Positions 1 to 64,000 of a stretch of 64,000 nucleotides of DNA are shown here, in pieces. Each line of letters opens with the position of its first letter. Position 1 is the stretch's first letter. The position numbers and the translations under genes were made by a program. Location: the NCBI GenBank assembly GCA_030648055.1, contig JAUSHI010000009.1, positions 47,722 to 111,721 of the forward strand, in the 5' to 3' direction. This DNA comes from a bacterium. GTDB lineage: Bacteria > Patescibacteriota > Minisyncoccia > Sungbacterales > SURF-37. The notes below the pieces were generated by a model. It searched no databases and was not told the DNA's origin. It worked only from the letters and a program-made list of their open reading frames with translations.

Positions 1-73
1 AGCGGGACGATGGAGCACCACGTTATATATGCTCCACAAAGTAATGAAGTGCCGAGCGATGAGGCAACCTTTT

Positions 74-781
74 TTATGTTAATGCGCTATCCTCCTCCTT
101 TGCCGTAAGGCGCCAGCTGCGTTCGTCTTTGGTTACGAGTTTTGACCGCGAGATATGGAATTTGGGACGTGCGATCGCAAGGTGATACGGGAGAAGTTCA
201 TCTTTTCCGGTGACGGTGGAGCCCGCCGCGATCATTGCGCCTTCCGGCACAGTGATCGGGGCAACAAGGCATACGTTTGTTCCGATGAACGCGTCGTTGC
301 CGATGGTTGTTTGATGCTTTGTTTCCCCGTCATAGTTTGCGGTAACGACCCCCGCGCCAATGTTCACATCTTCTCCGACAACGGCATCTCCGAGATATCC
401 GTGATGCATCATTTTCGAACGAGCGCCGAACTGCGTGCGCTTAAGCTGTGCGGTATAGCCGAGCTCCGCGTTGTCTCCGACTTCGCTATTTTCCACTCGT
501 GCGCCTGCGATGATCACATTGTCGCCTATAATTGAATCAATGATGACCGAACCGAATCTTATCTTGCAGTTTTTGCCTATGACGGTTTTTCCTTCAATCC
601 ATACGTTCGGTTCAATGACCGTTCCGCCTCCGATACGCGTTTCAGTTGAGATATATATGTTTAAAGGATCAATGAATTTCGGCACGATTTCGTTGGGAAG
701 ATTTCCCCAGTGGCGGAAAAAAAGGACAAGCGTATTCCACAGGTTTTTGCGTTGCCAGCGGTAGGCGTTTGGTACCTTCAT
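74..781 (-). CDS. Hexapeptide-repeat (left-handed beta-helix) acetyltransferase resembling the GlmU C-terminal domain
   Basis: The 235-aa ORF has tandem hexapeptide repeats and a GlmU-like C-terminus (NYDGETKHQTTIGNDAFIGTNVCLVAPITV). No N-terminal nucleotidyltransferase domain lies in the same ORF. An SD (aaaggagttgaaATG) precedes the start. Confidence 0.6.
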   Translation of the reverse strand: MKVPNAYRWQRKNLWNTLVLFFRHWGNLPNEIVPKFIDPLNIYISTETRIGGGTVIEPNVWIEGKTVIGKNCKIRFGSVIIDSIIGDNVIIAGARVENSEVGDNAELGYTAQLKRTQFGARSKMMHHGYLGDAVVGEDVNIGAGVVTANYDGETKHQTTIGNDAFIGTNVCLVAPITVPEGAMIAAGSTVTGKDELLPYHLAIARPKFHISRSKLVTKDERSWRLTAKEEDSALT

Positions 782-937
782 TTCAACTCCTTTTGAAAGA
801 ACTTGTGCTCGAAGCCGTGATTGTTATGTAGCATATCCGGTGTCGCAACGGCAAATTTAGATTATAGAAATATAAAATATGGTGTGAAGCGGGCACTGTG
901 GTGTTGTGACATCAGGCATAAACTATCGGGTTACAAA

Positions 938-1918
938 ATGGGTATAATAATTTATCGGGTCATGAGGAAAAAACTGGCGAAAAATAAAAAAGTCGTTGTT
1001 ATCGGCGGGGGAACAGGTGTTTTTACCGTGCTTTCCGGGCTTCGCAAGTATTCGCTTGATCTTACAGCGGTTATTTCAATGGCTGATGACGGCGGCTCAA
1101 CGGGCGTTTTGCGGGAAGAGTTCGGCATTCTTCCGCCGGGCGACATAAGAAGAGTGCTTGTGGCTATGTCGCGAACGGACGACCGCCTGCTTTCCGATTT
1201 ATTCAATTATCGTTTTGACCGTGGCGGACTGATGGGTCATACATTCGGAAACATAATGCTTACGGCGTTAGAACGCCTTACCGGAAGTTTTGAGAGCGCG
1301 ATAAAAGAGGCCTGCCGGATTCTCGGCGTGGAGGGCGATGTTTTGCCGGTAACGCTTACCAACACGCGGCTTGCCGCCGAATTGGAAGACGGTACCATAA
1401 TTCACGGCGAATCAAACATTAACATACCCAAACATAACGGCGGTCTCAAAATTAAACGTGTGTGGCTTGACCCTAAAGCTAAAATCAACGAGCGGGCGCG
1501 CGCGGCTTTAATCGCGGCGGACATGATTGTTATAGGGCCGGGCGATCTTTATACGAGCATAATTCCCAACCTCGTCGTTGGGGGCGTGGCTGACGCCATT
1601 CGGAAGTCCATGGCCCAAAAAGTGTACGTGGTTAATCTTATGACTAAGTGGGGGGAAACAAACGGATTTAAGGCACCAGATTTTATTGCCAGTATTGAAA
1701 AATATCTCGGCAAGGGTGTGCTTGATTACGCGCTTGTCAATTCCAAACAACCCTCTTCAGAACGGTTGAAGCATTACGAAAAAGAATCCGCCGAGTTTGT
1801 TGTCGCGGGCGGGTTTTTGAAAAAACCGGTTCCGGTTTTTGGAGATTTTTTGCGGAAAAAAGGTTTTGTGCGCCACGACCCAGACCGTCTTGCTAAAACT
1901 ATTGTGTCGCTATTATAA
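938..1918 (+). CDS. yvcK: Gluconeogenesis factor YvcK / CofD-like (UPF0052)
   Basis: VVIGGGTG...AVISMADDGGSTGVLREEFGILPPGDIRR is near-identical in pattern to B. subtilis YvcK. The start is probably the internal ATG at 938 or 962 rather than the ORF-track start at 821. Confidence 0.85.
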   Translation: MGIIIYRVMRKKLAKNKKVVVIGGGTGVFTVLSGLRKYSLDLTAVISMADDGGSTGVLREEFGILPPGDIRRVLVAMSRTDDRLLSDLFNYRFDRGGLMGHTFGNIMLTALERLTGSFESAIKEACRILGVEGDVLPVTLTNTRLAAELEDGTIIHGESNINIPKHNGGLKIKRVWLDPKAKINERARAALIAADMIVIGPGDLYTSIIPNLVVGGVADAIRKSMAQKVYVVNLMTKWGETNGFKAPDFIASIEKYLGKGVLDYALVNSKQPSSERLKHYEKESAEFVVAGGFLKKPVPVFGDFLRKKGFVRHDPDRLAKTIVSLL

Positions 1919-2150
1919 AATGAGCCGGGCGGCTTATTTTTTTGTAGAATACTGCCGCGCTTTTCAAAACGCGCGGCGACTTGTTTTCGGGAGATAAAAT
2001 TGTTATCACTTTGGTATGCCGGGTAGTGAAAATTCGAATAGCCGCGTAGCGGCAAAATGAATTCAAATTAATACTTGGTGCAGTTTATTTATTCTGTTTT
2101 TTTATGAGAGGTCTTAGTTGTTAAATAATTCAAACTTCTACATACCCGGT

Positions 2151-2786
2151 ATGGCGTTAAAAATTATAAAACTTACTCAAGAAAATTATCAAAAAGCGCT
2201 TTCCTCCGCGGAGAAGGTTTTGAAGGGCGGCGGGATTGTTGTCGGGCCGAGCGATACGGTTTACGGCGTTTACGCCAGCGCTTTTGATAAAAAAGCGGTA
2301 AAAAAAATTTTTCAGTTTAAAAAACGCTCGCTTGAAAAAGCTTTACCCCTTTTTGTTAAAGATATCCAGCGCGCGCGGAAACTTGCTTATATTGATGACC
2401 GAAAAGCCGGGTTTTTGAATAAAGTGTGGCCAGGCCCGGTAACCGTAGTTTTTTACAAAAAAGATATTATTTCGGATTTAGTAAGCGGCGGAAAAGAAAC
2501 GGCGGGATTTCGCGTTCCCGATTATGTTTTTCTTGCGGATTTGATGGGCCGCGTTGATTTTCCAATCGCTCAAACTTCGGCGAATATTTCCGGCAACGAA
2601 CCGATTCGTTCTTTTGAGGAAGCTAAAGAACTCTGGAAAAACGAAAAATTAATTGATTTAATGCTTGACGGCGGAGAGCTGGCCAAGCAATCGTCAACCG
2701 TGATTGATTTTTCTCATAACGAGCCGATAATTTTACGTTCGGGAGTTATAACCAAAAAAGAACTTGACGAGGCGCTCGGCCGGTGA
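2151..2786 (+). CDS. tsaC: L-threonylcarbamoyladenylate synthase (YrdC/Sua5/TsaC family)
   Basis: The YrdC-fold signature (GGIVVGPSDTVYGVYASAFD) and its length support the call. The ATG at 2151 is preferred over the TTG at 2118. Confidence 0.75.
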   Translation: MALKIIKLTQENYQKALSSAEKVLKGGGIVVGPSDTVYGVYASAFDKKAVKKIFQFKKRSLEKALPLFVKDIQRARKLAYIDDRKAGFLNKVWPGPVTVVFYKKDIISDLVSGGKETAGFRVPDYVFLADLMGRVDFPIAQTSANISGNEPIRSFEEAKELWKNEKLIDLMLDGGELAKQSSTVIDFSHNEPIILRSGVITKKELDEALGR

Positions 2787-2828
2787 TAATTTGCAGGTAC
2801 TCTTTCACACAGAAAGGCGGAGGGTGGA

Positions 2829-3212
2829 ATGAGGAAGATTGCGAATGCCGCAATTATCCGCGATAACCGAGTTCTCCTTGTTCAGGAAAAAGATAGGACG
2901 GTGTGGACCTTTCCCGGCGGCGGAATTGAGACGCATGAAAGCGACGAGATGTGTTTGCGCCGGGAGTTGCGCGAGGAGTTGGAGGGCATTGAGAGCGTCG
3001 CGTTTGCCTTCTTAACGTTCTTTTATGGGACAAGTGTTGCAAGCGTGGATTCCATTCTTATATTTCTGTATCGCGCCGAGGTCTTGGGGCGTCTTCTGCC
3101 CGGGCAGAACGCGCGGCACATCGCATGGGTTATGGCGGACACCAGCTATCCGGTCACGGAAGCCACGAAGTCGTTTCTACAGACGCTGAAAGATAGGGGT
3201 TACCTCGCGTAG
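2829..3212 (+). CDS. NUDIX hydrolase
   Basis: Nudix box GGGIETHESDEMCLRRELREELEG (GX5EX7REUXEEXGU). Confidence 0.8.
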   Translation: MRKIANAAIIRDNRVLLVQEKDRTVWTFPGGGIETHESDEMCLRRELREELEGIESVAFAFLTFFYGTSVASVDSILIFLYRAEVLGRLLPGQNARHIAWVMADTSYPVTEATKSFLQTLKDRGYLA

Positions 3213-3276
3213 CCCCTTTTTTATTCACAGAGCGGCGGTTGCAACGGCATATACGCGCGGGTATGATACAAAGATT

Positions 3277-3954
3277 ATGCTATTATCGCGAGACGCAATT
3301 TTGCGGCATTTCAAGGAGGGGACAATCGTCATTGACCCATATGATGAAAGAAAATTAAAGACCACGAGCTATGATGTAACGCTTGGCGAATGGTTTTGGA
3401 AAGAAAAACATCCTGATGGCGGAGCTACATTGCATAACTTATACGACGAAGAATCCACCAAGCGCGTGTGGTCGGGGCCTTATCAGGCAGAGTTCTCCCA
3501 GGATGTCGCGGGGCGCACAAATGTTCCGTTAAAGAACATCAAGCCCGACGAAAGGGTTATACTTTTGCGGCCCGGAGAAACGGTTTTGGCGCATACTATT
3601 GAATTTATCGGCGGCCGCCATAAAATTGTCGGCAAGATGTACGCGCGTTCTTCCCTCGGCAGGAATTTTGTTGAGGTATGCAAAGACGCCGGCTGGGGAG
3701 ATATCGGATATTTTAACCGCTGGACAATGGAGGTTACGAATAATTCTCAATATTTTACCATCCCGCTTGTCGTTGGCCGCAGAATTGGGCAGATGGTTTT
3801 CTATGAAGTTGAGCCTTTAAAAAACGCGTTGGATTATGTCGGTGAGGGAGGAAAATATCAGCTTTCGCAGGAAATTGAAGAAGTCAAAAAATCATGGAAT
3901 CCAAACATGATGATTCCTCAGATGCATAAAGATTGGGAAGTGCGCTCGCAGTAA
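3277..3954 (+). CDS. dcd: dCTP deaminase family protein (dUTPase superfamily)
   Basis: The N-terminus MLLSRDAILRHFKEGTIVIDPYD plus 225 aa is typical of Dcd-like enzymes. Confidence 0.7.
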   Translation: MLLSRDAILRHFKEGTIVIDPYDERKLKTTSYDVTLGEWFWKEKHPDGGATLHNLYDEESTKRVWSGPYQAEFSQDVAGRTNVPLKNIKPDERVILLRPGETVLAHTIEFIGGRHKIVGKMYARSSLGRNFVEVCKDAGWGDIGYFNRWTMEVTNNSQYFTIPLVVGRRIGQMVFYEVEPLKNALDYVGEGGKYQLSQEIEEVKKSWNPNMMIPQMHKDWEVRSQ

Positions 3955-4205
3955 CCCAAAAATTTTCAGCTCCGATTCAGACAAAATTTCCTCACGCCCA
4001 GCGCAATATAATTAAGAAAAATTTGAACTCAACCTCGCTTCGGCTTAGCCGAAACTCGGGATTCAAACAGCAAATTTTTCTTATATTGCTCGCGCGTTCG
4101 TTATTTTGTAGCTGAATCTCCGCAATGAAAATTTTTGCATCACTGCTCGCTTTAATGAATACGGACGGTGAATTTGTAGTTATATCTTCGCGATGAAAAA
4201 ATTTA
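3955..4205 (+). repeat. Family A repeat, copy 1 (about 250 bp with a GC hairpin and internal 'aatcggagc / aaaatttt' sub-repeats)
   Basis: It is about 75-80% identical to the reverse complement of 34238..34490. The central hairpin is ttcggc-tta-gccgaa here versus ccccggc-ttgta-gccgggg in copy 2, so the stem is kept by different bases. It starts 1 nt after the dcd stop. Confidence 0.7.
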
Positions 4206-4274
4206 CGCAATACGCGCTTTAGTATTTTCCTAAGGTAGTAATTTTAGAGCCTCTGTCTAAAACTAAAATCAAAA

Positions 4275-4654
4275 ATGAACCCAATTATTTTTGTCATACT
4301 TACTGTTCTAAGTTTTGGGGCCTGGACCGCATTTCATAAACTTGCCTCGCCATATATTAATCAAATATTCTGGGCAATCTTCGTTTCTTTTACTGTAGTA
4401 ATTATAGGAACTATTTGGTTGCTACCCCAATTAAAAAATATACACCTTGTTACAGACTCGAAAGGTGTTTTTTCCCTTGCATTGGCTGGTGTTTGTGCCT
4501 TTTTTATAGATTTATGTGCACTAAAGGCATATTCCGGGGCTTATCAATTATCATTGGCGGCCCAATTATTATAGGTGGTAGCATTGCAGTTGCGGCAATT
4601 ATTGATTTTTTCTTGGGGGATTCGATTGGCGGTAAGTTAAGAGGTATACTATAA
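4275..4654 (+). pseudogene. EamA/DMT-like small membrane transporter, split by a 1-nt frameshift at a G4 tract (~4536)
   Basis: ORFs 4275..4574 and 4415..4654 are the N- and C-halves of one 4-TM protein. Adding one G to the ccgggg run restores ...KAYSGGLSIIIGGPIIIGGSIAVAAIIDFFLGDSIGG. Confidence 0.5.
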
Positions 4655-4657
4655 AGG

Positions 4658-5299
4658 ATGGAACAAAAAAAAAATTACTATATTGCCATGGCTGGGATTA
4701 TGGGGTCGGGTAAGACTACCGTGGCAAAATTACTTTCGCGTGAACTTGGATTCACGCTTTTTGAAGAGACCGTTGCCGAGAATTCCTTTTTGCCGCTTTT
4801 CTATAAAGATGCGCGGCGGTGGGCGTTTCACAACCAGCTTTTCTATCTTCATGATAATGTTCGGCAGCTCAAAACAATACAGGAGATGCTACAACGCATG
4901 AGTGTTGTCCAGGATTCGCTGATTCATGATCATTATTTTACATATACCAAGGCGCAACTTGAGCTTGGTCATATGCTTCCTGCAGAATTTGCTTTGTATG
5001 AACAATATGTAGCCGCAATTTGGCGCGATGTGCCAATTCCTGACTTAATAATTCAGCTGGATGCGTCAGTGTCCGTGCTTGCTGAACGAATTCAGAAGCG
5101 TTCGCGAGATTTTGAAAAAGAAATTGACACGCACTACCTTGAAACGCTTTCTCGCCTGCAGGGCGAATGGGTCCTTGCGCACCCTCACCTTCCCATTCTT
5201 TCCGTCGCGGTTGATCATATTAATTTAGCATCCGGTCGTGAAGACCAGCGGATGTTTATCGGGTTGGTGCGAGAGAGGCTTGGAATTAAAATGAAATAA
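4658..5299 (+). CDS. Deoxynucleoside kinase (dAK/dGK family)
   Basis: P-loop MAGIMGSGKTT with a dNK-family layout over 213 aa. Confidence 0.8.
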   Translation: MEQKKNYYIAMAGIMGSGKTTVAKLLSRELGFTLFEETVAENSFLPLFYKDARRWAFHNQLFYLHDNVRQLKTIQEMLQRMSVVQDSLIHDHYFTYTKAQLELGHMLPAEFALYEQYVAAIWRDVPIPDLIIQLDASVSVLAERIQKRSRDFEKEIDTHYLETLSRLQGEWVLAHPHLPILSVAVDHINLASGREDQRMFIGLVRERLGIKMK

Positions 5300-5341
5300 A
5301 AATTAAAAGACCAGCTCGTGCGCTGGTTTTTTTAAAAATTT

Positions 5342-6113
5342 TTAGGATACGAATGGGATCAGGTCTTCCAGAGAACGAAGTGTTTGTATGCGCGGGTGCT
5401 CCAGGGGTTGCGATTGGAAACCTTCACCACGGTCATGAGGGTTGAAGAGGGGTGAGCTTGAACCGTGCGGCACATAGATACCGCTCCATTCCTTTCCAAG
5501 AGAGAGGGCGGGTAGAATGTCGTTGTCGCCATTGCCGATGGCGAACCACCATTCAAACCGAGAGCTATCGGAAGTGTATCCGCTTACGCGACAGAAATCA
5601 TCCGCGGTTTTCTTCTGTTCTGTTGCCTGTACGCGTTCCTGCGGAAAAAATTCAAAAATGTTCATGTGTGTGGCACGGCGATGGAATAGTGCGGTGTCAT
5701 AGCACGAAAGAAGACAAAGGCGATGGCCGCCCGCTTTCAGGTGTTGGAGAACAGCACGGGCTTCCGGCAACCATTCTAGTTTTGTGTAGTCAAAAGGCAG
5801 ATCACCGATTGCGCGGACAAGCATTTCATGTTCCTGGCGATAATAGTTTTTTCCGAAGCGCCATTTTGCCCATGTGCATACTTCTCGGTAGAAGAGCGCC
5901 ATCGCTTCCGCGACTCTGCCCCGCCGTACTCCCCATTCTTTGAAGAGTTCTAGGTCGATCTCAAAATAACGATCTTTGACGTAGTGCAGGTTAGGGACGT
6001 GTCCTGGAAGCAGTTCATAGAGCACGCGGAAGAATTCTGAACGGGCGTGAGAATATTGCCACTCATTCATCCAGAGCGTGTCATCAGCATCAAAGACGAA
6101 TTACGTTCGGCAT
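5342..6113 (-). pseudogene. HAD-superfamily hydrolase with an apparent 1-nt frameshift immediately after the start codon
   Basis: SD gaggagg plus the ATG at 6113 encode MPNV. One extra nt (~6101) then shifts the frame before the in-frame HAD motif I FVFDADDTLW, which precedes the first ATG (6070) of the long ORF. HAD motif IV (FAIGNGDNDIL) is present. Confidence 0.6.
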
Positions 6114-6232
6114 CTCGTCCTCCTCTTCGCAGGACCTTATTTTTTTAGTAGTATGTGAAAGTACTATTACTGGCTAGTTTATATTGCTTTTCTCGCGGGC
6201 ACAATTTTTCTTATACACAGTATTTGCACACT

Positions 6233-7498
6233 ATGCGCGACAAAGAAATTTTTTCACTCCTTCAGGAAGAAGCAAAGCGTCAGCAGGAGACGCTTGATTT
6301 GATACCGTCGGAAAATATTGCCTCCGCGGCGGTGCGCGAAGCGCTTGGCTCGGAATTTGTTAATAAGTATTCGGAAGGATATCCGGGAAAACGTTATTAC
6401 GGCGGGAATAAAATCGTTGACGAGGTTGAATTGCTCGCCCAAGAACGCGCGCGCAAAGTTTTTCATCTCGGTAAAAATTGGCACGTAAACGTTCAGCCGT
6501 ATTCGGGTTCTCCGGCAAATATGGCGGTCTATTACGCCCTTTTGGGTCCGTGTGAGTCTGCGCCAAGTCAGCGTAAGTCCGCGGATATTCTGGGCATGTC
6601 GCTTCCGTTCGGCGGGCATTTGACGCACGGATGGAAAGTTAATTTTTCGGGGAGATTTTATAAGTCGGCGCAGTACACGGTCGGTCGTGATGGGTTGATT
6701 GATTACAACGAAGTCGCGCGTCTCGCACGGAAAGAACGGCCAAAAATAATTGTAGCGGGCGCGACCGCGTATCCGCGGATTATTGATTTCAAAAAGTTTG
6801 CGGCCATCAGCCGCGAAGTCGGAGCGTATTTTATGGCGGATATCGCGCACATTGCCGGGCTTATTGCCGCCGGCGCTCATCCAACGCCTTTTCCTTTCGC
6901 GGATGTCGTGACAACGACCACGCATAAAACCCTTCGCGGCCCCAGAGGGGCTATGATATTCGCAAACAAAAATTCGCAGGTTGCAAAAAAGAATTTGGTT
7001 GATATTGCCTCAGCCATAGACCGAGCGGTATTTCCAGCCTTACAGGGCGGGCCTCATGACAACCAAACCGCAGCTATTGCCGTTGCGCTCGGCGAGGCCA
7101 TGGAGCCGTCGTTCAAAAAATACGGCCATCAGATCGTGAAAAACGCGAAAGTGCTTGCGCGCGAATTGCAAAAACTCGGATTCCGGCTGGTATCTGGCGG
7201 TACGGATAATCATTTGATGCTCGTGGACCTTACCAACCTCGGCATTTCCGGCAGAGAGGCCCAAGACCGGCTGGAGGAGGCGGGCATTATCGTCAACCGG
7301 AATACTATCCCGTACGATACGCGCTCGCCCTTTGATCCTTCAGGCATTCGTGTCGGCACACCATCAGTTACTACGCGAGGGATGAAAGAAAAAGAAATTA
7401 AAATAATTGCCGGATTTATTTATGAAGCTTTGACGAATGGCGGTGGGCGTGCTATGAATTTTAAAGTTAAAGCTCTTTGCAGAAAATTTCCTGTATAA
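6233..7498 (+). CDS. glyA: Serine hydroxymethyltransferase
   Basis: SHMT motifs (DLIPSENIASAAV, GYPGKRYYGG, HLTHG, PLP Lys in TTTHKTLRGPRG). The internal ATG at 6233 matches the canonical N-terminus. Confidence 0.92.
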   Translation: MRDKEIFSLLQEEAKRQQETLDLIPSENIASAAVREALGSEFVNKYSEGYPGKRYYGGNKIVDEVELLAQERARKVFHLGKNWHVNVQPYSGSPANMAVYYALLGPCESAPSQRKSADILGMSLPFGGHLTHGWKVNFSGRFYKSAQYTVGRDGLIDYNEVARLARKERPKIIVAGATAYPRIIDFKKFAAISREVGAYFMADIAHIAGLIAAGAHPTPFPFADVVTTTTHKTLRGPRGAMIFANKNSQVAKKNLVDIASAIDRAVFPALQGGPHDNQTAAIAVALGEAMEPSFKKYGHQIVKNAKVLARELQKLGFRLVSGGTDNHLMLVDLTNLGISGREAQDRLEEAGIIVNRNTIPYDTRSPFDPSGIRVGTPSVTTRGMKEKEIKIIAGFIYEALTNGGGRAMNFKVKALCRKFPV

Positions 7499-7505
7499 GG
7501 AGGGT

Positions 7506-7757
7506 TTGGCCATGACCATGAGGAAGCTAGAAATTTATAGCGGTATGATTATAATTTTATTGGGGATTGTATGGTTTGCTTTGATGACTTGGGCGATGAC
7601 TCTGCCCGGAGGAGGCGTTTACGTTTTACGGCACGGGGGTTCTGTTCATTCCGGTGAGTTTCTTTGGCAGACATTTGCAGTGTTAGTGGGTGTTTGGGCT
7701 GTTTTTATGGGGATGTTGGTTCTTAAAGAAGGGCGGAATACCAAAAAAGATCTTTGA
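7506..7757 (+). CDS. Small membrane protein (2 TM)
   Basis: A strong SD (aaggagg) sits 7 nt upstream and there are two hydrophobic helices. Function unknown. Confidence 0.45.
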   Translation: MAMTMRKLEIYSGMIIILLGIVWFALMTWAMTLPGGGVYVLRHGGSVHSGEFLWQTFAVLVGVWAVFMGMLVLKEGRNTKKDL

Positions 7758-7800
7758 TTAGGATGAGGAAGCCATCGCGCCTCCTCGGTAGTAGAATTTC

Positions 7801-7826
7801 GGTCCGCCTTAGGCGGATTTTTCTTT
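7801..7826 (+). terminator. Rho-independent terminator (tccgcc-tta-ggcgga + T-run)
   Basis: Hairpin followed by TTTTTCTTT, downstream of glyA and the small ORF. Confidence 0.6.
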
Positions 7827-7981
7827 GTCGAAACTCACTACCGGGCCTCGCTTTTTTGTTTGGTTTTTATCTTAATTCAAAATGACCGGCCGGCCATTTT
7901 TAATTAAGATAAATTTTGGGTGGGTTTTATTGGTTGATTTTGTTGGTTGAGAAAGATTCCAAAATTTGTTACATTTAATCC

Positions 7982-8821
7982 ATGATTTTACTTGATGGCA
8001 GAAAACTTGCCGAGAAAATTCTCTCCGGTTTAAGGGAGGAAATCGTAAAGCGCAAGAAATTATTGCGGCTTGCCGTTGTGGTCGTCGGTGAAAATCCGGT
8101 GACTTTGAAATTTATTGAACAAAAAACGAAGGTCGCGAAATCTATCGGCGTTGACGTACGCGTTTATCATTTTAAAGAAGGAGTTACGACAAACGCGCTT
8201 CGTAAAAATATCGCCGCGATTGTGCGAGAAAAGAAAAACTCCGGCGTTGTTATTCAGCTTCCTTTGCCGCCACACATTAATTCGCAATATATTTTGAATG
8301 CCGTTCCTTCGGAAAAAGACGCTGACGTATTGTCAGCCAAGGCCCTCGGCAATTTTTTTGTCGGTAAGGCGGCTGTTTTGCCGCCGGTTGTCGGCGCGGT
8401 CAAGGCCCTTTTTAAAGAATATAACATTGATTGCCGCGGAAAAAATATAGCGGTGGCGGGCGCGGGGCGTTTGGTCGGCAAGCCCGTTGTGGCATGGCTC
8501 ATAAACGAGACTGGCACGGTAAGCATAGTAAATGAATTTACAAAAGATATTACTCAGTTTACGCGCGGGGCCGATATTATTATTTCAGGGGTTGGAAAGC
8601 CGAAACTTATAACTGGCGACATGGTAAAGGAGGGGGTTGTGGTAATTGACGCGGGAACTTCAGAGGCGGGCGGGAAGATCGCGGGTGACGTTGATTTTGA
8701 TTCAGTATCCGGAAAAGCGGCTTATATTACTCCTGTTCCCGGGGGCATCGGGCCGGTAACAGTCGCGATGTTGCTTGATAATTTAGTTACGCTTTCTAAA
8801 CAGAAAAGACAGACAGAATAA
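7982..8821 (+). CDS. folD: Bifunctional methylene-THF dehydrogenase / methenyl-THF cyclohydrolase
   Basis: FolD pattern (LLDGRKLA, PGGIGPVTVAML) over 279 aa. Confidence 0.9.
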   Translation: MILLDGRKLAEKILSGLREEIVKRKKLLRLAVVVVGENPVTLKFIEQKTKVAKSIGVDVRVYHFKEGVTTNALRKNIAAIVREKKNSGVVIQLPLPPHINSQYILNAVPSEKDADVLSAKALGNFFVGKAAVLPPVVGAVKALFKEYNIDCRGKNIAVAGAGRLVGKPVVAWLINETGTVSIVNEFTKDITQFTRGADIIISGVGKPKLITGDMVKEGVVVIDAGTSEAGGKIAGDVDFDSVSGKAAYITPVPGGIGPVTVAMLLDNLVTLSKQKRQTE

Positions 8822-9045
8822 AAGTTAGGGAAAATTAATAGCCCCATGGTTGCTTGTCTTCCAGTTTTACTGAGTAATGTTTATAAAAAGGGGGTTGGCG
8901 CGGGGGACTGCCTTAGAATTAATTAGTTATTTTGAATAGTACTTTTCGTGCGAAAAGTACTATGGAGAGGTTATTTGTTATGGCTACTCAATCGTGTTTC
9001 GCAGACGGACCAAACAAAAAATGACGGCGAGTTCGTCATTTAAAT

Positions 9046-9264
9046 TTAAAAGAGGCATTCGGATACTATTTTCCAAAAACGTATTTTTTGCCCGGTATAG
9101 ATGTCGCGTATGAGGCGCATAATGATAACCGGCGTTCCGACGATTAAAAGCGGAATTCCAAAGATGAAAATTATGAGAATGAAATTTATGATGAATATGA
9201 ATAGCATATCGATGGTTAATTCCCAGATCGTCATTTTGTCTCCCCAGATTAAATTTACAAGCAA
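9046..9264 (-). CDS. Small membrane protein
   Basis: Hydrophobic 72-aa ORF with a downstream terminator hairpin. Weak support. Confidence 0.3.
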   Translation of the reverse strand: MLVNLIWGDKMTIWELTIDMLFIFIINFILIIFIFGIPLLIVGTPVIIMRLIRDIYTGQKIRFWKIVSECLF

Positions 9265-9311
9265 ATTTGATCTGGCGATCGATCAGTTTTGCGAATTGGT
9301 TTAGTCTTTGG

Positions 9312-9575
9312 TTAAATCATTAAAATTTTGCCGGTGCCGTCACAGCGCGCGCAAGGAATAAATTGAATATAGGGTGAATCGTGTGTTTCTGCGGGAAGTT
9401 TGGTTGCGCCGTTGCATGCGGGGCAGGTCATTATAAACAGAGTTGTTTCTTTTGGTCCGCGTTTTTGTTGGGTTATAAGTATTGCTATTATTATAATAAT
9501 AACCAGCGCGATAAGACCAAAAAGGAAAAGCGGGTCGTTTAGCCGGCTTCCAAAATCCGAAACAATGGTAAGCAT
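9312..9575 (-). CDS. Membrane-anchored zinc-ribbon protein
   Basis: N-terminal TM helix plus CPACNG...CARCDG (CxxC...CxxC). Confidence 0.35.
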   Translation of the reverse strand: MLTIVSDFGSRLNDPLFLFGLIALVIIIIIAILITQQKRGPKETTLFIMTCPACNGATKLPAETHDSPYIQFIPCARCDGTGKILMI

Positions 9576-9727
9576 TTATTGGCCCCTTATTATGAAGGCT
9601 TGTAAATGAACTTTTGCCTTCAGCGTATACCAATAGTTCATTTTGGCAAGTAGCGTGTTATGGGGCTTAAACAGCGCCCCTTTTAGATTAATGCGATGCG
9701 GTGGCGTTGAGTCATGATATAGATACC

Positions 9728-9756
9728 TTGACAGAATTTTTGATTTACGCTATAAT
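9728..9756 (+). promoter_or_regulatory. Consensus sigma70-type promoter (TTGACA-17-TATAAT)
   Basis: cTTGACAgaatttttgatttacgcTATAATgta lies about 65 nt upstream of the ATG at 9823. Confidence 0.65.
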
Positions 9757-9822
9757 GTAAGTCAAAGTCAGAGGAGAGTGATGATCTTTTCCAAAACAAA
9801 TCACCAACAGGAGGAAGTAGCG

Positions 9823-10221
9823 ATGAAAAAGGCATGGACGGTCGTATTTGCTCTGCTTTTCGTTTTCGTGTTCGGGCAGGCGTCTGCGGATGAGCTGGGG
9901 TTCGACCCCCAGCTGCTCGTCGGAGAGTACCATGGGACCTTCAAGGTGGAGGAGGGTGGCCAAACCATCAGTGGGTCAGTCTATGTCACTATCAAGAGCG
10001 TGGAGGGTGACAAGGTGGCGTGGGTTTTGTACTTCTCCGCGTCGGTTAGCAATGCCAGCTTCAACCGTGATATCAACGGTATGGGAAAGCTGGAGGGGAA
10101 TACGATTTCCTCCAATCGCGGAGGAGCCACAGTGGTGCTCAATGTGGTGGATAAGGACACGATTGATGGGTACGCTCGCGTGCGTAGCGCCACCAAGTTC
10201 ACGGTTACGAGGAAGAAGTAG
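9823..10221 (+). CDS. Secreted protein with signal peptide, unknown function; GC-rich relative to surroundings
   Basis: SD aggagg, then MKKAWTVVFALLFVFVFGQASA signal peptide. Codon usage is biased to G/C-ending codons, unlike neighbouring genes. Confidence 0.5.
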   Translation: MKKAWTVVFALLFVFVFGQASADELGFDPQLLVGEYHGTFKVEEGGQTISGSVYVTIKSVEGDKVAWVLYFSASVSNASFNRDINGMGKLEGNTISSNRGGATVVLNVVDKDTIDGYARVRSATKFTVTRKK

Positions 10222-10244
10222 CTCAAACCCCTCTGATTCACCAA

Positions 10245-10272
10245 GGTCCGCCTCCTGACGGACCTTTTAAAT
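10245..10272 (+). terminator. Rho-independent terminator
   Basis: ggtccg-cctcctga-cggacc followed by ttttaaattt. Confidence 0.6.
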
Positions 10273-10538
10273 TTCATAAAGATGAAATAGTGCTGAAAGC
10301 TTATGCGATAAATGGCACCACCCCGCGTTTTCAAAGCCACGGTTTTTATGGATTTACGAGGCAAATACGTTGTACCTGAATATCCGATGCTGTTCTCATT
10401 TTGGTTATAATAATTTATATTGAGGATGCGGTGCGGTAGTGATTTTACTTGGAGAGGTAACAATTTTTGGGTAAAAAATTTAATCAATAATTCAAATTAG
10501 CTGACGAAATCGCGACACGCAAAGTTTGTTTGTAAAAT

Positions 10539-10991
10539 ATGATATGGTATCTTAAAAAACGAGGAGTGTCCTTTTTAGAAAAGCAGGTGACCTGTGAAGA
10601 AAAAGAGATTGCCGCCGCACTTAAAAGATATTTTTCCATACTTAATACGCATGATTTAGATGGGCTTAGTGATATTCTGGCTGAAGATGCCGAGATGCAT
10701 TCGTATGCCGCCGGCAATCGTATGGTTGGGAAAGACGAGTTTATAAAAATTGTGAAAAAAATATTTCAAGGTGTTCGGCCGATTTATATGGAAAATACAA
10801 TGATAAGAATTGTCGGCGAATCGGCAATCGTCAATACGCTGTACTTACTACATTCTCATGGCCACGCATACGGTCCACAAAGAACACAGTTTGAATTTAA
10901 AAAAGAAAATGGTGGTTGGAAATTACATACACAGCTTTTTCTTGATCAGAATGTCTCCGGTAGCACCCCGTCAAAGCAAGATGTTACCTAA
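10539..10991 (+). CDS. SnoaL-like / NTF2-fold protein
   Basis: ALKRYFSILNTHDLDGLSDILAEDAEMH is typical of SnoaL/NTF2-like (DUF4440) domains. Confidence 0.5.
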   Translation: MIWYLKKRGVSFLEKQVTCEEKEIAAALKRYFSILNTHDLDGLSDILAEDAEMHSYAAGNRMVGKDEFIKIVKKIFQGVRPIYMENTMIRIVGESAIVNTLYLLHSHGHAYGPQRTQFEFKKENGGWKLHTQLFLDQNVSGSTPSKQDVT

Positions 10992-11027
10992 AAGTTAAAA
11001 GTAATATATCTAAAATTTATATTTTGT

Positions 11028-12047
11028 ATGGAAAAACCACACCGCTACGATAATAAAGAAGATATTTTATCGCAGCTAGACGCTTTATTAAAAAATGATT
11101 ATTTGGTGGTACAAATAGGGTTTGCTTTGGAGCGAATAGGTTTTTTTAAATTATTAGAGGAGCGGGGTAAAATCAATTTTAAAGAAATTGTTGAACTATT
11201 AAAAGTGCGAGAAGATTATTTAAGGGTGTGTACGGATTTTTTATGGGCGGCATCAAGTATTCTTGAAAGAGACAAGGATTTTTTTTCTTTGAAATATAAA
11301 ACCGTTGGACGAGGATTGTGGTGGTTGGCGGCGTATAAGCCGGTTCTTGATAATTTGGCCGGGCTTCTTACCGGAGAAAAATTATACGGCCGTGACGTAA
11401 AGCGAATCGGTCATTATCTCCAAAAAGCGTCGGATTTATCAAATCAGGATGCCGCAGATAAGGCTTTGTATTTATTAAGAAACGAAGGCGGCATTTTGGT
11501 AGATATGGGATGCGGGTCTGCCCATACACTAATTACATATTGCCAGGAAAAAGCAGGGCGCTATGGGGTCGGCATTGATGTAGATCCGGAAACTGTGCAA
11601 GAGGCGCGGCGGCACGTGAAAGGCGCGGCGCTGGAAGGATCCATTAGTATAGTTGAAAGCGATGCGTTTGAAGTTGAGAGATGGAGGGACGCAGTTCTTA
11701 AAAAACAGAAGGTTTTATTTTTGTTAAACACCGTTCTGCATGAATTTTTTCGGAACGGCGACGAAGCTGTGGCGGGCTTTTTACAGGAACTGAAAAAAGA
11801 ATTTCAAGATTCTAAATTGATTATTATTGAATTTGATGCCTGGGAGTTCAGCAAAATTAAAGAAGAGAAAGACAGAAATAAGGCCGCAGCTTTTTATGCG
11901 GCCAGATATCAATTAGTTCATCCTTTAACCGATCAGGGCATGCCACGGTCGCGTAAGGAGTGGGAAGATGTGATTAAAAAAGGGGGCTGGCAAGTAAAAG
12001 ATATTATACCCGCAGAATATAATTTGGTCATTTATAATTGCGCATAA
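11028..12047 (+). CDS. Class I SAM-dependent O-methyltransferase with N-terminal winged-helix dimerisation domain
   Basis: Motif I VDMGCGSAH, preceded by about 130 aa resembling the dimerisation domain of small-molecule O-MTs. Confidence 0.65.
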   Translation: MEKPHRYDNKEDILSQLDALLKNDYLVVQIGFALERIGFFKLLEERGKINFKEIVELLKVREDYLRVCTDFLWAASSILERDKDFFSLKYKTVGRGLWWLAAYKPVLDNLAGLLTGEKLYGRDVKRIGHYLQKASDLSNQDAADKALYLLRNEGGILVDMGCGSAHTLITYCQEKAGRYGVGIDVDPETVQEARRHVKGAALEGSISIVESDAFEVERWRDAVLKKQKVLFLLNTVLHEFFRNGDEAVAGFLQELKKEFQDSKLIIIEFDAWEFSKIKEEKDRNKAAAFYAARYQLVHPLTDQGMPRSRKEWEDVIKKGGWQVKDIIPAEYNLVIYNCA

Positions 12048-12102
12048 TATACCAAGATTATAGCGGGCCCGCGATGGGTTTTTTGGCATAGTGATGACTT
12101 TT

Positions 12103-13401
12103 CTATAGCGACTCATCAACATATGGAACAGTTTTGCCGTGGTTTGTAAGATTTGGCAGATAGCTCACAATTTTTATATCGGTTATAATATTACAGTCAT
12201 CTTTTAGTTGTCTTTTTAAAGATTCTAACTTGTTTGGCGGGACTTTTCCGTTGGCAATAATCCTTAATTCCAGGCGCCCGGATGTTATTCTGGCTAACTG
12301 GTATTGCACGATGAATCTGTCAAAATTATTTATTACGCCACTTATCTCAAGTAGCGTGATATGATTTTGACCGATATTAAGTGCGATTCCATCGCGGCCG
12401 TTGATAAAAAGCCTTTTTGACCGTACGCCGCAACGGCACCGTTTTTTCAGGATGACGCCGATATCACCTGTTTTATATCTGATGAAGGGCATAATCCGGT
12501 TATAAAAGTGAGTGAGCACTACATGGCCACTTTCTCCGTTAGCAACGGCACCCCCAGCATTATTAATTATTTCAACAATGAATGATTCCTCATTAATATG
12601 AAATCCTTTGTGCTCGGCGCATTCCATTCCAACCGGACCGAATTCCTCCAAACCGTACAGGTCATAGACACCCCCCTTGTTGCTCAGAATATTTTCAATA
12701 AAATATCGCTGGCCGTAAGATAAATTTTCTCCGTAAGATATTATGTAAGGAATTTTAATTGGTTGTACGCCAACACCAGCTTCTGCCATTGTACGCCCGA
12801 CCTCGGCCAATATCGTCGGAACACTTTCTAAAATAAAAGGCTGGAATGTTCCCAGCTTACTAATGACAGATCGGGCATTTTTTCTGACGTCCGAAACCGG
12901 AATAAATAAATAATTTTTTTTCAGCGGCATCGGCCGGAATCCTATGTGGGCGACTTTTAGCGCATCCATATTTTTATTGAATCCTTCCCAAAACAGAAAT
13001 CTGTATTTCGTAAAATCGTAATATCGTTTATCACCATAAACAGCGCTGACTAGGGTAATTGGGAACCGAAATGGTTCTCCAGTGGTGCCCGATGTCTGGC
13101 GCCATATGTATTTTCCTTGGTAATTCCAGTTTAGCAACAGGTTCCGGTCTTGCTGCTTTAGCGTTCTTTTGTCCATGATCGGGAGAATATCTATATCGTT
13201 GCGCGTTTTTATGCTGTCGGGATTTATTTTTGATTCTTTAAGTATGCGCGTGTAAAAAGGGACACCATCGTACGCAATTCCCAATAGTTTTTTTAGTTGA
13301 TGCGATTGCCACGCGTACACAATCGGCGAGGGGAGCTGATGTATAATGCTCCAGGCAGAAAATTTTATTTTGTTGTTTAAATTTTTTAGAAGCTGAATCA
13401 T
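12103..13401 (-). CDS. PaaK/CapK-like adenylate-forming enzyme (phenylacetate-CoA ligase / F390 synthetase family), paralog 1
   Basis: Adenylation motif TSGTTGEP and a length of about 430 aa. Confidence 0.75.
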   Translation of the reverse strand: MIQLLKNLNNKIKFSAWSIIHQLPSPIVYAWQSHQLKKLLGIAYDGVPFYTRILKESKINPDSIKTRNDIDILPIMDKRTLKQQDRNLLLNWNYQGKYIWRQTSGTTGEPFRFPITLVSAVYGDKRYYDFTKYRFLFWEGFNKNMDALKVAHIGFRPMPLKKNYLFIPVSDVRKNARSVISKLGTFQPFILESVPTILAEVGRTMAEAGVGVQPIKIPYIISYGENLSYGQRYFIENILSNKGGVYDLYGLEEFGPVGMECAEHKGFHINEESFIVEIINNAGGAVANGESGHVVLTHFYNRIMPFIRYKTGDIGVILKKRCRCGVRSKRLFINGRDGIALNIGQNHITLLEISGVINNFDRFIVQYQLARITSGRLELRIIANGKVPPNKLESLKRQLKDDCNIITDIKIVSYLPNLTNHGKTVPYVDESL

Positions 13402-13413
13402 GGAGGCCGTCGT

Positions 13414-14391
13414 TTAATTGTTGGTACTTGTCATGAGATTTAATATTTCCCGAATAAAATCTTCTTTTTGCGGAAGAGCGTACTTGCCGAAGCCATAAGG
13501 AATAGGAACATTTGCGGCCCCCAATTTTATAATTTTTATATCTGGACACGAACTCCGCGCGATATTTTCTATAATCGGGTAAAGTCCTCCTCCGGCCAGC
13601 GGTTCTTCGTCGGCAATAAGCAGCCTTTTTGTTTTACGGGAAGTTTCTTTTATTTTTTCTGTATCAAGGGGTTTAAGGCTGACTAAATCTAAGATTTCCA
13701 CATCTACGCCTTGTGTTTTCAGTTCGTCAGCGGCACTCTCCGCCATATCCGTCATTTGCGCGTGGGTTATTATTGTTACATCTTTGCCGGTTCTTCTGTA
13801 CTCTGCTTTTCCGGACGGGTATTTATAATCGGCATCGGTGGGTTGGCCTAATTTTTTATATAAACCCCAGTGTTCAAGAAAAATAATGACCTTACCCGTT
13901 GAAGTAAAGGCCGTGCGCAAAAGTCCTTGTGCCTGCTGCACTGTGCTCGGCGATATAATCACTACTCCAAGAAAATTAAAAAATTGGGAAATGAAAGGAA
14001 TGGAAAGTTGTCCGCCCACCTTGCCGCCCCCCCAACGCACTCTTATGATTGTTGATGGCATGGTTGTGCGCGTGCACATCATGCTCCATATTCCCGATAA
14101 GAAAATATCAGAAGCGGCAATGGTAATAAGCGTGCCGTGGGCAAACTCTACTATTGGACGAAGTCCCGCTTGCGCGGCCCCCAGAGCAATGCCTACAAAA
14201 AGCTCTTCATTGATAGGCGTTTCTCGTATTCGTTCTTCACCAAATTCATCAATGAATCCTTTGGTAATGCCGTCTCTTCCCCCCCATTTTCCTATGTCCT
14301 CTCCCATTATGAAAAGGCGAGAGTCCTTTCTCATCTCATCATGGAGGACTTCTTTGATTGCCTCGGATATTGTGATGTTATTTGTTGACAT
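13414..14391 (-). CDS. TPP-dependent dehydrogenase E1 component, beta subunit-like (transketolase-like C-terminal fold)
   Basis: E1-beta pattern (MGEDIGKWGG...ETPINEELFVGIALGAAQAGLRPIVEF) over 325 aa. Confidence 0.8.
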   Translation of the reverse strand: MSTNNITISEAIKEVLHDEMRKDSRLFIMGEDIGKWGGRDGITKGFIDEFGEERIRETPINEELFVGIALGAAQAGLRPIVEFAHGTLITIAASDIFLSGIWSMMCTRTTMPSTIIRVRWGGGKVGGQLSIPFISQFFNFLGVVIISPSTVQQAQGLLRTAFTSTGKVIIFLEHWGLYKKLGQPTDADYKYPSGKAEYRRTGKDVTIITHAQMTDMAESAADELKTQGVDVEILDLVSLKPLDTEKIKETSRKTKRLLIADEEPLAGGGLYPIIENIARSSCPDIKIIKLGAANVPIPYGFGKYALPQKEDFIREILNLMTSTNN

Positions 14392-15463
14392 CGGAGTTTT
14401 CCATTAATAGTTCATCTTTAGATAACTCTTTTTGCGCACGCGCCTGGTCAAGGGCCTCTTGTACTTCACGTTCTGCCTTTTTTTCCAATACAGAAAGAGA
14501 AGCTTCGTCGGCAATATTATGTGCAATAATTTTTTTTCGCGTTGAAAGAACGGGGTCTGTCTGCTCTTTGTTGGCGGTGTCCAGAAAATTATTATCCAAC
14601 GTGTCCGACATAAAAAAAGCTTCGTGTGGTACACGCCTATAAGTTTTTATTTCTAAAAAAGCCGGAGCAGATTCGTGTCTTGTTTTTTCAAACATTTTTT
14701 TTGCTACAGGGAAAACTTTAAATAAGTCATCACCCTCGACGCAGTCGGAAAATAAGCCGATTGATCTCGCCTTTTCAAAATATGGCCTGGCGGTAAGACG
14801 AGACAGCGGTGTTGTTACGGAAAGCTGATTATTTTCGCATACCCAAATAATCGGCAATTTCCAAAGCACAGAAAGATTAAGCGCGCTGTATAATGTTCCT
14901 CGAGAGGCCGCACCGTCTCCGAAGAATATGGCAACGACACGGTCGTCATTAAAAAATCTTGCCGCCACACCCATGCCGACTGCGATTGAAAAACCGTTTC
15001 CCAGCATGCCCCCCTGGGGGAAAACGCCATATTGCGGTAACATAAAATTTATAGGTGAGACGCCTTTACCCATGCAAACGCCAGTTTTTTTACCCAAAAT
15101 TTCTGCGGCGATAGCTCTTAACGGAACACCCTTACTTAGTGCCACAGCAAAACCTCTATAGTAAGGAAGCAGAAAGTCTTTATTCTCTAAAAGTCCGCCA
15201 ACGGCGGCCTGTCCGGCTTCTTGCCCTCTTCCTTCGAAAAAACTTCTTTTTAGGAGCATATTTTTATCAGCCAGCTCCTTGACTTTTATTTCCAAAATTC
15301 TTGCCGTGACCATATGTTCCCACATTTTTAACACTGCTGCCCCTAATTCCGTATTTTTTTTTAAAAAACTATCGTTAAAAAGCGCAGTCTCGTCGTTGTT
15401 GCCATGGTTGCCCCCCCTTTTTTCTTCTGGTAGTGTCATAATATCGGGTTGGTTTATGCGCAA
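14378..15463 (-). CDS. TPP-dependent dehydrogenase E1 component, alpha subunit-like
   Basis: TPP motif FFGDGAASRGTLYSALNLSVLWKLPIIWVCENNQ. It overlaps the beta-subunit gene by 14 nt, consistent with translational coupling. Confidence 0.8.
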   Translation of the reverse strand: MRINQPDIMTLPEEKRGGNHGNNDETALFNDSFLKKNTELGAAVLKMWEHMVTARILEIKVKELADKNMLLKRSFFEGRGQEAGQAAVGGLLENKDFLLPYYRGFAVALSKGVPLRAIAAEILGKKTGVCMGKGVSPINFMLPQYGVFPQGGMLGNGFSIAVGMGVAARFFNDDRVVAIFFGDGAASRGTLYSALNLSVLWKLPIIWVCENNQLSVTTPLSRLTARPYFEKARSIGLFSDCVEGDDLFKVFPVAKKMFEKTRHESAPAFLEIKTYRRVPHEAFFMSDTLDNNFLDTANKEQTDPVLSTRKKIIAHNIADEASLSVLEKKAEREVQEALDQARAQKELSKDELLMENSDVNK

Positions 15464-15498
15464 ACCCCTAAATAATTTATAGAAACAACTATATAATT

Positions 15499-16245
15499 AT
15501 GTTTTTAGCAGATTCTTTAAAATATATTTCGGCCGATTTTTATGAAAAGACTGTTGGTACGCCGCTGGAAAAAAAATCAATAATGAGGGTTGCGCAAATT
15601 GTGCGGGCCAGGGCGCTTGAAGGAAGCAAAAAAAACGTTCTTGACATAGGTTGTGGAAGCGGTGTGCTCGCCGTAGAATTGGCCGACATTAAAACAATAG
15701 AATATATCGGTATAGATATCAATGAAGGGTTTATAAAGAGGGCTCGGGAGCGATTAAATTCTCATCATAATTTTACCTTTTTCGTAGAGGATATAGCGCG
15801 ATATTGCCCGAATCTTAAATTTGATATAATTATTCTTTGCGGCACCTATCATCATATTCCGGACGAGCATAAAGCCGTTGTGCTACGGCGGGTTGCAAGC
15901 GTTCTTGCGGAAAGAGGCATCGTGGTTTTATATGAAAAATTGCTTGCTCCGTATTCCACAAAAAAAGAGTTTATTTCCGCAAATAGGATTTTTTATAGAA
16001 AAAGATTTGCTGCTCAATTTCTCGCCGGAGAAATAGGACCCCGGCATCTATTGGCCCTTCTAAAAATAGGTTTAGGGGATATATCTGCGTTTCAGGAATA
16101 TAAGATTGATTATCAGCGCCTCATCTCATATTTTTTTTCGCACGGGCTTGTACCTGTTGAAGAACACAAGATCTGGCCAGCAAGAAATTTATTCAAAAAA
16201 AATAATATCGGCGATTTTATTTTTGTATTTGCACATGGAAATTAA
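15499..16245 (+). CDS. Class I SAM-dependent methyltransferase
   Basis: Motif I VLDIGCGSGVLAVELA. Confidence 0.7.
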   Translation: MFLADSLKYISADFYEKTVGTPLEKKSIMRVAQIVRARALEGSKKNVLDIGCGSGVLAVELADIKTIEYIGIDINEGFIKRARERLNSHHNFTFFVEDIARYCPNLKFDIIILCGTYHHIPDEHKAVVLRRVASVLAERGIVVLYEKLLAPYSTKKEFISANRIFYRKRFAAQFLAGEIGPRHLLALLKIGLGDISAFQEYKIDYQRLISYFFSHGLVPVEEHKIWPARNLFKKNNIGDFIFVFAHGN

Positions 16246-17008
16246 ATTTCATAATAAAATAATACTAGTTACCGGATCAACGCGTGGTATCGGGAAAGAA
16301 ATTGCCCGAGCATTTGGAGAGGCCGGGGGCAACATCATTATTAATTCCAGGCGGGAAGAGGCGGTTGAGGATACGGTAGATGAATTTAGAAAGTCCGGTT
16401 ATCAGGCTGTCGGTTACGCCGCGGATGTCGGCAGTTGGGATTCGGTTAAAAAACTCATGGAATTTATAGGAGCGACACACAAACGTCTGGATGTGATCGT
16501 TAATAATGCGGGAATCAGTTTTCCTTTGGCGGGCGTTAGTGAAATGGCGGTGGAAGATTGGGATAATATCTTGAAGACAAATCTTAGCGGTCCGTTCTTT
16601 GTCGCTAAAGCGGGGCTTCCACTCATGCAGTATGCCGGTGGAGGAAGTATAATTAATATAGGTTCCATGGCTTATCTCCTACAGATAGGATCGCCTAATC
16701 CAGCATATAGCGCCGCTAAGGGCGGATTAGTTTCTCTTACCAAAGCTTTGGTTAAGGATTGCTCGCCTCATAAAATTCGCGTAAATGCGATCAGTCCCTG
16801 GTATGTAAAAAATGATAAATTTGATGATATTTTTAAAAAAGCAGGAATTGACCAGAATTATGCGGCCGAACGGAATCCATTAGGCAGGACCGCTTTACCG
16901 GCAGATATTTCCAGTTTGGCGTTATTTCTGGCTTCAGACCACGCGTCGTTTATTAGCGGTCAAGTAATTCATGTTAGCGGAGCGGCAGAGGTTTTGATTA
17001 GAAAATAA
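16235..17008 (+). CDS. Short-chain dehydrogenase/reductase (SDR)
   Basis: VTGSTRGIGKEIA glycine motif and SDR topology over about 257 aa. The start is taken at the internal ATG 16235, which overlaps the upstream stop. Confidence 0.8.
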   Translation: MEIKFHNKIILVTGSTRGIGKEIARAFGEAGGNIIINSRREEAVEDTVDEFRKSGYQAVGYAADVGSWDSVKKLMEFIGATHKRLDVIVNNAGISFPLAGVSEMAVEDWDNILKTNLSGPFFVAKAGLPLMQYAGGGSIINIGSMAYLLQIGSPNPAYSAAKGGLVSLTKALVKDCSPHKIRVNAISPWYVKNDKFDDIFKKAGIDQNYAAERNPLGRTALPADISSLALFLASDHASFISGQVIHVSGAAEVLIRK

Positions 17009-17039
17009 TTTTTATAAAATCTTTTGGAGTTATTATAGT

Positions 17040-18140
17040 TTGATTAATAATGCCATGGAAGACGTAAAAATTTTGCTTGCATTATTGCGGGTGATAATAG
17101 GACGGGATTATTTTTTCCCCACAAGCAAAACAATAAAAAATTTTGAAACCGCTTTTGCAACGCTAGTCAGTTCTGCACACGCATTCGGTGTTTCTAACGG
17201 AACTGATGCGCTAATAATGGCTCTGAAGGCCTGCGGTATACAGGCGGGTGATGAAGTAATTGTCCCGGCTTCAGGTTTCATTGCAACCGCCTCGTGTGCC
17301 GCATGGATCGGCGCGAGGCCGGTATTTGTAGATATTGATTTCCGCACTTTTAATATTAATCCCTCTCTTATAGAAAATTATATTACTATTAAAACAAAAG
17401 CAATTATTGTTACGCACCTCAATGGCAGAATGGCGGACATGGATAAAATTTCTGCTATTGCAAAAAAACATAACCTATTCCTTATAGAAGATGCGGCTCA
17501 GGCTGTAGGTTCAAAATACAGAGGGGAATCAGCGGGGCATTACGGGGACATGGCTTGTTTTAGCTTCAATCCGTCCAAGGCGTTAGCGGCTTATGGAGAC
17601 GGAGGGGCGGTGGTTACAAATAATATTTCTCTTGCGGAAAAAATATCGTTAATGAGAACATACGGCGCCCGTTTTAAGGAAATTTCCGCCCACCATAAAA
17701 TTATAGGCGTAGCGAGCCGTTTGGGGGCGTTGCAGGCCGCTATATTATTGATTAAACTTGAAAATATTTCCTCTGTTATTGAGGCATGGAGACATAATTA
17801 TTTTCTTTATTTTGAGGCGCTTCGCGGTGTTGGTGATTTGATTCTTCCGGAAGTGAGCGATGATTTTTTTATCAACGGTTATCGTTTTGTGGTGCTTACA
17901 AAAAAGAGAAACGATTTACAGCAGTTTTTAAGAAAGAACGGCGTAAATAGTCATATCCAGTACGGAGTTTCAATCCCGTATTTTGAAGCTTTTTCTTATC
18001 TTCAACATAAAAGGGGGGAGTTTCCAGAAAGCGAACGGGTGGCATTCGAAAGCATTGTTCTTCCAACTGCTCCTATTTTTCGAGAAAATGATATTTATCG
18101 CGCAGTGGCGCTTATAAAAAAGTTTTTTGCGAATTTGTAA
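17040..18140 (+). CDS. DegT/DnrJ/EryC1/StrS family PLP-dependent sugar aminotransferase
   Basis: Fold-type I AT pattern with SFNPSKALAAYGDGGAVVTNN (PLP Lys). Confidence 0.85.
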   Translation: MINNAMEDVKILLALLRVIIGRDYFFPTSKTIKNFETAFATLVSSAHAFGVSNGTDALIMALKACGIQAGDEVIVPASGFIATASCAAWIGARPVFVDIDFRTFNINPSLIENYITIKTKAIIVTHLNGRMADMDKISAIAKKHNLFLIEDAAQAVGSKYRGESAGHYGDMACFSFNPSKALAAYGDGGAVVTNNISLAEKISLMRTYGARFKEISAHHKIIGVASRLGALQAAILLIKLENISSVIEAWRHNYFLYFEALRGVGDLILPEVSDDFFINGYRFVVLTKKRNDLQQFLRKNGVNSHIQYGVSIPYFEAFSYLQHKRGEFPESERVAFESIVLPTAPIFRENDIYRAVALIKKFFANL

Positions 18141-18206
18141 AGAATTATTGAGAAGGCGAAATCGGGATCGGTTATACATTTTTTAATTTGACGGTAAAAA
18201 TAAAAG

Positions 18207-19115
18207 ATGATATCAATACATATCAAGCCAAGGTTCTTTAAAACCAAAGGAGCGGCAAAAATGGGAAGTACTCATGGGTTTAATGGGAGTCGGGAAGATG
18301 TTCTAAGAATATGGGAAAAAAATTCGGAAGGGTGGTTTTCTGTCGGTTCTCCTTGGAGGCCGTCCGCCGGCGATGTAAGAGTATATCAAAAATTGTGCGG
18401 TTCAAGGATTAACGGCAGAGTGCTGATTCTTGGTTCTACTTCGGAATTGCGCGAGCTTGTAGCATCGCAACATAATAGTCCGGTTTTGGTAGACATTAGT
18501 TTCGCAATGCTTCAAAAAATGAGTCAGTCATTAACGCATGGCGACCAGGCAAATGAAATATGGATCAAATCTGATTGGTGTGAGGCGCCCCTACGGTCAA
18601 ATTACTTTGATCTTATTATCGGCGATATGGTATGGTGGGTTGTTTCGGTAGATTCACAGTTTAGACTGCGTGACAAAATAGCGGACCTTCTTGCCCCGGA
18701 CGGCATATTTGTTTCACGTTTTCGTCTGATAGGGGCGGGCAACGGACAGCACAATCCGCGCGGAGTGGTAAAGGAGTATTTGGCGAAGTACGAAGCAAAC
18801 CCTGAAAATGAAATTTTGTTGCGGAATGCCATGATGTCGCGGCTTTATGACAGTACTGCCGATGTCGGAACGAAACGTCTTAATCGCGAGAGAGCAAAAG
18901 TGATTTTGTCGGAGGTTTCGGATGGTCTGGATAATTCCAGGCACCGCGCTTTTCTTTCTGCGGCCTCAGAAAGACTTTTGAGCGCTGATTGGACAGCCCA
19001 GACGAGAGAAGAGATTTTTTCCATTTTAGCGGATAAGTTTGAGCTTTTTTCAGAGATGCACGCAACTGATTATGAGTCAGAATATTATCCAATAGTTTCA
19101 TTTAAGAAAAAATGA
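18207..19115 (+). CDS. Hypothetical protein with a methyltransferase-like Rossmann fold and a degenerate SAM loop
   Basis: VLILGSTSE replaces GxGxG. Post-I (LVDIS) and motif III-like (LLAPDGIFV) elements are present. Confidence 0.35.
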   Translation: MISIHIKPRFFKTKGAAKMGSTHGFNGSREDVLRIWEKNSEGWFSVGSPWRPSAGDVRVYQKLCGSRINGRVLILGSTSELRELVASQHNSPVLVDISFAMLQKMSQSLTHGDQANEIWIKSDWCEAPLRSNYFDLIIGDMVWWVVSVDSQFRLRDKIADLLAPDGIFVSRFRLIGAGNGQHNPRGVVKEYLAKYEANPENEILLRNAMMSRLYDSTADVGTKRLNRERAKVILSEVSDGLDNSRHRAFLSAASERLLSADWTAQTREEIFSILADKFELFSEMHATDYESEYYPIVSFKKK

Positions 19116-20485
19116 GCTTAAAGTGGTTTGCTAAAAAAATTATAATTTCAGCTCCTTTTTCTGTGGAGTATTCTTCGGAATATGTTCCATCTATTATCAA
19201 ATCAACCGCCAAAAGGGTTGATTTTTTATTGCAAAATTGGGCCTTGACCCAATCTGATTCTTTTTCCGGGGAAGAATGGCGTAAAATTCAGCTTATTAAA
19301 CTGAAGAAATTGTTGATTCATGCCAGAGAGGGTGTGCCTTCTTGGGATGATCTTTTTAAAAAGATCGGTTTTATTCCAGAAAAATTTGAACGATTTGAAG
19401 ACTTGCGACACATTCCGGTGATTACCCGCGCCGATATAAAAAAAATCCCGATTGAAGCTCTTACTGCCAAAAACATTCCTCGCTGGCGTTTTAAAGAAGC
19501 AGTGACATCGGGTTCTACAGGAGAGCCGCTGAAATTTTTTCAAGACCTCCGCGATAACTTACGGCGAGAGGTAAACACCTTTCATGAATTAAGATACGCT
19601 GGTGTTTCTTATCGCGATAATATAGTGGTATTGGATTTGGATAAGCATAATGATTTGAACAATTTCGGCAAGCGATTCAGCAGTATTGAGTGGGGCGACA
19701 GCAAATTCAGGCAATCCGTCATTTACCCTTATCTGAAATTAAAGCCGGCGGTGCTTATCGCCAACGGAAGCAATTTGAGAAGATTTTTATTTTTAATCCG
19801 GCAGGAAGCTCCAGACACAATTTTTAAAACTTTAATGTACCGGGGCGAGCACATAAGCAAGTCGGAGCGTAATAATATTTCCCGATTTTTTAAATGTCCA
19901 ATTTTTACCTGTTACGGCAGTCGGGAAACTTCACTTTTAGGAATTGAATGCGAATATCACAAATTACATTTAGCGCCGTGGATGAGTTATTTTGAAGTTG
20001 TATCGGACAGCGAACAAACCGTCCCCGAAGGCGATGAAGGCAATGTGGTTGTAACTTTTTTTGAAAATTTTGTTATGCCGTTTATGAGGTATAAAATTGG
20101 CGATAGGGCGATAATAAATACCGAATCGTGTTCTTGCGGCCGAAAATCAAAAACAATTAATTTTTTTGGGCGGGAGTCGGAATTTATTAAATTTCCGGAT
20201 TCCAATAAAAGCTTATCAATTCTTAGTTTGACGCGTCGCGTCGATGAAAATTATTGTAATAGTATTGGGCAGTATCAGTTTGAATTGATAGGCGAAAGGC
20301 TGATAGTATTTCGTTACGTTCCAGTTTCAGCAGTAAATGAAACGGAAAAGAATAATTTAAGCGGTTTGCTGGAAAAGGCTTTGGGGCATCAGTTTCGCAT
20401 TGTGCTGGAAGAAGTGGCGGCAATAAATCCATTAGCCGACGGCAAAACCCCAATTTTAATAAGAAATAAGCCGCGCAATTTGTAA
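19112..20485 (+). CDS. PaaK/CapK-like adenylate-forming enzyme, paralog 2
   Basis: TSGSTGEP motif. The overall architecture is collinear with the 12103..13401 product. Confidence 0.75.
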   Translation: MSLKWFAKKIIISAPFSVEYSSEYVPSIIKSTAKRVDFLLQNWALTQSDSFSGEEWRKIQLIKLKKLLIHAREGVPSWDDLFKKIGFIPEKFERFEDLRHIPVITRADIKKIPIEALTAKNIPRWRFKEAVTSGSTGEPLKFFQDLRDNLRREVNTFHELRYAGVSYRDNIVVLDLDKHNDLNNFGKRFSSIEWGDSKFRQSVIYPYLKLKPAVLIANGSNLRRFLFLIRQEAPDTIFKTLMYRGEHISKSERNNISRFFKCPIFTCYGSRETSLLGIECEYHKLHLAPWMSYFEVVSDSEQTVPEGDEGNVVVTFFENFVMPFMRYKIGDRAIINTESCSCGRKSKTINFFGRESEFIKFPDSNKSLSILSLTRRVDENYCNSIGQYQFELIGERLIVFRYVPVSAVNETEKNNLSGLLEKALGHQFRIVLEEVAAINPLADGKTPILIRNKPRNL

Positions 20486-20684
20486 CGCCATGAATGAATT
20501 ATTTCTAAAACTAAAAATTATCAACGCCTTGGCCAGAATTGTCTTGAAGGGGGAAAATACCGGAGATTTTATGTTAGGCAAGCCGGTCCAGATTTTTGAA
20601 CGATCTTTATTTGATTAAGTTTTAATCCCACGAGAACGAGTGTCTCATCCTTCTGACTAATTATTTATTAACAAAAGAAAATAT

Positions 20685-21658
20685 ATGTCAATAGCAGGAC
20701 CTCAATACTCCATAGTTATTCCAACTTATAATCGCGCCAAAACTCTCGCTTTAACCCTAAATTCTGTTTGCCAACAAACCCTTTCGCCTGAAAAATATGA
20801 GATCTTGGTGGTTGATGACGGATCATCGGATAACACTAAAGAAGTTGTTTTACATATCCAAAAAAATATTCTCACTGCGGTATCCTTTATTTCCATGAAC
20901 AAACCGGCGGTCCCGCTAAGGCCAGGAACTTGGGCATCAAAGAATCCAAAGGCGAAATTATATTTTTTACCGATGACGACTGCATAGTGCCGCCGGACTG
21001 GATGGCAACGCTTTTAGACGGATATAAGAGACATACGGAGGTTGTCGGGGTGGGGGGATGGCATATACCGCCGGATGGAGAACTTGAAAAAAGCGCTACC
21101 TCGCGATATACCCATTATGAAAGTTTTTATCACGACCGTTTTAACCAATCTCTTATATTTTATGAGGTTTTGACTAATAATCCTGTTATGTTTTTTGGAA
21201 CTTTCGCTTATAACACGGCGAATATATGCTATAAAAAGGAAATATTGCGAAAGGTCGGCGGTTTCAAAGAAGATTTTTACTGGCCCGGAAGCGAAGATAA
21301 CGACCTTGCCTTTAGAGTCGCGCAAGCCGGGTACTGTCTGCTTTATCTGCCATTTAATGTAATCCATTCAAAAGCCATGAATTTGTTAGAATTTATGAAA
21401 CTCCATTTCCGCCGAGGGGCCAATGGTTACTTTTTGCGTACTATGCATGTTGATATTCTCAAAAAACAAAACCCCGGATTTATTAAAGATTATGGTTCGA
21501 TAAAATATTTTATCCATCATCTCAATGGTCCGGAAAAGTTTTTGGCATTTTTGGAATGGCTTAGTTTAAACGCTGGCATTATGTATATGAAAAATAAATT
21601 AACCGAACGCGACAAGCCAGTACTTTCCAAACCAGAGGAAAAAATTAGTAACGATTGA
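20685..21658 (+). pseudogene. GT2 family glycosyltransferase, interrupted by a -1 frameshift at an A7 tract (~20859-20865)
   Basis: ORF 20685..20987 carries IVIPTYNRAKTL...LVVDDGSSDNT. The next frame carries FHEQTGGPAKARNLGIKESKGEIIFFTDDDC. Changing A7 to A8 fuses them into one intact GT2. Confidence 0.6.
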
Positions 21659-22720
21659 AACAAAAGAAAAGCGGACCATGTCCGGAATGGACTTTGAAAA
21701 TAAAGGCGGTTGGCTTCTGCTTGTAAAAATAATTTTGGAATCGTTTATGGTCCGTTTTAAAAAAAATAAAAAATCTGGGTTTTGGCGAATATCCGGATGC
21801 AGTAAATATAGAAAATGCCAATCTAAGCCCTGAAGAAGGCACTTTTTTATGTGAATGCCAAGCGAAAAATCCGCGAAATGCTTTACCATTTTCGGTTCGT
21901 ATAAAAGTTTTAATCCTAATTTACGCGCTCTTATTTTAAATTCCATAAAGCCGACATGCTTAAAATACGGATTGAATCCGCCCAACTTTTCAAAAATTTC
22001 TCTACGGTAGCAAACATTGGCGGTTAAGCCGCATTGATTATTTAGAATATCAAAGTTTTTTGTGCGAACATGCGTGCGGTAAAAATGCTTCCACATTGTA
22101 AACCGGTGATAAATATCAAGGGGGGGTTTTATCGGCCAAGGTTCTTTAAATCCGCCGACTCCGGCGATTTCCGGGTTGGCTTCCAGTTCTCGCTTGAATT
22201 CAAAAAGCCAGTCTGGCGGGACAATACAGTCGTCGTCGGTAAAGGCGAGCAAATTTCCCTGCGAATTTAAAACGGCGACATTTCGCGCTAAATCGGCGCC
22301 GTAATTTTTTTTTAATTTGATATAAACCATACTCGTCTGTCTATTTTGATCCGCAAAATCCTCCACCGCTTTTTCGGTCTTATCTTTTGAACCGTTATCA
22401 ATTATTACTATCTCAAATTCATCCAAAGAAATATTCTTCTGCCCTATTACGGCGTTAACGGTTTTTAAAAGCAGGTCGCGGCGATTATAAGTTGGAACGA
22501 TTATACTAAATAGAACAACGTTTTTTTTATTAGAGCCGAATTTTGTGACATTCTCAATGTAAGAAGTATAATCATCGCGCAAAAAATTGTTATCCTCGGG
22601 AGGAGTTTCCCCGTAAAAAAATTCAATCAGTTCACGATAGGAGGTATTGTCCTGCTCTATACGACAAATAATGCGCAGAGTTTTTAAAAAATTAGACGAC
22701 ATGTTGATAATAACTTTCAT
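21599..22720 (-). CDS. GT2 family glycosyltransferase
   Basis: FSIIVPTYNRRDLL...VIIDNGSKDKT and ...FTDDDCIVPPDW. There is an N-terminal extension of about 65 aa. Confidence 0.8.
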   Translation of the reverse strand: MKVIINMSSNFLKTLRIICRIEQDNTSYRELIEFFYGETPPEDNNFLRDDYTSYIENVTKFGSNKKNVVLFSIIVPTYNRRDLLLKTVNAVIGQKNISLDEFEIVIIDNGSKDKTEKAVEDFADQNRQTSMVYIKLKKNYGADLARNVAVLNSQGNLLAFTDDDCIVPPDWLFEFKRELEANPEIAGVGGFKEPWPIKPPLDIYHRFTMWKHFYRTHVRTKNFDILNNQCGLTANVCYRREIFEKLGGFNPYFKHVGFMEFKIRARKLGLKLLYEPKMVKHFADFSLGIHIKKCLLQGLDWHFLYLLHPDIRQNPDFLFFLKRTINDSKIIFTSRSQPPLFSKSIPDMVRFSFVSIVTNFFLWFGKYWLVAFG

Positions 22721-23567
22721 AATCTTCTTTTAATCCTGAAAATAAAGGTTGAAATTTTAATCCCAGCGCTTTAATTTTGCTGTTGTCGCATATCATATTT
22801 TCATTGGCAAAAGGGAACTCTTCTTTGTCAAAATTTTTTCCGGCGGCAGGCGGATTGAACCGCAAAACTGGATCCTTACCGGAGATTTTTCCCATCATCT
22901 TCACCAAATCAATAAGTGTTATTGTTTCGTCTCCGGCGCAGTTAAATGCGCCGACAGCGCGTTTTTCCGCAATCGCCGCGATTGCTTCGGCTACTTCTTC
23001 GGCAAACACAAATTGAATTTTGGCTTGACCATCGCCTGGTAAAATAAGCGGCCGGTTATTTTGAATTCGTGTATAGATAAAGCGTTCGCGGTTCTGATAA
23101 TTTTTTGGTCCTAAAATATAGACCGGACGAAACGAGGCATATTTTATTCCGCTTTCTTCAAGAACTTTTTCGCACCCAGCCTTGCCCCTGCCGTAGTTGC
23201 CCCAAATCGGCCAATCGCCTACGGGAGAAAGTTCGGTTAATGGAAACAAATGGGGTTTTTTATAAACCGCGGCGGTGCTAAAATGTAAAAAGAAGTCAAA
23301 ACGCAATTCCCGTATAGCGTTTTCGGTTTGCGCTTCGCTGTAAGCGCACATATCTATCACTGTATCAAAGCGCTCTTTCAGATTGTATCCTCTGTTTCTG
23401 TCACCTGTTACAAAACGCGCTTTCGCCGGATATTCTAACTGTATCAATCCGCGATTAAATATAGTTAAATTATGTCCGCGGTTTAACAGAAGTTCTACGA
23501 GATAGGGCCCCACAAAACGCGAGCCGCCGATTATTAAAATATTTTGCTTGTCAGGAGAGGTCATCAT
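22692..23567 (-). CDS. NAD-dependent epimerase/dehydratase (extended SDR)
   Basis: ILIIGGSRFVGPYLVELLLNRGH Rossmann motif. Confidence 0.8.
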   Translation of the reverse strand: MMTSPDKQNILIIGGSRFVGPYLVELLLNRGHNLTIFNRGLIQLEYPAKARFVTGDRNRGYNLKERFDTVIDMCAYSEAQTENAIRELRFDFFLHFSTAAVYKKPHLFPLTELSPVGDWPIWGNYGRGKAGCEKVLEESGIKYASFRPVYILGPKNYQNRERFIYTRIQNNRPLILPGDGQAKIQFVFAEEVAEAIAAIAEKRAVGAFNCAGDETITLIDLVKMMGKISGKDPVLRFNPPAAGKNFDKEEFPFANENMICDNSKIKALGLKFQPLFSGLKEDYESYYQHVV

Positions 23568-23573
23568 ATCATT

Positions 23574-23664
23574 GTGTATAACACATTTGCCAAGACGCTG
23601 AAAATAGTTGTATTATTATAGTGTATAACACATTTGCCAAGACGCTGAAAATAGTTGTATTATT
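23574..23664. repeat. Perfect tandem direct repeat, 2 x 44 bp separated by 3 bp, each unit promoter-like (TTGCCA-18-TATTAT)
   Basis: gtgtataacacatttgccaagacgctgaaaatagttgtattatt occurs at 23574..23617 and again at 23621..23664, in the divergent intergenic region between the epimerase and ORF 23695. Confidence 0.85.
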
Positions 23665-23694
23665 GTAAATATAAAAAATAAATTTTTAACTATT

Positions 23695-25149
23695 GTGAAA
23701 AACCTTTTTAATTCTCTTAAGTTTATTTTTAGAGCGTTTCTTTTAGTTATTATCTTACTGTTTGGCTGGGCGTTTATTAATGTCGCCAATTTAATCAAGG
23801 GCAAAAAAACGCCGGACAAAGATTCTTTGTCCGCCAACCCGTTTGGGGCGGATGAAGCAAGGGCTGACACTCCGGGAGGAGGGGGTTTTTCTTCTTGCCC
23901 TTTTCTCGCTTGTTTTAATGGAAAAGAATACAAATTAGAAAATGATATTCTTTTTGGAAGACCAAAGAGCTACTGGCCTACATACGAAACAGCCAAAGCC
24001 ATGTACGAAGATGGCCGTATAAGCCCCGATCTTTACAAAATCACCAGCCCAATAAGGCCCCATAATAATAAATTGCTTTTTCAAATTCAGGAAATAGAAC
24101 CGGAAGAAAGTTTCTTTAAGCAACTTCGTTTAAAAAGAGTTTTACATCCCCAAAATACGGAAGTCATCGTGGACTCTGAATTTAAGAAGTATTACGTTCT
24201 CCCCCAAACCGAATTTCTAAAAAGCATTATTCTTCCATCGCTTGTAAAAAATGCTGATAAAAAAGATGTGGCGGTAAGTTTTAGTTTAGGCCGGGTCTTT
24301 GTAAGCGATACGGAAGGGGACGATGGAATTAAATTTCAAAAAAACGAAGAGTTTTATTTTTATTTTAAAGACCTAAATCCTAAAGAGACTTCCCATCTTT
24401 TACTGTCTTCATTTAATCGTGACTGGCAGTTAGGATATCAAGAAGAATGGGTTGCCAACCCCCAGTTTAATATTCGCGCACTTATTAGCCGTTTAGATTT
24501 TGCGCGTGTTGGGGTCGGAGTCGCGTTACTAATTGGTGCTTGGATATCGGGAAAATGGGGTTCTGTTGCGACCGCTGCGGTATTGAGCCCTTTTTTTATC
24601 GGAGCAGGGCAAGCGGGTTGCTCATTTATAATTGAATATAAAGATAGGGACGAAACCTATTCAAGAGTAGCGGTTACTGAAGCAAGGGCATGGAAATACA
24701 ATACGGAAATTATTGAAATTCCTCGGGACAGTATTACGCCAAGTGGTGAGCTTGAGTTAAGAATAAAGTCGTCAAAAAGACATGTTCTTGGTTTCGCTGG
24801 GATATCTCAAAAAATAGAGTCGCTTAATAATAAAAATTATCAAGAAGAAATATTACCGTTAATTACAGCCGAGCATAGTAGATTACGAAAAGACGTTTCG
24901 GGCGACCTTAAGAGTAGAGAGGGATCGTATGTTCATACAATACCGGGCGATACGATTAATCTTGAGTTTAGTGTTCCGGAAAGTTTGGTTTCCGATGAAA
25001 ACAAGGAAACATATCTTATTCAGTCATCCGGTTTTTACACATCCCTTAGGCCGGAAAATATGAAGCTCGCCGGCAATTGGAAAGAAAAAATCTCTCAAGA
25101 GGCAAAAGAACGTCTTGAAAAACTTGTTTCGCTAAGTTCTTATAAATAA
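23695..25149 (+). CDS. Hypothetical membrane/extracytoplasmic protein (N-terminal TM plus an internal hydrophobic segment), unknown function
   Basis: GTG start, TM helix FLLVIILLFGWAFINVANLI. No recognisable catalytic motifs. Confidence 0.4.
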   Translation: MKNLFNSLKFIFRAFLLVIILLFGWAFINVANLIKGKKTPDKDSLSANPFGADEARADTPGGGGFSSCPFLACFNGKEYKLENDILFGRPKSYWPTYETAKAMYEDGRISPDLYKITSPIRPHNNKLLFQIQEIEPEESFFKQLRLKRVLHPQNTEVIVDSEFKKYYVLPQTEFLKSIILPSLVKNADKKDVAVSFSLGRVFVSDTEGDDGIKFQKNEEFYFYFKDLNPKETSHLLLSSFNRDWQLGYQEEWVANPQFNIRALISRLDFARVGVGVALLIGAWISGKWGSVATAAVLSPFFIGAGQAGCSFIIEYKDRDETYSRVAVTEARAWKYNTEIIEIPRDSITPSGELELRIKSSKRHVLGFAGISQKIESLNNKNYQEEILPLITAEHSRLRKDVSGDLKSREGSYVHTIPGDTINLEFSVPESLVSDENKETYLIQSSGFYTSLRPENMKLAGNWKEKISQEAKERLEKLVSLSSYK

Positions 25150-25174
25150 ATTTATTTTTAGTTTAGATATTGCT

Positions 25175-26251
25175 ATGAAAGAATGGCTAATAAATAAAAA
25201 GTTTATTGTAATTTTAGTAGCTTTAGCGGTTTTGTTTTTGGCCGCTTTTTGGGGGGCGCGCTTTGCCGCTTCTTATTATTACGAAAAAGGCGCGGGGATG
25301 TTTTTACAAAATAATTTTGAAGCTGCTAAAAGTAACTTTACCACGTCTTTAATATTTAATTCTAAAAATCCCAAAACCCATTATTTTCTCGGGAAAATAG
25401 CTTTAGGCCCGCCAGTACCCAGACAACTTGTTTACCATCCTCGGGCCGATTATAAAGAAGCGGTTAAACATTACGACAAAGCGATGTTATTCGGTCTTGA
25501 GCAAAAAAACCAGAATTTATATAAAGTCGCTCTTGATGATTTAGGCAACGCGTATTGGAATTTAAATGAGCTGGACAAGGCGCGCGAAAAATATTCTGAA
25601 AAATTATCAAAATTTCCAGAATCATCTTTTTGGGCGAGGTATTTTATCGCGTGGGACGACTTTTACCGTCTTAACAAGCCAGAAGAGGCTTTAGAAATAT
25701 TGCCGACCACTTTAAGTATTACAATGTCAGACAACGATAGATGGAATCTTTTTAGAATTCATGTGCTTTTATCTCGTCTCAATTTATATTTTGGCAATTA
25801 CGCCAACGCCATAAAATACGCCAAATTGGTTATTGAAAATGTTGAGCCCGAAAACAAATATGAAGGAATTCAGGCCGCTCATGCGCTTTTAGCAGTTGAT
25901 TATGGCCGCCAGAAAAATTTTTCTTTAGCCGAAGGCGAAGTAAAAAAGGCCAACGATTTAGCTGGAGTGATCGGCGCTTACAATTGTTCTCTCGCAGTGG
26001 CTTATATCAGCGGTGAAAATTATCTCAAAGCAATTTTAATAGCCGAAAAAACGGATAAGACCGCTCTGACTTATATAAATTCTCTCTGTATTCAGTCTTT
26101 GGCTATTTCTTATTTAGCGAAAGGCGACAAAATTAACGCCAAGAAGTATCTTGAAGAGTATTTGAATTTTACTGAAAAATTATCGGAAAAAAATATTTTT
26201 GTAATGCGCAATCGCCAACAATTTTCTGACGAGCTTTTGAAATTAAAATGA
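25175..26251 (+). CDS. Membrane-anchored TPR-repeat protein
   Basis: N-terminal TM followed by multiple TPR-like helix pairs (AxxxYxxAl...). Confidence 0.6.
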   Translation: MKEWLINKKFIVILVALAVLFLAAFWGARFAASYYYEKGAGMFLQNNFEAAKSNFTTSLIFNSKNPKTHYFLGKIALGPPVPRQLVYHPRADYKEAVKHYDKAMLFGLEQKNQNLYKVALDDLGNAYWNLNELDKAREKYSEKLSKFPESSFWARYFIAWDDFYRLNKPEEALEILPTTLSITMSDNDRWNLFRIHVLLSRLNLYFGNYANAIKYAKLVIENVEPENKYEGIQAAHALLAVDYGRQKNFSLAEGEVKKANDLAGVIGAYNCSLAVAYISGENYLKAILIAEKTDKTALTYINSLCIQSLAISYLAKGDKINAKKYLEEYLNFTEKLSEKNIFVMRNRQQFSDELLKLK

Positions 26252-27039
26252 CTTATTTAAAAACTAAAAAAGGGCCTCTCTGGTTTTCAATCGGAGCAGT
26301 GGTTATTTTTTCATTTTTTCTTTCACGGGACAGCTTAGCTCGTTTTGCTTGGCAAAAATACCACAGCGCAAATCTCGCGTTTTTTTTAGATCACGGCGAT
26401 GCTGATTTAGCTCTTAAAATAGGCAATTACTATTTTAATGTTTATAAAGACGGTGTGTATGACCTTAATAAGGCGAAAAAATATTTTAATAAAGCGCTGG
26501 AAATTGACCCTAAAACGCCGGATGCCTGGCATCAGCTAGCAAGAATTGATTTTTTGAAAGGCGATTTTACTTTGGCTCTTGAAAAAATAAATAAACAAAT
26601 AGAAATCCACGGCGACTCGTTCATGGCATCTTTTTATATTCGCGGACTTATTGAGGGGTACGCCGGCGACTTTGATCAAGCCGAAAAAGATTTTAAAAAG
26701 TTCATTGAATGGGACCGGCAGAATTGGGCGGCCCTAAACGATCTTGCTTGGATTTATTTTAAAAAAGGCGATTACAAAAATGCCGAAAATATGGCAGAAA
26801 TCGGCCTTAAAATTGCCCCTCAAAATCCATGGCTTTTAACGGTTTTTGGCGTATCTATGCTCAACCAAAACCAAAAAGAAGAAGCTAAAAAAGCCTTTAT
26901 TCAGGCTAAAATCAATGCCAATTTATTAACGGAAGCGGACTGGCACAAAGCCTATCCAGGCAATGATCCTAAATCGGCGGGAAAAGGCCTTGAATCAATG
27001 AAAAAGATAATTGAATCTGACTTAAGTCTTATCCAGTAA
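26248..27039 (+). CDS. Membrane-anchored TPR-repeat protein
   Basis: N-terminal TM plus TPR units. It overlaps the upstream gene by 4 nt (ATGA). Confidence 0.6.
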   Translation: MTYLKTKKGPLWFSIGAVVIFSFFLSRDSLARFAWQKYHSANLAFFLDHGDADLALKIGNYYFNVYKDGVYDLNKAKKYFNKALEIDPKTPDAWHQLARIDFLKGDFTLALEKINKQIEIHGDSFMASFYIRGLIEGYAGDFDQAEKDFKKFIEWDRQNWAALNDLAWIYFKKGDYKNAENMAEIGLKIAPQNPWLLTVFGVSMLNQNQKEEAKKAFIQAKINANLLTEADWHKAYPGNDPKSAGKGLESMKKIIESDLSLIQ

Positions 27040-27116
27040 AATAAATTGTGTGAATAAATTAATTGTGGTTTACCCGCTATTTAATATATGATAGTTATAT
27101 GAGCTTTAATTTTAAA

Positions 27117-27743
27117 ATGACAAAAGAGGTTGTCCGTTTAGGAACGGTGCTGATTATTTTACTTTTAATTCTAAGCCTCGGCCAAATTAAAGGAAAAGTC
27201 GCTTACTTAGATACGGAATCCATTGAAACCGGCCAGTCTTTTGTTCAAACCGGCCCCGGAATCGGCGCTGTTATTCCGGCATCCTGTCCTTCTTACGCAC
27301 ATTGGGAGAGCGAATGTTGGCAACCTCCGGCTCCGGAGCCGGCACCACCTTCAGAGCCATCGCCTCCTCCACCCCCTCCTCCACCTCCCTCGCCCCCACC
27401 CCCTCCTTCAGCGCCGGTTATTGGACCTGGCTCAGGCGGCGGTAGCGGAGGTGGCGGAGGTGGCGTTGGCGGTGGCGGTGGAGCAGGAAGTTTTACCGTA
27501 ACTCCTACTGGTTCAATTAACCCCGGTGAATCGGCAACACTTTCATGGACGACAAGCAATGCAACTTCATGCTCTATTGACCAAGGGATTGGCGGAGTGC
27601 CCATAAACGGGAGCACAATTGTAAGTCCAATGACAACAACGACATACACTCTGACCTGCTCCGGCCCCGGAGGAGCGGCGCAGGCCACGGCGACGGTTAC
27701 TGTTTCCGGAATACCGCATTTTGAAGAAGTGGTGCCGGAGTAA
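27117..27743 (+). CDS. Cell-surface protein with a Pro-rich linker, a Gly-rich linker and a C-terminal Ig-like/PKD-like beta domain
   Basis: TM/signal segment VVRLGTVLIILLLILSLG. PPAPEPAPPSEPSPPPPPPPPPSPPPPPS, then GSGGGSGGGGGGVGGGGGAG, then SATLSWTTSNATSCS...TYTLTCSG. A start at 27117 is preferred. Confidence 0.5.
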   Translation: MTKEVVRLGTVLIILLLILSLGQIKGKVAYLDTESIETGQSFVQTGPGIGAVIPASCPSYAHWESECWQPPAPEPAPPSEPSPPPPPPPPPSPPPPPSAPVIGPGSGGGSGGGGGGVGGGGGAGSFTVTPTGSINPGESATLSWTTSNATSCSIDQGIGGVPINGSTIVSPMTTTTYTLTCSGPGGAAQATATVTVSGIPHFEEVVPE

Positions 27744-27754
27744 ATCCAAAGGCA

Positions 27755-27795
27755 AAACCATCCCTCCGCATTCATGCGGAGGGATGGTTTTGGAT
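27755..27795 (+). terminator. Strong rho-independent terminator (16-bp stem)
   Basis: aaaccatccctccgca-ttca-tgcggagggatggttt followed by a T-run. Confidence 0.7.
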
Positions 27796-27890
27796 TCAAG
27801 AGTCTCATAACCATAAACATTTCAGCATAAATTCCCGTTAAATGTGCTATCGCTTGCTAAAACGGCATTTGTTAGCTACTGTCAAACGTA

Positions 27891-28469
27891 ATGGGACGAG
27901 GTAAAGATATAAAACCCAGATTGGGCCCAGTGATGCAGAAAATATTGCTACTCTTGGCCGGAGGTTCTGCGCTCGGGCTTTCTCGGAGGCCCGATACTTA
28001 TTTTCGAATTCTCAGAGGCATCACAAAGGAATGGCGGGCAATAGAACGGCGGCGCCTTCACGAGGCAATAAGAAATCTTTATAGTTCACAGTTGGTTGAC
28101 TGCCGAGAGCATCCCGATGGCACGGCCTCTTTGGTGTTGACCAATAGTGGTAAGGAGCGAGTGCTACATTATGATCCCGAGGCGATAAAAATAAAGCGCC
28201 CTAAACGGTGGGATGGTTTGTGGCGGGTTGTTATGTTTGATATTCCCGAGCTCCAGAAACGAGCGCGCGACGCGCTTTCATTTAAATTAAGACAGATCGG
28301 TTTTTATCCAATGCAAAAGAGCGTGTTTGTACATCCGTACGATTGTAAAGATGAAATAGATTTTCTTATTGAATTCCATCAGGTTAGACCGCACGTGAGA
28401 TTTTTATTGGTAAAAGAAACTGACATCGATTTGAAACTAAAACAGCATTTTCACATTAATATGTTATGA
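27891..28469 (+). CDS. PaaX-like putative transcriptional regulator (N-terminal wHTH-like plus PaaX C-terminal domain)
   Basis: MQKILLLLAG...LVLTNSGKERVL resembles the PaaX N-domain. The C-terminal VVMFDIPE...QKSVFVHP segment is PaaX-C-like. Confidence 0.4.
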   Translation: MGRGKDIKPRLGPVMQKILLLLAGGSALGLSRRPDTYFRILRGITKEWRAIERRRLHEAIRNLYSSQLVDCREHPDGTASLVLTNSGKERVLHYDPEAIKIKRPKRWDGLWRVVMFDIPELQKRARDALSFKLRQIGFYPMQKSVFVHPYDCKDEIDFLIEFHQVRPHVRFLLVKETDIDLKLKQHFHINML

Positions 28470-28473
28470 ATTA

Positions 28474-28503
28474 CCGTTTAATATGCTATAGCATATTAAA
28501 CGG
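28474..28503. terminator. Perfect 30-bp palindrome, putative bidirectional terminator
   Basis: ccgtttaatatgcta|tagcatattaaacgg lies between the 3' ends of the PaaX-like gene (+) and tRNA-Leu (-). Confidence 0.55.
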
Positions 28504-28516
28504 GCAAAAAGAAAAA

Positions 28517-28600
28517 TGGGCGAGGAGGGAGTTGAACCCTCATGAGCTTGCGCTCGCAGGATTTTGAGTCCTGTGCGTCTGCCAGTTCCGCCACTCGCCC
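28517..28600 (-). tRNA. tRNA-Leu (anticodon CAA), type II with long variable arm
   Basis: The reverse complement folds as GGGCGAG / TG / GCGG-AACTGGCAGA-CGC / A / CAGGA-CTCAAAA-TCCTG / long variable arm / GAGGG-TTCAACT-CCCTC / CTCGCCC-A. This is near the E. coli tRNA-Leu pattern. No encoded CCA. Confidence 0.88.
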
Positions 28601-28681
28601 TTCGTTGGAGATATTTTACTCCACAATTTTAATAATTTCAATTGTTGCGGAGCTTAGTAAAATGGCTTACTGTGGAATTAC

Positions 28682-29443
28682 ATGGCTACCGTAATTTCTG
28701 TTCTCAATCAAAAAGGAGGAACCGGCAAGACAACAACTAGCGTTAATCTGTCTGCTTATTTGGTCGCCTTGGGAAAGAAAGTTCTCTTGGTTGATATTGA
28801 TCCGCAGGCTAATGCCACATCCGGGCTTGGTGTGGACCGCAAGACCCTCAAGGAAAATCTTTATCACGCGCTTGTGCTGGATGTTTCTCCGGGCGGCGTT
28901 ATAAGAAAAACACGGCTTTTAAATCTTGATATTTTACCGGGCTCGCCGGATCTTGCCGGAGCCTCGGTGGAGCTTGTTGGTATGAAAAGGCGCGAGTTTA
29001 GGCTGAGAGACCTTCTCAAAAAAGTTTCCGGAGGGTACGATTATATAATAATTGATCCTCCGCCCTCGCTCGGGCTTTTGACGCTGAATTCCATTACCGC
29101 CTCCGACAAAGTGATTATTCCCGTGCAGTGCGAGTATTACGCCATGGAGGGGTTGGCCGAGCTTTTAAGGACAATTCAGCTTGTAAAGAAAAACTTAAAA
29201 TCAAAAATTGAAGTCGGCGGGGTGGTGCTTACCATGTTTGATAAAACTTCTCGTCTTCACAGGGCGGTTGCCAAAGAAATACGGAAAAAATTTCCCGGAC
29301 ATGTGTTTGAAACGGTAGTCCCGAGAAATATCAGCCTCGCGGAGGCCCCCAGTTTCGGCAAGGCGATTCTGCAATACGACCCTTATAGCCACGGAGCAAA
29401 GGCCTATAGACAATTGGCCCAGGAACTAATACAGATGAAGTAA
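28682..29443 (+). CDS. parA: Chromosome partitioning ATPase ParA/Soj
   Basis: Deviant Walker A NQKGGTGKTTTSVNL. Confidence 0.9.
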   Translation: MATVISVLNQKGGTGKTTTSVNLSAYLVALGKKVLLVDIDPQANATSGLGVDRKTLKENLYHALVLDVSPGGVIRKTRLLNLDILPGSPDLAGASVELVGMKRREFRLRDLLKKVSGGYDYIIIDPPPSLGLLTLNSITASDKVIIPVQCEYYAMEGLAELLRTIQLVKKNLKSKIEVGGVVLTMFDKTSRLHRAVAKEIRKKFPGHVFETVVPRNISLAEAPSFGKAILQYDPYSHGAKAYRQLAQELIQMK

Positions 29444-29582
29444 GATAAAGAAATTTATGAATCCCGTTAGAAGCCGCGGTCGCGGTGCGGGAAATATATA
29501 GTACTAATAATATGAGAAAGGAGATTATAAATTATCAGTATAATAATCAGCAGGCACCGACCGCGACCCGCTTTTAAACGGA

Positions 29583-30680
29583 ATGAACCCATTAGGTAAA
29601 GGACTTGAATCACTAATACCAGACAAAGACCCCTTGGAGTTAAGCGATAAGGAGCCGCTGGATATTTTAGATGCGCAAGCAAATATTCCAGAGCCAGTTT
29701 ATCGTCTCGCTTCTTTGGGAGGCGCGACTGTGCCAAGAGCTGATTTTGGAACCAGTGCTCATAATGAAATTAAGGCCGAGGTCGCCAAAACGATGCTCGC
29801 ACTCGCCCCTAGCCAAGAAAATTTTCACGAGGAAGTGCCTCGCTACGCGCGCTCTAGGGGAGAGAGTGTTTTTTGGATTGACATAGGTAAGATTGAGCCG
29901 AACCCTTATCAGCCCAGAAAGGAGTTTGATGAGGAGGCGTTAAAAAGTTTGTCGGATTCAATACGGACGCACGGAGTGCTTCAGCCTATCGTAGTTTATA
30001 AAGTTGAGGTGGAAACTCCCCGGGGCCTTGATGTCCGCTATCAGCTAATAGCGGGTGAGAGAAGGTGGAGAGCGTCAAAAATGGCTGGGCTTCGTGAGGT
30101 TCCGGCAATGGTTAAGCGGGGGCAGGCCGAAGAGCGTCAAAAATTAGAGTGGGCTATTATTGAAAATGTTCAGCGCGAGGATTTAAGTCCGGTTGAGCGC
30201 GCGCGTGCTTTCAAACAGCTTATTGGTGAGTTCAACCTTTCCCAACGAGATGTCGCCGGCCGAATCGGGAAAAGCCGCGAATATGTGGCCAATGCCATCC
30301 GGCTTTTGTCGCTTCCCGTACATATTCAGACGGCGATTGAAAGCGGGACTATAAGCGAAGGTCATGCCCGAGCTATTTTGACTATGCAGGGTTTGCCGGA
30401 AAGCCAGAATAAACTTTTTGAAGAAATTAAGGCCAACAGTTTGACGGTGCGCGACGCAGAGCTCGCCACCCGCGCGATGCTTGGCGCGCGGAGGCCCACT
30501 AAACGGAGGAACGCTTCTTTTCTTGACCCGGAAGTGCGCTCGGTTCAGTCGCGGCTTGAGGAGACGCTAGGCACAAAAGTGCTTTTGCAAAAGGACGGCG
30601 AACGCGGGAAAATCATCGTGGAGTTTTATTCCGATGAAGAACTGCGGAGTATAATTAGCAAGATGATGAGCGGAGAATAA
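29583..30680 (+). CDS. parB: Chromosome partitioning protein ParB/Spo0J (with a lineage-specific insert of about 90 aa after the N-terminal motif)
   Basis: N-terminal GKGLESLIP, ParB box IEPNPYQPRKEF...GVLQPIVV, and the HTH region. Confidence 0.85.
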   Translation: MNPLGKGLESLIPDKDPLELSDKEPLDILDAQANIPEPVYRLASLGGATVPRADFGTSAHNEIKAEVAKTMLALAPSQENFHEEVPRYARSRGESVFWIDIGKIEPNPYQPRKEFDEEALKSLSDSIRTHGVLQPIVVYKVEVETPRGLDVRYQLIAGERRWRASKMAGLREVPAMVKRGQAEERQKLEWAIIENVQREDLSPVERARAFKQLIGEFNLSQRDVAGRIGKSREYVANAIRLLSLPVHIQTAIESGTISEGHARAILTMQGLPESQNKLFEEIKANSLTVRDAELATRAMLGARRPTKRRNASFLDPEVRSVQSRLEETLGTKVLLQKDGERGKIIVEFYSDEELRSIISKMMSGE

Positions 30681-30710
30681 GCGCGCGGGATTTTAAAACA
30701 GAAATTTATC

Positions 30711-30738
30711 AAAAAAACGGTCTTAGGCCGTTTTTTTT
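30711..30738. terminator. Bidirectional rho-independent terminator (A-run / hairpin / T-run)
   Basis: aaaaaaacggtcttaggccgtttttttt lies between the convergent parB and rel. Confidence 0.6.
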
Positions 30739-30760
30739 GATGCTGATTTTAACAGGCGGA

Positions 30761-32509
30761 CTATGCCAATTTATAGTTTATTTCTTCAACTCCGTTTACT
30801 TTTTTGAGGCGAAAAATTAATTTTTCCAGAGAGGGCTTGGTCTTAACCGAAATCTGGATGACTATCAGTGGATACAGGCGGTTCTTCGTCTCGCTGGTAA
30901 CGCTTTTCATGTTTATTTTTTGATCGGAAATAACTTGAGAGACGTCTTTTAAGAGTCCTATGCGGTCTTTTATGTTTAATCGGAGCTCCACGGAAGAGCC
31001 TGTTTTTTTGGCAAACGCAAAATGTTCCCGTCCTTTTCTAATTGATGTGGTTATTTTTTTACGCGCTCCAGAGGTTTTTACGAACTCAAGCCAGTCTTGG
31101 TTTGGCCTTTTATTTTTTTGAGTAAGAATTTCAACAACATCCCCCGATGAAAGGCGGTAGTCAAGCGATACCATTTTGGAGTTAACCTTGGCACCCGCGG
31201 CAGTGTCTCCAATTGTTGAGTGAACCTGGTAGGCAAAATCAACCGGCGTTGCTCCTTCTGGGAGGTCAAGAACCTCGCCCTTGGGCGTGAAGACAAAGAT
31301 GCGGTTTTTGAAAAAATCAATTTTTAACGATTCAAGAAATTCTTCCGGATTTTGAAATTCTTTGTGCCATTCTCTTAATTGCTGGACCCAGGCCAGATTT
31401 TTATTACGGGCAATTCCGCTGAAAGATGGAGTATTTTTTGGCGATTCGGTTTTGGCTTCCGAATACGCCCAGTGGGCGGTAATTCCATTTTCTGCCTCTT
31501 GGTGCATTTCCAGCGTTCTGATTTGGAATTCCGTCATTTTGCCTTCGGGGCCGAATATCGTGGTGTGAAGCGAGCGGTAGCCGTTGGGTTTGGGAATGGC
31601 GATATAATCTTTGATACGCCCCGGGATTGGTTTCCAAAGTTTGTGGATGGCGCCCAGTGTTTTGTAGCAATCCTCAATATTTTTTACGACAACACGCACG
31701 GCGATTAAGTCGTGGATTTTATCTATATCCATGCCGTGGGCGAGAAGTTTTTTATAAAGGGAGTAATAGTGTTTTGCCCGCGCGTGGATATCAATCGGAT
31801 AAAGGCCTTCTTTAGAAAATTCATTTTTTACGACTGGAATCAGGCGTTCAATATAATTTTTCCGGTCTTCAAATGTGTCTTTTGTGTGGTCTTTAAGCCA
31901 GCTATGTTCTTGGGGGTAAATATAAGGAAAAGCGAGGTCTTCAAGCTGACCTTTTGTCTCGCCGATTCCGAGCCGGTAGGCAAGGGGCGCGTAAATTTCA
32001 AGAGTTTCAAGCGCTATACGGCGCTTCTTTTCGGGCGCTACGTGTTCAAGCGTTTCCATGTTATGTTGGCGGTCGGCAAGTTTTATTAAAACCACCCTTA
32101 TATCTTCAGCCACAGCCAGAAACATTTTTCTTAAGTTTTCCGCGTTTCGTTCAGTACCTTTGTAGCGGATTTGGTCAAGTTTTGTCACACCCTCAACAAG
32201 AAAAGCGATTTCGTCGCCGAAATTTTTTCTTATGTCGTCAATTGTGCGCTCGGTGTCTTCAACGGTGTCGTGCAGAAGTCCGGCCGCTATCGTCTCTTTG
32301 TCCAGTTTCATGTTGGTAAGTCTCTCCGCGACCGCAAGCGGGTGCACTATATAGGGCTCGCCTGATTTTCTTTTCTGGTCTTTGTGGGCCTCTGTTGCGA
32401 ATTCATACGTGCGTTTTATCAACGCCAAATTAGCTTCGGCATGCCCCGTTTCGCGCATCTTTTTCAGAATATCGTTTAAAATTTTATCGTTCGTTCTCTT
32501 TACATCCAT
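30761..32509 (-). CDS. rel: Bifunctional (p)ppGpp synthetase/hydrolase (RelA/SpoT homolog)
   Basis: HD domain (HPLAVAERL...LHDTVEDT), RelA/SpoT synthetase domain, and TGS and ACT-like C-terminus. Confidence 0.9.
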   Translation of the reverse strand: MDVKRTNDKILNDILKKMRETGHAEANLALIKRTYEFATEAHKDQKRKSGEPYIVHPLAVAERLTNMKLDKETIAAGLLHDTVEDTERTIDDIRKNFGDEIAFLVEGVTKLDQIRYKGTERNAENLRKMFLAVAEDIRVVLIKLADRQHNMETLEHVAPEKKRRIALETLEIYAPLAYRLGIGETKGQLEDLAFPYIYPQEHSWLKDHTKDTFEDRKNYIERLIPVVKNEFSKEGLYPIDIHARAKHYYSLYKKLLAHGMDIDKIHDLIAVRVVVKNIEDCYKTLGAIHKLWKPIPGRIKDYIAIPKPNGYRSLHTTIFGPEGKMTEFQIRTLEMHQEAENGITAHWAYSEAKTESPKNTPSFSGIARNKNLAWVQQLREWHKEFQNPEEFLESLKIDFFKNRIFVFTPKGEVLDLPEGATPVDFAYQVHSTIGDTAAGAKVNSKMVSLDYRLSSGDVVEILTQKNKRPNQDWLEFVKTSGARKKITTSIRKGREHFAFAKKTGSSVELRLNIKDRIGLLKDVSQVISDQKINMKSVTSETKNRLYPLIVIQISVKTKPSLEKLIFRLKKVNGVEEINYKLA

Positions 32510-32546
32510 GTGGCATTATTGTATTCTTTGACGCGCGTTTTTTCAA

Positions 32547-32679
32547 CCCCGTAGTAGAACGCGGCATAGCGCCTTTAATTTTTTGGCAGTAAAATGTTTT
32601 GTCAGAAAAATTGTATGTGCGGCATCGGTTTTTTATTTAATTATGCGCAAAAAATATTATGCCGCGTTTCACTACGGGG
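32547..32679. repeat. Family C inverted-repeat element, copy C1 (22-bp arms ccccgtagtagaacgcggcata / tatgccgcgtttcactacgggg with a 90-bp loop)
   Basis: Arms are complementary with 2 mismatches. Arm sequence is related to the other CCSGGTAGTGAAA-motif sites. Confidence 0.6.
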
Positions 32680-32758
32680 TCAATCCTTGACCGGTTTATG
32701 GCATTGCATTAGTATTGTTTAGGAATAAGTTCGTTAAAAAATTAAATAAAGAAAGAGG

Positions 32759-33856
32759 ATGATAATGAATCCCTATCTTGCAAGGCTTGAACCCTATTTC
32801 TCGCTTCCCAAGAAGCATGTGAAGTTGAATCGCGAGCGTCTTAGCGCTTTCGTGTATGAGGTAGCACTTCAAGAACTGGAAGCGCCTTCGTGGAAAGAGC
32901 CAGTATACCCTGTTGATGATTTGGAATTCGTTCAGTTTCTTGGAATGGGCAGTAGCATCAATTTTTATTACACCGACCTTGCTACAGGAGAAAAATTCCA
33001 GACACTTTGGCCGGAGTGTGGGTTGTGCCGACAGGTGGTGTCTTTTTATGCAGAAATCGGGAAACGTAAATTCCGCTGTATCGCGCACGGAGTTGAGGCG
33101 ACGATGTGGGGCGGGGCCTATGCTATGTGGGCCTGTCTCAAGCGCGCGGAAGGGGACGGTATTTCTATCACTGACGCCCGGTTTTTGAGAGACAAGCAGA
33201 AGTGGACCAAAGAGCTCGCGCGTTTTGTTTTCAGGGGCACAGAGCCGGTTCCGGTAATTCCCATGCTGATAGAACGGCACAAACTTTTGCGTGATAGCGC
33301 GGTTTTTCTTGAAGGTTACAGGAATAAGTGGATGAATGTTTTTAAATTGGCTAAATTCAGAGCTTTTAATGACGGATCTGGCGCGGTTGAATTGCTGGCA
33401 AACTTTTCTTCGTATCATGATGAATATCTCGGGTTTTCGGGAAGTTCCGGTCCAGCAATTCCATTCTATAAACGAGCCCATCTTTTTGTGCAGATGTATG
33501 AAGGACGGGCGCGCGCGTCAGAAGTTTTGCCGCGCATCAAAGACCCGGAGCTTTTGATTCTTCCTGCTGACTACGAACTCCCGAGAGCGCTTAGGGCCAA
33601 ACAAATTACCGAATATTCGCCCGCGCTTTTGGAAAGAATTGTTAACAAGCGAGAGGTTAAAGAGGGAAGTAGGATGGAGATTGAGATCCGCCTCGCGACG
33701 GTTGAGGCCGGAGAAATTTTGGAGAAAGAAATTAATTTTTTACGGAAAGCTCACAATTTGCCGCTTTACACCAAAGTTGAAACCGATTATCTTCTTTGGA
33801 CAAGCGGTCGGGCCCATTCTGAAACGCACCATATTACTCGTACGACCAAATACTAA
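32759..33856 (+). CDS. Conserved hypothetical protein (365 aa), function unknown
   Basis: Long ORF with coding-like composition. No motif is assignable from sequence alone. Confidence 0.35.
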   Translation: MIMNPYLARLEPYFSLPKKHVKLNRERLSAFVYEVALQELEAPSWKEPVYPVDDLEFVQFLGMGSSINFYYTDLATGEKFQTLWPECGLCRQVVSFYAEIGKRKFRCIAHGVEATMWGGAYAMWACLKRAEGDGISITDARFLRDKQKWTKELARFVFRGTEPVPVIPMLIERHKLLRDSAVFLEGYRNKWMNVFKLAKFRAFNDGSGAVELLANFSSYHDEYLGFSGSSGPAIPFYKRAHLFVQMYEGRARASEVLPRIKDPELLILPADYELPRALRAKQITEYSPALLERIVNKREVKEGSRMEIEIRLATVEAGEILEKEINFLRKAHNLPLYTKVETDYLLWTSGRAHSETHHITRTTKY

Positions 33857-33872
33857 GGAGGAGGGAGGATAA

Positions 33873-34097
33873 ATGACTGACCGGTGTCCTTCTTGCGGAA
33901 CGTGGCATCTTATTTTTGACTCCCGCGCGCGCGGTGCCAGATGCACGAATCCCGATTGTGATTTTCAGGAAACGCTTTCTTATGCCGATTATCTCCGGTG
34001 TTATGCCGACCGGAGCCGGATGGTTGTTTTACCCAAAGAACTCGGCGGAGGATTAAATCCGGAATGGCGCGGCTCTGTCCGCGGAACACGTCAATGA
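33873..34097 (+). CDS. Small zinc-ribbon protein
   Basis: Strong SD (aaggaggagggagg). CPSCGTW...CTNPDC. Confidence 0.45.
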   Translation: MTDRCPSCGTWHLIFDSRARGARCTNPDCDFQETLSYADYLRCYADRSRMVVLPKELGGGLNPEWRGSVRGTRQ

Positions 34098-34237
34098 ATC
34101 AAAAACGCCCAAACGGGCGTTTTTCATTTTTAATTTATTCCAAGCGAGCTTTTCCTGAAATTTTCCATTGCGTAGGTTTTACCCAAGCGAGTCATTTCAG
34201 AATTTTCCCCTCGCCCCTTTAATCATATGAGCGAGGT

Positions 34238-34490
34238 ATTAGCAAAATTTTTTATTGCGCAGATTTAGGAACAAAATGACGAGCATATTAGCAACATAAG
34301 GAAAATCTGCTGTGTGAATCCCCCGGCTTGTAGCCGGGGATGAGTTCAGATTTTCCTTAATAATGTTGCGAAATATGAGAGGAGATTTTGTCTCAATCGG
34401 AGCTGAATAAATTTTTGTTGATGCCGAGCGTTGTTTTGTGAAGTGCGCGAAGTAGAATTTGTTCAAATCGGAGCGGGGAAAATTTTGAAA
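34238..34490 (-). repeat. Family A repeat, copy 2 (inverted relative to copy 1)
   Basis: The reverse complement aligns with 3955..4205. Its central hairpin is ccccggc-ttgta-gccgggg. It lies immediately 3' of the topA stop (34500). Confidence 0.7.
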
Positions 34491-34499
34491 TGGCGAGCG

Positions 34500-36665
34500 T
34501 CACTTTTTATGCGGATTGTGATTTGGGCAAGTTTTATTACTGCACCTTTCGGGAATGGTTTTTGTTCCCTGCATCATTAAGGACCCGCAAAGTGGGCAGA
34601 CGTTTCCTGTGGGGCGCGCCTTCACGGCGAAGATGCATTTGGGGTAATTTGAACAGCTGAAAAACGGACCAAAGCGCCCTCTTCGTTCAACAATCTCACC
34701 CTCTTTGCACTGCGGGCACTTGACTCCGGTTTTGGCGCGCTCTTCTTCTTCAGCGCTCTTCTTTATGTATTTACATTTCGGATAATTTTTACAGGCTATA
34801 AATTTTCCGAATCTTCCTTCGCGTTCTATCAGCTTGCCTTCTTTGCACTCGGGGCATATTTCTCCGGTCTCTCTTGGTGCTTCAAGAACACTGCCGTCCA
34901 TTTTTCTTGCCCCACTGCATTCTGGAAAACGGCTACAGCTTAAAAATTTTCCATTTCTTGAAAGTTTTATAATCATGGGGCTTCCGCACACCGGACAAGG
35001 AAATTCAGCAGGGCCTTCGCCGAGGTTTGTGAGCTTAGCGATTTTTTCTTTTGATTTTATTTCTTTGCTAAAAGGGCCGTAGAAATCGCGCAGTGTTTTA
35101 ACATATTCTTTTTTGCCGTCCGCGATTTCATCTAAAGTATTTTCCATATCTGCGGTGAAAGAGTCGCTTATGTATGAAGCAAAATTTTCTTCCAAAAATG
35201 AACTTACCACTTCGCCGGTGTCTGTAGGTTTTAGGGCTCTTCCTACTTTCTCGGCGTATCCCCGGTCTTGAAGCGTTTTAAGAATTGCCGCGTAAGTTGA
35301 GGGGCGTCCGATTTCGCGTTTTTCAAGTTCTTTGACTAAACCGGCTTCAGTGTAGCGGGAGGGCGGCTCGGTTGCTTTAGCTTCGCTTGTTACATCTTTT
35401 AGAGATAAAGCCGTGCCTTCCGCAAGGTGCGGAAGTTCAATGTCTTCGCCCCTAGCCGCGGGATCGGCATTAAGCCAGCCCGGGAAAACAATCACGCTTC
35501 CGTTGATTGAAAAATCAGGAATCAGTTCTTTTGGCCCGGTGATATTTGCCGATATTTTTGTGCGAAGCGTTTTTGCGTCAGTCATTTGCGAGGCAAGGGC
35601 GCGCGCGCGGATGAGCGAGTACAATTTTTTTTGCTCCGGAGTTGAACCGGCGGTCTTCGCGTTCATTTTTGTCGGGCGCACCGCTTCGTGCGCTTCCTGG
35701 GCGGTTTTTGATTTGGTGGTATACACTCTCGGAGATAAATATTCTTGGCCGTAGGTTTTTTCTATTTCGGCGTGGATCGCGGCTTGGGCCTCGGTTGATA
35801 ATGTCGGGCTGTCGGTGCGCATGTAGCTGATGTGCCCCTGCTCATAGAGCTTTTGCGCGATTGACATGGTGTATGACGGAGAGAATCCAAAGCGGGAGCT
35901 CGCTGTCTGCTGCATGGTTGAGGTAGTAAGCGGTGGCTTGGGAGAGCGCTTTACTTCGGCTTGCGTAACGGAGTTTATTTGCCAAGAATGTTTTTTGGCC
36001 TCCTCAATAATTCGTGATGATTCTTTTTCGGTTTTCGGCTCCTCATCGCAGGTAAGTGTCAGTATGTGTTTTTGAGGCGTTTCAAATTGCCCAGATATAA
36101 TCCAGTAAGCTTCAGGAATAAAAGCGCGTATTTCGCGCTCGCGCTCCATAATAATGCGAAGTGCTGGAGATTGTACTCTTCCGGCCGAAAGGCCGTAGCG
36201 CACTTTTTTCCAAATAAGACCGCTTAAGTCGTATCCGAACAAGCGATCTAAAACTCGCCGCGCCTCTTGTGCGGTTCGCAGATGTTCGTCAATATCCCGG
36301 GGATGTTTTAACGCTTCGTTGACCGCGTGTTCGGTGATTTCATTGAAGACAACGCGTTTCGGGCTTTTTAAATTACAGGCCTCTTTGACGTGCCAGGCGA
36401 TTGCTTCGCCTTCGCGGTCGGGGTCGGTTGCGAGAACCACCTCACTTGCTTTTTCCGAAAGCGAAGTTAGTTCCTGCACAATTTTTTCTTTACCTTTGAC
36501 TATTTCATAATGGGGAATGAAGCCGGCTTTGATATCTATGGCTTTTTTGTTTGATTTCGGCAAATCACGAATATGCCCGACGCTCGCGCGGACCTCATAT
36601 GTTCCATGAAGATATTTAGATATTGTTTTTGCCTTTGCCGGAGATTCGACAATCAATAATTTCAT
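34500..36665 (-). CDS. topA: DNA topoisomerase I with C-terminal zinc ribbons
   Basis: TOPRIM MKLLIVESPAKAKTI, active-site region, and multiple C-terminal CxxC zinc fingers. The ATG at 36665 matches the canonical N-terminus, so the ORF-track start at 36704 is probably spurious. Confidence 0.9.
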   Translation of the reverse strand: MKLLIVESPAKAKTISKYLHGTYEVRASVGHIRDLPKSNKKAIDIKAGFIPHYEIVKGKEKIVQELTSLSEKASEVVLATDPDREGEAIAWHVKEACNLKSPKRVVFNEITEHAVNEALKHPRDIDEHLRTAQEARRVLDRLFGYDLSGLIWKKVRYGLSAGRVQSPALRIIMEREREIRAFIPEAYWIISGQFETPQKHILTLTCDEEPKTEKESSRIIEEAKKHSWQINSVTQAEVKRSPKPPLTTSTMQQTASSRFGFSPSYTMSIAQKLYEQGHISYMRTDSPTLSTEAQAAIHAEIEKTYGQEYLSPRVYTTKSKTAQEAHEAVRPTKMNAKTAGSTPEQKKLYSLIRARALASQMTDAKTLRTKISANITGPKELIPDFSINGSVIVFPGWLNADPAARGEDIELPHLAEGTALSLKDVTSEAKATEPPSRYTEAGLVKELEKREIGRPSTYAAILKTLQDRGYAEKVGRALKPTDTGEVVSSFLEENFASYISDSFTADMENTLDEIADGKKEYVKTLRDFYGPFSKEIKSKEKIAKLTNLGEGPAEFPCPVCGSPMIIKLSRNGKFLSCSRFPECSGARKMDGSVLEAPRETGEICPECKEGKLIEREGRFGKFIACKNYPKCKYIKKSAEEEERAKTGVKCPQCKEGEIVERRGRFGPFFSCSNYPKCIFAVKARPTGNVCPLCGSLMMQGTKTIPERCSNKTCPNHNPHKK

Positions 36666-36776
36666 CCCGTACGAAATAGGACGCGGACGCAGAATATCCC
36701 GCATCCCAGATTATTACTAATTTTTTCTAACAAAATTCATATATATGATGTGCACGCGTCCGCGATTTCGTACGGG
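36666..36776. repeat. Family C-like inverted repeat, copy C2 (arms cccgtacgaaataggacgcggacgc / gcgtccgcgatttcgtacggg) abutting the topA start codon
   Basis: Arms of about 22 bp are separated by about 64 bp. The left arm ends at the topA ATG. Confidence 0.5.
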
Positions 36777-36813
36777 ATTCATAGCCTCACTTCTTGCGGA
36801 ACTTTCGAAAGAT

Positions 36814-37905
36814 TTAAATTCTTGTCCACTTTCCGTTCATATTTTTAATAAGCCCCTTTAATTCTAACATTGAAAGCAAGGAAATGATATCGGGGGCTGG
36901 AATTTTGATGCGCATCTTTAATTCATCTAGCCCCAGTGGCTCAGAAAGAGTTTCTAAAATATGTTTTTCGCTTTCATTTGTCAGGGGGTTTTCTTTATTT
37001 TCTTGTATAGTTTTTCTTTGAAGATTTAATTCATCAATTATATCCATGGCCGAGAATATAGGCGTTGCCCCTTCTTTTAAAAGCATATTTGTACCTTGCG
37101 AATAGGGTGAAAAAATTGAGCCGGGAATCGCGAAAACTTCTTTATTCTGTTCAAGCGCGAAGCGCGCGGTTATAAGAGCGCCTGATTTTTCTGCCGCCTC
37201 AACGACAAGCGTGCCGACGGAAAGCCCCGATATGATTCTGTTTCTTTGAATGAAGTTTTGTCTGAACGCCGGCATGCCGAGGGGGTATTCGGAAATTATT
37301 GCTCCACACTTATCAATAATATCTTCAGAGAGGCGTATGTTTTTGGGTGGGAAGAATGATTTTCGGTCAAGGCCGGTACCGATAACCGCGATAGCCGGAA
37401 GGCCGTGTCTTAAACTTGATATGTGCGCCTGGGCGTCAATTCCCGTTGCGAGGCCGCTTATGATGGTTATATCGGTAAGCACGGAAAGGCCGGAGATAAT
37501 TTTTTCCGTCGCTTCCCTGCCGTATGAAGTAGCTTTTCTGGAGCCGACTATGGCAAGCGATGGCGCGTTTAATTTTGCCCCCCCTTTAATATAGAGCCAG
37601 TATGGGGGAGACGGGATTTCTTTTAGTAATTCAGGAAAATCGGGGTCACTGTATTCTAAAAATATGATACCTTCTTTGGATAGGCGCTCCATTTCAGAAT
37701 CCGGATCAAGGCGTGTTTTGCTTGTGGTTAATTGTTTCGCTGTTTTTTCAGTAACGCCTGCCGCCTTAAATTCTGTTTCACTTGCCCGCCACGCCTCTTC
37801 ATATGAAGGGAAAAATTTTTTGAGGCGCGACATTGTCTCATATCCGACGCCGGGCGTCAGGAGAAACGAATTTATAAATTTTTTCTCGTTTAAGGGGTTC
37901 GCCAT
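36814..37905 (-). CDS. dprA: DNA processing protein DprA/Smf
   Basis: Rossmann-like IVGSRKATSYGRE...GLATGIDAQAH. The smf-topA pairing is conserved. Confidence 0.85.
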   Translation of the reverse strand: MANPLNEKKFINSFLLTPGVGYETMSRLKKFFPSYEEAWRASETEFKAAGVTEKTAKQLTTSKTRLDPDSEMERLSKEGIIFLEYSDPDFPELLKEIPSPPYWLYIKGGAKLNAPSLAIVGSRKATSYGREATEKIISGLSVLTDITIISGLATGIDAQAHISSLRHGLPAIAVIGTGLDRKSFFPPKNIRLSEDIIDKCGAIISEYPLGMPAFRQNFIQRNRIISGLSVGTLVVEAAEKSGALITARFALEQNKEVFAIPGSIFSPYSQGTNMLLKEGATPIFSAMDIIDELNLQRKTIQENKENPLTNESEKHILETLSEPLGLDELKMRIKIPAPDIISLLSMLELKGLIKNMNGKWTRI

Positions 37906-37944
37906 GTTTATTTAGATATAAGCGAGTTTTCAATTTAGCGCAAA

Positions 37945-38078
37945 CCCGGTAGTGAAAAGTGGCATGGTATTTCTTGCGCGCGAGCAGCTCGTTAGATCAA
38001 TCCGGCATTTATCTTGTTTTAGATAATAGCATTTTATTCGGGGGAATGCGGCATCTTGCCATTTTCTACTAACGGGGT
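37945..38078. repeat. Family C inverted-repeat element, copy C3 (arms cccggtagtgaaaagtggcatgg / ...ttgccattttctactaacgggg)
   Basis: Imperfect 25-35-bp arms lie upstream of the MoxR gene. The left arm contains CCCGGTAGTGAAAA. Confidence 0.55.
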
Positions 38079-38122
38079 TAGGGTAAGCGCAAAGTTCGTT
38101 GACATTTTAGGAGGGTCTGCAC

Positions 38123-39277
38123 ATGCATACGCTCTCGAGCGTTGCTCAATTCGTTGATTCTGATTTTGGTCCTGATCCTTATTTTGAGCGATACCTATCA
38201 CGCGGCCAGGTTTCGTGTACTAACCGGCACATTGAATACATGTTTCGCATCATGTGGCCGCTTTTGTCTTCGTATCGAAAGATCATTGTTGCGCAAAAAG
38301 CGTTCACTAGCTATACCGCTCTTGCTCCCGTGGCACCAGGTGACCGTGACGGCACATATATAGCTCCAGGCCACGTTCTCTTTGTGGATTTTCCTGGCAA
38401 AGGGAAGACTCTTCTTGGAAGTATTCCTGCTGTCGTGCTTGGCGGAAGGTTTACGCGGTTTCAGGGTGCGTTTGACAATTTGGCACCGGACTATCTTGGC
38501 CATAGGTATCCCGACTTCGATGCCAACGGGAAAAAGATATATAAACTTGAAGAAGGTCCCGCGTTTGGCGACATTCAGCTCATTGATGAGATTAATCGGA
38601 ATACGGAAAAGATGCAGGGGCATTTGCTTCCTGTTCTTGCCGAGGGGAAGATCATTCTTGCTGGTCAGATTTATCAGAGACAGCCCTTCGCGATCATGAC
38701 GATGAATCAGATTGAGAGCGAAGGCGTAAATCCTATTATCGAGGCGCTAGCCGACCGAATCATGTTTAAACTTCGCGGTGAGTGGTTTACTGCGAAGGAT
38801 TTTTCGGAAATTGGCGAGCGAAGCGCGCGTTTTGGAGAACTTAGGGGCGAGCTCAAACAGGTCTGCGACATATCCACCATTCATGAAATCCGCGAATTTG
38901 TATTGAAGCAGATTTACGTTGACCCCGATCTTCGTCAAAATCGAATGGGCCGTTTCGCAGAAATTTCCAATAACCCACAAAGGTTTGGTTATCTCGCGCA
39001 GTATTCAAAGCATCTTGATGGCGCGCCAATCTTAAAAAGCGGCTTATGGGGACGGGCGTTTACGCATTGGCTTGGGGCGGCACAAGCACTTGCCTTCTTT
39101 CGGTATCGTGATTATGTTCTTCCTGAAGACGCGAAAAAGGTGCTTCTGCCAATTATGCGTCATCGCGTCGTTTTTGCCCCAGGAGTAGTTCGTCGTCTTA
39201 AGAATGTCTTTGGGTATATTGATCAAGAAGAAACAATAGATCGAATTCTTTCTGATCTTATCAAGGAGGCCTTCTAA
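38123..39277 (+). CDS. MoxR-family AAA+ ATPase (with N-terminal extension)
   Basis: Walker A FPGKGKT, Walker B/sensor IQLIDEINRNTEKMQGHLLPVLAEG...PFAIMTMNQ (MoxR hallmark DEINR...ATQNP-like). Confidence 0.8.
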   Translation: MHTLSSVAQFVDSDFGPDPYFERYLSRGQVSCTNRHIEYMFRIMWPLLSSYRKIIVAQKAFTSYTALAPVAPGDRDGTYIAPGHVLFVDFPGKGKTLLGSIPAVVLGGRFTRFQGAFDNLAPDYLGHRYPDFDANGKKIYKLEEGPAFGDIQLIDEINRNTEKMQGHLLPVLAEGKIILAGQIYQRQPFAIMTMNQIESEGVNPIIEALADRIMFKLRGEWFTAKDFSEIGERSARFGELRGELKQVCDISTIHEIREFVLKQIYVDPDLRQNRMGRFAEISNNPQRFGYLAQYSKHLDGAPILKSGLWGRAFTHWLGAAQALAFFRYRDYVLPEDAKKVLLPIMRHRVVFAPGVVRRLKNVFGYIDQEETIDRILSDLIKEAF

Positions 39278-40167
39278 TGGATGCCTCTTTTTTTTCAGCT
39301 CGTCCCTCTGTTTCGTTGCGGCTTAAGATCGGGCGCGTACTTACGCAATTTCGTGGCGGCATTCATAAAAGTAGGGTCATTGGGGGAGGTCATGAGTTCA
39401 GGGGCTTTCGGCCCTGGAGTTCAGACGACAGTCCGTCACGGATCAACTATCCCGCATCATATAAACTTTCGCCCGATCTTGACGAAGTTGTTGTTCGGAC
39501 GTCATACGGAGAGAAACGAACTTCTGTTGTTGTTGTTTTTGATGCGCGCGCAACAATGCTGAGTCCGTCTCAAAAGATGGTGCACGCAGGAAGCCTTTTT
39601 TGGCTTTTTGCTCTTTCTGCTTTCCAGGCGCACGACCGATTCCGGGCGATGTTCATGTTAGATAGTGGGTTTGTGGATTCCGGGTGGGTATCAAAAGAAG
39701 ATAATCTCGCAGAGTTTCTTGACCAGGATATTTTGGGACGGAGAGCGAGTGCATTATTTCTTCGTGCAGAGAATCCTCTTTCGCTGCTTGTTGATGAGCG
39801 TACTCGCGATGCGTTTCTTATCGTGCTTTCTGACTTCTGTACTTCATGGGATAAAGAGATCACGGCGTTTTCATTGCTCGGCGCGCAGGAAAATAATATT
39901 CATGGCGCATTTCTCGCTATGGACGAGTGGGCTGGTTCGGTATCGCTTGGTTACAGCATGAATATTCGAGACCTTCGTACGGGTGTGTTTCATCGGATGA
40001 CCAGCGGTGATCTTGACGAGGCGGCACGAGCCGCATGTGAGTCGTATTTACGCTTTTCTCGAAAACTTGACCAACACTCCGCTTCGTTCATTAAAATTCC
40101 GCTCACGAATGACCCAATTGCTTCATTTTGCCGTGCCGCGCTTGGGTTTGAGCTTAAAATAGAATAA
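39277..40167 (+). CDS. DUF58-family protein (MoxR partner)
   Basis: GGGHEFRGFRPWSSDDSPSRINYPASYK...VVVVFDARATM matches the DUF58 core. Start overlaps the moxR stop. Confidence 0.7.
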   Translation: MDASFFSARPSVSLRLKIGRVLTQFRGGIHKSRVIGGGHEFRGFRPWSSDDSPSRINYPASYKLSPDLDEVVVRTSYGEKRTSVVVVFDARATMLSPSQKMVHAGSLFWLFALSAFQAHDRFRAMFMLDSGFVDSGWVSKEDNLAEFLDQDILGRRASALFLRAENPLSLLVDERTRDAFLIVLSDFCTSWDKEITAFSLLGAQENNIHGAFLAMDEWAGSVSLGYSMNIRDLRTGVFHRMTSGDLDEAARAACESYLRFSRKLDQHSASFIKIPLTNDPIASFCRAALGFELKIE

Positions 40168-40182
40168 GCAATCTTTTATATT

Positions 40183-40208
40183 CCGTACCCGATGGGTACG
40201 GTTTTTTC
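40183..40208 (+). terminator. Rho-independent terminator
   Basis: ccgtaccc-gat-gggtacgg followed by ttttttc. Confidence 0.6.
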
Positions 40209-40212
40209 TTTC

Positions 40213-40243
40213 TTGACAAGGGAGGGGCTTTACGTGGTATATA
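40213..40243 (+). promoter_or_regulatory. Putative promoter TTGACA-19-TATATA with an extended -10 (TGg)
   Basis: cTTGACAagggaggggctttacgTGgTATATAt lies 45 nt upstream of ORF 40287. Confidence 0.45.
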
Positions 40244-40286
40244 TTGTTTAAATAAGATCTTTGACATTTCTAAAAAGGAGAAACAC

Positions 40287-41894
40287 ATGAGACGACTGGT
40301 GCCTCTTTTGCTTCTTGCTTTCTTTTCCGTTCATCTTCCCGTCTTCGCCGCGGATGACAAACCCAAAAACAATATTTCCTGGCGTCTTCGTGATTTGTAT
40401 TACCATGATGCTAACGGCACGATAGTTCAGCTTGAGCTTGCTCGAAAGCTTTTGGTCCGATTTACCCGTGAAATATCCAATGAGGAAAAAACGGCTCTAC
40501 TCGCGGAATTTTCTCCTATTGCCCAGAAGGAACAGCCTGGTAATCCGTCTCGCATCGTTTTTTCGTTCAATGAATCCACTTCGCTGTCTGATATTCTTGA
40601 CGCGGCAAATAAAATTACTGCCTCTGGCAATGCCGAGGCGTCGCTGGTTTTCTTTGTTGATAATATCGAGGCGGTACTTGAAGGAGTTGTTATTGAACCC
40701 AAAATTGTTCTTACTCCAGATCGGCTTAAGGCCAGAATGCAAAAGTATGGCGGTTTCACGTTACGTCAGGCGGTCAGTGAAAACGGCTCTTGGATTTTTC
40801 TAATTGACGAGGTAAAGCCGCCGCTCAATCTTCTTGTGCTTACAAATCTTATCTCAAATGATATTTGGGTTCGGCGTGCATATCCGCGGTTTAAGTTCCT
40901 GCATGATCCAATCGTTGCTTCCATCAATGTGGAGCCGGTATCGGGGACAATAGGCGAGACGCGAACAATAATATTCACGGTCAAAATCTTTGATTCAGCA
41001 ATAACACTTTCAACAGAGTATCCCGAGTTTGGTGCCGGACTTTTTCGGCCGATTCAAGGGTCGCCGTCAAGCCCTTTAAGTATACGCCATGTGCCTGGGC
41101 ATCTTTTTGAGCTTGTTGGAGATCCGGTGAGGCATCCCGTAAAACAAGAGAAACGGAGCAGGGTGTATACGACATCATGGAAGTTCAAACACTACGCGGT
41201 CGGTGAATGGGTAATACACCCGCTGACTGTTCCTTATACCAAAAACGGGGTTGCTCAAGAGATCAAGTCATCAGGCTTTACGCTTGTGGTTAATTCACAG
41301 ATCGGTAATCTCAATATTACTGATATGCCAAATCCGCGCTCACTTATTTATTTTTCCGAGAAATCCGAGGCTCCTCCCATTGCCGCACTTCCGCCGGTTC
41401 CATCATATTGGTTTGACGCATGGACGTCGCATGCCGATATTATTGCGCGATACGCCGGGTTTGCCGGGATGTTACTCGGCACATTGCCGGTGGCAGGAGC
41501 AGCAGTACTTGTTGTCTGTGTGGTAAAAAGAAACAGAAAGAAGGCGCGTGAGCGTCGTTATAGGGTCAAGCACATTGAGGAGCTTTTGCAAGAAGCCTAC
41601 GCGAACCATTCATATGCTAAATATGATGAGGCGCTTTCCTTCATGTTTGCCGCACTTTTTCCCGATCTTCCCTTGCATCCTGCTTGGGAAGACGTCAAAA
41701 ATAATGACGGCGCTTGCGAAGTTTTTGGCGGTGAAACAATGGCGCATCTTGAAATGGTTTTCGGTAAACTCAGTCGGCGATACGCGAGTAACTTTACGCC
41801 TAGTACGGAAGACATCATGAAGCTTCACGAAAGTATGTGTAGTATCTTTGACACAGTGAAGCGGGTTCTAAAAATGGAAAAGGAGGTCCGGTGA
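40287..41894 (+). CDS. Exported protein with a C-terminal TM anchor and cytoplasmic tail, possibly BatD-like
   Basis: Signal peptide MRRLVPLLLLAFFSVHLPVFA, a large periplasmic region, then TM GFAGMLLGTLPVAGAAVLVVCVV followed by RK-rich residues. The BatD call rests mainly on position in the operon. Confidence 0.4.
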   Translation: MRRLVPLLLLAFFSVHLPVFAADDKPKNNISWRLRDLYYHDANGTIVQLELARKLLVRFTREISNEEKTALLAEFSPIAQKEQPGNPSRIVFSFNESTSLSDILDAANKITASGNAEASLVFFVDNIEAVLEGVVIEPKIVLTPDRLKARMQKYGGFTLRQAVSENGSWIFLIDEVKPPLNLLVLTNLISNDIWVRRAYPRFKFLHDPIVASINVEPVSGTIGETRTIIFTVKIFDSAITLSTEYPEFGAGLFRPIQGSPSSPLSIRHVPGHLFELVGDPVRHPVKQEKRSRVYTTSWKFKHYAVGEWVIHPLTVPYTKNGVAQEIKSSGFTLVVNSQIGNLNITDMPNPRSLIYFSEKSEAPPIAALPPVPSYWFDAWTSHADIIARYAGFAGMLLGTLPVAGAAVLVVCVVKRNRKKARERRYRVKHIEELLQEAYANHSYAKYDEALSFMFAALFPDLPLHPAWEDVKNNDGACEVFGGETMAHLEMVFGKLSRRYASNFTPSTEDIMKLHESMCSIFDTVKRVLKMEKEVR

Positions 41895-43102
41895 TGTTTG
41901 TGTCCCTGGTTTCGGGGCATCCATGGTGGTTACTTTTGCTCATTCCTATCGTAATCGGAGTTTTTACGCGAATTCCCTCAACATACATTTCCAAGGCGCA
42001 TTCTCATATTGCGCCTTTTTTTCTCATAGCGGGAACTCGATGGGGGAGGGCTTTACGATATATTGTCCATACTCTTCCTTCTTTTGTGAGCGTGCTTGTT
42101 TTGATATTAATCGTTGTGGCACTCGTTGATGTTACCAGGGGCTATGTCGTTGTAGTAGGACAAAAGATTTCCCAGCGCCTTATTGTCGCTCTTGACGTTT
42201 CAAGCTCGATGTATGGCTTTAGCACCAACCTTCCGACCGTAACTTGCCGGAAAAACTCTATGCTATTTCCGCGCATTCACGGATCTTGCCGCGCGCTTTA
42301 TCGCGTGGTGGACGATATTGAGAAGGAAACAAAAGATGAACTACGCCCGCGGATATTAATTGGTCTTATGCAGTGGGCATACAGATCGGCTGTTGTTTCG
42401 TATCCAACATCCGATTACAAGCGCTATCGTGAGAAAATCGATATGCTTGAATTCAGGTCGCATAACCTTGGTGCTTCTACGGGCATGCATGGAGCTCTTT
42501 GGGACATGTTTCTTATGTCGTTAGACAGGAACATGAAAAAGAATTCCGGATTTATGCATTTTTCCGGTAAAGATATGCAGGTGATTTACGCGTCGCTTGC
42601 GCCAGGACCAAAGGAATCATCATTATATCTTCCTAAGGATATAATGCAAAAAGTTGCCAAGGTTAAAGAAGAGATGCGGGATACGGTTTTTATTATACCG
42701 ACCGATGCGGTGGTTTCATATCTTGAGAGCCGTATGGACGGGCAACATCCTTCAATAAGGCGTCTTCTTCAACTTGCTGAAATTTTTGAGATTCCGGTTT
42801 ACTTCATCTCAACAGATGAAGATTATCCGGAACTTAAGCGTCTTGCGCGCCGCACAGGCTTCGGGCCTGCCGGCGGACTGCAACGCGGGGACTTCAAGAT
42901 TGTTCGGAAGGAAGGCGATGCCTATCTCATTGATGAGGTGATGAGCGGGGTTCTAAAATCTCGTTTCGGGCTTACGGTTCCCACATACGAAACACGCCGC
43001 GAATCGTATGCTGATCTCGCTCTTGAACTTGCATTGACATTTGCCCTCTTTGGGGTACTGTGGAAAAAGTTAGTGGTTCGCTCTTTGACAGATAGGGAAT
43101 AG
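41891..43102 (+). CDS. Membrane-anchored von Willebrand factor A (VWA) protein, BatA-like
   Basis: Two N-terminal TM helices, then the MIDAS motif LIVALDVSSSM. Confidence 0.7.
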   Translation: MMFVSLVSGHPWWLLLLIPIVIGVFTRIPSTYISKAHSHIAPFFLIAGTRWGRALRYIVHTLPSFVSVLVLILIVVALVDVTRGYVVVVGQKISQRLIVALDVSSSMYGFSTNLPTVTCRKNSMLFPRIHGSCRALYRVVDDIEKETKDELRPRILIGLMQWAYRSAVVSYPTSDYKRYREKIDMLEFRSHNLGASTGMHGALWDMFLMSLDRNMKKNSGFMHFSGKDMQVIYASLAPGPKESSLYLPKDIMQKVAKVKEEMRDTVFIIPTDAVVSYLESRMDGQHPSIRRLLQLAEIFEIPVYFISTDEDYPELKRLARRTGFGPAGGLQRGDFKIVRKEGDAYLIDEVMSGVLKSRFGLTVPTYETRRESYADLALELALTFALFGVLWKKLVVRSLTDRE

Positions 43103-43113
43103 GAGAGGGGACA

Positions 43114-43896
43114 ATGATGAAGAAATGGGTAACTCTTGGATTAGTTTTATTTTTTATCGCGCTTGCGCTAGTTGGGTTTTCCCGCTATGTGAGGGTGCGA
43201 CTTGACGAAAGGCGCGCTGTTGCTGAAACGCGTGCGCGCCTTGAGACAGAGGCGAAGCTTGTTTCAACCGATCGGGTTGAAAATATCATGACAAAGCTTG
43301 AAAAACTCAGGCGTCTTGAAGACATGGAAGAGTTTGCTGTCAAGAATATCGCGAGCCTCCCTCAAGGAGAGCGCACGGTCGTAGGGCCCGCGTTTCGAGT
43401 GAAACTTTTCGGAGCATATTTTCGCAGAGGAGAACTTCTCCTTGGCCGTGCCGGTGATCTTCTTCGGAAGGATGAGAACCATCCAACCGGAAAGGAGTAC
43501 ATTGAGCGCGCCCGGAAGATTTATGAGAAAATGGATAAGCTTATTGACGAAGGTGTCTCTGCACACTCCAAAGATGCGGAGGAAAATGCACGGCTTAACT
43601 ATTTGAAAGGTGTATATTATTTTCGCTCACTGGTTTTCATAACAGACGCGAAAGCCGAGGCGCCGCGCGTGGAAGAGCTTGTTGGCCTTTCCGCCAAACA
43701 TCTCTCGGCGGTATTCCAGTACAAACCAAAGGATCGCGATACAGAAGTTGCGCTTGAGATTCTTCAAAAGAAAGCGCAACAAATGGGCGCCGGCGGTGAT
43801 GGTTCCGGCAAAATGCAACTCGAACTTTTGCCTTCTCAAGGCAATAATCAGGGCCCGACCTTTTCAATCGAAGGGTCAGAGGGCGGAAGGCATTAA
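43114..43896 (+). CDS. Membrane-anchored helical/TPR-like protein, BatC-like
   Basis: N-terminal TM and a helical repeat region (RGELLLGRAGDLL...YLKGVYYF). Confidence 0.4.
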   Translation: MMKKWVTLGLVLFFIALALVGFSRYVRVRLDERRAVAETRARLETEAKLVSTDRVENIMTKLEKLRRLEDMEEFAVKNIASLPQGERTVVGPAFRVKLFGAYFRRGELLLGRAGDLLRKDENHPTGKEYIERARKIYEKMDKLIDEGVSAHSKDAEENARLNYLKGVYYFRSLVFITDAKAEAPRVEELVGLSAKHLSAVFQYKPKDRDTEVALEILQKKAQQMGAGGDGSGKMQLELLPSQGNNQGPTFSIEGSEGGRH

Positions 43897-43986
43897 GTTC
43901 ATGCAAAACACATTTCAGTTAAACGTCCCCTTACGGGGACTTTTCTTTTCCTGCAAGATCGGGTCAAAAGAAAGGAGGCACAAAAA

Positions 43987-45210
43987 ATGACAATGCATTT
44001 TCCATTAGCGTTTGACCTTGTGTTCCGTCATCCGTCACGGTTTTGGTGGGCATCTGTTTTCGCTTTAGTTTTTCTTCTTGTTTTATTGGAAGGACGAAAG
44101 AGGGCTGCAGCGTTTCAGCACCCATGGATAGCGCTTCACTCCTCGACGTCAAATCTTCCTAATTTTTTCGCGCGTTTGTGCTGGTGGACTTGTTGGACTG
44201 TTGCAACAATCCTTTTGGTGGCCGCGTACGCGAATCCCGAGAGGGTTTTTTATGACTGGGAGCGGGTATTTGAGCGAATTCGCATTTCGTTCATTCTCGA
44301 CATATCGCACTCAATGAAAAAAGCTGAAGATGTTTTACCAAATCGGCTTGAGGCGGAAAAAGGCGTTGTCCGGGATTTTGCCGCAAAGCTGGAACAAGAC
44401 AAAGAACTGAAAGGCAAATATTCTTTGGCGCTTATTCCGTTCTCCGGAGCCGCATTGCCTTACTATCTTCCGTTTACAACCTCGCGGGATGAGTTTCTTG
44501 CGCATCTTGATGCGATGGATACGGATACGGTCAATCGCAAAGGAACAAGTTTGTGGGCGGCGATTCGGGCTTTCGACGAACTGTTGCTTGCAAAGCCGGC
44601 GTCGGATAAAGGTACGGTGGATCTGGGCATTCTCATTTCTGACGGCGGCAAGGAAGAAGGGAAAAAGGAGCGCGCACTTATTCCGCGCACCATCGATGAA
44701 TTGCGCGATCCGTATCGGGCGCCGCGTCTTACGATGAGCGGAGAACGGGTTATAGTAAGAGCGAGAGAATCGCAGAGGAAGGTGGTATTAAATACAGTTG
44801 GAATTGGCAAGATTGAAATTAATGAAGGAAGGCGCGTACCATATCCCGCGCGTCTCATTAATCGCGATAAAGCCGGAAATTTCATGGGGTACGATCACGT
44901 GAAAGAAGATGATTCGAAAGGCCCCGTGCTTACCACTATGCTTGATGAGCAGATTCTTAGTGAGGTGGCTGTACGTGGCGGCGGGGTGTACCGGCATTTT
45001 TATGATCACGAAACCATACTGCAGGAGTTTAAGGCATTTGTGCTGGCAAATCGCGTCGAAGTTGATAAAATTCCTGTGCCGCGATATGAATCAGTGCGCG
45101 CGTGGTTCCTCGTCCCCGCATTTATAATGTATTATTTTCTCTTCGGTTATGGCGTATGGATGCTCCGCTTTTTTTCACGGATCTTAAGAGTGAATCGCCG
45201 AAGCTTCTAA
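43987..45210 (+). CDS. Membrane-anchored VWA protein, BatB-like
   Basis: N-terminal TM, MIDAS ISFILDISHSM and a C-terminal TM (AWFLVPAFIMYYFLFGYGVWML). Confidence 0.7.
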   Translation: MTMHFPLAFDLVFRHPSRFWWASVFALVFLLVLLEGRKRAAAFQHPWIALHSSTSNLPNFFARLCWWTCWTVATILLVAAYANPERVFYDWERVFERIRISFILDISHSMKKAEDVLPNRLEAEKGVVRDFAAKLEQDKELKGKYSLALIPFSGAALPYYLPFTTSRDEFLAHLDAMDTDTVNRKGTSLWAAIRAFDELLLAKPASDKGTVDLGILISDGGKEEGKKERALIPRTIDELRDPYRAPRLTMSGERVIVRARESQRKVVLNTVGIGKIEINEGRRVPYPARLINRDKAGNFMGYDHVKEDDSKGPVLTTMLDEQILSEVAVRGGGVYRHFYDHETILQEFKAFVLANRVEVDKIPVPRYESVRAWFLVPAFIMYYFLFGYGVWMLRFFSRILRVNRRSF

Positions 45211-45231
45211 GGATCACTTATAAAAATACTT

Positions 45232-45257
45232 AGCTACCCCATTGGGTAGCTTTTTTC
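45232..45257 (+). terminator. Rho-independent terminator
   Basis: agctacccc-at-tgggtagct followed by tttttt. Confidence 0.65.
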
Positions 45258-45264
45258 ATATGAT

Positions 45265-45294
45265 TTGACCGTGCGGTGATAGATGTGGTATTAC
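45265..45294 (+). promoter_or_regulatory. Putative promoter TTGACC-18-TATTAC with an extended -10 TG
   Basis: tTTGACCgtgcggtgatagatgTGgTATTAC. An SD aaggagg lies 8 nt before the ATG at 45329. Confidence 0.5.
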
Positions 45295-45328
45295 AAAGCA
45301 AGTTCCTTGAAATATAAAGGAGGGGAAA

Positions 45329-46366
45329 ATGTATATAAGGGCGATTTTTGTTATCACGGCTCTTTTTTGTGGCTCATTTGGTATTTTTTCTTTCGCCGTA
45401 GCGAATGAAGAGCTTTGCAATTCTGTATGCAAGAAAATGCAGGAGATCAAGGAAAGAAGTAATAATGTGGTACTCATTTATGCGTTCGGTTCAAAAGGCG
45501 CTTCAAGCGGTACTGGTACAGTTATATCGACGGCTGAGGGCAATACATATATTCTTACGAATAACCATGTGGTTGAGGGGGCCTCATCCGGCCGTGTGTG
45601 GGTGGTTTTCGAAAGTGGAAAGAAAGAAGAGGTCGCGGTTATAGGACGGGATCCCGCGGCAGATCTTGCTCTCCTTCAGTCCCCAGAGCTTCCTCCGGGC
45701 GCGACACCGGTTATTTTCGGCAGAGAACTTAAAATAGGGCAGCAGGTATACGCGCTTGGATATCCTTTTGGCATGCGGAGTGTGACCTTTGGTTATATCA
45801 ACGCGCTTGAGCCGACTCTTACCTGGCCTTTTATTTGGACGCAAACGCCCATAAATCCTGGAAATTCCGGCGGTCCGCTCTTTAATGAGAAACGGGAGAT
45901 GGTGGGTGTAAATACCGCAGTTGTTCCAGTGAATATCGCGGTCGGGGGCGGTATCAGTTTGGTGATACCCATTGACCATGTGAAGCGGCTTTTACCACGC
46001 CTTACTCTGGAGCGTGTTGTGCGTCATGGCGTTGTCGGATTTGAGCTTGATGATTCAGCGCGAATACTACCAGTTTTTTTTGATAAATACGGTCTTCGCT
46101 ATCCTCCAGAACGTGAAGGGATTATGGTGACGGTTGTTGTGCCAGGTTTGCCCGCCGCACAGGCGAACATTAAAGTTGGTGATATTGTCCTTAAATGGAA
46201 GGGTGTCTCTTTTAGAAAAGCGCTTGATTTGAAGGCAAAGATTTTCTTTGACCATCGTCCGGGTGAAGAGGTTACCATTACTCTCCAGCGGGACGGTCAA
46301 ATATTTGAGCGCCGCGTTTTACTCTCTGAACACACGCGTCCCAAGGCAGAGGAAGGGACTCAATAG
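45329..46366 (+). CDS. htrA: HtrA/DegP-family trypsin-like serine protease with a C-terminal PDZ domain
   Basis: Catalytic His (ILTNNHVV), Ser (GNSGGPLFN), a PDZ-like C-terminus and an N-terminal TM/signal segment. Confidence 0.8.
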   Translation: MYIRAIFVITALFCGSFGIFSFAVANEELCNSVCKKMQEIKERSNNVVLIYAFGSKGASSGTGTVISTAEGNTYILTNNHVVEGASSGRVWVVFESGKKEEVAVIGRDPAADLALLQSPELPPGATPVIFGRELKIGQQVYALGYPFGMRSVTFGYINALEPTLTWPFIWTQTPINPGNSGGPLFNEKREMVGVNTAVVPVNIAVGGGISLVIPIDHVKRLLPRLTLERVVRHGVVGFELDDSARILPVFFDKYGLRYPPEREGIMVTVVVPGLPAAQANIKVGDIVLKWKGVSFRKALDLKAKIFFDHRPGEEVTITLQRDGQIFERRVLLSEHTRPKAEEGTQ

Positions 46367-46382
46367 TATAAATAGCCAAATG

Positions 46383-46418
46383 ATACGGCCCAAGGGGGCC
46401 GTATTTTATTTTTATTTT
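46383..46418 (+). terminator. Rho-independent terminator
   Basis: atacggccc-aag-ggggccgtat followed by tttatttttatttt. Confidence 0.65.
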
Positions 46419-46518
46419 GGCAAACGCCCATATGATTATTATTTTAAATCCCACCAAATAGAATCTATGGATATTATTTGATGGCAGAGGAACGGGGGTG
46501 TTACGGATAGTTTATGGG

Positions 46519-46548
46519 TTGACCTACATAAGGTTGGCTTGCTACAGA
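46519..46548 (+). promoter_or_regulatory. Putative promoter TTGACC-18-TACAGA
   Basis: gTTGACCtacataaggttggcttgcTACAGAt. An SD aaaggagg lies at 46573. Confidence 0.4.
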
Positions 46549-46589
46549 TGAGCTAATTCGTTTGTTCCTTTAAATTTAAAGGAGGCCGC

Positions 46590-48071
46590 ATGATCGCTTT
46601 GGCGCGGAAAACATGGCATCGTTTTTTTGGTGACTTCAGGGCCAGATACATTCCGCTTCTTATGGTGTATTTTGCTTACGGAGCAGCCGGCTTCTCGGCT
46701 ATTGCCGAGAGCTTTTGGGTCAAGGAACAGCTTTCTCTTTCAGCTCGAGACCTTGCCGTTATCGGTTTTTGGGTTGGCATTCCCTGGACCGTCAAGATGG
46801 TTTTTGGACAGTTTGCCGATAGCATTTCTATTTTCGGGTCGCGCCGAAAAATTTATATTTTTGCGGGCGCGGGCCTTATTGCGCTTGGTCAGGCGATTCT
46901 AATCGGGCTTGCGGCGGGATGGCCGCTAGTGAAACAGTTTGGAATGCCGGAGAATCTATTTTTTCTTGCCGCGGTTGTTTCCGTGGTCGGCTTCGTCTTG
47001 CAGGACGTCATTGCCGATACGATGAGTACCGAAGTTGTTGACCGGGTGAATCTCGATGGCACTCCTCGGCCACAAGAAGAAGTTGATTCCGATCTCGCTC
47101 AGGTTCAATGGCTCGGCCGGATCGCACTCATAGTGGCCGGTGTTTTGGTCTCCGGTATCGGCGGCTGGCTGGCCCAAGTGACGAGCTATACCACGATGTT
47201 CACACTTGCTCTCTTTGTTCCGGTGATTTCTATGACTGGAGCCGTGTTTATCCGCGTGAATCAAGCGCCACAGAGCCCGGTTAACTGGTGGGTTCTCGGT
47301 GGCGGGCTTCTCTTTGGTGTCTTTGTAGTCGGCATTAAGTTTTCCGGCCTTCCGCTTGCCGAAGAGATCGTCTTTGCCGCATCTCTGGGGACTCTCATTT
47401 TTTTGATCTCCAGGATTGGCATTTCTCGGGCCTTGGCTTTTGCGGCAATCACTTTATTTCTTTTCCGCGCGACTCCGGGCGCGGGGCCGGGTGTTGGTTG
47501 GTGGACGATTGATGTTTTGGGATTTGATAAGGCCTTTCAGGGGACGCTCCAGCAGATCGGGTCAATCCTTACTCTTGCCGGCCTCTTTTTGTTCCGAAAG
47601 TATATTATTGAGAAGCCCATTGGGTTTACTCTTGCTTGGCTTACGGTGGCGGGCGCGATAGTTTCGCTTCCGACCATTGGTCTTTTTTACAGCATTCACG
47701 AGATGATCGGCGTCTCGGCGCGCACCATAGCGCTCGTTGATACTACGATTGCCTCACCTCTTGGCCAGCTTTCCATGGTGCCGCTTCTTACCCTTACTGC
47801 GAGGACTTGCCCTAAGGGTAATGCGGGTACATGGTTTGCTTTGATGGCATCACTAATGAATTTAGCATTATCCGCAAGTCAGCTCGGGACAAAGTATTTA
47901 AACACCGCTTGGGTAGTGACGCGCGAAGTGCGTAATGCTTCGGGCTCGGTGGTTACCGCGGCTGATTATTCAAATGTCGGCGTGCTCCTCATCACCACGT
48001 GGGTGATCGGGCTTGTCGTGCCGCTTTTCACTATTTGGTTCTTTCTCCGGAGAAGTAGTTCTTCCGGCTAA
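46590..48071 (+). CDS. BT1-family folate-biopterin transporter (MFS)
   Basis: Twelve predicted TM segments. IPWTVKMVFGQFADSISIFGSRRK matches the BT1 signature. Confidence 0.6.
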   Translation: MIALARKTWHRFFGDFRARYIPLLMVYFAYGAAGFSAIAESFWVKEQLSLSARDLAVIGFWVGIPWTVKMVFGQFADSISIFGSRRKIYIFAGAGLIALGQAILIGLAAGWPLVKQFGMPENLFFLAAVVSVVGFVLQDVIADTMSTEVVDRVNLDGTPRPQEEVDSDLAQVQWLGRIALIVAGVLVSGIGGWLAQVTSYTTMFTLALFVPVISMTGAVFIRVNQAPQSPVNWWVLGGGLLFGVFVVGIKFSGLPLAEEIVFAASLGTLIFLISRIGISRALAFAAITLFLFRATPGAGPGVGWWTIDVLGFDKAFQGTLQQIGSILTLAGLFLFRKYIIEKPIGFTLAWLTVAGAIVSLPTIGLFYSIHEMIGVSARTIALVDTTIASPLGQLSMVPLLTLTARTCPKGNAGTWFALMASLMNLALSASQLGTKYLNTAWVVTREVRNASGSVVTAADYSNVGVLLITTWVIGLVVPLFTIWFFLRRSSSSG

Positions 48072-48098
48072 CAGACGGGAAATCCCGTCTGTTTTTTC
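48071..48098 (+). terminator. Rho-independent terminator
   Basis: acagacggg-aaat-cccgtctgt followed by tttttc. Confidence 0.7.
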
Positions 48099-48124
48099 AT
48101 TGTTTGCCTTCGACGTGTCGTCGG

Positions 48125-48265
48125 AGTTGCAAACAATAGAACCCAGCCCTCTAAGCCATTGAATTACTTTGCTTCTTTGACTAAAAGCCCTTCACTTATA
48201 TTTATAAATGACACTTATTCGAACAGCATAGAGGGCTGGGTGAAGGTTTTGTAACCAAAATTTGG
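48125..48265. mobile_element. Family B MITE-like element, copy I (diverged outer TIRs; core TIR CCCAGCCCTCTA...TAGAGGGCTGGG)
   Basis: Core 48142..48240. The flanking sequence resembles the family consensus TIR extension. Confidence 0.65.
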
Positions 48266-48380
48266 AACAAATTTTGGACAAAGCCCTTCATTTGACTCAA
48301 TTATTTTTATGTAGTACAGCTAAATATATAGCAGGTTCGTTTAAAACCTCTACGGAGGAAATAAGAAAAGGAGAAAGCTC

Positions 48381-49607
48381 ATGAAACTTCATTGGGTTTT
48401 CGTTATCGTTTTTGCGTTTCTTGTCGTTTCTCTTGGTACGGTTATGGCGCCGGTTACGGTCCATTCGGCGGAGCCTACTGGCGAAGAGGTAAACACTATC
48501 AAGGCAGAGATGATGACGTTCGCTGAAATTCTTTACTACTACGCCACAGAAGCGCTTGAAAAGCCCGCGGACCTCAAGGCCTGTGCCTATGAGATGCTTC
48601 GCATGAAGCCCGCGGAGCAGAAGAGTTGCCGTGACAAGTATTCGGTTTGGTATCCGAAGGAAGAGGTTGAAATGGTTGAGGCAGACATGGAGGGAAAGTT
48701 TGGCGGCATCGGCGCGGAGCTTACTGACAAGGACGGAAAAGTTGTGGTCGTGGCTCCCATTGACGGCACGCCGGCATTTCGCGCAGGTTTGAAGCCCGGG
48801 GACGAAATTCTTGAAGTTGATGGCGTTAAGGTTGAGAGTGTGTCTGGTGCGGTAAAGCGCGTTCGCGGGAAGATCGGAACATCAGTTGAGATAAAAGTTA
48901 GGCGCGATGGGAAGAACGACACGATCGTTTTCACAATCGTTCGTGCCGAGATCGTCATTCAGGCGGTTGAGATGAAAGTGCTTCACGGCGCGAATGGAGA
49001 GGCGGGGTATCTTCGCGTGAAGACCTTCAGCGAAGTGATGCCCGATGAGTTTCACAAAGAGATGACGAAACTTCGTGATTCCGGTATTACCAAGGTTGTT
49101 CTTGATTTTCGTGGTAATCCCGGTGGGTTTCTTAATGTAGCATTAGATATTCTTTACGATTTTGCGCGTGAAAGCGATACTTTGATGGTCATGCGCGAGC
49201 GCGATGAGGAAACGGTGTTTGATGCTCTGTCTGTGGGGCGCGCGGTTTTGAAAACCGAGCGCAAACGCACACATGGAATGTTTCTCGGTATGGCGGTTGT
49301 GATTCTCGTGAACAAAGGGAGCGCTTCTGCCTCGGAGGTCTTCGCCGGGACCATGAAGGATTGGGGGTATCCGGTGATTGGCACGAATACTTTCGGCAAG
49401 GGGATTGGACAAACGCATCTTCCGCTTTCCGATGGTTCGGTTTTGAGTCTGACCACTTTTGAGTTCCTGGTCGGCAACTCCAGGACTAAGATTCACGGCA
49501 TCGGTGTTATTCCGACTCATAGTGTTGTCGGGCCGAGGCCAGCCACTTCCGAAATTCTTCGTGAAGACAAACAGCTTGAAAAAGCGCTTGAATTGCTTTT
49601 CAAGTAA
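48381..49607 (+). CDS. ctpA: S41-family C-terminal processing peptidase with PDZ domain
   Basis: Signal peptide, PDZ (GIGAELTDKDGKVVVVAPIDGTPAFRAGLKPGDEIL), S41 motifs VLDFRGNPGGFL and GSASASE. Confidence 0.8.
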   Translation: MKLHWVFVIVFAFLVVSLGTVMAPVTVHSAEPTGEEVNTIKAEMMTFAEILYYYATEALEKPADLKACAYEMLRMKPAEQKSCRDKYSVWYPKEEVEMVEADMEGKFGGIGAELTDKDGKVVVVAPIDGTPAFRAGLKPGDEILEVDGVKVESVSGAVKRVRGKIGTSVEIKVRRDGKNDTIVFTIVRAEIVIQAVEMKVLHGANGEAGYLRVKTFSEVMPDEFHKEMTKLRDSGITKVVLDFRGNPGGFLNVALDILYDFARESDTLMVMRERDEETVFDALSVGRAVLKTERKRTHGMFLGMAVVILVNKGSASASEVFAGTMKDWGYPVIGTNTFGKGIGQTHLPLSDGSVLSLTTFEFLVGNSRTKIHGIGVIPTHSVVGPRPATSEILREDKQLEKALELLFK

Positions 49608-49616
49608 TAAATGATT

Positions 49617-49643
49617 CAAAAAGGCGCCAGCGCGCCTTTTTTC
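49617..49643 (+). terminator. Rho-independent terminator
   Basis: aaaaaggcgc-cagc-gcgcc followed by ttttttc. Confidence 0.65.
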
Positions 49644-49693
49644 TTTGCCAATGTTGTCTAAATTTATAAGCTGAGTTCAATGCGAGGCGCAAT

Positions 49694-49836
49694 AAATTTA
49701 GTTACAACATTGAGCACCCAGCCCTCTATGCTGTTCGAATAAGTGCAATTCATAAATATAAGTGAAGAGTTTTTAATCAAAGAAGCAAAGTAATTCAATG
49801 GCTTAGAGGGCTGGGTGAAGGTTTTGTTGCCAAAAT
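49694..49836. mobile_element. Family B MITE-like element, copy II (inverted relative to copy I; long TIRs)
   Basis: aaatttagttacaacattgagcaCCCAGCCCTCTA ... TAGAGGGCTGGGtgaaggttttgttgccaaaatt. The internal segment is the reverse complement of copy I's internal segment. Confidence 0.7.
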
Positions 49837-49845
49837 TATGCGCGC

Positions 49846-51852
49846 TTACGCGCTTTTATTTTGGACAAAGCCCCTCATTTCCTCCAAAGTTTCGTTCAGC
49901 ATTTGGCAGTATAAATTGAAGCCGACTTTGTTGATCGCACCCGATTGTTCGCGGCCGAGAATATTCCCAGCACCCCGGATTTCAAGATCTCTTAACGCGA
50001 TTTCATATCCCGAGCCGAGTTCCGAAAATTCCTGAAGAGCGGTGAGCCGGGCAAGGGCTTTTTCGGTGAGGCTAGCCCGGGCGCCGGTCGCCCTAGGGTT
50101 TTGCGATCGATAAAGGAAATAAGAATAAGCTTGCCTGTCGCCCCGGCCGATCCTGCCTCGCAATTGGTGCGCCTGGGCAAGACCAAGTTTTGTCGCGTCT
50201 TCAACGATGAGTGTGTTTACGTTTGAAAAATCAAGCCCGTTTTCAATGATGGTCGTGGCCAGGAGCATGTCAAATTTTTTATTGCGGAATTCATTCATTA
50301 CCGAGAGCATTTCTTGTTCCGGCATTCTTCCGTGTATTATGCGGATTTTTACTTGCGGAAGAAGTTTGGCAAGTTTTTCTTTGAAAAGGCCCATGGTCTC
50401 TACGCGGTTATGCAGAAAATAGATCTGTCCGCCTCTTGCCAGCTCCTCATTAACGGCTCCGCGGATAATTTTTTGTGAATAGGGCAGTACTATGGTTTTT
50501 ATGGCGATTCTCCCGGGTGGCGGCGTTTCTATTACAGATATGTCCCGGAGGCGCGTTAAGGCCAAAGAAAGAGTCCGCGGTATCGGGGTTGCCGAAAGCG
50601 AGATAATATCAACTTCTCCGCGCATTTCTTTGAAGCGTTCTTTTTGTTTGACTCCGAATTTTTGTTCTTCATCAATTATGGCGAGTCCCAGATTGGCGAA
50701 ATTTATATCTTTTGAAATTAGGCGGTGGGTTCCGATGACTATGTCAATTTTTCCCGAAGAAATTTTGGAAAGAATTTCCTTTTCTTCTTTTTTGGGAGTA
50801 AGCCGTGAAAGGAGGGCTATTGTCACTCCGGTCTCGCTGAAGCGCTCGGTAAAATTCCTAAGATGCTGATCGGCGAGAATAGTGGTCGGGCTTATGAGGG
50901 CGACTTGTTTTCCTGTGGCAACCGCGCGAAAAGCCGCGCGCATGGCAATCTCCGTTTTCCCGAAGCCGACGTCTCCGCAGATAATTCTATCCATCGGTCT
51001 TTTTTTAAGCATGTCGTCTTTAACGTCGTCAGTTGCTTTACGCTGGTCCGCTGTTTCATTAAACGCGAAATTTTCTTCAAATTCCTTTTGAAAGCCCTCG
51101 TTGTCCTGATACGGAGGGCGCGTGGAGAGAGCTCGTTTTTTATAAAGCTCCAGGAGTTCACGCGCCAAAATTTCAGTTGATTCTTTTACTTTTCTTCTTG
51201 TTGTAAACCAAACTGTTCCACCGAGGCGGTGTACGCTCGGCGTTTCAAAGCCGATGTATGGCGAGAGTTTTTTGGCCTGCTCTCTCGGGACAAGCAGGCG
51301 GTCGGGTTCGGTCCTGTTTTTGGGCGGGGCGTATTCCAGCAAAAAATATTCTTTGCCGTTTTCTTTTATTTTTCCGCGGTATATTCCGATACCATGGTCA
51401 AGATGAACCATAAAACTGTTTGGCAGAGTTTTTTCAAGCGACATTCTGAATGAAATCTTCGGCCCCGTTGTTGCCGATTCGCGCTCAAAAATTTTTATGG
51501 TTTCAATAGTGTTTCCGAAAAATTCAATTCTGAAGGGTGATGGTGAGTTTATCGGCCATACTTCAAGGATATTCCCCTGCCAGAGGAATTCTCCCCGGCC
51601 GAAAATTTTTCCGGTTTTTTCATAACCAAAATCAACAAGGTGTCTTAAAACTTGCGACGGCTTGATTGTTTGGCCTTTTTCAAGGAATAACGCCGAATCT
51701 TTCCACGTGTCGGAGGTTTCTTTGGCCTTTTTGATTTGTGATAAGTTTTCCGAAAACCATGAAAACCCCCGTTCTAAAAATTGGGGGGTGATGCGAACTA
51801 TTAAAATTTCTTTTAATTCATTCGGCACGCGGAGCATTTTACGCTCATTCAT
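49846..51852 (-). CDS. mfd: Transcription-repair coupling factor Mfd, minimal form (RNAP-interaction region plus translocase; lacks UvrB-homology N-module and C-terminal D7)
   Basis: Walker A GDVGFGKTEIAMRAAF, helicase motifs, and the TRG motif LRDLEIRGAGNILGREQSG. It is only 668 aa, against about 1150 aa for canonical Mfd. Confidence 0.75.
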   Translation of the reverse strand: MNERKMLRVPNELKEILIVRITPQFLERGFSWFSENLSQIKKAKETSDTWKDSALFLEKGQTIKPSQVLRHLVDFGYEKTGKIFGRGEFLWQGNILEVWPINSPSPFRIEFFGNTIETIKIFERESATTGPKISFRMSLEKTLPNSFMVHLDHGIGIYRGKIKENGKEYFLLEYAPPKNRTEPDRLLVPREQAKKLSPYIGFETPSVHRLGGTVWFTTRRKVKESTEILARELLELYKKRALSTRPPYQDNEGFQKEFEENFAFNETADQRKATDDVKDDMLKKRPMDRIICGDVGFGKTEIAMRAAFRAVATGKQVALISPTTILADQHLRNFTERFSETGVTIALLSRLTPKKEEKEILSKISSGKIDIVIGTHRLISKDINFANLGLAIIDEEQKFGVKQKERFKEMRGEVDIISLSATPIPRTLSLALTRLRDISVIETPPPGRIAIKTIVLPYSQKIIRGAVNEELARGGQIYFLHNRVETMGLFKEKLAKLLPQVKIRIIHGRMPEQEMLSVMNEFRNKKFDMLLATTIIENGLDFSNVNTLIVEDATKLGLAQAHQLRGRIGRGDRQAYSYFLYRSQNPRATGARASLTEKALARLTALQEFSELGSGYEIALRDLEIRGAGNILGREQSGAINKVGFNLYCQMLNETLEEMRGFVQNKSA

Positions 51853-51969
51853 GCTAACATAACGAGTGTTTTTTTTGAAAATGCGTTATTAAAATGTTTT
51901 CGGATTTATTCTAACAAATCAGATGATCGTCGGTTGTGTTAGAATAAAAAATCAATGAACTCGGCGAGT

Positions 51970-52537
51970 TTATTGTGCGTTATATGCGTTCATTATAATT
52001 TCCGGCCGGTTTTCTCTAAGTGTTTCAAGCGCGTTGGCGGTTTGTTTAATTATTTTTGCAATCGCGCGTTTTTCGTTGGGTGTGAATTTTTGCAATACTA
52101 ATTTTTCCGCTGGAACTCTCTTTTTTTTCTGGACACCTATTCTAAACCGCCAATAGGCTTCGGTTTTTAACGCGCGTTTCACTGATTCAACGCCTTTATG
52201 GCCTCCTGAACTTTTATTGAAAGAAAGTTTTGCTCTCCCAAGTTCAATATCGGAATCGTCGTGCACGATAATAACGGCGGAGGGTTTAGTTTTATAAAAA
52301 CGCGCGGCTGGTCCTACTGCGTTTCCGGATTTATTCATAAATGTTTCGGGTAGCACTAAAACCAATTTTTCCTTTCCAAGTTTTGTCTCGGCGACCAGTG
52401 CGTTCCATTTTTTGTTGAATGAAAAATCATTCGCGTTTATTTTTTTGTGGAATGCCAAAAGAACCATGCGCCCGACGTTGTGGCGCGTTTCCTCATATTC
52501 TTTTCCGGGGTTTCCCAGGCCAACTATTAAATACATG
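51970..52537 (-). CDS. pth: Peptidyl-tRNA hydrolase
   Basis: MYLIVGLGNPGKEYEETRHNVG is the canonical Pth N-terminus. The ORF-track extension to 52671 runs into the repeat element and is probably not translated. Confidence 0.85.
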
Positions 52538-52559
52538 CCAATTTTATTTGAGCGGAGCG

Positions 52560-52705
52560 AAATTATAAAATTGAGCACCCCGCCCTCTAAGTTGTAAGCG
52601 TTTTTTGTGTCCGACAAATGAAATGAGCCGGCTCTTAAAAATAATAATACTCCTATTATGTCATACGGCATAGGGGGCGGGGTTCTGGTTTTTGTTTCAA
52701 CAGTT
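52560..52705. mobile_element. Family B MITE-like element, copy III (variant core TIR CCCCGCCCTCTA...TAGGGGGCGGGG)
   Basis: ttgagcaCCCCGCCCTCTAag ... caTAGGGGGCGGGGttctggtttttg. The tail tttcgctccgctcaaataaaattggcATG ends at the pth start codon. Confidence 0.65.
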
Positions 52706-52764
52706 CTTCGCCATTTATGGCTTAAACTTTTGACAAAAACCGAAAAGTGCGCTAAAATGCGATA

Positions 52765-53316
52765 ATGGATCAGGAAACATCATTTGGAAAGAGCGTAAAA
52801 GAGTTTGTTAAATTTCTTCTTATTGCTTCCGCGATTGCTCTTCCAATACGGTATTTTATAGCACAGCCCTTTATTGTTAAGGGTGCCTCAATGGTCCCCA
52901 CGTTTGAAAACGGACAGTATTTGATTGTTGATGAAGCGACTTATTTTTTGCGTCAGCCGGCGCGCGGCGAAGTAATTGTATTTCGTTATCCGCTTGATCA
53001 GCGGCAATTTTTTATTAAACGCATAATCGGCCTTCCTGGCGAGACGGTAGAGGTAAAAGACGGTAAAGTGAAAATTGATCTTCCAAACGGGAGAGGAGAA
53101 ATGGTTTTGGACGAGCCGTATCTTCCCAAGGACTTGCGAACCGACGGAAATACAAAAGTTGCGCTTGGAATAGAAGATTATTTTGTTCTCGGCGATAATC
53201 GTTCACAGAGTTCAGACAGCAGAATGTGGGGGGTTTTGCCGAGGAGCCTGATAACCGGGCGCGCCTTAATACGGGCTTGGCCGGTTTCTGCGGCAGGTAT
53301 ATTGGTTGGTCACTAA
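52765..53316 (+). CDS. lepB: Signal peptidase I
   Basis: S26 motifs GASMVPTF (Ser) and GDNRSQSSDSRMWG, plus an N-terminal TM. Confidence 0.8.
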   Translation: MDQETSFGKSVKEFVKFLLIASAIALPIRYFIAQPFIVKGASMVPTFENGQYLIVDEATYFLRQPARGEVIVFRYPLDQRQFFIKRIIGLPGETVEVKDGKVKIDLPNGRGEMVLDEPYLPKDLRTDGNTKVALGIEDYFVLGDNRSQSSDSRMWGVLPRSLITGRALIRAWPVSAAGILVGH

Positions 53317-53545
53317 CATAGAAGGAAAAATAATTTGGACATGCCATCCCCCGCCAATTTTGGGGGGCATGCCGGGGCGAAGCGCTTCGCCCAAAAGGGT
53401 TGTCCTATTCGGACACGCGCTTCGCAAAAGTTACTCATGACATTTTTCTTCCAAATATTTGTCCAGTTGTAACGGCAAAATTGGAGGAGGATGCTCATGA
53501 TTGTAACTAAATTTTATTCGCTTGTGCTCTAAAATTTAGACAATC

Positions 53546-54967
53546 ATGGCAAAACAAAAAATAAAAGAATTTCGCTCTCCGCGCGGAACACACGATATTC
53601 TTCCCGAAGAACAGAGGTTGTGGGATAAAATCCGGCAGGAAGCGCGGGAAATTTCTCTTTTTTACGGTTTCGACAGGATTGACCCGCCGCATTTTGAGCA
53701 TACCGAACTTTTTGAATTAGGCATCGGGAGCGATACCGAAATAGTTACAAAACAAATGTATTCATTTAGAACAAGGGGTGGCGATTCTTTAACTTTGAGG
53801 CCTGAAGGTACGCCTTCAATTATGCGGGCTTTTTTTGAGCATGGCATGCTGAATCTACCCCAGCCCGTAAAGCTTTATTATTTTGGTTCGTTTTTTCGCC
53901 ACGAATCTCCTCAGCGCGGAAGGTCCCGTGAATTTAACCAATGGGGTCTTGAGCTTATCGGAGAGCAAGGCCCGGTGGCGGACGCGCAGATAATTCAGGC
54001 ACTTTTTGTTTTCTTGAAAGAGCTTGGCCTTAAAAACGCGATTATAGAAATAAATTCCATTGGCTGTGAGGTTTGCAGGCCGCGATATCGCTCGGAACTT
54101 GCCGCGTATTATCGCTCAAGAGCTAAAGGGCTTTGCAAAGATTGTAAAGAAAGATTCCGCCAGAATCCACTGCGCCTTTTGGACTGCAAAGAGGAAAAAT
54201 GCATGATTGTCCGCCAGGGAGCTCCGCAGATTTTGGACCACTTGTGCGAAAACTGTAAAACCCATTTTAAACTGCTTTTGGAATTTCTAGATGAGTCCTC
54301 GCTCCCCTATCTTTTAAATCCATATCTTGTCAGGGGGCTGGATTATTATACTCGGACTGTCTTTGAGGTTTTTGTTGGCGAAGAGGAAGAAAAAAAAGAG
54401 AAGAAGCCCGGGGTGGTGGAGGAGGCCGTTGAAGTTTCGGAAAATAAAGAAGAACCTCCGGATTTAGGTTTGGAGCAAAAAGAAAAAGAGGTAATACCCG
54501 TAAAAGAAGAAGTATCGGAAATGCCAAAGCGTCTTGCGCTTGGGGGTGGAGGTAGGTACGATAATTTGGCGGAGATTATCGGCGGTAAAATTGTTCCGGC
54601 GGTCGGCGCGGCTATGGGCATTGAACGGGTAATTCTTGCTTTAAAGATGCAAGGACATAAAATGCCCGAACCCAACAAGCCAAAAGTATTTTTTGTACAG
54701 CTTGGAGAGCTTGCTCGGAGGAAAAGTTTGCCCCTGATTGAAGAGCTAAGAAAAGCAAGGATTTCAATGGCTGAATCATTGGGTAAGGACAGTATTAAAA
54801 CGCAATTAAAAATTGCTGATAAGGTCGGGGCTGAATACGCGCTTATTTTCGGGCAGAAAGAGGCTCTGGACGGGACTATGATATTGCGCGAGATGTCATC
54901 GGGTATTCAGGAGGCCCTACCGCAGGATAAGCTTATAGAAGCGCTTAAAAAGAGATTGAGGAAGTAA
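53546..54967 (+). CDS. hisS: Histidyl-tRNA synthetase (with a Zn-ribbon insertion and an acidic KE-rich insertion)
   Basis: Class II motifs (RGTHDILPEE, LRPEGT, FRHESPQRGRSREFNQWGLE, GGGRYDNL) and an anticodon-binding C-terminus. Confidence 0.9.
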   Translation: MAKQKIKEFRSPRGTHDILPEEQRLWDKIRQEAREISLFYGFDRIDPPHFEHTELFELGIGSDTEIVTKQMYSFRTRGGDSLTLRPEGTPSIMRAFFEHGMLNLPQPVKLYYFGSFFRHESPQRGRSREFNQWGLELIGEQGPVADAQIIQALFVFLKELGLKNAIIEINSIGCEVCRPRYRSELAAYYRSRAKGLCKDCKERFRQNPLRLLDCKEEKCMIVRQGAPQILDHLCENCKTHFKLLLEFLDESSLPYLLNPYLVRGLDYYTRTVFEVFVGEEEEKKEKKPGVVEEAVEVSENKEEPPDLGLEQKEKEVIPVKEEVSEMPKRLALGGGGRYDNLAEIIGGKIVPAVGAAMGIERVILALKMQGHKMPEPNKPKVFFVQLGELARRKSLPLIEELRKARISMAESLGKDSIKTQLKIADKVGAEYALIFGQKEALDGTMILREMSSGIQEALPQDKLIEALKKRLRK

Positions 54968-55003
54968 AGGGCTTTTTCTAAAATTTGTCATTCATAGCCA
55001 CAA

Positions 55004-55173
55004 ATTTTAGCTAAAAAACCTTTACCCAGCCCCTTATGCAGTTCAAAATTAATAACAGTAAATAATGCGGTAGGTTAACATAAGAGAAAACTTAGCCCAG
55101 GCGGCTTAAGGGGCTGGGTGCTCATGTTTGTAGCTAAATTTATTTCGCTATGAGCTCATAAATTTCGACAAAC
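55004..55173 (+). mobile_element. Family B MITE-like element, copy IV (core TIR CCCAGCCCCTTA...TAAGGGGCTGGG) with a tail ending at the ATG of the HIT gene
   Basis: aaattttagctaaaaaacctttaCCCAGCCCCTTA ... TAAGGGGCTGGGtgctcatgtttgtagctaaattt + tatttcgctatgagctcataaatttcgacaaacATG. Confidence 0.7.
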
Positions 55174-55512
55174 ATGGAAGATTGTATTTTTTGCAAAATT
55201 GCCGCTAAAATTGTTTCGGCGGACATAGTTTCAGAGGATGATGAAGTAATTGTTTTCAGAGACCTTCATCCCAAAGCGCCGGTACATCTTCTGGTAGTCC
55301 CCAAAGAGCATATCCAGTCCATCGCGTACTTAAAAGAAAATCATTCCGAAATAATAGCGAAGATTATTTACCAAGCGAAGGAAAATGCCGAGAAAATTGG
55401 GTTAAAAGGATATAAATTGGTGTTTAACGTCGGGCGTGAAGGGGGCCAGGTAATTGATCACTTGCATCTTCATCTTCTCGGCGGCTGGGATAAAGCAGAG
55501 GAAGAAGCTTAA
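55174..55512 (+). CDS. HIT-family histidine triad protein
   Basis: HLHLHLLGG histidine triad. 112 aa. Confidence 0.8.
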   Translation: MEDCIFCKIAAKIVSADIVSEDDEVIVFRDLHPKAPVHLLVVPKEHIQSIAYLKENHSEIIAKIIYQAKENAEKIGLKGYKLVFNVGREGGQVIDHLHLHLLGGWDKAEEEA

Positions 55513-55571
55513 AATAGGTTGTCAGTAGAAGTTATTAAAAGCCAATAAAGCTATAAGTAATAAAAGAAAAT

Positions 55572-55829
55572 ATGGTTTACGCGATTAGAAAACAAAAAGA
55601 AACCACCGGCGCTCTTTTGCGGCGTTTTACAAAAAACGTCCAGCAATCCGGAATTCTTCTTGAGGCAAGGCGTACCCGCTTTTTTTCTAAAAAGAAGAAT
55701 AAGCGTGCGCGAAAAATCAGCGCGTTGAGGAGAATGAAGCTCGGCAAAGAGCGGGAAAAACTTATGAAGCTCGGCCGGTTAAGGCCAAAGGAAAAAAGAC
55801 CCCGCCCGACAAGAGAGCTTTCTTCGTAG
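55572..55829 (+). CDS. rpsU: 30S ribosomal protein S21
   Basis: ALRRFTKNVQQSGILLEARRTRFFSKK...RKISALRR matches the bS21 pattern, with a basic C-terminus. Confidence 0.7.
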   Translation: MVYAIRKQKETTGALLRRFTKNVQQSGILLEARRTRFFSKKKNKRARKISALRRMKLGKEREKLMKLGRLRPKEKRPRPTRELSS

Positions 55830-55874
55830 AGGTTTTTTGTGATGGGTTTTTATGCCAGGTAGTGAAAATTCGAT

Positions 55875-56336
55875 ATGGATACAAAAGAAAAAATAGCGGG
55901 CGATCTGAAAGAGGCCATGAAAAATAAGGAGGAGTTGCGTCTTTCGGTTTTAAGGATGATTTTTTCGGCTCTTCACAATAAAGAAATTGAAAAGCGGGGT
56001 AGGGGCCTGCCCGCGAAGCTTTCCGTGGAAGAAGTAGTCGCTGTATTGAGGACTGAGGTTAAAAAGCGTAAGGACTCCGTAGAAAGTTTTGAAAAAGGAG
56101 GGAGGCAGGAACTTGCCGAAAAAGAGAAGAAAGAGATTAAAATCATTGAGCCGTATTTGCCATCAGAGCTTTCAGATAGCGACTTGGAAAAAATCGTCAG
56201 TGAGGTTGTCGCGGCCGCCGGCGAGGTCACTCAAAAGGATTTTGGCAGGGTTATGGGCGAAGTTATGAAAAAAATTAAAGGCCAAGCATCGGGAGATAGG
56301 GTAAGCGCGCTTGTAAAAAAACACTTGTATAAATAA
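55875..56336 (+). CDS. yqeY: GatB/YqeY domain protein
   Basis: Helical YqeY pattern (IAGDLKEAMKNKEELRLSVLRMI...). The rpsU-yqeY adjacency is conserved. Confidence 0.7.
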   Translation: MDTKEKIAGDLKEAMKNKEELRLSVLRMIFSALHNKEIEKRGRGLPAKLSVEEVVAVLRTEVKKRKDSVESFEKGGRQELAEKEKKEIKIIEPYLPSELSDSDLEKIVSEVVAAAGEVTQKDFGRVMGEVMKKIKGQASGDRVSALVKKHLYK

Positions 56337-56374
56337 AAAAGCGCGGACTTTTGTCCGCGCGAGCGAGAAGTGTG

Positions 56375-56704
56375 TTAACCAATACCGAGAAGTTTGGCGA
56401 GTCCGCCAGCAAAGATGAGGCAAAGTAGAAGCCACGCGCCGTAGGTGAGCCACCCCGCAAGGGGGAAAAAAAGATGGAGCAATGGCCATGAGAACATAAA
56501 GACCAGTTGGTCCATTAGAAGTGTGTGTTCCCTGCAGTTATTTGGGCTTGTAATCGACCATACTATTTGCCAGAAGGTCTGCGGAACTTTGCAGAGAATG
56601 CGGTTGTGCCAATAAGTTCCGAGTGCCCACCCGATATTGAGGTATAGGGCGAGAAAAACAACATAAAGCATGCTGTATACAGGGTGGTTCCTCAAGTATT
56701 TCAT
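56375..56704 (-). CDS. Small integral membrane protein
   Basis: SD ggagg precedes the start and there are 3 predicted TM helices. Function unknown. Confidence 0.4.
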   Translation of the reverse strand: MKYLRNHPVYSMLYVVFLALYLNIGWALGTYWHNRILCKVPQTFWQIVWSITSPNNCREHTLLMDQLVFMFSWPLLHLFFPLAGWLTYGAWLLLCLIFAGGLAKLLGIG

Positions 56705-56750
56705 TCTTACCTCCAGTTAGGGGTTTTTAAAAAGCTGTCAGTGTGTTTCT

Positions 56751-57137
56751 ATGAAACAATTCGTAGCATTTAAAATAAAAGTTGTCAAGCTATTTCCGCG
56801 GACATTTCATAAAAAACTGCCAAAAAAAACCGCAATAATTGCGGTTTCAAAAAAAGAATCAAGCCTGTTTAACTGGCAGTACCGCGGGAAAAAGAAAGCC
56901 ACCAATGTTCTATCGTTTAGATATGGGTCGGATTACGGCGAGATTTTGATTTGCCCAGAGATTATCAGGCGTGAGGCGAAAAAAGCCGGAAATAATTATA
57001 ATTACCAGCTGACATGGATGATTATTCATGGTATGGTGCATTTAGCGGGCCTTCATCATGAAAAGTCGCAGCTTATACAGAAAAAAGTTGAACGGCTTGA
57101 GGAAAATCTCCTTGGAAAAATATTTGGCGCGTCTTAA
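56751..57137 (+). CDS. ybeY: rRNA maturation endoribonuclease YbeY
   Basis: Zinc motif IIHGMVHLAGLHHE (HxxxHxxHLxGxDH-like). Confidence 0.85.
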   Translation: MKQFVAFKIKVVKLFPRTFHKKLPKKTAIIAVSKKESSLFNWQYRGKKKATNVLSFRYGSDYGEILICPEIIRREAKKAGNNYNYQLTWMIIHGMVHLAGLHHEKSQLIQKKVERLEENLLGKIFGAS

Positions 57138-57149
57138 AAGGGTTAATGG

Positions 57150-58388
57150 ATGCCATTTATGAAGAGCGTTTCAATAGGCATTGACGTAGGAACTACTTTA
57201 ATCACTACGGCGGTTATAAAAAGCGACAAAACAGGAAAGCCGCGGCTTTTGGCTTTGGCAAAAACCCCGTCCAGAGGCGTCAGGAAAGGAACCGTTATTG
57301 AACCTTCAGAGCTTGCGCCCGCCATTAAAGTCTCGGTTGCCGAGGCATCTAAGATTTCGGGATTCAGGATAAAGAGCGCTGTTGTGGGTTTTAGCGGCGC
57401 GGGGGTTGCCTCGTCGCTTTCACGCGGGGTTGTTGCGATTTCTCGACCGGATGGCGAGATTACCGGCGAGGATATAAAACGCGTGATGCAGGCCGCGGAA
57501 GCTCTTCATCCTAAAAATCTAAATAGAGAGATTATTCATATGATTCCCCGCGAATATCGGGTTGACCACGAAAGAGGAATTAAAAATCCGATAGGCATGG
57601 CGGGTATGCGGCTTGAGGTTGATGCTTTGATTATTGACGCTCAAAAAACAGCTCTTCAGAATATGGTCAGGGCCTTTGATATGGCTGGGGTTGAGGTGGA
57701 GGACTGGCTTTTCTCGCCGGTCGCGGCCGCGGAGGCGGTTTTGTCTCAAAGGCAGAAAGAATTGGGTGTAATGCTTTTGGATATCGGGGGCGGCACGACG
57801 GATTACGCTATTTTTTCCGAGGGCGAGTTGGTGGACGCCGGATTGATTCCTTTAGGCGGGGAACACATAAGCCACGACATTGCCTTGGGTTTTAAAACCC
57901 ATATTGATGTCGCTGAAGCGGTGAAGTTAAGATACGGGCAGGTGGTTCCAGATGTTTTTTCAAAACGCGACGTTATAACGCTAACCGAGTTTAGCGGGGA
58001 CGATGAGTCGGTTTATTCTCAAAAAGAGCTTGCCGAAATAATTCAGGCGCGGGTTACCGACATTCTTGAACTTGCCCAGAAAGCGCTTCGGCGCGCAGGA
58101 GCTGATAATCGTCTGCCGGGCGGAGTTGTGGTTATTGGAGGTTCAGCTTTGTTTCCCGGGCTTAAGGAATTTGTTAAAAAAGAAATGCGACTCCCTGTGG
58201 AGAGGGGGGTTGTGCAAGCGATTGAACTTCCCGTCTCTCTCGGCGCAGGAATCAATGTTGCCGTTTCACTTGGTCTTGGCCTGTGGCATTTGCGTGAAGG
58301 TGGTGCATCGTCTGGTCGCTATTTTCCGCCGGTTTTTGGCAAAGCGGCATCTGGCCTTAGGTCATGGCTTAAGATGTTCCTTCCTTAG
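57150..58388 (+). CDS. ftsA: Cell division protein FtsA
   Basis: Actin-like ATPase motifs (SIGIDVGTT, LLDIGGGTTD, VIGGSALFPGL). Adjacent to ftsZ. Confidence 0.9.
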   Translation: MPFMKSVSIGIDVGTTLITTAVIKSDKTGKPRLLALAKTPSRGVRKGTVIEPSELAPAIKVSVAEASKISGFRIKSAVVGFSGAGVASSLSRGVVAISRPDGEITGEDIKRVMQAAEALHPKNLNREIIHMIPREYRVDHERGIKNPIGMAGMRLEVDALIIDAQKTALQNMVRAFDMAGVEVEDWLFSPVAAAEAVLSQRQKELGVMLLDIGGGTTDYAIFSEGELVDAGLIPLGGEHISHDIALGFKTHIDVAEAVKLRYGQVVPDVFSKRDVITLTEFSGDDESVYSQKELAEIIQARVTDILELAQKALRRAGADNRLPGGVVVIGGSALFPGLKEFVKKEMRLPVERGVVQAIELPVSLGAGINVAVSLGLGLWHLREGGASSGRYFPPVFGKAASGLRSWLKMFLP

Positions 58389-58499
58389 CAGGAATTATTA
58401 AAACACTAACCCAGATTTTGTAAAGGTTGTCTTTTAAGGACGCAGGCTTATTATAAAAGAGGAGTTCCACATTTTTAAAAATCTATAATTTTTGTAAAC

Positions 58500-59594
58500 A
58501 TGCCTCAAATAAAACCGGAAATTGAAACATTCGCGCGGATTAAAGTGGTCGGAGTTGGTGGCTCCGGCGGATCGGCGATTACTCGTATGATGGAAGCGCG
58601 GGTCCGTGGGGTTGATTTTATCGCCGTTAATTCTGATGCGCAGGCGCTTCACAACAATAAAGCCAGCCACAAGATTCATATCGGGAAGAATTTGACACGG
58701 GGGCTGGGCGCGGGTATGAACCCCGAAGTAGGCCGCCAGGCCGCTGAAGAAAATCGCGATGAATTGCACGAGAGCTTAAAAGGAGCCGACATGATTTTTA
58801 TTACCTGCGGGCTTGGCGGTGGGACCGGTTCCGGGGCCGCACCCATTGTTGCTGAAGTGGCGAAGGAATCCGGCGCCCTTACGGTCGCTGTCGTAACCAA
58901 GCCATTCGGTTTTGAAGGAAGCCAGAGGATGCGCATAGCTGATGAGGCATGGACAAAGTTAAAGGACAAAGTTGACGCTTTAATTACTATTCCAAACGAT
59001 AGAATTTTAAATGTTATTCAAAAAGACACTTCATTGGTTAAAGCTTTTGAGACATGCGATGACGTTTTAAAACACGCGGTGCAGGGCATTTCGGATTTGA
59101 TAATTATGCCAGGTCTTGTCAATGTTGACTTTGCCGATGTGCGGGCAGTGATGCAAGACGCGGGCTCGGCTCTGATGGGTGTCGGCATTGCTACGGGCGA
59201 GACGAGAGCGGTGGACGCGGCAAAGGCCGCGGTGTCCTCGCCCTTGCTTGATCTTTCAATTGACGGCGCGAAGGGTGTGCTCTTTAATGTTTCGGGTGGG
59301 TCGGATATGACTATGTGGGAAATCAACGAGGCGGCGAAAACCATCACCGAATCAGTTGATCGCGACGCGAAACTTATTTTTGGGGCTGTGCATGACGAAC
59401 GCCTTAAGAAGGGTGAAATTAAGATTACGGTTATTGCTACAGGTTTTAATGGTATGGGTAAGACTTCGGACTCAAAGAAACCGGGAGTTTTTGGGACAAC
59501 CCTTGCCAAGAGTGACGTTTCTTCGCGTATTGAGGTTAAAAGTGAGGATGATGAATGGGATTCGGTACCGGCATTCTTGCGAAGGAAAAAGTAA
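58500..59594 (+). CDS. ftsZ: Cell division GTPase FtsZ
   Basis: GVGGSGGSAI and the tubulin signature GGGTGSGAAP. Confidence 0.95.
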   Translation: MPQIKPEIETFARIKVVGVGGSGGSAITRMMEARVRGVDFIAVNSDAQALHNNKASHKIHIGKNLTRGLGAGMNPEVGRQAAEENRDELHESLKGADMIFITCGLGGGTGSGAAPIVAEVAKESGALTVAVVTKPFGFEGSQRMRIADEAWTKLKDKVDALITIPNDRILNVIQKDTSLVKAFETCDDVLKHAVQGISDLIIMPGLVNVDFADVRAVMQDAGSALMGVGIATGETRAVDAAKAAVSSPLLDLSIDGAKGVLFNVSGGSDMTMWEINEAAKTITESVDRDAKLIFGAVHDERLKKGEIKITVIATGFNGMGKTSDSKKPGVFGTTLAKSDVSSRIEVKSEDDEWDSVPAFLRRKK

Positions 59595-59662
59595 CAATTA
59601 TGATGTTTTATAAAAATGCCCATTGTGTGGGTATTTTTTGTTTTCGGCTCGGTTAAATAAAG

Positions 59663-59724
59663 AAGCGGTCAAAATGTTCCAAATAGCAAGCGACCGCTTT
59701 CTATTTGGAACATTTCAAATTTTT
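59663..59724 (+). terminator. Rho-independent terminator with two interleaved inverted repeats
   Basis: aaatgttccaaatag ... ctatttggaacattt (15-bp stems) followed by caaattttt. A second pair, aagcggtc/gaccgctt, is interleaved with it. Confidence 0.55.
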
Positions 59725-59760
59725 GTCGTTAATTTGCCTTTAAAAGTTGTGGTTTTCTGA

Positions 59761-59785
59761 AAAGAAAAAAGCCGCAAGACGCGGC
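59761..59785 (-). terminator. Rho-independent terminator for the minus-strand gene 59785..60687
   Basis: On the minus strand: gccgcg-tcttg-cggc followed by ttttttcttt. Confidence 0.5.
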
Positions 59786-60687
59786 TATTTGTTTATATTT
59801 TTCTGTTTGTTGATAATCTCCTCAAGCTTAATCTCCTCAAGTTGGGTAAGCACGTCCGGAGCAATACGCTCCAAGACCCCTCTTTCTCTCCCGTCTGTGT
59901 AGGCCCGGCTCATGTGATTGGGATAGGTGCGGGCGAATTCAAGAAGATAGCCGGCGAGCGTTATCAAGTCAGCATCTGTTGGTCCTCCTTGTTCCTCCTC
60001 TATCTGGCTGAAAAGTGGACCTCTTATTGCCCATTGAAGAGCTGAAACCACGATACTATTGTCGGGATGGTCCTTTTGTTTTACGGAAAGTTTGGTTAAA
60101 GAGGTTATGATCTTTTTTCCGTAGCGCTGCCAGTGTTCGGTTGTTATGTATGAAAGGCGACCTATATATGAAAGGCGACCGAGGGCGGTGTATCCTTCCC
60201 CGTCCCGATACCAGACACTATCTGGGTCAGTCCAGCCAGCGGATTCCAGCTCTTCTTCAATCTGAGAGAATAACGCATCAGCCACCCGATAGTCATGCGG
60301 CCTTTCCTCCGGCTTCATTAGAAAGAGGACATGGGCAAAAGTTTCAACAAGCATTTTAAGAGCGTAGCCCTTGGTCACGCCTGCCGACTTCATGGCTTCT
60401 GTAATGTTTTGGATACCGCAGTTCTGGAGTGCTACTTCAGGCACGGAAGGCACAATTTCTAGAGGCATGTTGGCCGTCTCGTTCCACGGCGTTTTAGCGT
60501 CCTTTCCACAAACCACAAGCGTGCCATCTTCGGCGAGGACTTTCGCGTAGCCGCCGCCTGATTTCAAGCGCTCGGCGCAGAGCTCTTTTGTCCGCGAAAG
60601 CGAGCGAATTTCATCGGTTGAGGCGAAACTACAAAAAGGAAAGCCAAAAAGCAGTAGCGCGATAAACGCTGGCACGGTTTTTTTCAT
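59785..60687 (-). CDS. Secreted hypothetical protein with internal duplications
   Basis: Signal peptide MKKTVPAFIALLLFGFPFCSFA. The tandem GRLSYI x2 is encoded by a perfect 18-nt tandem repeat (~60148-60183). LFSQIEEE occurs twice. Confidence 0.4.
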   Translation of the reverse strand: MKKTVPAFIALLLFGFPFCSFASTDEIRSLSRTKELCAERLKSGGGYAKVLAEDGTLVVCGKDAKTPWNETANMPLEIVPSVPEVALQNCGIQNITEAMKSAGVTKGYALKMLVETFAHVLFLMKPEERPHDYRVADALFSQIEEELESAGWTDPDSVWYRDGEGYTALGRLSYIGRLSYITTEHWQRYGKKIITSLTKLSVKQKDHPDNSIVVSALQWAIRGPLFSQIEEEQGGPTDADLITLAGYLLEFARTYPNHMSRAYTDGRERGVLERIAPDVLTQLEEIKLEEIINKQKNINK

Positions 60688-60984
60688 AGCTTCTCCTTAT
60701 TAAAGAGCAATTCCCCTTCATTATGTGTTGCAATTTTTATGCTTTTTGTCAAGCAATCTTATAACTTATCCACAAGAAATTTGATTGCGTTTTTTTTGGT
60801 GATAAGATTAAGACAACGGAAGCGTTTGAGGGAAAAAAGTTTTTAACAATCTGATATTCAATCAAAATGTTCAGGGAATTTTTACAAAAGGCCTTAAGCA
60901 TTTGCCGCATCAAGAAAATGGCGGGGTATCGCCATGTACCGAGGTGCGGATTTTTATTCGTTTGTTCGCGAGGCGTAGCCGAGC

Positions 60985-61166
60985 GATTACAAACGAATAA
61001 CCCAGCCCTCTATGCTGATTGATTGCGTAAATGCAATAATTTATGAAGAAAAAACTTGTAAAGAGTAATAAACGAAATTCGGGCGGCTTAGAGGGCTGGG
61101 TGCTCAATGTTGTAGCTAAATTCTTTCGCTCGCATTGGGCTCGCTCATAATTTAGACATCATTGGC
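60985..61166 (+). mobile_element. Family B MITE-like element, copy V, with a tail ending at the ATG of the RNR gene
   Basis: CCCAGCCCTCTAtgctg ... cttAGAGGGCTGGGtgctcaatgttgtagctaaatt + ctttcgctcgcattgggctcgctcataatttagacatcattggcATG. Confidence 0.7.
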
Positions 61167-63470
61167 ATGCCTCCAAAAATCACAATCCCATTTAAAACAG
61201 TTAGGAAGCGCGACGGCAGGATCGTGCCTTTTGACCAATCTCGTATTACAAGCGCGATTTACCGCGCCATGGGGGCCTCTTCCGAGGGTGATCTTCAGCG
61301 CGACCCGACGAGAGTTTCCGAGAGAGTTCTACGTGAACTCATAAGAAAATTTCCGGCTGGATATACTCCGGGCATTGAAGAAATTCAGGACGCGGCCGAA
61401 GAGGCGCTCATTCTTATGGATTTCCCCAAAACCGCCAAGCATTATATTTTGTACCGCTCAAAGCGGGCCGAAATTCGCGATCAGATGAAGTTGGTTCCCG
61501 AGCGCGTTAAGGATCTTGCCCGTGAAAGCAAGAAATATTTCAGGAATACCCTTTCCGAGTTTATTTATTACCGTACTTATTCGCGGTGGATTGATGAAGA
61601 GAACCGCCGGGAAACATGGATAGAGACCGTTGAGCGCTATGTCGCTTTTATGAAAGAGAACCTCGGCAATAAGTTGGACGAGGATGAATATATAGAAATC
61701 AAAAACGCTATTTTCCATCAAGAGGTCATGCCTTCAATGCGCCTGATGTGGAGCGCGGGGTCCGCGGCGCGAAAGACCAACGTCTGCGCTTACAACTGCG
61801 CGTATATTGCTCCGTCTAAAATTGAAGATTTCGCTGAAATTATGTATCTCTTGATGTGCGGAACTGGCGTTGGTTTTTCTATTGAGTCGCAGACCGTTCA
61901 GCAGCTTCCCATAATCAAACGCCAGAGTGGCAAGAAATTAAAAGATTATGTCATTGAAGACAGCAAAGAGGGCTGGGGTAACTCCTTAACACTCGGTCTT
62001 AAGACATGGTTCGGGGGCAAGGATGTAAAATTTGATTTTTCAAAATTGCGACCGGCTGGCGCGCGCCTTAAGACAATGGGCGGAAGAAGTTCCGGGCCGG
62101 AGCCGTTAAAAGCACTTTTAGAGTTTGCCAGAGTGAAAATACTTACCGCGGAAGGTAGGCGTCTTACTAACATTAATGTCCATGATATTATCTGCAAAAT
62201 CGGCGAGGTCGTGGTTATGGGCGGAGTAAGAAGATCCGCGCTTATTTCTCTTTCCGACCTTGATGACAATGAAATGCGCCTTGCTAAAACAGGCAAGTTT
62301 TATCTTACAAATCCGCAGAGAATGATGGCTAATAATTCCGCAGTTTATAATGTGAAGCCTACGACAACAAAGTTTCTTGAGGAATGGCTGGCCTTGGCGG
62401 AAAGCGGTACCGGCGAGCGCGGGATTTTTAACCGAGGTGGCCTTGAAAAGCAACTGCCGGCTCGTAGATGGAAAGTGTTCGGAAAACATGTATCCACCGC
62501 GGGTATAAACCCGTGCGGCGAAATAGTTCTTCGTTCAAAGCAGTTTTGCAATCTTACAGAGGTGGTCGCGCGCCACGAGGATACTGAGGCGACACTTTTG
62601 AAAAAAATCCGTCTGGCGACGATTATTGGCACTTATCAGTCGTTGTTGACCAACTTTCAATATATATCCAAGGAGTGGAAGAAAAACTGCGAAGAAGAGC
62701 GTTTGCTCGGCGTTTCCGTTACCGGTCAATGGGATTCGCCTGCGGTCCGGCATTCGGCAACTTTGAAAAAACTTAGAGACAAAGCGATAGCCGTAAACAA
62801 AGAATATGCGAAACGGTTTGGTATGAACGAATCAACATGCATCACCTGCGTTAAGCCCTCGGGAACGGTTTCCCAATTAGTAGATGCTTCTTCTGGAATG
62901 CATCCGCGCCATGCGCGCTATTATATTCGCCGCATCCGCATTTCGGCGACTGATCCATTGTTCCATATGATGAAAGAACAGAAATTTCCTTATCAGTCGG
63001 AAGTGGGCCAGCTTGAAAGTTCAGCCACAACTTATGTTTTGGAGTTTCCAGTTGAGGCCCCGAAGGGGGCGGTATTTAGGAACGATCTTACTGCGCTTGA
63101 ACAGCTTCAGTACTGGAAAATGGTTAAAGAAAATTATACCGAGCACAATCCTTCGGTTACGGTCTCGGTGGGGGATGACGAATGGATTGAAACCGCTAAC
63201 TGGTTGTATAAAGAATGGGAAATGCTTGGCGGTCTTTCGTTTTTGCCGAGAACCGAGCATGTTTATCAATTAGCACCTTACGAGGAAATAAACGAAGAGC
63301 AATACAAAGAGCTTTTGGCTAAAATGCCGCAGATTGATTTTTCGCATATTGTTGCCTATGAAGAAGAAGACCAGACAAGTGGCGCTAAAGAGCTTGCTTG
63401 CGTCAGCGGGGTTTGTGAGATTGATTCCGAAGAAGAGTTGTCTTCAATTAAAGTGTTTCTGCCATCCTGA
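61167..63470 (+). CDS. Class II (adenosylcobalamin-dependent) ribonucleoside-triphosphate reductase, monomeric RTPR-like
   Basis: 767 aa. Thiyl-radical loop NPCGEIVL, and a C-terminal redox pair CVSGVC (C-x4-C) as in the L. leichmannii-type RTPR. Confidence 0.7.
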   Translation: MPPKITIPFKTVRKRDGRIVPFDQSRITSAIYRAMGASSEGDLQRDPTRVSERVLRELIRKFPAGYTPGIEEIQDAAEEALILMDFPKTAKHYILYRSKRAEIRDQMKLVPERVKDLARESKKYFRNTLSEFIYYRTYSRWIDEENRRETWIETVERYVAFMKENLGNKLDEDEYIEIKNAIFHQEVMPSMRLMWSAGSAARKTNVCAYNCAYIAPSKIEDFAEIMYLLMCGTGVGFSIESQTVQQLPIIKRQSGKKLKDYVIEDSKEGWGNSLTLGLKTWFGGKDVKFDFSKLRPAGARLKTMGGRSSGPEPLKALLEFARVKILTAEGRRLTNINVHDIICKIGEVVVMGGVRRSALISLSDLDDNEMRLAKTGKFYLTNPQRMMANNSAVYNVKPTTTKFLEEWLALAESGTGERGIFNRGGLEKQLPARRWKVFGKHVSTAGINPCGEIVLRSKQFCNLTEVVARHEDTEATLLKKIRLATIIGTYQSLLTNFQYISKEWKKNCEEERLLGVSVTGQWDSPAVRHSATLKKLRDKAIAVNKEYAKRFGMNESTCITCVKPSGTVSQLVDASSGMHPRHARYYIRRIRISATDPLFHMMKEQKFPYQSEVGQLESSATTYVLEFPVEAPKGAVFRNDLTALEQLQYWKMVKENYTEHNPSVTVSVGDDEWIETANWLYKEWEMLGGLSFLPRTEHVYQLAPYEEINEEQYKELLAKMPQIDFSHIVAYEEEDQTSGAKELACVSGVCEIDSEEELSSIKVFLPS

Positions 63471-63585
63471 TGTTTCTTTGCAGTCCGCTCCTTTTGGGGC
63501 GGTTTTTTTAAATTACATTTTTTGACAAAAAAGAGGGATCATTATATTCATAAGTACGAGGAGATTTTTTAGAAGGAGAGGCGAG

Positions 63586-64000
63586 ATGCTTAGAAGCAGA
63601 GTTTTCCGTTTTCTCCGAAGACATGGTTTGCCCACGCAACCGGAAATGTGGCTTATTATGGTTTTTGTGTGCGTTCTTGGAGGAGCATTTAGCGCATACG
63701 TCACATCGGATGCATTTCGCTTTGCAAGCGTGGAAGTTTTAGCGCGTCAGCACCTTTTCAACACAACCGGGAAAGATGTTCCGGTCTCGGTCACTGGAGG
63801 AAATCTCAAGGACGGTTTCACGTTCTCCATTCTCTATAAAAAAGTAGAACAAGATGGAACCGTTTCGCGCCGCGGGGTGTTCTCCGGAACGGCATGGCCG
63901 AATAATGGCCGCGTTGAAGGGCGAACTAAGGAGCAGGTTTTGCTCCGTGGCGACCGCGGACATCACAGCGTTTCCACAACGCCGGAGGGCGTGGTCGAGA
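63586..64000 (+). CDS. Partial ORF (5' part) running off the window end; hypothetical membrane protein, GC-rich
   Basis: The ATG at 63586 opens a frame with a TM segment (MWLIMVFVCVLGGAFSAY) that is still open at 64000. GC is higher than neighbouring genes. Confidence 0.3.
   Translation, partial: MLRSRVFRFLRRHGLPTQPEMWLIMVFVCVLGGAFSAYVTSDAFRFASVEVLARQHLFNTTGKDVPVSVTGGNLKDGFTFSILYKKVEQDGTVSRRGVFSGTAWPNNGRVEGRTKEQVLLRGDRGHHSVSTTPEGVVE

Follow-up and report, generated by a model that had tools for sequence, protein, structure and literature searches.

Copies I and II, the two repeats on either side of a ctpA-like gene in the 64-kb window (the whole stretch of DNA analysed), probably inserted independently of each other, as members of a family of modular palindromic repeats that is non-coding and restricted to the Parcubacteria/Paceibacteria (CPR). 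The gene itself is a resident of a syntenic neighborhood that happens to lie between them, and the bracket that the repeats form around it would be coincidental, save for a slight change to the C-terminus of Mfd. For tiny, streamlined genomes the family stands out in that a 16-mer hairpin is near-invariant over at least 60 species-level genomes; also notable are its REPIN-like co-variation, its strong bias toward gene starts and operon interiors, and its tolerance in an RNase P RNA gene. No literature description of palindromic repeat families in Patescibacteria was found in sequence-string and keyword searches, and the family offers both a handle on how CPR organize transcription, translation, and RNA processing and a marker for CPR genome evolution.

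Anatomy of the Repeat Unit

The unit is laid out as hairpin X, core, and hairpin Y, and spans ~190-235 bp (Table 1). In copies I and II the core is 101 bp long and consists of 16-bp GC-rich inverted repeats (IRs) enclosing a 69-bp AT-rich interior; X and Y are imperfect hairpins, mutually inverted in orientation. Both units are predicted to fold as three consecutive hairpins (unit I, 48098-48292, z = -8.25; unit II, 49643-49880, z = -9.12). The earlier note had proposed that the shared unit is larger than the core bounded by the terminal repeats, and this is indeed so: the conserved tgaaggttttgt..ccaaaa...ttttggacaaagccc segment that it described is real and corresponds to hairpin Y, and a second hairpin, X, is present on the other side. 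The X of copy II shares 92% identity over 87 nt with a locus of another genome (L025).

By pairwise alignment, the two cores are identical at 96 of 102 positions, solely as reverse complements, and the two longest mismatch-free stretches measure 40 and 31 nt; a repeat search returned inverted-repeat arms of 102 nt (48141-48242 and 49715-49816) that are 94% complementary. The inverted match reported around ctpA is therefore borne out, and so is the claim that the internal segment alone is inverted, as three flanking matches run in direct orientation: 48125-48156 vs. 49700-49731 (D4, 75%, pairing the inner arm of X in copy I with X of copy II), 48226-48262 vs. 49801-49837 (D2, 92%), and the distal arm ATTTTGGACAAAGCCC(T/C)TCATTT at 48271-48293 vs. 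49858-49880 (96%). Because the outer flanks are direct, the flip is confined to the IR-bounded segment, and the A/T variant at IR position 14 is inverted along with the interior.

Table 1. Repeat units and neighboring features, in window coordinates.
Feature	Position	Strand	Description
BT1-family transporter gene	46590-48071		Pfam BT1; upstream of copy I
BT1 terminator	48070-48099	+	Terminator scan (stem 48070-48093 + T-run); copy I starts right behind the T-run
Copy I hairpin X	48100-48140	+	Diverged variant CATTGTTTGC..GCAAACAATAGA; inner stem CGACG/CGTCG; MFE structure
Copy I core	48141-48241	+	IR-L ACCCAGCCCTCTAAGC 48141-48156; interior 48157-48225; IR-R GCATAGAGGGCTGGGT 48226-48241
Copy I hairpin Y	48242-48289	+	GAAGGTTTTGTAACCAAAATT..AATTTTGGACAAAGCCCTTC; D1, D2; MFE structure
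Native ctpA promoter-like region and Shine-Dalgarno	48292-48380	+	Outside the repeat
ctpA-like S41 peptidase gene, PDZ domain	48381-49607	+	Pfam Peptidase_S41 3.3e-36, PDZ_2; conserved synteny
ctpA/ancestral bidirectional terminator	49623-49642	.	GGCGCCAGCGCGCC + T-run; copy II starts right behind
Copy II hairpin X	49643-49715	+	CAATGTTGTCTAAATTTAT..ATAAATTTAGTTACAACATTG, then AGC
Copy II core	49716-49816	+	IR-L ACCCAGCCCTCTATGC; IR-R GCTTAGAGGGCTGGGT; 69-nt interior, reverse-complemented vs. copy I
Copy II hairpin Y	49817-49877	+	Loop with small GC hairpin 49840-49853
Third unit	52537-52739	+	X, core 52577-52683, Y; then lepB leaderless-type promoter
Solo X hairpin, coreless	53489-53549	+	Ends at hisS start codon (53546)
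Fourth unit	54968-55173	-	Reversed: Y, core 55024-55119, X
Fifth unit	60975-61166	-	Reversed: Y-like hairpin, core 61000-61101, X

The earlier note counted two copies; five full units (I, II, and those at 52.6, 55.1, and 61.0 kb) and one solo X hairpin are present in the window. The 13-mer ACCCAGCCCTCTA is matched 12 times in it with at most two mismatches, vs. 0.82 matches expected, which is far above chance. The X of the third unit abuts the likely pth start codon (52537-52535, minus strand), the fourth unit occupies the entire hisS-HIT spacer with its X ending at the HIT start codon (55174), and the X of the fifth ends at the start codon of a ribonucleotide reductase gene (61167). No ORF lies inside the units. 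Searched with the Rfam 15 covariance models, the window yielded only a tRNA-Leu at the gathering score, and 47900-50000 gave nothing significant at E up to 10.

Distribution and Sequence Signature of the Family

The two-IR pattern was identified at more than 112 loci in 60 Parcubacteria/Paceibacteria assemblies, so that at least 60 Patescibacteria (CPR) genomes carry the family; labeled lineages among these loci include Taga-, Nealson-, Staskawicz-, Portnoy-, Jorgensen-, Harrison-, Brenner-, Wolfe-, Yanofsky-, and Liptonbacteria. A phage vector was considered and set aside, as the 2.9 million viral contigs of IMG/VR contain zero family matches.

The 16-bp IR has the consensus ACCC[A/C]GCCCTCTAWGC. 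Among 120 cores, the spacer is 64-76 nt long (mode 69) and its sequence is not conserved, the IR arms show co-variation, with 117 concordant and 3 discordant cores at position 5 and a ratio of 116:4 at position 10, and the mismatch at position 14 is conserved in 117. Short core forms with 12-32-nt spacers are also present, and lone half-sites are degenerate partners of such short cores. Cores within one genome are 83-100% identical, and their X/Y flanks 33-67%; judged from these sequences, the core appears to spread independently of its flanks. Empty X-Y junctions, as candidate target sites of the core, were not encountered in the sampled loci, where solo Y or solo X hairpins were the only coreless forms.

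Two cores involve RNA genes: the RNase P RNA gene of one genome (L058) contains a short core, and one of the 120 interiors encloses a complete tRNA-Thr gene. The latter was treated as a special case, and a tRNA-derived origin of the family was rejected, given this single occurrence and the lack of conserved G/C positions. An additional conserved RNA structure in the interior was likewise rejected (mean z only -0.6).

The ctpA Locus and Empty Sites in Relatives

CtpA orthologs (54-63% identity; L114-L123) occur without the core element, and the order ctpA-(mfd)-lepB-hisS-HIT is kept in relatives, with ctpA and lepB-hisS-HIT on the same strand. In one relative (L123), ctpA and mfd converge and are 24 nt apart, with a single terminator between them and the end of mfd directly behind it; in two others (L117, L118), the ctpA promoter directly follows the terminator T-run. 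The lepB-hisS spacer measures 27-40 nt in relatives vs. 230 nt here, and the hisS-HIT spacer 63 nt, with its own promoter, vs. 207 nt here. Four sites (ctpA-mfd, upstream of ctpA, lepB-hisS, and hisS-HIT) are thus empty in relatives and polymorphic for presence or absence. Since the relatives are syntenic without the repeat and ctpA and mfd lie as close as 24 nt, the copies are best seen as lineage-specific insertions and ctpA not as their cargo.

Copy I would have landed behind the BT1 terminator, ahead of the native promoter of ctpA. The predicted promoter (TTGACT 48292-48297, a 17-nt spacer, TACAGC 48315-48320; Shine-Dalgarno GGAG 48370-48373) is homologous to the ATTTGACG..GGAGAAAGCAATG region upstream of ctpA in L117 and L118. 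Copy II would have entered the gap that separates the ctpA terminator from the mfd 3' end, replacing the last mfd codons: the final 10 codons and stop of mfd (minus strand, ORF end 49846) fall in the distal arm and loop of its hairpin Y, and the Mfd tail reads ..EEMRGFVQNKSA-stop here vs. ..EEMKKSA-stop in L123 when the frame is read against that ortholog. We also considered the GC hairpin in the Y loop of copy II as the ancestral terminator. However, the hairpin at 49623-49642, orthologous to AAAGAGCGCTCAAGCGCTCTTTTT of L123, is just as good a sequence match to the L123 terminator and agrees with it better in position, and simple insertion was therefore retained for copy II. Whole units I and II sit at TTTTTT^CATTT behind a terminator. 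No clear target-site duplication is seen, at most CATT/CTTT repeated around the units, and the core borders (GAGC on one side, AAAGG/TTTCG on the other) show no repeat.

These observations bear on the interpretation offered in the earlier note, namely that ctpA may be the cargo of a composite element made up by the copies, or that homologous recombination between them could invert or delete the segment at 48.3-49.6 kb. The inverted cores (102 nt, 94%, flanking 1.47 kb) and the presence of RecA in the clade speak for it, and the exact stretches of 40 and 31 nt would physically allow an inversion of the RecA type. However, both units have canonical X-core-Y flanks, which argues against a core-core inversion, as that would yield X-core-X and Y-core-Y. 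The copies were also said to be jointly enclosed by two terminators; each instead lies directly behind one. In addition, ctpA retains its native promoter, Shine-Dalgarno, and terminator, and keeps its synteny and strand in repeat-free relatives, which show one co-linear order and no sign of ctpA mobility; no transposase is encoded in the 64-kb window, the three further units in it flank nothing in particular, and independent Logan contigs (SRR13727527) equal the window. The cargo reading is largely refuted, and the earlier interpretation as a whole, which was right about the internal inversion and the larger unit, we regard as very improbable in what it made of them.

A Candidate Non-autonomous Element and the Search for a Mobilizing Enzyme

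The family is probably a mobile or gene-converting element of the non-autonomous sort, akin to REPINs or Correia (MITE) elements. Like MITEs, its members are short, non-coding, and multi-copy, with terminal IRs (five in the window and >120 elsewhere), and like REPINs they combine a conserved inverted pair with a variable spacer, a hairpin, and compensatory changes (compared with PMC3116915). The 16-mers are mutually identical and nearly invariant between species, from which we infer a trans-acting factor that would recognize them and keep them so, leaving the spacer to drift freely. For a MITE, it is unusual that a 16-mer stays near-invariant over genomes as divergent as these.

An autonomous parent was looked for as an IR pair enclosing an ORF, and none was present in the 112 loci listed together with the window (~1 Mb sampled). 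Likewise, none of the 58 ORFs of the window encodes a transposase, integrase, invertase, or recombinase. Y1 (RAYT/IS200-like) transposases are abundant in Patescibacteria (1386 homologs), and one family-carrying genome (L095) has one. The Y1_Tnp genes inspected (L095, L124, L145, L147, L150, L151) are flanked by other small palindromes, with no adjacent 16-mer. A link to RAYTs was rejected: the E. coli RayT query gave one weak match (E = 0.021), and the clade-specific Y1 family that was found has different palindromes on its flanks.

Core Orientation

The opposite internal orientation of copies I and II is a property of the whole family, as the core state next to X is A in 52 and T in 23 of 75 elements. 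Two further sets of same-genome paralogs are flipped relative to one another (L001/L025 and L023/L027+L056), which brings the genomes with flipped paralog pairs to three. Both orientations of the IR-bounded segment are seen between paralogs and across species only. Orientation is not random in the short-X subgroup (19:1). Under the mobile-element reading, both orientations would arise because the identical inverted ends let the core re-insert or invert without altering its junctions with the asymmetric X and Y flanks. At the orthologous rpsC-rplP site, the W polarity at position 14 is swapped between two species. A flip of the interior at this site was not accepted, since the ends are palindromic and the middle has diverged, giving no resolution of interior orientation.

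Position Relative to Genes and Alternative Explanations

The units are strongly polarized with respect to genes. Beyond X, an ORF start lies no more than 140 nt away in 53 of 61 units; beyond Y, this holds for 13, and the commonest arrangement (31/61) is upstream gene end, Y-core-X, gene start. A short X leader, GCTCAY..TTCGC-ATG, adjoins a core in 20 of 24 occurrences, and in this short-X group the start codon is 15-17 nt past the IR. Units also occupy orthologous positions across species, at nusG-rplK, rpsC-rplP, ftsK-recA, and murA-mreB and upstream of mraZ. Taken together, the gene polarity, the core-bound leader, the orthologous sites, and the 19:1 orientation suggest a role in expression or domestication, and not pure selfishness.

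It is conceivable, if rather unlikely, that the unit is primarily a portable cis-acting gene-expression cassette, domesticated or functional from the start. Its RNA would carry the Y hairpin, the 16-bp core stem, and the X hairpin directly 5' of the start codon, and might serve as an intercistronic processing or stability hairpin (e.g., an RNase III-type site); alternatively, it might hide and expose GGGGUG(C/A)U, a Shine-Dalgarno-like motif with which the stem ends on its 3' side, or provide promoter elements (an AT-rich UP-like center, a TTG near -25, and (T/C)AGCWT where interior and IR meet). With palindromic ends, such a core would function in either orientation. The polarity toward gene starts, the near-exclusive association of the leader with cores, the 15-17 nt from IR to start codon in that group, and the placement inside operons and at orthologous sites are all consistent with a cassette, as are the adjoining genes, which are highly expressed housekeeping genes, and the hisS-HIT spacer of the window, where the ancestral promoter has been fully replaced by a unit. 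The cores in the RNase P RNA gene and around tRNA-Thr also fit, as the stem must be tolerated in RNA there. TTG is over-represented at 24-27 nt from the IR nearer the gene (14 of 52 A-state units), a weak positional enrichment, and (T/C)AGCWT does occur at the junction; in Correia elements, promoters at element ends and RNase III cleavage provide a precedent (PMC2649163). On the other hand, X of copies I and II faces terminators or gene 3' ends and ctpA retains its own promoter and Shine-Dalgarno, relatives express the same genes without the unit, the SD-like motif is at least 14 nt from the AUG, the interiors contribute little structure, and the units match no Rfam family. A promoter in the interior gained no support from a sigma-70 scan of 114 cores, which found 9 vs. 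8.65 in shuffled interiors. A leader peptide in X was rejected: a 13-codon ORF with a good SD precedes hisS, M-L-stop is found elsewhere, and neither frame nor peptide is conserved.

The absence of promoter enrichment also weighs against a second alternative, in which the units are miniature invertons whose ~70-bp promoter-bearing interior is flipped by a recombinase at the 16-bp IRs as an ON/OFF or direction switch, with copy I firing toward ctpA and copy II flipped. In its favor, the interior and the position-14 mark are inverted between near-identical paralogs with direct flanks in three genomes, both states are common family-wide, and the W polarity swap at rpsC-rplP can be counted as well. 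By our own reading, a -10-like CAGCAT occurs only at the CTATGC-type end, pointing to ctpA in copy I and to the bidirectional ctpA terminator in copy II. However, no recombinase is encoded among the window ORFs or recurs near the 112 loci listed, short cores with 12-32-nt interiors are too small for a promoter or for recombinase looping, the associated genes are essential housekeeping genes and unlikely to be phase-variable, and the only available assemblies contain a single state. Known invertons are, moreover, far larger than a 101-bp invertible segment. We consider this reading improbable. In a further reading, the units could form a clade-wide portable gene-start module of Paceibacteria with a flippable core, a ~100-bp mini-inverton, spread by some enzyme, though this is speculative and we think it unlikely. 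The module would be an RNA processing or translation-coupling device or a compact bidirectional promoter, with a sequence-invariant 16-bp stem that has a conserved mismatch and X/Y hairpins on either side, placed immediately ahead of housekeeping genes and within operons for ribosomal proteins. If true, it would represent a new class of mobile cis-regulatory element in CPR, one that includes an RNase P RNA insertion and the capture of a tRNA gene.

Comparison with Known Repeat Systems

Among described systems, REPINs offer a close structural parallel to the family: two invariant inverted 16-mers enclose a spacer that is less conserved, and changes in them are compensatory (PMC3116915). The start-to-start distance of the 16-mers is fixed in both, at 71 bp in GI REPINs and 85 bp in the present family. 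Both are extragenic, have many copies per genome, persist long in a clade, and include singlet hairpins, and Y1 transposase genes with flanking palindromes occur alongside both. By contrast, the present 16-mers do not themselves belong to a REP palindrome, the core has additional X/Y hairpins on its sides, and the RAYT-like genes inspected here are flanked by other palindromes; the 16-mer is also conserved over far more divergent genomes, and the family has a strong gene-start polarity and a conserved single mismatch.

Correia elements (CREE) of Neisseria are similarly ~100-155 bp, non-coding, and bounded by terminal inverted repeats, with several length classes, terminal-repeat variants, a directional core, and a location mostly 5' of genes; they are polymorphic for presence or absence between genomes, and co-transcribed hairpins are possible (PMC2649163). 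However, CREE duplicate their target, and their core is conserved and includes an IHF site, whereas the present family lacks interior conservation and shows no clear duplication; CREE are also confined to one genus, unlike the present family, and the promoter and RNase III roles demonstrated for CREE are conjectured here (PMC2649163).

The units resemble BIMEs in being palindrome mosaics with modules in varied combinations, although the sequences differ. In E. coli BIME/REP sequences, imperfect palindromes alternate in orientation with other motifs between them, lie between cistrons or 3' of genes, and recombine as modules; we know of no BIME with a central 16-bp IR hairpin module. With fimS and the Bacteroides invertons, the family shares an IR-bounded segment found in both orientations between fixed flanks. 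Known invertons are a few hundred bp long, contain a promoter that can be demonstrated, and rely on a recombinase, often encoded next to them; the present family differs in size, and neither a demonstrable promoter nor a recombinase was found in it. The intervening sequences (IVSs) of 23S rRNA are likewise ~100-nt AT-rich inserts with a long conserved stem, tolerated in an essential RNA (cf. the RNase P RNA gene of L058). To our knowledge, IVSs occur in rRNA helices only, and RNase III excises them from 23S rRNA; the present family is mostly intergenic.

The organism of the window is present in one sample only (SRR13727527), and its Logan contigs either equal the window or break in the repeats. 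Contig ends fall at both cores, an example of how repeats of this family break short-read assemblies.

Two Units of a Modular Repeat Flank ctpA

Copies I and II, the two repeat units on either side of the S41 peptidase gene ctpA, are opposite in internal orientation, as the earlier note had read them. Their cores were recovered in a repeat search of the window as an inverted match of 102 nt (94% complementary), and the alignment of the two contains 96 identities in 102 positions, the longest exact stretches being 40 and 31 nt. By contrast, the flanks match directly: 48125-48156 with 49700-49731 to the left (75%), 48226-48262 with 49801-49837 to the right (92%), and 48271-48293 with 49858-49880 farther right (96%). 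The flip is therefore confined to the segment bounded by the inverted repeats (IRs). Position 14 is the sole A/T difference between the two IRs, and it moves together with the interior. The IR 13-mer has 12 matches in the window against 0.8 expected, which excludes a chance origin.

The shared unit is also larger than the IR-bounded core, in agreement with the same note: all window cores are bracketed by two imperfect hairpins, X and Y, which share a general pattern (TTGTARCYAAAWT..AWTTTRGACAA) and a conserved 2-nt bulge. The hairpins are mutually inverted, and they join the core through ..TGAGC (X) or GAAGG/AAAGG (Y). Whole units at ctpA fold as three consecutive hairpins (z = -8.25 and -9.12 against dinucleotide shuffles). 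In the units away from ctpA, the outer arm of X extends precisely to the start codon of pth, HIT, or the ribonucleotide reductase. A solo X hairpin, lacking a core, lies directly 5' of hisS and likewise reaches the hisS start codon, which is in its 3' arm.

Repeat features located in the window
Feature	Core or hairpin	Whole unit (X-core-Y)	Core sequence
Copy I	48141-48241	48100-48289	ACCCAGCCCTCTAWGC + 69 nt AT-rich + GCWTAGAGGGCTGGGT
Copy II	49716-49816	49643-49877	ACCCAGCCCTCTAWGC + 69 nt AT-rich + GCWTAGAGGGCTGGGT
Third core	52577-52683		
Fourth core	55024-55119		
Fifth core	61000-61101		
Solo X hairpin	53489-53549		

The five units and the solo hairpin all fall within 48-61 kb, and none occurs in the first 48 kb. 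Upstream of hisS, the solo X is preceded by a strong Shine-Dalgarno (SD) sequence, GGAGGAGGA, and a 13-codon small ORF (MLMIVTKFYSLVL) that terminates 14 nt 5' of the hisS ATG. The 3' arm of X resembles the ftsZ upstream sequence TATAATTTTTGTAAAC-ATG. A solo Y-type hairpin (AAGGTTTTGTAACTAAAATC..GATTTTAGACAAAGCCCTT) is present on the minus strand, ~1100 nt from the locus end, in the core-less relatives L119, L120, and L121, so the hairpin family is wider than the core family.

Insertion at Sites That Are Empty in Relatives

A metagenome scan with CtpA recovered orthologues of 54-63% identity; no core was found at any of their loci, and the order and strand of ctpA ... lepB-hisS-HIT are kept. 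In two of these loci (L117 and L118), the terminator T-run 5' of ctpA is followed immediately by ATTTGACG..GGAGAAAGCAATG; the window has a homologous promoter and SD, but copy I lies between terminator and promoter. Likewise, the mfd end comes immediately after the ctpA terminator in L123 (24-nt spacer), at the position where the window carries copy II. The insertion point of both copies is TTTTTT^CATTT. Spacers are also longer in the window than in relatives between lepB and hisS (230 vs. 27-40 nt) and between hisS and HIT (207 vs. 63 nt). Since the units are absent from orthologous sites, they were gained in this lineage, and ctpA is resident. Copy II has replaced the last mfd codons: the minus-strand ORF ends at 49846 within hairpin Y, reading 32 nt into it (49846-49877), and the protein tail is ..EEMRGFVQNKSA vs. 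..EEMKKSA in L123. The insertion thus altered the C-terminus of an essential repair protein.

The earlier suggestions that ctpA is composite cargo, or that its segment inverts through the flanking copies, are not supported. The relatives keep one co-linear arrangement with no sign of ctpA mobility, and recombination between cores would yield X-core-X and Y-core-Y, whereas both units are canonical X-core-Y. Independent Logan contigs from SRR13727527, the sole sample with the organism, equal the window; the shared 31-mers cause one of them to end in both cores. Overall, the probable history of the locus is that a modular palindromic repeat of Paceibacteria, REPIN/Correia-like and with an orientation-neutral core, inserted twice independently.

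Distribution of the Family and Orientation of the Core

Scanning a species-representative genome collection for both IRs with a 55-85-nt gap identified at least 112 loci in at least 60 assemblies, and the labelled lineages among the matches listed are nearly all Patescibacteria/Parcubacteria. The element was not found in 2.9 million viral contigs, matched no Rfam family, and a literature search returned nothing relevant on either the sequence or repeats in Patescibacteria. Across 120 cores, the spacer is 64-76 nt long (mode 69) and unconserved in sequence, the arms co-vary at position 5 (117:3) and position 10 (116:4), with few variable positions, and 117 carry a mismatch at position 14. Some versions are shorter, with spacers of 12-32 nt. 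REPINs consist of two invariant 16-mers in inverted orientation around a less conserved, fixed-length spacer, with compensatory changes (PMC3116915), and the family comes close to them in all of these features; in its several length classes and its position upstream of genes it resembles Correia elements (PMC2649163).

With X placed left, 52 units have a CTAAGC-type IR beside X, and 23 have a CTATGC-type IR there. Cores of the same genome can be 83-100% identical while their X/Y flanks share just 33-67%, and near-identical cores lie oppositely relative to X/Y in two genomes beyond the window (L001 vs. L025; L023 vs. L027/L056). Thus the core behaves as a module that is spread or homogenised in either orientation, as expected because its two ends are one sequence inverted. 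Reinsertion, template switching or recombination across the IRs, or a dedicated recombinase might each produce such flipping and spread.

Search for a Mobilising Enzyme

The 58 window ORFs are all housekeeping or unknown, with no transposase, integrase, invertase, or Y1/HUH enzyme among them, and no recurrent transposase-like cluster was found near the listed loci. One family-bearing genome (L095) encodes a Y1 transposase at 4796-5553 (PF01797, 47 bits; NF047646, 50 bits, below the cutoff of 80). This IS200/RAYT-like family has 1386 homologues, mostly in Patescibacteria, and occupies a conserved holB-frr locus in several genomes; up to three copies occur on a single 271-kb contig. The Y1 genes inspected (L095, L124, L145, L147, L150, and L151) are bracketed by their own short perfect palindromes, e.g., TTAGCGAGAACGTTTCTCGCTAA (..CGAGAAC.GTTCTCG..), and not by the 16-mer, and therefore no REPIN-RAYT link is established.

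Polarity Toward Genes and Possible Function

An ORF starts within 140 nt beyond X in 53 of 61 units and beyond Y in 13, the commonest layout being upstream gene end/Y-core-X/gene start. One subgroup has its start codon 15-17 nt after the IR; the intervening leader, GCTCAY..TTCGC, occurs almost exclusively beside a core, and the orientation ratio in these units is 19:1. The stem 3' end together with X gives an SD-like GGGGUG(C/A)U; the interior/IR junction is (T/C)AGCWT, and TTG is enriched ~25 nt upstream. Most neighbours are housekeeping genes with high expression, and units recur at orthologous sites across species (nusG/rplK, rpsC/rplP, ftsK/recA, murA/mreB, and 5' of mraZ). Just 5' of the mraZ-preceding unit, on its Y side, there are clusters of DnaA-box-like TTATCCACA (L073, ~1450-1540; L057, ~270-310; L086).

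In L058, a short core (6323-6388) sits inside an RNase P RNA gene (6259-6678; RF00010, 89 bits, E 1.5e-27, below the gathering score of 100), directly after the GAGGAAAGUCC P4 strand, giving 75 nt where the model has 13. At 1040-1480 of L058 (CAYHAF010000001.1), the interior of another core is a complete tRNA-Thr(CGT). The stem must therefore be tolerated in RNA. Enclosing the tRNA-Thr core are tRNA-like fragments (5' and 3') and a second IR pair distinct from the first, ACCCCCACACCTTAATTTC, with another short core nearby, a Russian-doll array of hairpin elements and tRNA pieces.

Gene-start polarity, orthologous positions, and tolerance in RNA would fit a cis-regulatory or domesticated role. 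Against a required function, sigma-70 promoters are not enriched in core interiors, relatives manage without units, and copies I and II face terminators rather than gene starts. A cis-regulatory or domesticated role is a less likely reading than the insertions alone, and active switching of the core as a mini-inverton is more doubtful still.

Other Features of the Window

All genes at 38-48 kb have SDs of the AAGGAGG type, and many others (including lepB, ftsZ, a relA/spoT-like gene, and topA) have instead a -10-like box 5-10 nt before ATG, a hint that leaderless mRNAs are common. Another repeat, which may be the other family of the earlier note, forms a 90-nt inverted match (76%) between two distant intergenic regions, 3948-4037 (3' of a dCTP deaminase-like gene) and 34335-34424 (beside topA). 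A 47-nt tandem duplication in perfect register (23567-23660, 96% identical) lies in the intergenic region from which an epimerase-like gene and an unknown ORF of 484 aa diverge. A PaaX_M/Cas2-like domain protein (27891-28469) lies beside tRNA-Leu, followed by parA-parB (28682-30680), which suggests that the window is near the replication origin region.
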